Positions 1-24,000 of a stretch of 24,000 nt of DNA are shown here, piece by piece. This DNA comes from an uncultured Actinomycetes bacterium (GTDB taxonomy: Bacteria > Actinomycetota > Thermoleophilia > UBA2241), in the NCBI GenBank assembly GCA_963725665.1, contig CAVRZA010000004.1, forward strand, positions 207,543 through 231,542, written 5' to 3'. The position numbers and the translations under genes were made by a program. Below the pieces are notes generated by a model. It was given only the letters and a program-made list of their open reading frames with translations. It was not told the origin of the DNA and ran no database searches. Numbering within the stretch: the stretch's first letter is position 1; the number at the start of each line of letters is the position of its first letter.

Positions 1-643
1 GTTGGCGACGCGTGGTGCCGGTGGCATCGAGGACGATCGCCTTGACTCCCTTGGCGCCCATGACCGCACCGACGCCGCCGCGCCCGGCATGACGCGTCGG
101 ATGCAGCTCCATGTCGGTGCAGGCGATCGATGCGGCGCTCAGGCGCATCTCGCCGGCCTGGCCGATGCACATGGCGGCGATCTTCTCGCCGAACTCCTGC
201 TTGAGGCGCTCGACGGTGTCGTAGGTGCCGAGGCCGCGCAGATAGTCGGCCGGGCGCACCTGCACGCCGTCGCGCGACACGATGATCAGGAACAGCGAGC
301 CCTGGGCGGGTTTGCCCTCGAGGACGATGGCGGCATAGCCGAGCTTGGCCAGGGCGTCGGCCACCTCGCCACCTGCGTTCGATTCCTTGATGCCCCCGGT
401 GAGCGGGCTCTTGCAGCCGACGGACAGGCGCCCGGACATGGCCGCCGTGCTCCCGCTCAGCATGCCGGGGGCGATGACGAGCTTGTTGTCGGCGCCCAAG
501 GGATGAGCGTCGGGTGGGACTTCGCGGGCGACGACGGTCGAGGTCATGCCTCGGCCTCCCAGACCGTCGTAGTCACCAGGGGGCGCTGTACGCGCGCGGG
601 GCCCTCCTTCGGCGGACATGTCGATCCTCAGAACCGTGTCCAT
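1..643 (-). CDS. aldehyde:ferredoxin oxidoreductase family (tungsto-/molybdopterin enzyme), N-terminal part; gene continues past the left edge
   Basis: My reverse-complement translation from ATG (643..641) gives MDTVLRIDMS..GLGGRG..NKLVIAPGMLSGS..SGRLSVGCKSPLTGGIKESNAGG..GYAAIVLEGKP..IGQAGE..HAGRGGVGAVMGAKGVKAIVL. This is colinear with the N-terminal domain of AOR-family enzymes. A GGGAGG Shine-Dalgarno (complement of 649-654) precedes the start. The ORF has no stop in the window, so it is missing from the ORF track; the listed 2..658 + ORF is its antisense shadow. Confidence 0.85.
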   Translation of the reverse strand, partial: MDTVLRIDMSAEGGPRARTAPPGDYDGLGGRGMTSTVVAREVPPDAHPLGADNKLVIAPGMLSGSTAAMSGRLSVGCKSPLTGGIKESNAGGEVADALAKLGYAAIVLEGKPAQGSLFLIIVSRDGVQVRPADYLRGLGTYDTVERLKQEFGEKIAAMCIGQAGEMRLSAASIACTDMELHPTRHAGRGGVGAVMGAKGVKAIVLDATGTTRRQ

Positions 644-653
644 GGGCACCTCC

Positions 654-731
654 CGTGAACGGTGGACCACCCGGCGGCGGCTCCGGTCCCGGCTCCTGCC
701 GAGAAGTAGGAGCGCCGGAGGACGGTTCACG
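654..731 (-). promoter_or_regulatory. structured 5' leader of the AOR gene (three nested stems ending at the SD)
   Basis: Perfect complementary pairs in plus-strand coordinates: 654-660/725-731 (cgtgaac/gttcacg), 681-686/715-720 (ctccgg/ccggag), 692-697/708-713 (gctcct/aggagc). On the minus-strand RNA the 3' arm of the outer stem runs directly into GGGAGG-N5-AUG. Function not established. Confidence 0.3.
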
Positions 732-822
732 ACGGACCCGCATATGTTAGTAATCCTCAGACTACTCCCTGGGCCGTTCATCGGGAAGCGTTCTCGCGTG
801 CTACGGCGCCCTGCAGGTGGGG

Positions 823-831
823 TGCTAGGAT
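823..831 (+). promoter_or_regulatory. candidate extended -10 element (TGC-TAGGAT) for the methyltransferase gene
   Basis: TGnTAnnnT-type match in an otherwise GC-rich divergent intergenic region, 67 nt upstream of GTG 898. Sequence pattern only. Confidence 0.25.
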
Positions 832-840
832 GAGCGCGTA

Positions 841-873
841 GGCGGCCCCGGCGCCAAGGGCGCCGGGGCCGCC
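841..873. other. perfect 15-bp GC-rich hairpin with 3-nt loop in a divergent intergenic region
   Basis: ggcggccccggcgcc (841-855), aag, ggcgccggggccgcc (859-873) are exact reverse complements. It lies between the candidate -10 (826-831) and the SD/GTG of the methyltransferase. Confidence 0.5.
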
Positions 874-897
874 GGTTCGCCAAGAGGGGAGGGTGAC

Positions 898-1696
898 GTG
901 GCCGAGCGTAAGAGCGAGGCCGACCGTCGGGGCGAGGCCGAACACGTGCGCCGCAACAGGGCGGCCTGGGCCGAGTGGGCGAGCGACTTCGTCGGCCCAG
1001 GCGAGCGCGCGTGGGCCAGTGAGGAGCCGTACTGGGGCATCTGGGCCATCCCCGACTCCGAGCTGCACGTGCTTCCCGCTCGAGCTCGCCGGCAAGGAGG
1101 TCGTCGAGCTCGGCTGCGGCACGGGCTACGTGTCGGCGTGGCTTGCCCGTCGCGGCGCGCGACCCGTCGGCGTTGATGTCTCCCCGGAGCAACTTGCGAC
1201 GGCCCGGCGTCTGCAGGAGGAGCACGGCCTCTCCTTCCCCTTGCTCGAGGTCAGCGCCGAGCAGCTTCCCTTCCCCGATGCTAGCTTCGATTTGGCCATC
1301 TCCGAGTACGGGGCGAGCATCTGGGCCGATCCCTACCGGTGGGTCCCCGAGGCGTCGCGGGTGCTTCGCGTCGGAGGGCAGCTCATCTTCCTCGTGAACG
1401 GCACCATCATGATGCTCTGCACCCCCGACGACGCCGACGCGCTGCCGTCGGATCGTCTCGTGTGCGACTACTTCGGCATGCATCGCTTCGAGTGGCCCGG
1501 TTGGCCCTCGGTCGAGTTCCACCTCGGCTACGGCGACTGGATCAGGCTCCTGCGCGCCAACGGGTTCGAGGTCGAGGACCTGCTCGAGTTGCGTCCAGCA
1601 GAGAACGCGACCACCGATTTCGACGACATCGTGAGCCTCGAGTGGGCGCGGCGCTGGCCCTGCGAGGAGGTCTGGAGGGCGCGCAAGCGGGGTTGA
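898..1696 (+). pseudogene. class I SAM-dependent methyltransferase, interrupted by one +1 frame change (pseudogene or sequence error)
   Basis: The N-terminal ~60 codons are in the frame of GTG 898 (VAERK..NRAAWAEWASDFVGPGERAW..WGIWAIPDSELHVLP). The rest is in the 893 frame (LELAGKEVVELGCGTGYVSAWLARRGA.. = SAM motif I, then LRVGGQLIF). The two parts join if one nucleotide is removed near 1075-1080. An AGAGGGGAGGG SD lies upstream of 898. Confidence 0.8.
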
Positions 1697-1702
1697 GGGA
1701 GT

Positions 1703-1733
1703 GGGGCGCGGCGGCCGATGGCCGCCGCGCCCC
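1703..1733 (+). terminator. GC-rich hairpin downstream of the methyltransferase (possible tail-less terminator)
   Basis: 14-bp perfect stem ggggcgcggcggcc / ggccgccgcgcccc with 3-nt loop, starting 7 nt after the TGA at 1694-1696. No U-tract follows on the plus strand. Confidence 0.45.
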
Positions 1734-1782
1734 AACGAAAAGGGCGCCCGCGGGGCCGGCATTGCCGGCCCCGCGGGCGCCC
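1734..1782 (-). terminator. intrinsic terminator of cspA
   Basis: 19-bp perfect stem (1742-1760 / 1764-1782) with 3-nt loop, 13 nt after the cspA stop. On the minus strand it is followed by TTTTCGTT (complement of 1734-1741). Confidence 0.7.
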
Positions 1783-1795
1783 GTGAATCCGTGCC

Positions 1796-1993
1796 TCAGA
1801 CGGGCCGGACGTTGACCGCCTGAGGTCCCTTGCGGCCCTCGGTCACGTCGAACTCGACGGTCTGGTTCTCAGACAGGGTGGCTACGCCGGGAGCGAGGCC
1901 GTTGACGTGCACGAACACGTCCTCGCCCTCTTCCTGCTCGATGAACCCATAGCCCTTCTGGCCGCTGAACCACTTCACTTTGCCCTGCGTCAA
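1796..1993 (-). CDS. cspA: cold-shock protein, CspA family
   Basis: 65 aa: (M)TQGKVKWFSGQKGYGFIEQEEGEDVFVHV.. carries the RNP1 (KGYGFI) and RNP2 (VFVHV) motifs. The start codon is TTG, with AGGAG 6 nt upstream. Confidence 0.93.
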   Translation of the reverse strand: MTQGKVKWFSGQKGYGFIEQEEGEDVFVHVNGLAPGVATLSENQTVEFDVTEGRKGPQAVNVRPV

Positions 1994-2105
1994 CTTCTAC
2001 TCCTCGTCTCGTGAGCGTGTCCGCGGCGACGTGTCGAACCAACGATGCGCGCTCGTCACTATGGGCGCTGCCTACGATCGCGGGTGCGCCGCAAACAGGC
2101 GGCTC

Positions 2106-2134
2106 ACTATACCGTGTTCCCGGCGGCGAGGAAA
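2106..2134 (-). promoter_or_regulatory. candidate cspA promoter (TTTCCT-N17-TATAGT)
   Basis: On the minus strand, TATAGT (complement of 2106-2111) is preceded by a 17-nt spacer and TTTCCT (complement of 2129-2134). This would give a ~100-nt 5' UTR, typical of csp genes. Pattern only. Confidence 0.3.
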
Positions 2135-2250
2135 CCGGGGGCCGTCAAGACGGTCGCTGCCTAAGGCACGGGAGCGTGGTCATCGAGGCGCGCGCAACGC
2201 AAAGCGCACTTGCGTAGAGAGCCTCGTCCAGCCATGCTTACACGTCTTGG

Positions 2251-2258
2251 ATAGAATC
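2251..2258 (+). promoter_or_regulatory. candidate -10 element ATAGAATC for rpsR
   Basis: An AT-rich octamer in a GC-rich context, ending 32 nt before ATG 2291. The identical octamer occurs at 13561-13568, ending 33 nt before the corrinoid-protein ATG. Confidence 0.3.
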
Positions 2259-2290
2259 CCGCGGGCGGACCGCGATGAGAAAGGAACTGC

Positions 2291-2590
2291 ATGCCGAGCG
2301 TGAGAAGACGAACCGAGAAGAAGCGGACCGGGCCGGGCGTCGGCTCGCGCCGGCGCTACTGCCACTTCTGCAAAGAGAAGATCGACGTGATCGACTACAA
2401 GGAGTTCGGGGCGCTGCGCAAGTTCATCAGCGACAGGGGCAAGATCAAGTCGCCGCGCACCACCGGGACCTGCCGGCGCCACCAGCGCCAGGTGGCCGTC
2501 GCCGTCAAGCGGGCCCGCGAGATGGCCCTTCTTCCCTACGTCTTCGCGGCCCCGGACGCGGAGAGGGGCGGTCGTCGGCGCCCTCGCTGA
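2291..2590 (+). CDS. rpsR: 30S ribosomal protein bS18 (Cys-containing form, with a basic C-terminal tail)
   Basis: [64 protein letters not shown] is the bS18 core. GAAAGGA SD upstream. It is not in the usual rpsF-ssb-rpsR-rplI context here. Confidence 0.92.
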
Positions 2591-2632
2591 CCGTCGCCTC
2601 TCTGAGCCACTGACGTCGGGCAGGTCGCTGCC

Positions 2633-4066
2633 ATGAAGGTCCGCCTCATCGAGCCCGCGCCGCGGGGCATGAACACGTTCAGCATGATCCTGCTCCCCCG
2701 CCTCGGTCTGCCCATTATCGCCACGACGCTCAGGCAGCAGGGGCACGACGCGAAGATCTACGCCCCTCAGATGGCGCCGGTCGTCTGGTCCGACGTCTAC
2801 GACGCCGACCTGGTCGGGATCACGACGACCACCTCGACGGTGACCGACGCCTACCGGTTCGCCGACGACGTGCGCTCCCGCGGGATCCCGGTCGTCATGG
2901 GCGGCTCGCACGTGACGTTCATGGCCGATGAGGCTCTCGAGCACGCCGACTACGTCGGGCGCGGCGAGGGAGGCGAGCAGCTCATGCCCGAGCTGATCGA
3001 GGCGCTTGGCGGAGACCGTGAGCTGGAGAGCATCAAGGGCCTGTCGTTCCGCCGTGACGGCGAGGCCGTGCACAACGAGCCGCGCGGCTTCTGCACGAAG
3101 CTCGAGGATCTGCCGTTCCCCGACATGACGCTGATCCACGGCCACGAGAACCTGCACACGACGCCGATGATGACGAGCTGGGGATGTCCCTTCAACTGCC
3201 ACTTCTGCTCGGTCACGGCGCTGTTCGGCAGGAAGTACCGCTATCGCAGCGCGGACAGTGTGCTCGCCGAGCTGCGCGAGAAGCGGCCGCGCAAGGTGTT
3301 CTTCTACGACGACAACCTGGCCGCCAACAAGCGCCGGCTCAAGGAGCTTCTGCGCAGGATGATCGCCGAGGACCTGGTCACGCCGTGGTCGGCGCAGGTG
3401 CGCGTCGACGTCGCCAGGGACGAGGAGCTGCTCGAGCTGATGCGCGACTCGGGCTGCGTGATGGTGTACCTCGGTCTGGAGTCGGTGAACCAGGAGACGC
3501 TGGACAGTTACGACAAGCACCAGACCGTCCAGGACATCGTCGACGGCGTGCGGGCGCTGCATCGCTACGGCATCATGAGCCACGGCATGTTCGTCGTGGG
3601 GGCCGACTCCGACACGCGCCAGACCATCCAGGATACCGTCGACTTCGCCAAGAAGAACGGCATCGACACGATCATGTTGAGCGCGCTCACGCCGCTTCCC
3701 GGCACCACGACCTTCCGCGAGCTCGACGAGCAGGGCCGCATCTTCGACAAGCGCTGGGAGTTCTACGACTCCCACCACGTCGTCTTCCATCCCGCCACGA
3801 TGTCGGCCCACGAGCTGCAGCTCGAAGCCCTGAAGGCCTATCGTCGCTTCTACTCCAGGGGGCAGTGGCTCAAGTACCTTCTGACCTTCCGCTTCACGAG
3901 GCTCCTCTTTCAGACCTGGGGGATGTACATCAGGGCGAACTGGCTCCGGAACGAGGACAACAAGGCTTTCATGACGTCGGTGCAGGAGGCCTCCGCCCGG
4001 CGTGCGCTGGCGCCCGCTCGGGCTCCGGACACTCCCGAGCCGGCGGCTCCCGGCTCCCCTTCCTGA
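2633..4066 (+). CDS. B12-binding-domain radical SAM protein (class B rSAM), substrate unknown
   Basis: 477 aa. An N-terminal Rossmann-like cobalamin-binding-type domain (..DLVGITTTTST..GIPVVMGGSHVT..) is followed by CPFNCHFC (CxxxCxxC, nt 3185-3208) and a TIM-barrel-like rSAM core (VFFYDDN, YLGLESV, FVVG). The C-terminal region is amphipathic/hydrophobic. Confidence 0.9.
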   Translation: MKVRLIEPAPRGMNTFSMILLPRLGLPIIATTLRQQGHDAKIYAPQMAPVVWSDVYDADLVGITTTTSTVTDAYRFADDVRSRGIPVVMGGSHVTFMADEALEHADYVGRGEGGEQLMPELIEALGGDRELESIKGLSFRRDGEAVHNEPRGFCTKLEDLPFPDMTLIHGHENLHTTPMMTSWGCPFNCHFCSVTALFGRKYRYRSADSVLAELREKRPRKVFFYDDNLAANKRRLKELLRRMIAEDLVTPWSAQVRVDVARDEELLELMRDSGCVMVYLGLESVNQETLDSYDKHQTVQDIVDGVRALHRYGIMSHGMFVVGADSDTRQTIQDTVDFAKKNGIDTIMLSALTPLPGTTTFRELDEQGRIFDKRWEFYDSHHVVFHPATMSAHELQLEALKAYRRFYSRGQWLKYLLTFRFTRLLFQTWGMYIRANWLRNEDNKAFMTSVQEASARRALAPARAPDTPEPAAPGSPS

Positions 4067-4120
4067 GGTCCACCGGGCCGGCGCGGCGCAGCCTTCGCGA
4101 CGGCTGCTTCCGCTTCTTCC

Positions 4121-4200
4121 TACCGCTCTCGCCGCTGCTCGCCACCGCTCTGCGCTCTCGCCACCGCTCCCGCCGCTGCTCTTCGCCACCGCTCCTGCCC
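4121..4200. repeat. short interspersed direct repeats in the rSAM-nitroreductase spacer
   Basis: gccaccgctc occurs three times (4141-4150, 4160-4169, 4185-4194), twice extended to ctcgccaccgctc. cgccgctgctc occurs twice (4130-4140, 4171-4181). No ORF with a start codon lies in the spacer. Confidence 0.5.
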
Positions 4201-4255
4201 GCCTTGGGGTATCGTTGCCGGCGGATCCCGCGCAGGCTTCGCTTGGAGGTAGACG

Positions 4256-4765
4256 ATGGACGTCCTCGATTGCATCGCGCAGCGCTACAGCGCGCGCGGC
4301 TATCGCTCCGACCCGGTGGACGAAGAGGCACTCGACAAGGTGCTCGAGGCGGCGCGTCTGGCGCCGACCGCCGCCAACCGGCAGCCGTTTCGCGTGCTGG
4401 TCATCCACACGGCAGGCAGGGAAAAGGAGCTCGCGCGCATCTATGGCCGGCCGTGGTTCGTCCAGGCGCCCCTCGTGCTGGCGGTCGTGGCGGTGCCGGG
4501 CGAGGCGTGGCGCCGCATGGACGACAAGCCCTACGACGAGGTCGACGCAACGATCGCCATGGACCACCTGATCCTCGCCGCTGCCAGCCTCGGCCTGGGC
4601 ACGTGCTGGGTCGCCGCCTTCGATCCGGCCGTGGCGCGTGATGTGCTTGGTCTGCCCGACGATGTCGAGCCGCTCGCGTTCACGCCGCTCGGCTACGCGA
4701 CGACGCCGCCAAAGGAGAAGAAGCGGCGGCCGCTCGCGGAGCTCGTCAAGTACGAACGCTGGTGA
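4256..4765 (+). CDS. nitroreductase-family flavoprotein
   Basis: 169 aa: ..RYSARGY..EALDKVLEAARLAPTAANRQPFRVLV..DATIAMDHLILAAASLGLGTCWV.. is typical of the NfsB/FRP fold family. GGAGG SD upstream. The 3' end overlaps the convergent aminotransferase by 20 nt. Confidence 0.88.
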   Translation: MDVLDCIAQRYSARGYRSDPVDEEALDKVLEAARLAPTAANRQPFRVLVIHTAGREKELARIYGRPWFVQAPLVLAVVAVPGEAWRRMDDKPYDEVDATIAMDHLILAAASLGLGTCWVAAFDPAVARDVLGLPDDVEPLAFTPLGYATTPPKEKKRRPLAELVKYERW

Positions 4766-6131
4766 GCGCGTCGAGCAGCTCGTTCCAGGCGTCGAGATAG
4801 GCGTCGACGTCGTCGTCGACCGCCGGGATGGGGACCACGGGTCCGGCGCCTACGATCGCCTCCCACACGCTACGGTTCGCCAGCCAGATGCGGATCAGGC
4901 GCGCGAGCAAGTCGTCATGGCAGGCGCGCGCCTCGGCGGCGTCGCGGACCGGCGTCGGGCGGAACGTGTAGCCGGAGCGCGGCCCGAGATGGTGGATGTG
5001 CCAGGGCAGGCCGGTGCGCTCGACGCCGGCACGCATGCCTGCGGCGAGGCGCGCGCCCAGCCGCTGTGTGTGCGCGTAGGCCTCGGGCGTGAGCACCTCC
5101 AGCATGATCGCTTTCGCCGCCGCCATAGAGAGGGCGTTGCCGAAGAGCGTGCCACCGGTGGCGACCAGGTCGGAGCGCTCGCCGTCGGAGCCCTTCGCCT
5201 GCGTCAGTACCTCCGCGACTTCGTCGGTCATGCCCCAGGCACCGAACGGCACTCCGCCGGCGATCGACTTGCCGCTGGTCACGAGGTCGGGCGCGAGCCC
5301 CCACATCTTTGTCAGCCCACCCGGACCGACGACTTGAGTGTGCGTCTCGTCGAACGCCAGGAGGGTGCCGGTCTCGCGCGTGACCGCCCGCAAGGCGTCG
5401 TTGAAGCCCGGCTCGGGGAGGATCAGGCCGAAGTTGTTCGTCAGCGCTGGCTCGGTGAGCACGAGGGCCACCTCGTGGCCCTCGAGAGCCCGAGCCAGCG
5501 CCTCGGGGTCGTTGAAGGGCACGATGACCGTCTGCTCGATCACGCTCCTGGGCAGGCCCTTCTCCTCGGGAACAAGCTTGCCGTCGGCCTTGAGCTCGAC
5601 GAGTGTCTGGTCGAAGTGCCCGTGGTAGTGGCCGTCGAACATGAGCACCTTCTCGCGCCCGGTCACGACGCGGGCGACGCGGATCGCCTCGGTGTTGGCT
5701 TGCGACGCCGACAGCGTGTACTGCCACTTCGGCAGGCTGTAGCGGCGGCCGAGCTCCTCAGAGACGACGATCGCGTCCTCCGTCGGGAGGAGGAACTGGT
5801 TGCCGCGCGCGATCCTCTCGGAAACAGCCCGCACGAGCGGCTCGGGCGCGTAGCCGCAGAACATCGACATGTCGGCGATGTTGAAGTCGCTGTAGGTATG
5901 TCCGTCGACGTCCGTGAAGCGGGCGCCGCGTCCCTCGACGACCCAGAGCGGTGGGTGGTGGTAGCTGCCGACGAGCCAGGCCATGGGTACGCCGTTCGGC
6001 ATGACGCGGCGCCCGCGCTCCAACAGCTCTACGGAGCGTGGGTGAGCGTCGCGGAAACGCGCGTCTTCCCGATTCTTCAACTCGCGCACAAGGGCGCGCT
6101 CGACGGTGAACACGGGGTCGATGGTCGTCAT
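4746..6131 (-). CDS. class-III (GSA-aminomutase-like) PLP-dependent aminotransferase
   Basis: 461 aa. It contains ..YTLSASQANTEAIRVAR..VLTEPALTNNFG..AFDETHT..TSGKSIAGGVPFGAWG (candidate PLP lysine in SGKS) ..ATGGTLFGN. Overall it resembles glutamate-1-semialdehyde aminomutase / beta-transaminase-type enzymes. Confidence 0.87.
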   Translation of the reverse strand: MTTIDPVFTVERALVRELKNREDARFRDAHPRSVELLERGRRVMPNGVPMAWLVGSYHHPPLWVVEGRGARFTDVDGHTYSDFNIADMSMFCGYAPEPLVRAVSERIARGNQFLLPTEDAIVVSEELGRRYSLPKWQYTLSASQANTEAIRVARVVTGREKVLMFDGHYHGHFDQTLVELKADGKLVPEEKGLPRSVIEQTVIVPFNDPEALARALEGHEVALVLTEPALTNNFGLILPEPGFNDALRAVTRETGTLLAFDETHTQVVGPGGLTKMWGLAPDLVTSGKSIAGGVPFGAWGMTDEVAEVLTQAKGSDGERSDLVATGGTLFGNALSMAAAKAIMLEVLTPEAYAHTQRLGARLAAGMRAGVERTGLPWHIHHLGPRSGYTFRPTPVRDAAEARACHDDLLARLIRIWLANRSVWEAIVGAGPVVPIPAVDDDVDAYLDAWNELLDALTSVRT

Positions 6132-6379
6132 GGAGCGACTCCTCCTCGTCGATCGAAGCCGGCGTCGCCGGCGGCCGTCACGGCAGGTCGCGGCCGCCGG
6201 CCCATAGGAGCATTCGCCGCCGCCACTCCCTCGTCAAGTCAGCCCGACGGTATGCTTGTCGCTGATCAGTGCGCCGGAGTGGGGTGCTGGTCGGGATCAT
6301 GGAGGCTGCCGGCTTGTTCTCGGGGCGGCGTCCCGGAGTGCGTGTGGGTGCGCGCTCCGGTGTCAGGAAGGGGCTGCGT

Positions 6380-7816
6380 GTGAAGGCAGAGTTGCGAGTC
6401 TTGAGCCCGGCCGAGCGCGAGCAAGTGCACGAGCGCACGCTGCACGTCCTCGCCACCAAGGGCATGCGCGTCGACACGGCCCAGGGACGTGTGATCCTCC
6501 GCGAAGCCGGGGGGCAGGTCGACGAAGAGACGCGCGGTGTCCGCTTCCCCGAGGAGCTCGTCGAGCGGTCGATCGACATGGCGACCAAGGAGTTCGCGCT
6601 CGGCGGTCGCCGAGCCGATTGGAGCTTCGCGCTGAACGCCGGCGGCTTCTCGCTCTGTGCAGACGGCGGCAGCAACGTGTTGCTCGACCGGCGCACGGGC
6701 GAGCGCCGCGATTCGACATTCGAGGATTGGCTCGAGATGACGCGCGTCCTCGACGCCATCGAGGACGTCGGGATGTACTGGTGCATGATCGACGGCGGTC
6801 TCGACTGGTCGACGCCCGTCGGCATGGTCGAGTACCTGACGCACCTGTTCGGCACGTTCGGGCGCCACGTGCAGGACTCCTACGACACGCCGCGGGTCAT
6901 GCCCTGGGTCACGCGTGCGCTCGAGGTCGTCTTCGGCAGCCGCGAGGAGGTGCGTCGCCGGCATCCGTTCTCGTTTCTGATCACGCCGGCCTCGCCCCTG
7001 ATCATCGAGGAGCACTACACCGAGTCCTGGCTCGCCTCACGCGGCTACGATATTCCCGTCGCCGTGATGCCGATGCCGCTCATGGGCGCCACCGCGCCCG
7101 GGAGCCGCATCGCCACGCTGGTGCAGGCGAACTGCGAGGTCCTGGGCACGCTCTGCCTGGTGCAGGCGGCCGACCCGGGGGTGCCGTTCATCTACGCGCC
7201 CGTCGTCGCTAGCATGGACCCGCGCAGCGGGCGCTACAGCGGCGGCGCCATGGAGCACTACGTGCTCGGCGCCGCCGCGACCGAGATGGCCCGTCACTAC
7301 GGCTTTCCAGTGCTTGCCAGCGGCTGCGGCACCGACCATTTCGTGCCCTCGCTGCAGGCGGCCTACGAAAAGGCGATGAGCGCTCTGCTCGTTACCCTCT
7401 CGTGGCCCGACTTGCTAGTTGGCCCCGGCATGCTCGGCGGCGCCTCGGTCATGAGCTTCGAGCAGCTCGTCATGGACGTCGAGGTCTTCCGCGCCGCGCG
7501 CGCCGCGCACGAGGGCATCACGGTGAGCGATGAGTCATGGCTGGATGAAGCTGTGGCGCACGTCGACTTCGGCGGCAGCTTCCTGTTCGAGAGATCGACC
7601 AAGGAGAACGTGCGCCGCGGCGAGTGGGCGATGAGCCGCTTCGGCCTGCACGACACGCGCGGCGCCTGGGAGCGCGGCGGCTCGCCGACGACGCTCCAGC
7701 AGGCGCGCGACGAGGTAGAGCGGCTCCTCGCCTCGCACGAGCCGGAGCCGCTCCCCGAGGACGTCGCGCGCGCGCTGCGAGATCTGCGTCGTGAGGCGGC
7801 CGCGGCGTCCTCCTGA
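6380..7816 (+). CDS. MttB-superfamily (trimethylamine-methyltransferase-like) corrinoid methyltransferase, non-pyrrolysine type
   Basis: From GTG 6380 (AGGAAGGGG SD at 6365-6373): VKAELRVLSPAEREQVHERTLHVLATKGMRVD..EELVERSIDMA.. through ..FERSTKENVRRGEW.. is colinear with the MttB family (about 478 aa). The frame is uninterrupted, with no in-frame TAG. The ORF-track start at 6269 is probably too early. Confidence 0.87.
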   Translation: MKAELRVLSPAEREQVHERTLHVLATKGMRVDTAQGRVILREAGGQVDEETRGVRFPEELVERSIDMATKEFALGGRRADWSFALNAGGFSLCADGGSNVLLDRRTGERRDSTFEDWLEMTRVLDAIEDVGMYWCMIDGGLDWSTPVGMVEYLTHLFGTFGRHVQDSYDTPRVMPWVTRALEVVFGSREEVRRRHPFSFLITPASPLIIEEHYTESWLASRGYDIPVAVMPMPLMGATAPGSRIATLVQANCEVLGTLCLVQAADPGVPFIYAPVVASMDPRSGRYSGGAMEHYVLGAAATEMARHYGFPVLASGCGTDHFVPSLQAAYEKAMSALLVTLSWPDLLVGPGMLGGASVMSFEQLVMDVEVFRAARAAHEGITVSDESWLDEAVAHVDFGGSFLFERSTKENVRRGEWAMSRFGLHDTRGAWERGGSPTTLQQARDEVERLLASHEPEPLPEDVARALRDLRREAAAASS

Positions 7817-7923
7817 GAGTCCACCGGCTTGGCGTTGGCGGTGCGGGGGCAGAATCCCCTCTGTCTTCGGGCTTTTCCCGAGGGCGTCGCGGTGCTCAGA
7901 TCAGAAGGACGGGCCGGGTCGCA

Positions 7924-8133
7924 GTGTGGAGGTCCAAGTCATGGTGGCTCTTCGTCGGCTTGCTTGCCGCTGCGTTGACGGCCGTCGTGGTCATCGCGTT
8001 CGTGACCTCGAGCCCCTTGACGAGCTACGGCGGCAGGGCGCCGCGTCCCGCCGGCCTGAGCGCGCCTGCGGCGCCGTATCCATCCCTGCACCCGGGCGCC
8101 GGCTCCGCCTCGGTGTCCGGCGCGTCGCAGTGA
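7924..8133 (+). CDS. small hypothetical membrane-anchored protein
   Basis: 69 aa from GTG. It has one clear TM helix (WWLFVGLLAAALTAVVVIAFV) followed by a Pro/Ala/Ser-rich tail. Third-position GC is as high as in neighbouring real genes. I recognise no homology. Confidence 0.45.
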   Translation: MWRSKSWWLFVGLLAAALTAVVVIAFVTSSPLTSYGGRAPRPAGLSAPAAPYPSLHPGAGSASVSGASQ

Positions 8134-8146
8134 CCGTGGCCATCTG

Positions 8147-8854
8147 ATGGCTACGCTCTACACAGGCACCTCGGGGTTCGCTTACCCGGCGTGGAAGCCG
8201 GGCTTCTACCCGTCCACGGTGCCCGCCGCGAAGTTCCTTGAGTACTACGCTACGCGGCTCAATTGCGTCGAGATCAACTACACCTTCAGGCGCATGCCCG
8301 CCGCATCCACACTGCAGTCGTGGGTCGACCTCACCCCCGAGGGGTTTGCCTTCGCCGTCAAGGCGCACCAGCAGATCACGCACTTTCGCCGCCTCAAAGA
8401 CGCCGGCGAGCCCACGCAGGCATTCCTCGCCGCCCTGGAGCCGCTGCGCGCCGCCGGCAGGCTTGGTCCCGTGCTGTTCCAGCTTCCGCCGCACCTGAAG
8501 GTCGACGTGGAGCGGCTCGATGCCTTTCTCGAGCTGCTGCCGCCCGACTCGAGATACGCCTTCGAGTTCCGCGACGCCTCGTGGTTCGTCGACGACGTGT
8601 ACTCGCTGCTCGGCGAGTACGGCGTGTCGCTGTGCGTGGCCGAGTCCGACAAGCTGGAAGTACCCGATGTCGTCACCGGCGGCTTCGTCTACTACCGCTT
8701 GAGGAAGCCGACCTACGACGAGGCCGACCTCGACGGCGTCGTCGCTCGCTCGCGGCAGGTGCTGGCCGGCGGGCGCGACGTGTACGTGCTGTTCAAGCAC
8801 GAAGACGACCCGACGGGAGCCCTCTACGCGGAGCGCGTGCTCGCGGCGGCGTAG
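8147..8854 (+). CDS. DUF72 family protein (YecE-like)
   Basis: 235 aa: YTGTSGFAYPAWKPGFYP..KFLEYYATRLNCVEINYTFRRMP..GFAFAVKAHQQITH..VLFQLPP..AFEFRDASWF.. is the characteristic DUF72 pattern. Confidence 0.87.
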   Translation: MATLYTGTSGFAYPAWKPGFYPSTVPAAKFLEYYATRLNCVEINYTFRRMPAASTLQSWVDLTPEGFAFAVKAHQQITHFRRLKDAGEPTQAFLAALEPLRAAGRLGPVLFQLPPHLKVDVERLDAFLELLPPDSRYAFEFRDASWFVDDVYSLLGEYGVSLCVAESDKLEVPDVVTGGFVYYRLRKPTYDEADLDGVVARSRQVLAGGRDVYVLFKHEDDPTGALYAERVLAAA

Positions 8855-8982
8855 CCGCGGGTGGCTTGCGCCGTCGGCAGCCGAGCCCGCGTCGGCTTGC
8901 ACTGGCGCGCTTCGGCGGTAGTGTTAGCGGACCGCGAATCGACCTCGTCGTGGCGTCGTGCGGCGAGGGGAAGGAGAGGCCC

Positions 8983-10507
8983 GTGTCCATCGTCCTTGAC
9001 GGCAGCTCGCTGACGATCGAGAAGCTGGCGGCCATCGCCCGTGACGGCGAGGCGGTCGTGCTCGACGCGGCGGCTCTCGAGCGCATCCGTCGCTGCCGCG
9101 AGATGCTCGAAGAGAAGCTCGCGGCAGGCGAGATCATGTACGGCACCAACACCGGCATCGGCGAGTTCTCCGAGGTCGTGCTCAACGACCAGCAGGTGCA
9201 GGAGTTCCAGCGCTCGCTCATCTACAACCACGCCGCCGGCATCGGCGAGCCGGCCCCCGAGGAAGTCGTGCGCGCCGCCATGGCGAGCCGTGTCAACGTG
9301 CTCGCCCGCGGGCACTCCGGCATCCGCGCCGAGATCCCGCTCACCCTGGTGAAGATGCTCAACGGCGGCGTCACGCCGGTGATCTGCCAGAAGGGCTCCG
9401 TAGGCGCCTCCGGCGACCTCGCCCCGATGGCGCAGATGGCGCTGCTCATGATGGGCGAGGGCGAGGCCTTCTACCAGGGCGAGCGCCTGCCCGGGCGAGC
9501 GGCCATGGAGCGGGCCGGCATCCCGGTGCCGGGCCTGCATGCCCGCGACGGCCTGGCGATCATCAACGGCTCCAACGTGCTTACCGCCATGAGCGCCCTG
9601 CTGCTCGTCGACGTCGAGCGCTGGCTGCGCCAGGCGGAGATCGCCTGCGCCATGAGCCTCGAGGCGCTGCTGGCGAACCTCAAGCCCTACGACGTGCGCC
9701 TGCACGAGCTGCGCGGCTTCGCCGGCGCGGTCCGCAGCGCCCGGACCATCATGCGCTGCATCGAGGGCAGCGACCTGGCCACGGGCAAGATCAAGACCAA
9801 GGTCCAGGACGCTTACTCGATGCGCTCATCGCCGCAGGTGATCGGGGCGGCGCACGACGCCGTCGCCTTCGCTCGCTCGCAGGTCGAGATCGAGCTCAAC
9901 GGGGTCGGCGACAACCCCATCTTCCTGCCCGACGAGAGGCTCACGCTCACCGGCGCCAACTTCCAGGGCACGCCCGTCTCACTGCCCATGGAGCTGGTCG
10001 GTCAGGCAATCACGATGGTCTGCGTGTTGAGTGAGCGGCGCCTGAACCGCCTCGAGAACCCCGCCCTCAGCCAGGGGCTGCCCGACTTCTTAACGCCCGA
10101 CCCCGGCTTCTACTCGGGCCTGATGCTCAGCCAGTACACCGCCGACACGCTGATCGTCGAGCAGCGCCTCCTCTCCGCCCCCGCCTCGACGATGTCGATC
10201 CCCGCCGCGGCCGACCAGGAGGACTTCGTCTCCATGGGCATGAACACGGCCCTCAAGAACCGGCAGATCCTCGAGAACGCGTGCGGGGTGCTGGGCATCG
10301 AGTTCATGGCGGCGGCGCAGGCGCTCGACTTTCGCGACTTCACGCCCGGGAAGGGGCGTGCGGGTCGCGCACGACGTCATCCGGCGGCACGTGGCGCACC
10401 TGGATGAGGACCGGCCTCTCTACCCAGACCACAACGCGATGATGGCTCTCGTGCGCTCTGGCGAGATCCTCGCGGCGGTCGAGGAGGCCGTGGGACCGCT
10501 GGCGTGA
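8983..10507 (+). pseudogene. MIO-dependent aromatic-amino-acid/histidine ammonia-lyase or aminomutase family enzyme, with one +1 frame change near the 3' end (pseudogene or sequence error)
   Basis: From GTG 8983 (GGGGAAGGAGAGG SD): ..YGTNTGIGEFSE..LIYNHAAGIG..GSVGASGDLAPMAQ (Ala-Ser-Gly MIO triad at nt 9406-9414) ..NGSN..QDAYSMRSSPQV..GDNP..NFQG..DQEDFVSMG... After ..FTPGKG the conserved tail VRVAHDVIRRHVAHLDEDRPLYPDHNAMMALVRSGEILAAVEEAVGPLA* continues in the next frame. The junction is at about 10354-10358. The 8263-8982 part of the track ORF is a non-coding extension overlapping DUF72. Confidence 0.85.
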
Positions 10508-10521
10508 GGCTGTGGTACGTA

Positions 10522-10550
10522 TTTCACAGTGGTTGAGCAGCGAGTATTCT
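10522..10550 (+). promoter_or_regulatory. candidate promoter of the ABC importer genes (TTTCAC-N17-TATTCT)
   Basis: Both hexamers with exact 17-nt spacing lie in a locally AT-richer intergenic stretch about 70 nt upstream of ATG 10621. Pattern only. Confidence 0.3.
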
Positions 10551-10620
10551 GTCTTGCTTGCAAGGGGTCGCGCGCTTCCGGGAGCCACGACGCGTGACGA
10601 AGACAAAGGGGAGGAAGACT

Positions 10621-11646
10621 ATGCGTGACTTGTCCACAAGGTCGAGGGTCCTGAGCCTCGCCACCATCCTCGGGCTGGTCGGGCTGGCGCTGCTCGTCGC
10701 CGGCTGCGGGAGCAGCACCACGACGAGCAGCGCCAGCCCCAGCGCCAGCCCGAGCGCGACTTCCACCGCGGCCGCGCCGTGGACCGCCGCCGACCTCGCC
10801 GCGATCACGACCGACAGCTCACTCACGGCCTTGCTGCCGGCCGACATCCAGAGCAGCGGCGTGATCAAGTGCCTGAGCGACATCCCGTACCCGCCGTGGG
10901 AGTACTTCGACCCGCCGACCAGCACCAATCCGGCCGGCTTCGACTTCGACATGTCCCAGGCGCTGGGAAAGAAGCTCGGCGTCGAGGTCAAGTTCATCGA
11001 CAGTACGTTCGAGTCCATCCTGCTCAAGATCAAAGGCGGCCAAGGCGACATGGCCTTGTCGGCGATGTACGACAACGAGGAGCGTCAGAAGGCCGGCTAC
11101 AGCTTTGTCGACTACACGTTCGACGGCACAGGCATCCTGGTCGCCAAGGGCAACCCCAACGGGATCACCGGCCTGGACAGCCTCGCGGGTAAGACGGTCG
11201 CCGTCGAGAGTGGCGCGACACAGGTGGTTGTGCTTCAGGAACTGAACAAGGACTTTCAGAGCGCCGGCGAGTCGCAGATGCAGATCCTGAGCCTCCCGGA
11301 CCAGCCCGCGGCGCTGCTCGCGGTCAAGAGCAATCGGGCCGTCGCCGACCTGACCGACTTCTCCACAGCCGTGGACATCGCCACGACGAACGACGGCAAC
11401 ACCTTCGAGGTGGTCCGCGATCCGGCGGCGCCCTACGAGCCGCAGATGAACGGTATGGCCGTGCTCGCCACGAACACGCAGCTCGTGGACGCCCTCCAGA
11501 AGGCGCTGCAGGCCCTGATCGACGAGGGTTCCTACCAGAAGCTGGTCGCGGCGTGGGGCTTCGTCCCTGTCGAGTCGGCGCAGGTGAACCAGGGTCCGGC
11601 CTACGCCGCGAGCCACGCAGGTCTCCCCGTGAGCCCCTCGCCGTAA
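10621..11646 (+). CDS. polar-amino-acid-type ABC transporter substrate-binding lipoprotein (SBP family 3)
   Basis: ATG 10621 follows AAGGGGAGGAAG. There is a signal peptide with lipobox LLVAGC and a Ser/Thr/Ala linker, then ..PYPPWEYF..GFDFDMSQALGKKLGVEVKF..FESILLKIKGGQGDMALSAMY..LAGKTVAVESGAT.., typical of His/Glu/Gln/Arg-type binding proteins. Confidence 0.87.
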   Translation: MRDLSTRSRVLSLATILGLVGLALLVAGCGSSTTTSSASPSASPSATSTAAAPWTAADLAAITTDSSLTALLPADIQSSGVIKCLSDIPYPPWEYFDPPTSTNPAGFDFDMSQALGKKLGVEVKFIDSTFESILLKIKGGQGDMALSAMYDNEERQKAGYSFVDYTFDGTGILVAKGNPNGITGLDSLAGKTVAVESGATQVVVLQELNKDFQSAGESQMQILSLPDQPAALLAVKSNRAVADLTDFSTAVDIATTNDGNTFEVVRDPAAPYEPQMNGMAVLATNTQLVDALQKALQALIDEGSYQKLVAAWGFVPVESAQVNQGPAYAASHAGLPVSPSP

Positions 11647-11650
11647 CACC

Positions 11651-12628
11651 ATGACGGTTGTGGGACCTTCTGGCCAGCTTGAAGGAGGTGCGGCGGCGCC
11701 CGGGGCGGGCTTGCCCGCCCCGGGCGCCGCGCGCCCGGAGGCGATAAAGGCGATCCCGGTCCGTCACTGGGGCCGCTGGATCGGCGCCGCTATCGTCATC
11801 TACCTGGTTGTGGCTCTCGCGTACTCGTTCGTCAAGAACAGCAACGTGGAGTGGCCGGTGGTATGGGAGTACCTGTTCAAGCCGCTGACGCTGCGCGGCC
11901 TGTTGCTCACGATCGAGCTGACGTTCGTCTCGATGGTGATCGGCGCGGCCGGCGGAGTCCTTCTGGCTGTGATGCGGCTCTCCGACAACTACGTGCTCTC
12001 GGGTATCGCCTGGGTCTACATCTGGTTCTTCCGTGGCACCCCGGTCTACGTGCAGATCATCATCTGGGCCAACCTGGGTGTGTTTTATCCGAATGTCATC
12101 GCGGGGCTGCCGTTCACCGGTGTCGTGTTCGGCTCCACCGACAGCGGCACACTCGTGGCGCGCATCATCGTGCCCGCCATCCTCGCCCTCGGTCTGAACG
12201 AGGCGGCCTACGCCGCCGAGCTGGTGCGGGCCGGCATCATCTCCGTCGAGGCGGGTCAGACCGAAGCGGCGCTGTCGCTGGGCATGTCGCCCACGCTCAC
12301 CATGCGCCGGGTCGTGTTGCCGCAGGCGATGCGTGTGATCATCCCCACGTTCGGCAACGAGACGATCAGCATGCTCAAGACAACGTCGCTGATCGCCGCC
12401 ATCGGCGGCCTCGAGATGTTCGGCCGCCTGCAGTCGGTCTACTCACAGACCTACCAGATCATCCCGCTGCTCGTCGTGGCCTGCATCTGGTATCTCTTCC
12501 TCACGTCGGTCCTGACCATCGGCCAGGGCTACCTCGAGGCGTATTTTGGGAAGGGCTTCGGGGAGAAAGAGGCCGAGGCCGCGGAGAAGCGGGCCGTGAA
12601 GCGAGCAGCGAGGGCGCCGCATGTCTGA
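11651..12628 (+). CDS. amino-acid ABC transporter permease (HisMQ family)
   Basis: Multi-pass membrane protein with ..[13 protein letters not shown].. and the EAA loop [32 protein letters not shown]. Its stop overlaps the ATPase start (ATGTCTGA). The N-terminal extent is uncertain. Confidence 0.85.
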
Positions 12629-13439
12629 CGAGAGCGGACATATTGTCTCGCCGACCGTCTCGGGGGTGTCGGCCGGCCAGCCCATGGTCAAGGCCGAGCA
12701 GGTCTGGAAGAGCTTCGGCAAGCTCGACGTGCTCAAAGGCATCGATCTCGAGGTCATGCCCCAGGAGACCTACGTCCTCCTCGGTCCGTCGGGCGGCGGC
12801 AAGTCGACGCTCCTGCGCTGCATCAACCATCTCGAGAAGATCAACGCCGGGCGGCTGTGGGTCGGCGGCGAGCTCATGGGCTATCGCCAGAGGGGCGATG
12901 TCCTGCATGAGATGCGGGCGAAGGACGTCGCGCGTCAGCGCTCTGAGGTGGGCATGGTCTTCCAGCGCTTCAACCTCTTCCCGCACATGACCGCCATCGA
13001 GAACGTGATGGAGTCGCCGATCAAGGTGCAGCACGTGCCTCGCCAGCGAGCCGAGAACGAGGCCGAGGAGCTGCTGACCAGGGTGGGCCTGAAGGAGAAA
13101 CTCGACGTGTACCCGGCTCAGCTCTCGGGTGGCCAGCAGCAGCGCGTCGCCATCGCCCGGGCCCTGGCCATGAAGCCCAAGCTGATGCTCTTCGACGAGC
13201 CCACCTCGGCGCTCGACCCCGAACTGGTGGGCGAGGTGCTCGACGTGATGAAGCAGCTTGCCCGCGACGGCATGACCATGGTCGTCGTGACACACGAGAT
13301 GGGCTTCGCCAAGGAGGTCGCCGACGGCGTGGCGCTGATAGACGGCGGCGTCATTGTCGAGAATGGTCCGCCGCTCGAGGTTCTCGTCAACCCGAAGGAA
13401 GAGCGCACGAAGCTCTTTCTGTCGAAGGTGCTCTCCTAG
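12621..13439 (+). CDS. amino-acid ABC transporter ATP-binding protein
   Basis: Walker [11 protein letters not shown]-loop, signature [15 protein letters not shown], Walker [13 protein letters not shown] and H-loop VVTHEM are present. Confidence 0.92.
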
Positions 13440-13560
13440 GGGCATCGTCAATGACCCGGGCAGAGAGAGGCTCTGCTCGCGGCATCGTCCAGTCGGCCGC
13501 GACGTCGCGAACCAGCAGTCGCGCACCGCGTCCCCGCGGCCGAGTGTCGCGCCAGGGTCC

Positions 13561-13568
13561 ATAGAATC
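13561..13568 (+). promoter_or_regulatory. candidate -10 element ATAGAATC for the corrinoid protein / MtmB-like pair
   Basis: The same octamer, at nearly the same distance from the start codon, as upstream of rpsR (2251-2258). It ends 33 nt before ATG 13602. Confidence 0.28.
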
Positions 13569-13601
13569 GCCGCAACCAAGCCACGGGAGGAAGGTCCGCT
13601 C

Positions 13602-14261
13602 ATGTCGACCACCGAGAAGCTCATCCTGGCCGTGCAGGACGGTGACGGCGAACAAGCCGCCGCCCTTGCCCGTCAGGCCCTCGACGAGGGCGCCGAAGCG
13701 GCAGCCCTCGTCGACGCGCTGACGGGCTGCATACGCGAGATCGGCGATCGCTTCGGCACCGGCGAGATCTTCCTGCCCGAGCTGATGCTGGCTGGGCGCG
13801 CGATGCAGGGCGCGATGAGCGTCCTCGAGCCGGAACTTGTGAGGTCGTCGGCCGCCCTGCGGAAGCGCGGCACCATCGTGATCGGCACCGTGAAGGGCGA
13901 CGTGCACGAGATCGGCAAGGATATCGCCACCACCATGCTCAAGGCGGCGGGGTTCGATGTGCACGACCTCGGTCGGGACGTGAGCTCGTTCGACTTCGTG
14001 CGCCGGGCCGAGGAGGTGCACGCCGACATCATCGGCGCCTCCGCCCTGATGACCACGACGATGCCGGCGCAGAAGGAGATCATCGACGTCCTCGAGGCGA
14101 AGGGCCTGCGCGCGAAGTACCACGTGATCATCGGCGGCGCCCCGGTCACCAGCGAGTGGGTCGCCGAGGCGGGCGCCGACAGCTGGGGCGAGGACGCCGG
14201 TAAGGCCGTGAAGATCCTCGAGCAGGTGATGGCCGAGAAGGCCGGGAAGCTGGAGGGCTGA
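13602..14261 (+). CDS. methyltransferase cognate corrinoid (cobalamin-binding) protein, MtmC/MttC/MtgC-like
   Basis: 219 aa. A helical N-terminal cap domain is followed by a B12-binding Rossmann domain with GDVHEIGK (DxHxxG, nt 13899-13916), SALMTTT and IIGGAP motifs. GGGAGGAAGG SD upstream. Confidence 0.9.
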   Translation: MSTTEKLILAVQDGDGEQAAALARQALDEGAEAAALVDALTGCIREIGDRFGTGEIFLPELMLAGRAMQGAMSVLEPELVRSSAALRKRGTIVIGTVKGDVHEIGKDIATTMLKAAGFDVHDLGRDVSSFDFVRRAEEVHADIIGASALMTTTMPAQKEIIDVLEAKGLRAKYHVIIGGAPVTSEWVAEAGADSWGEDAGKAVKILEQVMAEKAGKLEG

Positions 14262-14265
14262 CGAC

Positions 14266-15651
14266 ATGCCGCACCTGAAGATGTGGGAGATCATGCAGCG
14301 GGCCGCCGAGGGCCCCTTCTGCGAAGACGACACCTTCCTCTACGAGGTCTTCCTGCCGACGATGAAGCAGGTCCTGCGCAAGTACGAGATCAGGTTCGAC
14401 CCGGCCTCACCGGTGCCCGCAGACGACGATCTCGCCGACCGCGTCTGGCGAGGCCGCCGTCGAGCTGTTCCTCGAGGTCGGCGTGCACAACGTCGACACG
14501 CAGCGGCGCATCATGATCAGCGAGGCCGAGCTGAACGAGGCGCTCTACCTCGCGCCCCGAGCAGCACATCGTCGGGGCGGGCCACGAGACGCGCTGGTGG
14601 AGGCCGCGTCGTGTCGAGGACGAGCGCGCGCCGTTCTGCATCTTCAGCCCCGACATCACCTACGACGAGGACATCTTCCTGCAGGCCTCGATGGCCTACG
14701 TGCAGGAGCCTCTGGCCGACGGTGTGTGCGGTCCTATCCTCGAGGAGAGCATCGGCGCGCAACATCGTCTCGGGCACGCCCTCGGAGATGGCCGGCGTGA
14801 TGGAGCACGCCATGTTGCTGCGCAACGCGGCGAAGCTGGTCGGCCGGCCGGGGCTCTTCTTGGTCGCGGTGGGCACCGCCCAGTCCGACACGGGTCAGGT
14901 CGCCGTCAGCAACGACGAGTGGGGTGTGCGCGCGAGCGATGGTCGCCTCATCGGCGTGCTTACCGAGATGAAGACCGACAACGAGCTTCTGAACAAGGTC
15001 GCTCACTGCAAGCAGTACGGCTGCGCCATCGGCTGCCTGACGGGCGCCATCTACGGCGGCTACGCCGGTGGCGCCGAGGGCACCGCCGTGCTCGAGACCG
15101 CCCATCACCTGGTGGGCCTGACCGTCTACCAGCACAACTTCAACAACAGCTTCCCGTTCCACCTGCAGTACACGTCCAACAGCGGGCGGGAGATGCTGTG
15201 GGTGGTCAGCATGGTGCACCAGGCGCTGGCGCGCAACAGCCGCATCCTGTCGACCTCGCAACGGCTTCTTCAACGCCGGACCGGGGACCGACATGCTCCT
15301 CTACGAAGCGGCCGCGCACGCCATCGCCAGCACCGTGTCCGGAGGCGACCTGTGGACGGCGGCGCCGCGGCACAACAAGTACCGCAACTACGCGACGCCG
15401 CTCGAGGCGCGTCTCGCCTGCGAGGCCGCCCACGCTGTGGCGCGGCAGGGGATGACGCGCGCGCAGGCCAACGAGATCGTCGTACAAGCTCCTCGGCGAG
15501 TACGAGGAGACGATCGCCGACGCCCCGGCCGGCAAGCCCTTCCAGGAGTGCTACGACGTCATGAAGGTGCGGCCGAAAGAGCTGGTACCTCGACATGTAC
15601 AAAGCCGCCAAGGAGAAGCTACACGGCCTGGGCGTCGAGTTTCCCTATTGA
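14266..15651 (+). pseudogene. MtmB-superfamily (monomethylamine methyltransferase-like) gene, non-pyrrolysine type, broken by six +1 frame changes
   Basis: Splicing six ORF segments gives a ~460-aa protein colinear with methanogen MtmB as I recall it: MPHLKMWEIMQRAAEGPFCEDD..DRVW | EAAVELFLEVGVHNVDTQRRIMISEAELNEALYLAP | EQHIVGAGHETRWW..GPILEESIGA | NIVSGTPSEMAGVMEHAMLLRNAAKLVGRPGLFLVAVGTAQ..YGGYAGGAEGTAV..SRILSTS | NGFFNAGPGTDMLLYEAAAHAI..ANEIV | YKLLGEYEETIADAPAGKPFQECYDVMKVRPKEL | YLDMYKAAKEKLHGLGVEFPY*. Junctions are at about 14449, 14555-14558, 14760, 15259, 15482 and 15585. Each moves to the next frame (1>2>3>1>2>3>1). Confidence 0.8.
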
Positions 15652-15669
15652 GGCTGGCGCTGCCCGGCG

Positions 15670-16833
15670 TTACGGCCCGTCCACGCGCGGGGAGGCGACC
15701 GCCGTCGTCTGGTAGAGACCGGCGGCGACCTCGCGGCTGCCTCCGTGGAGCTGAGAAAGCGTCAGACGCTGCAGGCTGAGCGAGAGCAGTCCCGCGCCCA
15801 CGGCCACCACAAGCTGCATCGCCTGGAAGCCGAGGGCGAAGGCGATGGCCGGTCCGCTCTCGATGCCGTAGACGGCGAGCGCCGCGACCGCAGCGGCCTG
15901 GAAGGTCCCCACGTTGCCCGGCGTGGCGGGGATGAGCCCGATGATGTTGGTCAGCACGAGCACGAGCGCAGCGCCACGCAATCCGGCGCCCTCGAGGTGG
16001 AAGGCGTGGAGCGCCGCGAACGCCGCCGCCACCTGCACCAGCCAGGCGAGCGCCTGCACGCCGAGCTCCGACAGGGCCGACGAGGGCCTGCCCATGATGC
16101 GCTGGCTCTCGGCAAGCTCCGGCAGGTAATGGCCGACCCTCTGCCGCAGCCGCGACGCGCGGCCCGAAGGGAACCGAGGCAGGCGCAGCTCGAGACGCCG
16201 CGGGTACCCCTTGCGTTCGCTCTCGCGACGCTCACGCTGGCGCTCGAGGATCACGAGGCCGCCCAGGCACGCGCACGAGAACACGGCTCCGAAGACGAGC
16301 ACCTCGACAGCCCACGACGGTGCGGAGAGAGTCGACACGATCGCCAGTGCGAGCGCCACGAAGCTGACGGTGGCGAAGAGCCGCTCGGTGAGGCTCATGC
16401 CGAGCGCCGTCGCGAAGTGCACCGTCGCGCGTCGCCGGCGCAGCAGGATCGACAGCACGTACGGCGTCAGTACGACACCCACGCGCACCGGCAGAACGAT
16501 GTTGGCGAGGAGGCCGATGCTCGTGGCGGAGAAGGCGTCGACGAGGCGCGCGCGCACGTCGCCGAGAGCATCGACGATCACCTTGAGGGCCCAGCTGCGC
16601 AGGACCAGGGAGACGAGGAGCAGGCCCATGGCGGTCAAGGCCCAGCGCCAGTCGGCGTGGACGAACGACTGCTCCATGCGCTCAAGCTGGCCGTGCCCGA
16701 GGAGCAACGCGAGGGCGACGGCTACGGCGAGCCCGCCGAGCCACCAGCGCTTGCCGGGAATCGAAAGGACTCTGCCGACACCGTTTGTGGCAGAAGGCGT
16801 GGATTCTGTTGGTCGGTCTGTCGTGGTGCTCAA
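15670..16833 (-). CDS. lysylphosphatidylglycerol-synthase-TM-region-like (UPF0104 / flippase-like) integral membrane protein
   Basis: 387 aa with about 8 hydrophobic segments. The pattern ..SIGLLANIVLPVRVGVV.. and ..LTNIIGLIPATPGNVGTFQAA.. is characteristic of this family. TTG start with GGGAAAGAG upstream. Convergent with the MtmB-like gene across an 18-nt spacer. Confidence 0.78.
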   Translation of the reverse strand: MSTTTDRPTESTPSATNGVGRVLSIPGKRWWLGGLAVAVALALLLGHGQLERMEQSFVHADWRWALTAMGLLLVSLVLRSWALKVIVDALGDVRARLVDAFSATSIGLLANIVLPVRVGVVLTPYVLSILLRRRRATVHFATALGMSLTERLFATVSFVALALAIVSTLSAPSWAVEVLVFGAVFSCACLGGLVILERQRERRESERKGYPRRLELRLPRFPSGRASRLRQRVGHYLPELAESQRIMGRPSSALSELGVQALAWLVQVAAAFAALHAFHLEGAGLRGAALVLVLTNIIGLIPATPGNVGTFQAAAVAALAVYGIESGPAIAFALGFQAMQLVVAVGAGLLSLSLQRLTLSQLHGGSREVAAGLYQTTAVASPRVDGP

Positions 16834-16925
16834 CGATCTCTTTCCCTGGGCGGCCGCCCCCGGCAGAAGGGCCAGGGCTGCGATCTCTTGACTTGAGTAT
16901 CGGGACGAGGCCCTGGTCCGAGAAG

Positions 16926-16943
16926 GATAGGACTGTTCCTATC
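16926..16943. promoter_or_regulatory. candidate operator: perfect palindrome GATAGGA-CTGT-TCCTATC
   Basis: 7-bp perfect inverted arms with a 4-nt spacer, AT-richer than the surroundings. It sits in the 229-nt divergent spacer between the membrane-protein gene (start 16833, minus) and the VOC gene (start 17063, plus). Confidence 0.35.
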
Positions 16944-17062
16944 TGTCCCAGAACAAGGTAGCTTGGTCATCCAGCCGGGCCGGGCGCAAGGCGATTAGTC
17001 ACCCCTGTGGCCGGGCATGAGATGCCTCACACGGCGGAGAGCTCGGACGTCGGGAGTGGAGC

Positions 17063-17560
17063 ATGGCGCCGCTCGACCAGGATACCATCATCGGACACGT
17101 CCACCTCAAGGTGGCGGACCTCGACCGTGCCGTGGCCTTCTATCGCGACGTGCTCGGCTTCGACCTGACGACCCGCCTCGGCGCCCAGGCCGCCTTCCTC
17201 TCGGCCGGCGGCTACCACCACCACATCGGTCTCAATACGTGGGAGTCGGCGGGCGGGTCACCTCCTCCTCCGGGGACGACCGGGCTCTACCACTTCGCCG
17301 TCCGCTTCCCCACGAGACGTGCGCTTGCCGAGGCGCTGCTGCGGCTGATCGAGGTGCGCTACCCGATCGAGGGGGCGTCGGACCACGGTGTGAGCGAGGC
17401 GATCTACCTGCGTGACCCCGACGGCAACGGTATCGAGCTCTACTGGGATCGGCCGCGCGAGGAGTGGCCGCACGACCGCGACGGCGACCTTGAGATGTTC
17501 ACCGCCGCCCTCGACCTCGAAGAGCTCCTGGCCGAGGTGCGGCGGTCGAACGGGGATTGA
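17063..17560 (+). CDS. VOC (glyoxalase / extradiol-dioxygenase fold) family protein
   Basis: 165 aa: IGHVHLKVADLDRAVAFYRDVLGFDL..GYHHHIGLNTWE..LYHFAVRFP..DHGVSEAIYLRDPDGNGIELYWDRP matches the CatE/YfiE-like VOC subgroup. GGGAGTGGAG SD upstream. Confidence 0.88.
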   Translation: MAPLDQDTIIGHVHLKVADLDRAVAFYRDVLGFDLTTRLGAQAAFLSAGGYHHHIGLNTWESAGGSPPPPGTTGLYHFAVRFPTRRALAEALLRLIEVRYPIEGASDHGVSEAIYLRDPDGNGIELYWDRPREEWPHDRDGDLEMFTAALDLEELLAEVRRSNGD

Positions 17561-17649
17561 GGTCCGCGGGTCGGTCGCGCGGCCGATCGACCGAGGGTCT
17601 CGCAGGGGTTTTCAAGCGTCGGGCGATCGTGTTCGATACAGTGAGTGTG

Positions 17650-17880
17650 ATGCGCGACGGAGACTGCCCCTACCTGCGGTGCGAGAAGACGGCTCGGCGA
17701 CTGCACGGCCTCACTGTCGATCAGACAGGGCCCATGGAGGTGTCGGAGGTCTGGTACTGTCGTCACCCCTTCCACGGGGTGGAAGTGCCGGTGGCCGGCA
17801 AGCGGGGTGAGGCGCAGCGGGTCTGCGCCCTCTGTACGCTCCCCGGCAGGGTGGGCGCCTCGTCCGCCGACGGCGAGTGA
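17650..17880 (+). CDS. hypothetical small Cys/His-rich protein (possible metal-binding)
   Basis: MRDGDCPYLRCEKT..VWYCRHPFHGV..RVCALCTLPGR has the pattern C-x4-C, C-x-H-x2-H, C-x2-C. Third-position GC is moderately high. There is no clear SD. In-frame alternative starts lie at 17641, 17647 and TTG 17557 (overlapping the VOC stop as TTGA). I recognise no family. Confidence 0.4.
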   Translation: MRDGDCPYLRCEKTARRLHGLTVDQTGPMEVSEVWYCRHPFHGVEVPVAGKRGEAQRVCALCTLPGRVGASSADGE

Positions 17881-18001
17881 GGCGAGTCGCGGCCCTGCGG
17901 CGGTCGGCAGGGGCACAGAAGGACGGCGGGGGCGCGACCCTGGTGTAGACGGACGTTCTATGGAGCAGGCGTTGCTCGAGGCTGATATTTATCAGCGAGA
18001 G

Positions 18002-18062
18002 GCGGGGACTGACCTTCTCTCATCGGCTCGCCAGGCTACGCTTTCCCTAGGACAGTCCCCGC
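18002..18062 (+). other. long hairpin H1 in the lower-GC non-coding stretch
   Basis: gcggggactg (18002-18011) and cagtccccgc (18053-18062) are exact reverse complements enclosing 41 nt. The pyrimidine/T-rich tctttcctttg follows. Confidence 0.45.
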
Positions 18063-18165
18063 TCTTTCCTTTGCCGGGAGCGCCGACACTCTCTGGTCCA
18101 CGTCATCGTGTCCCCTTCCCCCGAGAAATCTGAAGGAATCTCAGCAGGGAGGGCGAATGAAGCGC

Positions 18166-18238
18166 GGGGGCTGCCAAACACCAGTGCTCCTTTGGCTCGC
18201 TCAACTGGTCTTTCTCACACCTGGCAGCCCCCTTTTCT
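18166..18238 (+). terminator. long hairpin H2 followed by TTTTCT (candidate intrinsic terminator / 3' end of an untranslated RNA)
   Basis: gggggctgcca (18166-18176) and tggcagccccc (18222-18232) are exact reverse complements. An inner stem accagt/actggt is also present. TTTTCT at 18233-18238 follows directly. Confidence 0.45.
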
Positions 18239-18433
18239 ATGCTCTCGTGCGGGCGCGCGATGGGTCGTCGCGAAGCCGCCCTGTGACGGCGTGACGTGCG
18301 GCTCGGGCCTTGAGCGGCGGCTTTACAGCCTTGGGGGTGGGTGCCAGAATAGCCGCTGGCCATCGGGCCGGACGCCCGTGGCGAGTGTCGACATACCTGC
18401 TCGCCCCTCGGTCCCCCAGAGAAGGAGCCGTTC

Positions 18434-18625
18434 ATGGCAAAGCCTGTCGTCGATGCGGAACTGTGCACCGGTTGCGGCACCTGCGAGGCCCTGTGCCCCG
18501 AGGTGTTCGAGGTGCGCGACGACGGCATCGCCTACGTCATCGATCCCGACGCCTGCAACGAGGTGGACTGCTGCGAAGAGGCAGCGGAGAGCTGCCCCGA
18601 AGAGGCGATCACGTTCGTCGACTGA
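18434..18625 (+). CDS. small single-cluster [4Fe-4S]/[3Fe-4S] ferredoxin
   Basis: 63 aa: CTGCGTCEALCP ... ESCPEEAI is the classic CxxCxxC...CP ligand pattern of small actinobacterial/thermophile ferredoxins. AGAAGGAG SD upstream. Confidence 0.9.
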   Translation: MAKPVVDAELCTGCGTCEALCPEVFEVRDDGIAYVIDPDACNEVDCCEEAAESCPEEAITFVD

Positions 18626-18639
18626 GAGTCCCAACGCTT

Positions 18640-18673
18640 GCGCGCGGCGCCGGCGCAGGCGCGCGCCGCGCGC
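18640..18673 (+). terminator. GC-rich hairpin after the ferredoxin gene (possible terminator, no U-tract)
   Basis: gcgcgcggcgc (18640-18650) and gcgccgcgcgc (18663-18673) are exact reverse complements with a 12-nt loop. It starts 15 nt after the stop codon. Confidence 0.35.
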
Positions 18674-18825
18674 GCAGACCCGCCCTCAAGGGTCACGCGG
18701 TCCTGCTCGACAGAGAGGAAGGTAGTCGTCGGTCGCCGAAACTCCCCCAAAGGCATGCATCCCATGAGAGAAAGCGCCCACTACAGCGCGCAGCGTCTGC
18801 AAATCTCGGGTCTCGAGGCCTGGAC

Positions 18826-19524
18826 TTGATCGTCTTCGAGAACGTCAGCAAGGTGTACGACGGCGAGGTCGTCGGGCTGCAGGAGGTCTCCCTGCACATC
18901 CCCAAGGGCGAGTTCGTCTTCCTTGTCGGCCCGTCGGGGTCGGGCAAGTCGACCCTCATCAGGCTGGTGCTCAAGGAGCTCGACCCGACCCAGGGCCGCA
19001 TCCTCGTCGCGGGACGCAACCTCAACACCCTGCGCCGCAGCAAGGTGCCCTTGCTGCGGCGTAACATCGGCTGCGTGTTCCAGGACTTCAAGCTGCTGCC
19101 CAACAAGACGGTGTACGACAACGTCGCCTACGCACTGCAGGTGGTGGGCGAGAACCACCGCTCGGTGCGGCGCAAGGTCCCCGAGATCCTCAACCTTGTG
19201 GGCCTGGGCGAGAAGATGAGCAGCCTGCCGTTGGAGATCTCGGGCGGCGAGCAGCAGCGGGTCTCGGTGGCCCGTGCCTTCGTGAACCATCCGCCGCTGC
19301 TGCTCGCCGACGAGCCGACGGGCAACATCGACCCCGACACCTCGATCGGCATCATGCAGCTCCTCCTGCGCATCAACCGCACCGGGACGACCGTGGTCGT
19401 AGCGACGCACGACCGCGAGATGGTCGATCGCATGCGCAAACGGGTCGTCGCCCTCGACACCGGGCGCCTCGTCCGCGACGAGCGCCGCGGGGTCTACGAT
19501 GGAGTGCAGCCCGATGAGAACTAG
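18826..19524 (+). CDS. ftsE: cell-division ABC transporter ATP-binding protein FtsE
   Basis: From TTG 18826: (M)IVFENVSKVYDG..GPSGSGKSTL..ISGGEQQRVSVARAF..LLLADEPTGNIDP.. is colinear with FtsE. No ATG or GTG is available in frame upstream. The 18310 track start is an unsupported extension. Confidence 0.92.
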   Translation: MIVFENVSKVYDGEVVGLQEVSLHIPKGEFVFLVGPSGSGKSTLIRLVLKELDPTQGRILVAGRNLNTLRRSKVPLLRRNIGCVFQDFKLLPNKTVYDNVAYALQVVGENHRSVRRKVPEILNLVGLGEKMSSLPLEISGGEQQRVSVARAFVNHPPLLLADEPTGNIDPDTSIGIMQLLLRINRTGTTVVVATHDREMVDRMRKRVVALDTGRLVRDERRGVYDGVQPDEN

Positions 19525-20434
19525 CTTCTTCATGAACGAGGCCCTCGGCTCGCTGCGCCGCAACTGGGTGATGACGATCGCCGCCGTGCTCACGGTCTTC
19601 ATCTCGATGGCCATCCTCGGCTTCGTCCTCGTCATCGATCGCAACCTGAACCAGGGAGCGACGAGCCTCAAGAACCGGGTCATGATCGAGGTCTTCCTCA
19701 AGGACAGCGCGACGCCGGAGCAGGTGGCGCAGCTCAAGCAGCAGATCGAGGCCATGCCCGAGTTCAAGAGCGTGACCTACATCTCGAAGGACCAGGCTCT
19801 GAAGGAGTTCAAGGATCGCCTCGGTGAGAACGCCCAGTCGATCCTCGAGAACCTCTCCACGAACCCGTTGCCCGCCTCGTTCCGCATCTACGTGAAAGAC
19901 CCGAATCAGGTCGAAGCCGTGGCGGGGCGCTTCTTCGCCAATCCCATCGTCGCCAACGACCCCGGCACCCACAACGGGGTCCACTACGCGCGCGACACGG
20001 TACGCAGGATGCTGGGCACGATCGGCCTCATCGAGAAGGGCATGTGGGTGGCGACCATCATCTTCGCCGCCGCCGCGGTGCTCCTCATCTCGACCACGGT
20101 GCGCCTGTCGATCTTCGCTCGGCGGCGCGAGATCGAGATCATGCGCCTCGTCGGCGCGACCAACTGGTTCATCCGTTGGCCCTTCGTCGTCGAGGGTTTC
20201 ATCACCGGGCTCGTGGGCTCCATCGTCGCTGCCTTGGGCGTGGGCGTCGTGAATTGGACCGTCTTCAACTGGATAGAGAACTCGTCCGTGAACTTCCTCG
20301 GGGTCGAGAAGTACCCCGTGTGGATCCAGGGCGGCCAGTGGCCGCTGGGACTGCTGCCGACGCTGGCGGTGCTCGGGGCGATCCTCGGCGCGGCCGGAAG
20401 CGTCCTCGCCCTGCGCCGCTACCTGCGCGTGTAG
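19514..20434 (+). CDS. ftsX: cell-division permease-like protein FtsX
   Basis: MRTSFFMNEALGSLRRNWVMTIAAV.., a large extracellular loop, then three C-terminal TM helices (..EIEIMRLVGATNWFIRWPFVVEG..). It overlaps the ftsE stop. An alternative start lies at 19499. Confidence 0.9.
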   Translation: MRTSFFMNEALGSLRRNWVMTIAAVLTVFISMAILGFVLVIDRNLNQGATSLKNRVMIEVFLKDSATPEQVAQLKQQIEAMPEFKSVTYISKDQALKEFKDRLGENAQSILENLSTNPLPASFRIYVKDPNQVEAVAGRFFANPIVANDPGTHNGVHYARDTVRRMLGTIGLIEKGMWVATIIFAAAAVLLISTTVRLSIFARRREIEIMRLVGATNWFIRWPFVVEGFITGLVGSIVAALGVGVVNWTVFNWIENSSVNFLGVEKYPVWIQGGQWPLGLLPTLAVLGAILGAAGSVLALRRYLRV

Positions 20435-20444
20435 AGTCCACCGG

Positions 20445-20477
20445 CGGCGCGGCCTACAGGAACCGGCGGCCGCGCCG
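20445..20477 (+). terminator. hairpin between ftsX and the M23 peptidase gene (possible attenuator/terminator)
   Basis: cggcgcggcc (20445-20454) and ggccgcgccg (20468-20477) are exact reverse complements with a 13-nt loop. No U-tract follows. Confidence 0.3.
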
Positions 20478-20496
20478 AAGAAGTACTCGGGATGCT

Positions 20497-21711
20497 ATGG
20501 GGATGAGACGACAAGCCCTCATCGCCGCCGCGGCCGGGCTCCTCGGGCTCGCGCTCGTGGCCGCCCACGCCCCAGCCGCCTCCGCTGCAAACGCCCAGGA
20601 CGAGCTCAACCTCACCAGGCAGAAGCTCGTCCACGCCCGCGCTCTGATCGCAGCCGCCAAGGCGAAAGAGGGCAAGCTGAACGGTCAGGTCGACGCCTAC
20701 GACGGGCGCCTGAACGCGATCGGCGGCGAGCTGGCCGCCTTGCAGGCGAAGCTCGCCGCCGTAGAGGCCAAGCTCGCCAAGACGCGGGCCGAGCTGACCA
20801 GGCTGCGCAGCCGACTGCGCGCCAAGGTGCGCGAGCTGCGCCAGGCCGAGGCCGAGCTGAGGTGGCAGCGGGAGGTCTTCGTCAGGCGCGTGGTGGAGAG
20901 CTACAAGACGGGCGACGTCGACTACATCGACGTCCTGCTCGGCTCCGCCGACTGGGAGGACCTCGTGACGCGCTTTCGCCTCGTGCGGCAGCTCGTCGGC
21001 AACGACAACCTGCTGGTCACGCAGCTTGATGCGGCGCGCCGCGAGGTGGCGCGCCAGAAGGCCAGTCTGGCGGAGCTGACGGCCGCCAAGGCGGCGGCCG
21101 AGGCGGAGCTCAGCGATCGACAAGCCGAGTTGGCCTCGCTCAAGGCGCAGGTCGTGGCCAAGCAGCAGGCGGTCCTTGCCGCCCGCCACGCCAAGGAACT
21201 CACGCTGGCCCAGGTCGTCCAGACGCGCAAGGGGTACGAGCAGCAGGAACAGGAGCTACTGGCCGAGAGCCGCCGGCTGCAGACGATCATCACCGGCAGC
21301 TCGGGCTCGGGGACCGTGCACGGCACGGGCCGGCTGGTGTGGCCGGTCTCCGGGCCCGTCGTCTCGGGCTTCGGCTGGCGCATCCATCCCATCTTCCACA
21401 CGCGCAAGTTCCACACCGGCATCGACATCGGCGTCGGCTACGGCACGGCGATCCACGCCGCCGACAGCGGCACCGTGATCTACGCCGCCGGAATGAGCGG
21501 GTACGGCAACGTCATCGTCATCGACCACGGCGGCGGGCTCTCGACGCTCTATGCGCACCAGTCGGGGTTTGCGGTCGGGATGGGCGCCGGCGTGAGTCGG
21601 GGACAAGTGATCGGCTACGTCGGCATGACCGGCTACACGACCGGCCCGCACCTGCACTTCGAGGTGCGCGTAGGCGGTTCGCCCGTCGACCCGATGGGGT
21701 ACCTGCCGTAG
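20497..21711 (+). CDS. secreted coiled-coil M23 (LytM-domain) peptidoglycan endopeptidase, EnvC/PcsB-like partner of FtsEX
   Basis: Signal peptide (..AAHAPAASAANA), about 250 aa of heptad-like Ala/Leu/Lys/Glu/Gln coiled coil, then an M23 domain with HTGIDIG (HxxxD) and GPHLHFEV (HxH) metal ligands. Confidence 0.88.
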   Translation: MGMRRQALIAAAAGLLGLALVAAHAPAASAANAQDELNLTRQKLVHARALIAAAKAKEGKLNGQVDAYDGRLNAIGGELAALQAKLAAVEAKLAKTRAELTRLRSRLRAKVRELRQAEAELRWQREVFVRRVVESYKTGDVDYIDVLLGSADWEDLVTRFRLVRQLVGNDNLLVTQLDAARREVARQKASLAELTAAKAAAEAELSDRQAELASLKAQVVAKQQAVLAARHAKELTLAQVVQTRKGYEQQEQELLAESRRLQTIITGSSGSGTVHGTGRLVWPVSGPVVSGFGWRIHPIFHTRKFHTGIDIGVGYGTAIHAADSGTVIYAAGMSGYGNVIVIDHGGGLSTLYAHQSGFAVGMGAGVSRGQVIGYVGMTGYTTGPHLHFEVRVGGSPVDPMGYLP

Positions 21712-21805
21712 TGCCGCTTCCTCCGCTCCGCTCGACCGATGACAGTCGCAAGCGCCACCCGTCAAAGTTGCTGAGAACCCGATCGGTAGCTACCATGCTG
21801 GGACA

Positions 21806-23089
21806 GTGCATACCCTAGAGATAGTCCTCCTCCTGGTCCTCCTGCTCGCCCTCGTCGTCGACGGCGTGCTGCTCGCGCGCCGCCTGCGTCCCGAGAGCGG
21901 GAGGGGCTTGGCGTTGCGCGCCGTCGCCCTGCTCCTCACCCTGGTCGCCGTCGTGCTCGTCGGCGGGTTCGTGGTCGTCGTCGCCCGTTCGGACAGCGGA
22001 GGCGGCGCCACACCGGCGACGATCGACGGGTCTGCGCAACTGCAGCAGCGCATCATCAGCGACCTGCAGCGCTACTACTACAAGCCCGTCGACACGGCGA
22101 AGCTCCAGCGCGTCGCCGGCACGAGCGCCATCGACGCCATGCTCAAGACGCTGAAGGATCCCTACACCGAGTACATGGATCCCAAACAGACGAACTTGCT
22201 CGAGGAGCACCTCAAAGGCACCTACTCGGGCATCGGCGCCATCCTCGAGAAGAAGAACGGCGAGGTCCGCATCACGCGGGTGATCGAGGGATCGCCGGCG
22301 GCCGAGGCCCAATTGCAGTCCGCCGACGTGATCGTCTCCGTCGATGGCCGTGCGACCAAGGGCGAACCGATCGAGGTCGTCAGCTCACGCATCAGGGGCA
22401 AGGCCGGCACGCAGGTCAAGCTGGCCGTTCGTCGCCCGAGCACGGGTGCGGCGCTGTCGCTCACGCTGACGCGGCGCGAGGTCTCGTTCCCGATCATGCG
22501 CAGCCGCCTCATCGACGATCACGGCGTGAAGGTGGGCTACGTGCAGCTGTTCGAGTTCTCCTCGGGCGCGACTGACAAGGTGCGCGCCGCGCTGCAGAGG
22601 TTGCAGCAGCGCGGCGCGCAGCAGATCGTCTTCGACCTGCGCTACAACGGTGGCGGCCTGCTCGACGAGGGCGTCGGCGTGGCCAGCGACTTCCTGCATC
22701 CGGGACTCGTCGTCGTCACGACGCAGGGCATGCACTCGCCCAAGGAGGTCTTCAAGTCGTCGGGAGGCCCCGCCACCACGCTGCCCGTCGTGGTCCTCGT
22801 CAACCACTGGACGGCGAGCGCCTCCGAGATCGTCGCGGGCGCCCTGCAGGATCAAGGGCGGGCGACGATCATCGGCACGCGCACCTTCGGCAAGGGTCTG
22901 GTGCAGAGACCCATCTCACTGCCCGGCGGCGCCACCCTCAAGCTCACAACGGCGGTCTACCTGACCCCACGCGGGACGGACATCAACCACGTCGGGATCG
23001 TCCCCTCGATCTCGGTGAAGGACGATCCCAAGACCAAGCGGGACGAGGCTCTGCAGCGCGTCCTGCGGTTCATCGCGACGGGGCGCTAG
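21806..23089 (+). CDS. S41 family C-terminal processing peptidase (Ctp/Prc-like) with PDZ domain
   Basis: GTG start and an N-terminal hydrophobic anchor. PDZ region (GIGAILEKKNGEVRITRVIEGSPAAEAQLQSADVIVSVDG). Catalytic region FDLRYNGGGLL .. NHWTASASEIVAGALQD .. GTRTFGKGLVQ (Ser/Lys dyad context). Confidence 0.9.
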   Translation: MHTLEIVLLLVLLLALVVDGVLLARRLRPESGRGLALRAVALLLTLVAVVLVGGFVVVVARSDSGGGATPATIDGSAQLQQRIISDLQRYYYKPVDTAKLQRVAGTSAIDAMLKTLKDPYTEYMDPKQTNLLEEHLKGTYSGIGAILEKKNGEVRITRVIEGSPAAEAQLQSADVIVSVDGRATKGEPIEVVSSRIRGKAGTQVKLAVRRPSTGAALSLTLTRREVSFPIMRSRLIDDHGVKVGYVQLFEFSSGATDKVRAALQRLQQRGAQQIVFDLRYNGGGLLDEGVGVASDFLHPGLVVVTTQGMHSPKEVFKSSGGPATTLPVVVLVNHWTASASEIVAGALQDQGRATIIGTRTFGKGLVQRPISLPGGATLKLTTAVYLTPRGTDINHVGIVPSISVKDDPKTKRDEALQRVLRFIATGR

Positions 23090-23097
23090 GCCCCTCA

Positions 23098-24000
23098 TGA
23101 CCAGCGACCTCACGCCGGTGGCCCCGCTGGCGGCCCGCGTCGTGCGCTGGGGCAAGTTCTGGGCACTCGAGCCGCTGTTCGCCGACGAGCGCCACTACCT
23201 TCTGGCCAAGGGCGGTCGACGGCCGCGCCTCGGCGACCTCGTGCTCGCCGTCCCGGTCAAGCACAACCGCGTGCGCATCGTGGAGGTCCTGGGCGACGGC
23301 AACGACGTGCGCGCGGTGCTGCGCGCCCTGCTCTACGCGGAAGGTGTGCCGCAGGGCTTCCCACAAGCGGTGCTCGACGAGGCGGCGGCCGTCGTCGGCC
23401 GCCGAGAGCGGCGCGACGACGGCCGCGTCGACCTGACCGGCCTGCGCACCTTCACGATCGACCCTGAGACGGCCACGGACTTCGACGACGCCATCTCGGT
23501 CGCGCGCGACGGCGACGCCTATCGCGCCTGGGTGCACATCGCCGACGTCTCCTACTACGTCGACGGCGACGGAGCGATCGACGTCGAGGCGCGGCGTCGC
23601 ACGGCCAGCGTCTACCTGCCGCTCTGGGCCGAGCCCATGCTGCCCGAAGCCCTCTCGTCCGACGTCTGCAGCCTCAAGCCCGACGAGCCGCGCAAGTGCG
23701 TCACGGCGGAGTTCCTCTTCTCGGCCAAGGGCGAGCGGCTCTCGATCGAGTTCTATCGCTCGCTGGTCAAGAGCGATCGCCGCCTGACGTACGGGTTCGT
23801 CGACGAGGAACTCGGCCACGGGGAGGACGGCGCGGCCGAAGGCGCCGGCGGCCGCGGCGAGGCGATCGCCGGCACCGCGGCCGCGCCCGCCCCGGTCGCC
23901 GTGCCGCCGCCCCTCGCCCCGGCGCTCGCCGCCGACCTGCGCCTCGCTCACGAGCTTGCCGAGACGCTGCGCGCCAGGCGCTTCGCACGCGGGGCGCTGC
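23098..24000 (+). CDS. rnr: RNase II/R family 3'-5' exoribonuclease, N-terminal part; continues past the right edge
   Basis: My translation from ATG 23098: MTSDLTPVAP..VDLTGLRTFTIDPETATDFDDAISV..AWVHIADVSYYV..RRRTASVYLP..MLPEALSSDVCSLKP.. gives the RNB-domain motifs. There is no stop before the window end, so it is not in the ORF track. Confidence 0.82.

Follow-up and report, generated by a model that had tools for sequence, protein, structure and literature searches.

The window analyzed here, the whole 24,000-nt stretch of DNA, derives from an uncultured soil actinobacterium (Thermoleophilia). Between positions 4746 and 15651, Pfam and NCBIfam profile searches bore out, each in its place, all of the gene families that an earlier note on this DNA had named. 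Below, CoP stands for corrinoid protein, and L-numbers denote the homologous loci that we compared, with L002 being the closest relative of the window.

4746..6131, minus strand: class-III PLP aminotransferase, GSA-aminomutase-like (Pfam Aminotran_3, 1.5e-36)
6380..7816, plus strand: non-Pyl MttB-superfamily methyltransferase, 478 aa (PF06253, MTTB, 1.7e-60)
7924..8133, plus strand: small single-transmembrane (TM) ORF, 69 aa, bounds refined (conserved translation, VWRSKSWWLFVGLLAAALTAVVVIAF...)
8147..8854, plus strand: DUF72 (YecE-like) protein (PF01904, 2.5e-61)
8983..10507, plus strand: MIO HAL-family ammonia-lyase (PF00221, Lyase_aromatic, 4.4e-161)
10621..11646, plus strand: lipoprotein SBP of the polar-amino-acid type, SBP_bac_3 (PF00497, 3.7e-25)
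11651..12628, plus strand: ABC permease of the HEQRo 3-TM type, BPD_transp_1 (PF00528)
12621..13439, plus strand: ABC ATPase, GlnQ/EhuA/TcyN-like (PF00005, ABC_tran, 1.2e-34)
13430..15661, no strand assigned: 2.2-kb segment comprising its own upstream region, the CoP gene, and the MtmB-like gene, replaced by 47 bp in L002
13602..14261, plus strand: cognate corrinoid protein, B12-binding_2 plus B12-binding (Pfam, 7e-18 and 5.1e-27)
14266..15651, plus strand: non-Pyl MtmB-family methyltransferase (MT1) with six 1-nt insertions (PF05369, 2.5e-32 for the mosaic ORF)

The aminotransferase gene (NCBIfam NF005453 “transaminase,” score of 439.9 versus a cutoff of 425) is divergent from the MttB-like gene, a position kept in L002 and L088. 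The latter gene actually starts at GTG 6380, behind AGGAAGGGG, and its frame is uninterrupted from 6380 to 7816, as had been claimed. Its product scores 315.6 with TIGR02369, under the cutoff of 525, and has Gly at the Pyl position (GCGTD versus GSOSD). In a sequence comparison that covered MtgB (2qne/9yce) and the Pyl-MttB 7xcl, it reached only 119 bits with MtgB (2qne) as against 176 bits with 7xcl. Like MtgB of the MtgB/MtgC/MtgA system of Desulfitobacterium hafniense and its MtpB/MtcB/MtyB relatives, the protein belongs to PF06253 and is without Pyl, and the logic of the MtgB-type system is likewise one of MT1, CoP, pterin MT2, and RamA-type activase; unlike that system, the window is devoid of MT2 and activase genes, confirming the absence that had been reported, and hutU, hutI, and FTCD are likewise missing from its 24,000 nt. 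The small TM ORF, for which no match was found in Pfam, has conserved counterparts in L002 and L088, called there as a 68-aa gene. As for the importer, the SBP (start at 10621, lipobox LVAGC) is under every NCBIfam equivalog cutoff, the permease scores 55.7 with TIGR01726 (cutoff, 42.2), and the ATPase reaches about 310 bits with the GlnQ and EhuA models, under their cutoffs.

The lyase displays the Ala-Ser-Gly MIO motif (in GSVGASGDLAP), which it shares with HutH of the Hut pathway (HutH, HutU, HutI, and FTCD or HutG). A +1 insertion at about 10356 creates a false ORF end at 10407; once this single base is removed, the gene extends from 8983 to 10507 and encodes 507 aa. It passes NF006871 (539.3 versus 524) and fails the hutH equivalog (510.2 versus 539.15), and it is nearly as close to a tyrosine aminomutase (SgTAM, 280 bits) as to the HAL structures in the PDB (about 300 to 305 bits). 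It has residues matching Y53, H83, N195, Q277/Y280/R283, F329, and E414 of Pseudomonas putida HAL, but relative to HutH it has the atypical motifs NTGIGEFSE, YNH, QEDFVSMG, and ANFQG.

The CoP possesses the DxHxxG motif as GDVHEIG and scores 204.2 with TIGR02370 (cutoff, 215.3); an identical CoP gene is also carried by run ERR12037368. The sequence TAGAAT, -10-like and common to relatives, is located about 40 nt ahead of the CoP start. The adjoining gene belongs to the MtmB superfamily, as had been noted, but it is not an open frame; its longest ORF (14266 to 15564) is a mosaic of frames. After correction, residues 7 to 458 of the protein align with residues 10 to 458 of Methanosarcina barkeri MtmB1 (1l2q/1nth; 6.8e-61), ungapped at the frameshift junctions. 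The Pyl (UAG) position of MtmB1 corresponds to a Val codon within the family-invariant FLVAVGTA, and the corrected gene has no in-frame amber codon. Contrary to the earlier premise, MtmB can no longer be described solely as the Pyl enzyme for monomethylamine, given MtqB of Methanococcoides methylutens Q3c, a non-Pyl member of the family with activity on tetramethylammonium and choline (PMC13044021). MtqB/MtqC and the window pair have in common PF05369, the lack of pyrrolysine, and a directly adjacent gene for the cognate corrinoid protein, and the same chemistry, a Co(I) attack on an N-methyl group, may be presumed for both MT1s. MtqB, however, is archaeal and coenzyme-M-linked, whereas the window clade is bacterial; in other genomes its neighbors include hut genes, RACo, and MT2s of either the pterin-binding or the homocysteine type.

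L002 shares the window at 88 to 96% nucleotide identity and keeps the aminotransferase gene with the divergent MttB-TM-DUF72-HAL-ABC series but is without the CoP-MtmB pair at this site, such that the high-scoring blastn alignments stop at 13429 and restart at 15662. The Thermoleophilia orthologs of the pair (82 to 87% identity), for their part, lack the left block and occur in unrelated contexts. Judged from these alignments, the pair is a separable 2.2-kb module (13430 to 15661), placed between the ABC ATPase gene and a convergent LPG-synthase gene, and the genes to its left are a lineage-conserved block. Hence, the 11 kb find no support as one conserved unit, as the earlier reading of a catabolic locus had it, although its gene set does recur at the level of families. 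We tentatively read the region, with a probability of roughly 45%, as two adjacent modules, A (4746 to 13439) and B (13430 to 15661), of which B would form the core of a demethylase working through its corrinoid protein, most likely on an N-methylated histidine.

The family-level recurrence emerges from 68 bacterial loci with an MtmB-like gene, in 63 of which a CoP gene lies directly upstream of it. Hut genes (HutH, HutU, HutI, and FTCD) surround or adjoin the orthologous pair in 9 to 10 of the 68 loci, from three phyla; the nine are spread over at least five subclades of a neighbor-joining tree, and against a generous expectation of 2.5% this linkage has a binomial P of about 5e-5. The arrangements include CoP-MtmB-HutH-HutI-FTCD_N-FTCD_C-HutU (L044, whose hutH scores 694 bits), regulator-CoP-MtmB-HutU-HutH (L017), MtmB-HutH-HutI on a 4.6-kb contig ending inside hutI (L055), FTCD-HutU-HutI-HutH divergent from CoP-MtmB (L042 and L045), and HutU-CoP-MtmB (L010). 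The pair also recurs with MttB paralogs and with polar-amino-acid ABC or MFS transporters, as in MttB-CoP-MtmB-HutH-CoP-MtmB-MttB (L018) and CoP-MtmB-HutH-MttB-permease-ATPase-SBP-permease-MttB (L022). DUF72 is near 10 of the 68 modules, the hut-linked L042 and L044 among them, and the gene set of the window is matched at the family level in L006, L015, L018, and L022. Relatives of the pair thus adjoin MttB, HutH, polar-amino-acid ABC, and DUF72 genes in other phyla, which supports the earlier interpretation at the family level. The MttB, lyase, and SBP of the window itself are nonetheless not those recurrent partners: its MttB-like protein is 25 to 28% identical to the MtmB-partnered MttBs, its lyase is 38 to 47% identical to the HAL partners in other phyla, and its SBP is not orthologous to those of L006, L015, and L022 (36 to 40 bits).

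Because hut operons of three phyla incorporate orthologous pairs, an N-methylated histidine is the most likely substrate. This genomic context supports, for the CoP-MtmB family, a corrinoid-dependent demethylation feeding histidine catabolism, with hercynine or methylhistidines as possible substrates. The histidine-derived substrate guessed at earlier thus gains comparative support (L022, L018, and L044), which stops short of proof. We postulate that the non-Pyl MtmB-family MT1 would methylate the Co(I) of its cognate corrinoid protein from a methylated nitrogen compound, with the hercynine/N-alpha-methyl-histidine series or a ring-N-methylhistidine as candidate donors, and that an unlinked MT2 would then pass the methyl group on. 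In relatives, this MT2 is a pterin-binding methyl-THF enzyme or a homocysteine S-methyltransferase; a pterin MT2 is found near the pair in 4, S-methyl_trans in 11, and RACo in 7 of the 68 loci (e.g., GntR-CoP-MtmB-Pterin_bind-RACo in L005). An unlinked activase would keep the cobalt reduced, a role that falls in Thermoleophilia relatives to RACo or a CCG-protein/flavodoxin/DUF1638 set. The demethylated product would enter histidine catabolism, and module A could provide uptake, a first betaine-type demethylation via the module B corrinoid protein, and deamination.

It is quite possible, if doubtful, that the juxtaposition is due to chance, with module B having been inserted or having survived beside MttB-like, DUF72, lyase, ABC, and aminotransferase genes to which it is functionally unrelated; each of these would then serve a pathway of its own, with the lyase as a variant histidase, the ABC system as a general importer of polar amino acids, and the MttB-like protein as an orphan. 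The absence of the 2.2-kb segment from L002, the separate upstream region of the pair with its -10-like element, the other contexts of its Thermoleophilia orthologs, and the nonorthology of the window MttB, SBP, and HAL to the recurrent partners all favor such a reading. So do the relatives of the MttB-like protein at 60 to 64% identity, which are orphans beside LysE and DUF1015 without a corrinoid protein, and the abundant lyase subfamily, which occurs in at least 592 metagenome stretches (74 to 85% identity) and has no conserved neighbors. Against it, MttB, HAL, DUF72, and polar-amino-acid ABC genes occur around the MtmB clade in unrelated phyla far above expectation, an MttB-family MT1 requires a corrinoid protein and module B encodes the sole one of the window, and the close ortholog in L010 (83% identity) is hut linked. 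The hut linkage could, instead of a link between substrate and product, reflect shared THF/C1 metabolism through the FTCD-type pathway, with module B being an MtqBC-like quaternary-amine system for choline, tetramethylammonium, or another small methylamine and having nothing to do with amino acids. MtqB is the sole characterized non-Pyl MtmB and uses such substrates with an adjacent corrinoid protein (PMC13044021), the hut variants adjoining the module are often of the THF-dependent FTCD type, and many modules are flanked by MFS rather than amino-acid transporters. We regard this as improbable: L017 and L055 are without FTCD in the sequence recovered (4.6 kb for L055), genes for polar-amino-acid ABC transporters and for an M20 peptidase are present in several loci, and the Methanococcoides MtqB-type genes were missed by the pattern-dependent genome scan that did recover the window clade, a weak hint of a different clade.

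Marginally less improbable, though still unlikely, is that the frameshifts exist in the organism, so that the MtmB-like gene and perhaps also the lyase gene are real pseudogenes and module B is the decaying remains of an ability since lost. The deposited MtmB-like gene indeed changes frame near 14449, 14555, 14756, 15256, 15483, and 15576, all six shifts fall in this gene whereas the CoP gene is free of them, and module B is dispensable in the sister genome L002. The frameshifts were not introduced into the window, because the mosaic 432-aa product is already in the source contig (653,833 bp) as deposited at NCBI and ENA. Yet all six are independent +1 changes, with DNA alignment A1 recording six 1-nt insertions, zero deletions, and neither a stop codon nor a larger lesion. 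The corrected frame of 459 codons (1380 nt) lacks an internal stop and is matched by intact 459-aa homologs at up to 87% identity; it retains all family-invariant residues, its dN/dS is 0.13 to 0.21, and the GC3 signal tracks the shifted frames. Other isolated +1 insertions, at 1073 and 10356, hit otherwise conserved genes. The same signature of clustered 1-nt insertions affects different genes in other long-read assemblies: L002, a sister assembly with Flye-style contig names, has eight in its permease and ATPase genes, and in L071, another MFD MAG, the MtmB-like gene is split into three frame pieces. The six MT1 shifts and the one lyase shift are probably long-read (nanopore) assembly errors, so that the organism itself probably carries intact copies of both genes.

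The gene families that the earlier note had named in the interval 4746-15651 were confirmed by GC3 frame plots and a frame HMM combined with Pfam and NCBIfam; its observation was thus correct, as all of the named genes lie inside the interval. With a G+C content of ~68%, many ORFs of the window are spurious. The genes of the interval are listed below (CoP, corrinoid protein; Pyl, pyrrolysine; L numbers, homologous loci in other genomes or metagenomes, of which L002 is the closest relative of the window).

4746-6131, minus strand: class-III aminotransferase
6380-7816: non-Pyl MttB-family gene
7924-8133: small ORF of 69 aa with a single TM segment and no family assignment, between the MttB-like and DUF72 genes, kept in L002 and L088
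8147-8854: DUF72
8983-10507: MIO (Ala-Ser-Gly) lyase of the HAL family
10621-11646: SBP_bac_3 lipoprotein, lipobox present
accompanying the SBP_bac_3 lipoprotein: permease and ATPase of the polar-amino-acid type
13602-14261: CoP with GDVHEIG
14266-15651: MtmB-family gene

The left flank carries a SAM methyltransferase, an rpS18 paralog, a B12-radical-SAM gene and a nitroreductase, and the right flank an LPG-synthase-like gene, a glyoxalase, ftsEX, M23 and S41 peptidases and probably RNase R. The stretch 2291-4765, which runs from the rpS18 paralog through the B12-binding radical SAM enzyme (BchE/HpnJ/PhpK-like, under every cutoff) to the small nitroreductase, keeps its gene order in L002 and partly in L088, and places a further B12-dependent enzyme next to the corrinoid locus. 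Coding signal is weak in the region 17557-18830, which also differs from L002 by several indels; in L002 a 63-aa ferredoxin and a 99-aa ORF are called at this place, and the region may hold further small genes with frame damage. An Rfam scan returned no cobalamin riboswitch or other RNA family at the gathering threshold, and a promoter/terminator scan was near background and uninformative except for a single promoter-like site (10523-10550) ahead of the SBP gene.

As deposited, the MtmB-like gene is not a single open frame: six +1 frame changes take its GC3 signal through frames A, B, C, A, B, C and back to A. DNA alignment with the ortholog in L001 (a Thermoleophilia locus, GCA_040776965.1; 84% identical) places six 1-base insertions and zero deletions near 14449, 14555, 14756, 15256, 15483 and 15576. 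Their removal yields 459 codons with no internal stop, a product that keeps all family-invariant residues and shows no gap at five of the six junctions when aligned with Methanosarcina barkeri MtmB1 (1l2q), and a dN/dS of 0.13-0.21 against five orthologs. The lyase gene has a single +1 insertion at 10356, and the SAM-dependent methyltransferase gene (~896-1696, plus strand) an inserted T at 1073 relative to L002, which breaks it into two frames and is of the same +1 type as in the other two genes. The mosaic 432-aa MtmB-like product is present in the public record of the 653,833-bp contig; hence, the frameshifts were already in the assembly as deposited. MAGs of the Microflora-Danica type, with contig names in the Flye style, are the closest relatives. 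In L002, eight same-direction 1-nt insertions are clustered in the permease and ATPase genes (15594-16964, equivalent to window 11902-13265), and in L071, from another long-read MAG, the MtmB-like gene (1563-3043) is split into three frame pieces; these clusters look like a dataset-wide error signature. While the six frame changes might mark a real pseudogene, the intactness of the corrected gene and the insertion clusters in the sister assemblies lead us to read the frameshifts of the window as, probably, assembly errors. For the first two frameshifts, searches with the 133-aa partial products, in window and corrected form and as three junction variants, gave no exact match in short-read-derived data and were uninformative. 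Programmed +1 frameshifting or recoding was rejected, as no slippery motif is common to the six sites (TGG-C-GAG, CCC-C-GAG, GCG-C-AAC, TCG-C-AAC, GTC-G/T-AC and AAA-GAG-C); the uninterrupted orthologs and the same error type in other genes of the sister assemblies also speak against it. Same-direction 1-nt insertion clusters in long-read MAGs can give intact genes the look of pseudogenes, which calls for caution.

Even the mosaic ORF scores 112.8 bits against PF05369 (cutoff 25), placing it in the MtmB superfamily, and the corrected protein gives an end-to-end alignment with 1l2q (6.8e-61) and is 58-87% identical to 459-aa members of the family. Whereas M. barkeri MtmB has Pyl, encoded by an in-frame UAG, the stop-free corrected frame has Val at the position aligned to Pyl202 (GRPGLFLVAVGT versus GRPGMGVXGPET). 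Non-Pyl MtmB homologs are numerous, the only characterized one being MtqB (ACT9XH_RS04775), which acts on QMA and choline; its clade has conserved Met/Cys and aromatic pocket residues and is the only one with an assigned function in the single published tree (PMC13044021). The CoP of the window has both the B12-binding_2 cap and the B12-binding domain, along with the DxHxxG motif (GDVHEIG); it scores 204.2 against TIGR02370, slightly short of the cutoff of 215.3, and falls under the cutoffs of both the MtgC and MtbC models. The type-1 mlp clusters (PMC10418091) were set aside as not relevant, being MtaA-like methyl-sulfur/selenide systems.

Thermoleophilia, Anaerolineae and other Chloroflexota, Bacillota and further groups are rich in uninterrupted 459-aa non-Pyl homologs; a CoP gene is found directly upstream in 63 of 68 bacterial loci. 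The main new result of the analysis is that hut genes adjoin this CoP-MtmB pair in nine of the 68 (ten with one truncated contig), in the following arrangements.

L044 (Actinomycetes): CoP-MtmB-HutH-HutI-FTCD_N-FTCD_C-HutU
L017 (Anaerolineae): regulator-CoP-MtmB-HutU-HutH
L055 (Bacillota): MtmB-HutH-HutI
L042 and L045: FTCD-HutU-HutI-HutH, divergent from CoP-MtmB; L042 additionally has DUF72 and a homocysteine methyltransferase
L010 (MtmB 83% identical to that of the window): HutU-CoP-MtmB
L018: MttB-CoP-MtmB-HutH-CoP-MtmB-MttB
L022: regulator-CoP-MtmB-HutH-MttB-ABC-MttB
L059: FTCD genes

In an NJ tree, the hut-linked loci occupy five or more sub-clades, and the enrichment has a binomial P of ~5e-5 against a generous expectation of 2.5%, with kinship ignored. 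The two HutH proteins that were scored, those of L044 and L018, lie above the hutH equivalog cutoff of 539 (694 and 655 bits, respectively). We infer from these neighborhoods that the MtmB clade may demethylate a methylated histidine, the product entering the Hut pathway. A weaker alternative is that hut proximity reflects the co-location of THF-linked C1 pathways; FTCD genes are among the neighbors, as are hutH, hutU and hutI. On the demethylase reading, the substrates would be the hercynine/N-alpha-methylhistidine series or a ring-N-methylhistidine; the histidine released would feed the Hut pathway, and the methyl groups would pass to tetrahydrofolate or homocysteine. In L018 and L022, where MttB paralogs are joined by a second CoP-MtmB set, stepwise demethylation of histidine betaine is attractive, while a single MT1 (methyl donor:CoP methyltransferase) within a hut operon fits a mono-methylated histidine better. 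A literature search found no paper that ties hercynine or methylhistidine to MttB, MtmB or corrinoid proteins. The repeated embedding in hut operons across phyla offers a concrete, testable substrate hypothesis for one MtmB clade, which is accompanied by a corrinoid protein of its own and by MttB paralogs, transporters and MT2s (CoP:acceptor methyltransferases) of the THF or homocysteine type. If true, it would add an anaerobic route for the degradation of hercynine or methylhistidines, compounds with ties to ergothioneine and the biomass of animals and fungi, and would carry corrinoid-dependent demethylation beyond small betaines to the skeleton of a proteinogenic amino acid. Peptidase genes also occur near the pair: upstream of the hut-linked CoP-MtmB, L017 has M28 and M20 peptidases together with a creatininase fragment (3660-6959), and in the Chloroflexota locus L006 the ABC genes are followed by an M20 peptidase (12172-13359). 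These are hints that the substrate is perhaps freed from a dipeptide, e.g., anserine/carnosine derivatives.

With regard to the methyl relay, L005 presents a complete system (GntR-CoP-MtmB-Pterin_bind MT2-RACo activase). Of the 68 bacterial loci, 4 have the Pterin MT2, 7 have RACo, and 11, chiefly of the Anaerolineales sub-clade, have a protein with a homocysteine S-methyltransferase domain, together with DUF72 and an MFS transporter. Since MT2- or activase-type genes are linked to orthologous pairs (L005, L043, L048, L056, L026, L027, L030, L054, L061, L065 and the Anaerolineales loci), module B, comprising the CoP and MtmB-like genes (13430-15661), would operate as a standard MT1-CoP-MT2 relay with THF or homocysteine as the acceptor. 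In Anaerolineales, the PF02574 protein is close to CoP-MtmB in L033, L036, L037, L038, L040, L042, L059, L060 and L081, directly upstream and divergent in L040, with DUF72 nearby in most loci and an MFS transporter downstream in several. This pairing suggests that methyl groups of an N-methyl donor could reach methionine by a split, MetH-like route. Four Thermoleophilia loci (L011, L013, L014 and L063) have CCG-domain and Flavodoxin_5 genes immediately ahead of CoP-MtmB, in the same orientation, and DUF1638 downstream (~7300-13300 in L063), a candidate alternative reductive activation set replacing RACo/RamA. The demethylase reading, if true, would indicate such alternative activation (CCG/flavodoxin/DUF1638) and methyl-acceptor (homocysteine) partners. 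The window itself lacks a complete MT1, CoP, MT2 and activase set: the absence of MT2 and activase remarked on from the sequence was borne out by tblastn, in which Pterin MT2, RACo, S-methyl_trans, DUF1638, CCG and flavodoxin references found no match there.

The earlier note had read the 11-kb block as one candidate corrinoid-dependent locus that might act on an N-methylated amino acid, and stated that a want of conserved co-localization in related genomes would speak against it. Relatives hold either module A (4746-13439, the aminotransferase through the importer) or module B, and this complementary presence resolves the block into a lineage-conserved module A and a separable module B. Over window 933-13429 and 15662-20004, L002 (ENA contig_32579) has 88-96% identity, but a GC-rich hairpin of 47 bp takes the place of 13430-15661; L088, whose MttB is 80% identical, retains the nitroreductase and aminotransferase and, divergent from the aminotransferase, MttB, small ORF, DUF72 and lyase. 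Conversely, module B is alone in L001 and L007-L014/L063, and CoP-MtmB orthologs 82-87% identical to those of the window (Thermoleophilia: L001/L012, L007-L009, L011, L013, L014 and L063) lie in other contexts with no module-A gene. A 162-nt upstream region of its own precedes the pair; a -10-like TAGAAT in it (within window 13540-13601) is common to relatives and suggests a promoter specific to the pair. This element lies 40-60 nt upstream of the CoP start and reads CCCATATGATG in L007, L008, L009 and L063. The module-B junctions, read by eye, showed no repeats or mobile-element signs. The note's interpretation has partial support: not being conserved as a unit, the block as a whole fails one of the note's own tests, yet the family-level gene combination is a real, recurrent theme, with analogs in L006, L015, L018 and L022, whose MttB, SBP and HAL are non-orthologous to those of the window.

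The transfer of the hut-linked reading to the window is only partial. The MttB-like protein scores 204.9 bits against PF06253 (cutoff 25; profile positions 26-497 of 500) but 315.6 against the trimethylamine MttB model TIGR02369 (cutoff 525), and has Gly at the Pyl position (GCGTD versus GSXSD of 7xcl). It is nearer to Pyl-MttB (176 bits) than to glycine-betaine MtgB (119 bits; 2qne/9yce), the one clade compared among the characterized non-Pyl MtgB, MtpB, MtcB and MtyB. It is 25-28% identical to the two MtmB-partnered MttB clades found elsewhere; the relatives that reach 60-64% identity are orphans, with LysE and DUF1015 as neighbors. The SBP matches those of L006, L015 and L022 at only 36-40 bits. 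The lyase, with 537 bits against PF00221 and the Ala-Ser-Gly motif (GSVGASGDLAP), is an MIO lyase/aminomutase; its corrected 507-aa form falls short of HutH (TIGR01225, 510.2 versus 539.15) but passes the looser HAL subfamily NF006871 (539.3 versus 524). It is 38-47% identical to the MtmB-linked HutHs and, among PDB entries, hardly closer to HAL than to tyrosine aminomutase. Its motifs are atypical (NTGIGEFSE, YNH and QEDFVSMG), and it keeps the residues that we take to be catalytic and imidazole-binding in Pseudomonas putida HAL. Its subfamily, which shares these motifs and likewise lies under the hutH equivalog cutoff, is highly conserved and very abundant (at least 592 metagenome stretches), and the best 80 loci (L089-L168, 74-85% identity) have no conserved neighbor, any one family occurring in at most seven. 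In L133, a member directly follows a canonical HutH, so the lyase may not be a plain histidase. Urocanase, HutI and FTCD have no match anywhere in the window.

Operons in other genomes now lend support to the guess of a histidine derivative, histidine betaine in the earlier note, but the window's lyase, MttB and SBP are not orthologs of the partners seen there. Cooperation of modules A and B in this genome is plausible, at a little under even odds; pure juxtaposition, consistent with the separate occurrence of each module in relatives, is the main rival, with about a third of the weight. We tentatively propose, at a probability of about 0.3, that the bacterial non-Pyl MtmB/CoP clade is a new methyl-histidine demethylase and has been recruited here beside an MttB-type betaine demethylase, an importer and a histidase-like lyase, giving a complete corrinoid-dependent histidine-betaine route.

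In the Chloroflexota loci L006 (2319-3605) and L022 (494-1837), a regulator with cNMP-binding, Crp-type HTH and B12-binding domains lies ahead of the MttB/CoP/MtmB clusters and may be a corrinoid-sensing transcription factor.

Follow-up and report, generated by a model that had tools for sequence, protein, structure and literature searches.

A bacterial pyrrolysine-less MtmB-family methyltransferase gene whose six frame changes are very probably assembly errors

Nucleotides 14266..15651 (+ strand) of the window (the whole 24,000-nucleotide stretch of DNA that was analysed) encode what is, judged by its sequence, an ordinary member of a widespread bacterial family of MtmB-type methyltransferases that lack pyrrolysine (Pyl). 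The deposited DNA does not offer an uninterrupted frame: this MtmB-family gene carries six 1-nt insertions. These are very probably single-base errors of a long-read metagenome consensus rather than biology, and the gene is most likely intact in the cell. Artefact is favored because the lesions are exclusively insertions, because they recur at the same alignment columns in other long-read contigs, because they are absent elsewhere, and because constraint on the encoded protein is not relaxed.

Removing the six single bases converts the 1386 nt of the deposited form to 1380 nt: 459 codons, within which a search for in-frame TAG, TAA and TGA found none, followed by TGA. The gene assignment rests on translation, profile, structure-linked sequence match and orthologue alignment. 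The spliced protein matches the PF05369 MtmB profile over positions 2-449 of 450 (318.8 bits against a gathering score of 25 bits; E 7.6e-95), and in a sequence search its residues 7-458 align with residues 10-458 of M. barkeri MtmB (1L2Q/1NTH; E 2.2e-61). The family membership and the colinearity with methanogen MtmB that the initial annotation had read from the letters alone are thus borne out from end to end, and so is its statement that the gene contains no TAG. (None of the NCBIfam models names the MtmB-like protein.) The repaired product is 87-90% identical to the intact homologues P0001 and L027; that six shifts in the same direction should restore a 459-aa protein of such similarity is not a matter of chance.

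Three-frame translation and DNA alignment with eight intact 1380-nt orthologues (later 37) resolve the gene into seven in-frame segments, read in frames 1>2>3>1>2>3>1: 14266-14448, 14453-14554, 14559-14756, 14761-15255, 15260-15481, 15486-15575 and 15583-15651 (all on the + strand). Set against these orthologues, the frame changes that had been noted at the outset prove to be exactly six insertions of 1 nt each; the same comparison found neither deletions nor substitution-type stops nor any larger lesion in 14266-15651. The insertions (+ strand throughout) are these: CGAG at 14449..14452 (frame 1>2) in place of an orthologue codon CAG, CGA or AAG; CCCC at 14555..14558 (2>3) in place of the Pro codon CCG or CCT; GCGC at 14757..14760 (3>1) for CGC, AGG or CGG; TCGC at 15256..15259 (1>2) for the Ser codon AGC; GTAC at 15482..15485 (2>3) for GAC or GGC; and AAAGAGC at 15576..15582 (3>1) for two codons (e.g., CAG AGC or CAG GGC). 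The 432-aa frame-1 open reading frame is on record from the 653,833-bp NCBI/ENA contig, and the lesion is thus in the deposit itself. Insertion sites fall at locally more variable positions than random ones do (0.162 versus 0.133, P=0.04). Inspection by eye of both strands around the six sites disclosed no convincing methylation-type or other common motif. It is plausible that the insertions arise by tandem retention of both alleles of a synonymous SNP: the scheme fits six of six sites, but in a GC-rich gene it would accommodate most insertions placed at random as well. A mosaic or chimeric gene was considered and discarded: identity to the best orthologue is 82-90% in all seven segments, and nowhere does the gene change over to a near-identical donor.

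What stands in the place of pyrrolysine? The Pyl202 column of MtmB is filled by the first Val of LVAVGT, codon GTC at 14863..14865 (+), as placed by alignment with MtmB and with archaeal loci; six Methanosarcinales loci have their single in-frame TAG in this same column. The in-frame UAG at the residue-202 position that defines a bona fide Pyl-MtmB is accordingly replaced by GTC, an ordinary sense codon, as had been surmised. The nearest junctions are 103 nt upstream and 391 nt downstream, so that the column does not coincide with a frame change, a complication that the initial annotation had raised. (A technical note: the surrounding peptide, VGRPGLFLVAVGTAQ, had been identified correctly, and only its coordinates, given as 14842-14880 in place of 14839-14883, were trivially offset.) Val occupies the Pyl column in 113 of 118 sequences, these being the repaired window protein and 117 homologues. 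The clade is recognized by this Val, by a length of 457-461 aa and by the motif GRPGxFLVAVGTA(Q/E)SD; the repaired protein has the Val, is 459 aa long and presents the motif as VGRPGLFLVAVGTAQSD.

The repaired protein bears the marks of selection. At the 124 columns with conservation of 97% or more it has no private change (median 1 and maximum 7 among the 118 sequences), and this zero bounds the number of neutral substitutions at approximately 13 or fewer. Its dN/dS against orthologues, 0.12-0.23, is the range that is found among intact orthologue pairs. The gene is under purifying selection as in other members of the clade, and its constraint is not relaxed.

The methyltransferase gene is tightly coupled to an intact gene for its cognate corrinoid-binding protein (13602..14261, +; 219 aa; MtmC/MtbC/MtgC-like, with PF02607 and PF02310 matches, B12-binding_2 plus B12-binding), which ends 4 nt upstream. 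The junction, read directly from the sequence, consists of the stop TGA (14259-61), CGAC and the ATG at 14266; a Shine-Dalgarno-like GGAGG (14252..14256, +) is embedded in the corrinoid gene near its 3' end and precedes that ATG by 9 nt. The 4-nt spacer and the placement of the ribosome-binding site inside the upstream gene had both been described correctly, and the coupling is general: a homologue of the corrinoid gene is found immediately 5' of the MtmB-like gene in all of the approximately 60 loci examined, and the spacer in orthologues is 1-3 nt, or the two genes overlap. Against TIGR02370 ("methyltransferase cognate corrinoid protein") the corrinoid protein scores 204 bits, slightly under the cut-off, and it falls below the NCBIfam cut-offs for MtbC and MtgC.

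Directly upstream of this cassette, profile matches identify an ABC transporter of the polar-amino-acid type (10558..13439, +), made up of genes for an SBP_bac_3 protein (10558-11646), a permease (11651-12628) and an ATPase (12621-13439), all on the + strand. It is possibly in one transcription unit with the cassette; a promoter-like site at 10523-10550 is a consensus match only. The window also encodes a HAL-like lyase beside the cassette (9010-10407) and a Pyl-less MttB homologue (6269-7816; COG5598, PF06253); in 10 of the fetched loci the cassette has MttB homologues in its vicinity. The chromosomal setting, upstream of ftsEX-M23-S41-RNase R, is common to the window and one Thermoleophilia MAG, and many Thermoleophilia, Anaerolineae, Actinomycetes and Peptococcaceae have intact orthologous cassettes. 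Scanning the window against Rfam and for tRNAs returned no matches, and the 24 kb show no pyl genes. All of the approximately 20 other genes of the window are full length. This concentration of errors in one gene, with some 20 kb of neighboring coding sequence clean, has the classical look of a pseudogene and runs counter to an artefact.

Comparison with orthologues, which the initial annotation had suggested, found eight and later 37 that are intact at 1380 nt, together with three that are damaged like the window gene. The closest relative, L072 (94% nucleotide identity; it surfaced solely through a protein-fragment search), has 9 insertions, L073 has 7, and L020, a Nanopore-only MFD MAG, has 2; all three are Flye-style long-read contigs. 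None of the three has a deletion, and in all three neighboring genes are broken too, mostly by +1 shifts. Taken together with the window, these contigs hold 24 insertions distributed over 18 positions, five of which are hit two to three times. Sites 3, 4 and 5 of the window are among the repeatedly hit positions, and the local sequence differs at two of them, which implies that the lesions there are not identical by descent: an extra base occurs in the site-3 column of L072 and L073 in different local sequences, and L072 also has an extra base in the site-5 column, but reads CTGC. Only at site 4 (TCGC) is the lesion of L072 identical, so that L072 shares three insertion positions with the window, one of them sequence-identical; this one could be inherited, which is also counter to an artefact. 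No frame shift was found in the 37 aligned full-length orthologues, or in approximately 50 orthologues from other assemblies (mostly SPAdes/MEGAHIT-named or JGI contigs). All three affected contigs belong to a set of nine long-read-style contigs (hypergeometric P ~0.002). The gene is intact in the six other Flye-style MFD contigs, an observation that likewise sits awkwardly with an artefact.

The MFD assemblies are Nanopore-only, made with Flye and a single round of Medaka polishing (PMC12313526). The assembly behind the window is probably also of this Nanopore-only, Flye/Medaka type, a platform that we infer from the 654-kb length of the window's contig and from its relatives. Single samples hold several bins with the gene (e.g., L001 and L002; L003, L007 and L019), and the insertions probably arise where reads from co-occurring populations, whose copies of this highly conserved gene are 85-94% identical, pile up at variable codons. 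We know of no documented reason for consensus errors that are insertions only. Searches of genome and metagenome collections yielded nothing above 90% amino acid identity to the window gene. The exact corrinoid protein is also encoded in run ERR12037368, on a Logan contig of 1363 bp that covers sites 1 and 2. Ten guessed sequences for the 133-aa partial product of that contig were absent from the collection, but so was a 44-aa control from the same contig, which leaves the absence without weight; homology searches queried with the first 133 residues (one query padded out-of-frame) returned no near-identical partial sequence. Exact look-up of the ATPase, the LPG-synthase-like protein and the glyoxalase led to no other contigs.

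The initial annotation had left two branches standing, technical frame changes and a freshly decayed gene; the evidence favors the technical branch and, with constraint not relaxed, disfavors decay. Might the insertions nevertheless be real, and the gene a very young pseudogene, the methyltransferase having just been lost while the corrinoid gene and the neighbors were kept? That the lesions lie inside a single gene with all neighbors intact, that they are present in the deposited record, and that the site-4 lesion is identical in the closest relative all accord with such a history. It is unlikely all the same. Six insertions set against at most about 13 neutral substitutions make a ratio far above that of bacterial pseudogenes as generally known, and every one of the 24 lesions in the four contigs is an added base, whereas deletions predominate in bacterial decay. 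A young pseudogene would also have to accommodate the striking of the same columns, in different local sequences, in L073, which is only 85% identical and has intact nearest relatives, the confinement of lesions to long-read-style contigs, and the undamaged state of the partner corrinoid gene.

Real insertions might instead be bypassed, the full-length protein being made through +1 frameshifting, programmed or of the hungry-codon type, or through quadruplet decoding. What gives this proposal its limited appeal is that an extra C right before a GAG, AAC or AAG codon is one possible parse of five of the six sites, under which the incoming frame meets a rare CGA or CAA (2.4 and 2.0 per 1000 codons in the genes of the window); such a parse is allowed by 25% of random insertions (P=0.005 for at least five of six), and the pattern was chosen post hoc. 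Site 2 (CCC C) is slippery and site 6 (AAA G) possibly so. At four or five of the sites, however, the P-site tRNA is unable to re-pair, and the combination of a slippery P-site with a stop or slow A-site, conserved in orthologues, that characterizes prfB- or hungry-codon-type recoding is not what is found here: the incoming frame has no stop and stays open for 432 codons, and the 37 intact orthologues have no shift at all. Nor do the sites have a quadruplet or longer motif in common; quadruplet decoding was rejected on examining the four-base units (CGAG, CCCC, GCGC, TCGC, GTAC, and AAAG or GAGC), all of which differ. Six serial events would leave a negligible product, and contigs differ in where their lesions lie and in how many they have (2 to 9), in step with assembly type. 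Recoding is, in short, so improbable that it can practically be set aside in favor of consensus error.

What would the intact gene do? By analogy with the family, the two-gene cassette, corrinoid protein gene followed by the gene for a Pyl-less member of the MtmB superfamily, would supply the substrate-specific part of a methyl-transfer pathway: the 459-aa TIM-barrel protein would be the "MT1" enzyme, binding a methylated amine and handing a single methyl group on to the Co(I) corrinoid carried by the product of the gene 4 nt upstream; the pathway would be completed by a second methyltransferase and by a RamA-type reductive activase that is encoded elsewhere. Relative to Pyl-MtmB (M. barkeri MtmB1; 1NTH/1L2Q, PF05369), the window protein belongs to the same family, has the same length, is colinear over residues 7-458, retains the GRPG before the active-site column and the C-terminal APAGK(P/T)FQECYDV block, and likewise has its corrinoid-protein gene directly upstream. 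It differs in being only ~30% identical, in having Val at the position of Pyl (UAG) and AVGTA in place of GPETS, and in having a bacterial (Thermoleophilia-like) host. With Val in place of the Pyl of true monomethylamine methyltransferases, its substrate is probably something other than free monomethylamine. The full-length MtmB match, and the annotation of homologues as "monomethylamine:corrinoid methyltransferase" in the sources, could be taken to argue for a genuine monomethylamine enzyme that works without pyrrolysine; the conserved hydrophobic Val, the altered flank, the low identity to Pyl-MtmB and the preference of the sole characterised Pyl-less MtmB homologue for quaternary tetramethylammonium and choline make this very improbable.

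That homologue, MtqB of Methanococcoides methylutens Q3c (ACT9XH_RS04775), was identified in 2026 as a tetramethylammonium/choline:corrinoid methyltransferase and is the only member of the class with a demonstrated function (PMC13044021). It too is a Pyl-less protein of the MtmB superfamily paired with its own corrinoid protein; it differs in being archaeal and in feeding methyl-CoM (PMC13044021). Its branch is marked by conserved Met, Cys and aromatic residues around the ligand. A published tree has 1,061 sequences, and most Pyl-less MtmB proteins are labelled "unknown function" (PMC13044021); to call the role of such proteins "essentially unexplored" was an overstatement: they are a long-known class, to which the window adds one Thermoleophilia-like lineage. 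The Pyl-less MttB family (COG5598: MtgB for glycine betaine, MtcB, MtpB and others), in which Pyl was lost or never present, offers a parallel to the window pair in its methylamine-methyltransferase fold, its use of other methylated amines and its dedicated corrinoid proteins; it differs in belonging to PF06253 rather than PF05369 and in that substrates have been established for several of its members. Among bacteria, the Pyl-less MtmB homologue Ga0180325_111810 of "Ca. Formimonas warabiya" DCMF is expressed and, by proteomics, strongly induced by dichloromethane (PMC9768040). It is a different paralogue, reported to be ~30% identical to other MtmB-superfamily proteins (PMC9768040); the window gene is related instead to the DCMF protein P0080 (62% identity), whose gene adjoins hutP.

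Gene neighborhoods provide a weak lead to the substrate. A HAL-like lyase recurs beside the cassette in three clades (the window, L072, L045, L011, L046 and L014), and hutP is immediately upstream of the cassette in "Ca. Formimonas warabiya" (L070). These neighbors, together with the basic/polar amino-acid ABC transporter and the MttB homologues of the fetched loci, suggest a reading in which this clade of Pyl-less MtmB/corrinoid pairs, the window gene being taken as intact, would demethylate an N-methylated compound of the histidine type (conceivably N-alpha-methylhistidine, or a hercynine-derived intermediate from the neighboring Pyl-less MttB) and deliver the product to the HAL-like enzyme. 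This is a long shot.

The locus holds a caution: same-direction frame changes in one conserved gene of a long-read MAG can mimic a fresh pseudogene or recoding; here they follow assembly technology, and unrelated contigs are hit again at the same variable codons. The recommendation of this particular copy as a target for substrate discovery was likewise too generous, since hundreds of intact orthologues would serve better; P0001, P0004 and P0080 are preferable starting material to the damaged window copy. In the choice of substrates to be tried, the HAL-like lyase and HutP neighbors are a modest comparative-genomic guide, and a histidine-type substrate, if it proved to be true, would extend the MtmB superfamily to a substrate class that is new for it.

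The gene at 14266-15651 (plus strand) carries MtmB-like peptide segments that run through frames 1>2>3>1>2>3>1 in a three-frame translation of 14266-15660. Spliced together, they give a protein that covers profile positions 2-449 of the 450 in Pfam PF05369 (MtmB; E 7.6e-95, 318.8 bits) and whose residues 7-458 align with 10-458 of the Methanosarcina barkeri MtmB structure (1L2Q/1NTH; E 2e-61): the initial annotation, which proposed an MtmB gene readable only across six +1 frame changes, had the family and the number right. It had also suggested comparison with related genomes: eight orthologues from Thermoleophilia MAGs are intact genes of 1380 nt, from which the window gene differs in length, in a DNA alignment, by six single-base insertions only. 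These lie (sites 1-6, in gene order, plus strand) within 14449-52, 14555-58, 14757-60, 15256-59, 15482-85 and 15576-82. Removing one base per site yields a 459-aa ORF with a terminal TGA, no internal stop and, as had been claimed, no TAG. The intact corrinoid-protein gene directly upstream (13602-14261, plus strand; B12-binding_2 and B12-binding domains) stops 4 nt short of the ATG at 14266 and contains the Shine-Dalgarno-type GGAGG at 14252-56, an arrangement correctly described at the outset. The 432-aa frame-1 ORF product is recorded from a 653,833-bp NCBI/ENA contig; the window sequence is therefore faithful to the deposit.

The modified residue 202 (X) of 1L2Q stands, in a HMMER alignment, opposite the first Val of LVAVGT in the window protein. 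Its codon is GTC (14863-14865), more than 100 nt from the nearest junction, which bears out the assignment of an ordinary sense codon to the pyrrolysine (Pyl) position; the peptide VGRPGLFLVAVGTAQ reported for this site is present, but at 14839-14883, 3 nt away from where it had been placed. Each of six Methanosarcinales loci fetched has a single in-frame TAG in exactly this column. With the repaired window protein added to 117 full-length homologues, 113 of the 118 sequences have Val there, and the surrounding GRPGxFLVAVGTA(Q/E)SD is nearly invariant: the clade is Pyl-less, with a conserved hydrophobic residue in place of Pyl. By its sequence the window gene product falls within PF05369 and lacks Pyl, the defining criterion of true monomethylamine methyltransferases; it is one more ordinary representative of a Pyl-less MtmB clade already known.

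Is the gene broken in the organism or only in its assembly? The decisive test is the comparison of assemblies, which ties the frameshifts to assembly technology: among all bacterial loci fetched, the orthologue is frameshifted only in contigs with Flye-style names. In the remaining assemblies, whose contigs mostly bear SPAdes/MEGAHIT-type names or come from JGI, some 50 orthologues are either whole or truncated only by a contig end. (An apparent frame change at 866-876 of one locus, L054, is not an indel: it is a scaffold gap, an N run plus an inserted stretch.) The other frameshifted copies are those of L020 (1665-3046), from a Nanopore-only Microflora Danica (MFD) MAG, with two 1-nt insertions; L072 (4001-5389; ERZ25039515 contig_36606), the copy most closely related to the window gene (94.4% nucleotide identity), with nine; and L073 (2207-3589; ERZ25039462 contig_13924), with seven. 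MFD assemblies are Nanopore-only, made with Flye and one round of Medaka polishing (PMC12313526). With the window, these copies hold 24 insertions and no deletions, and the insertions occupy only 18 positions. Insertion sites recur across contigs: site 3 is also struck in L072 and L073, with different local sequence in all three; site 5 is also struck in L072, where the local sequence differs, and site 4 likewise, where it is identical; two more insertion columns are common to L072 and L073. Because L073 shares only 85% identity with the window gene and has intact copies as its own closest relatives, the sites shared with it are not shared by descent. Local variability is greater at insertion sites than at random sites (P=0.04).

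The frame changes are most probably an assembly artefact. In the mechanism we infer, conservation of the gene at the DNA level would let reads from co-occurring populations pile up on it, and an extra base would then enter the consensus at codons that differ between populations. Several bins from a single sample carry copies of the gene (roughly 84-88% identical in nucleotide sequence), and the sequence on either side of it cannot be aligned between those genomes. That the gene is instead a true and very young pseudogene is unlikely. The damage does stay within its boundaries (the other genes of the window, about 20 in 24 kb, are all unsplit and match Pfam profiles at full length), and L072 has one of the lesions in identical form. 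Decay would nevertheless have to be an insertion-only mutational burst, almost free of substitutions, and repeated in an unrelated lineage at the same columns. The repaired protein has no private substitution at 124 columns that are each at least 97% conserved among the 117 homologues (per-sequence median 1, maximum 7); since a random substitution has a 0.21 probability of changing the amino acid in one of these columns, the number of neutral substitutions accumulated is capped at about 13 (95% bound). Its dN/dS against orthologues (0.12-0.23) is indistinguishable from that of intact orthologue pairs (0.08-0.26). These constraint tests exclude a decay slow enough to gather six independent indels. 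The initial interpretation, which left technical and real frame changes side by side, is thus supported in part: they are most likely technical.

Programmed +1 frameshifting or quadruplet decoding can be rejected with near certainty: the sites have no quadruplet in common, the incoming frame lacks stops, P-site re-pairing is possible at one or two sites only, and none of the 37 full-length orthologues in the alignment has a shift. The added base at five of the six sites does parse as a C preceding GAG, AAC or AAG, so that the incoming frame meets a rare CGA or CAA; this parse, picked post hoc, fits 25% of random insertions (P=0.005), and we take it to reflect either the reading of a GC-rich gene out of frame or the error process itself.

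Genes flanking the damaged copies in L072, L073 and L020 (corrinoid protein, lyase, SBP) are also broken, with 19 "+1" and 3 "-1" frame changes overall; the damage in these three looks like the product of an insertion-biased consensus error mode in these public assemblies. Many short-read contigs stop inside the gene (L013, L018, L021, L034, L047-L049, L051, L052, L055-L059, L061, L062), and in one MAG, SMAG_U14282, it is split across two contigs (L018, L021). Such ends would be expected if the gene acts as an inter-population repeat in assembly graphs; short contigs could explain much of this.

The window pair is an orthologue of a widespread two-gene cassette. Homologues with E <= 1e-10 number 814; the best 120 of these are almost all 454-461 aa and uninterrupted, and therefore Pyl-free, and every locus examined has a corrinoid-protein gene immediately before the MtmB-like one. 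Downstream, ftsE, ftsX, an M23 peptidase, an S41 peptidase and RNase R are common to the window and one Thermoleophilia MAG; the window copy is therefore chromosomal and vertically inherited. Cassette DNA is 90% identical between window 13629-15660 and L072 3363-5398 (94% for the mtmB-like gene alone). Gene order is unlike, a lyase being downstream in L072 and upstream, past an ABC transporter, in the window, which could be due to rearrangement or to cassette transfer between related lineages.

Cobalamin-dependent enzymes are unusually abundant in the window: besides the corrinoid protein, the MtmB-like protein and an MttB homologue, it encodes a B12-binding radical SAM protein (2633-4066, plus strand; BchE/HpnJ/PhpK-like, below all equivalog cut-offs), directly downstream of the gene for ribosomal protein S18 (2279-2590, plus strand). 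The ~870 bp at 17560-18430, which separate a glyoxalase gene from a small ORF for a 4Fe-4S ferredoxin (~18434-18625), have no Pfam, Rfam or tRNA match; they hold a possible Cys-rich small ORF (~17650-17880; MRDGDCPYLRCEK...) and otherwise no clear coding frame.

Pyl-less MtmB homologues had been called essentially unexplored, which is now only partly true. A first function was assigned in 2026, to MtqB of Methanococcoides methylutens Q3c, whose substrates are tetramethylammonium and choline; most of the 1,061 sequences in the MtmB-family tree of that study are of unknown function (PMC13044021). The protein most strongly induced in 'Ca. Formimonas warabiya' on dichloromethane is a Pyl-less MtmB-superfamily member (PMC9768040).

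What might the substrate be? A histidine-ammonia-lyase-like gene (9010-10407, plus strand; ~465 aa, with a shorter C-terminus, just below the NCBIfam hutH cut-offs) lies in the window. Its counterparts also adjoin the cassette in loci of three clades (L045 8273-9604; L014 7898-9232; L072 6319-7645; L011 3164-3313; L046 3201-3329), following a second corrinoid-protein gene in Anaerolineae-type loci. The association is confined to a minority, 3 of the 40 loci whose downstream sequence extends for 2.5 kb or more, and a literature search on it found nothing. Directly upstream of the cassette are hutP in 'Ca. Formimonas warabiya' (L070 6617-7045) and a polar-amino-acid ABC transporter in the window; 6 kb upstream in the window is an intact Pyl-less MttB-family gene (6269-7816, plus strand; 515 aa; PF06253 E 1.7e-60; TIGR02369 315 bits, under the 525-bit cut-off). 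Ten fetched loci have an MttB homologue close to the cassette; loci with such a neighbour include L005, L015, L017, L039, L050, L053, L057 and L064. No gene for a second methyltransferase or for an activase occurs in the 24-kb window. From the parallel with MtmB/MtmC and MtqB/MtqC, the protein would be expected to take a methyl group from a methylated amine and pass it to its corrinoid partner in the Co(I) form; the lyase, hutP, transporter and MttB neighbours weakly suggest a substrate akin to methylated histidine.
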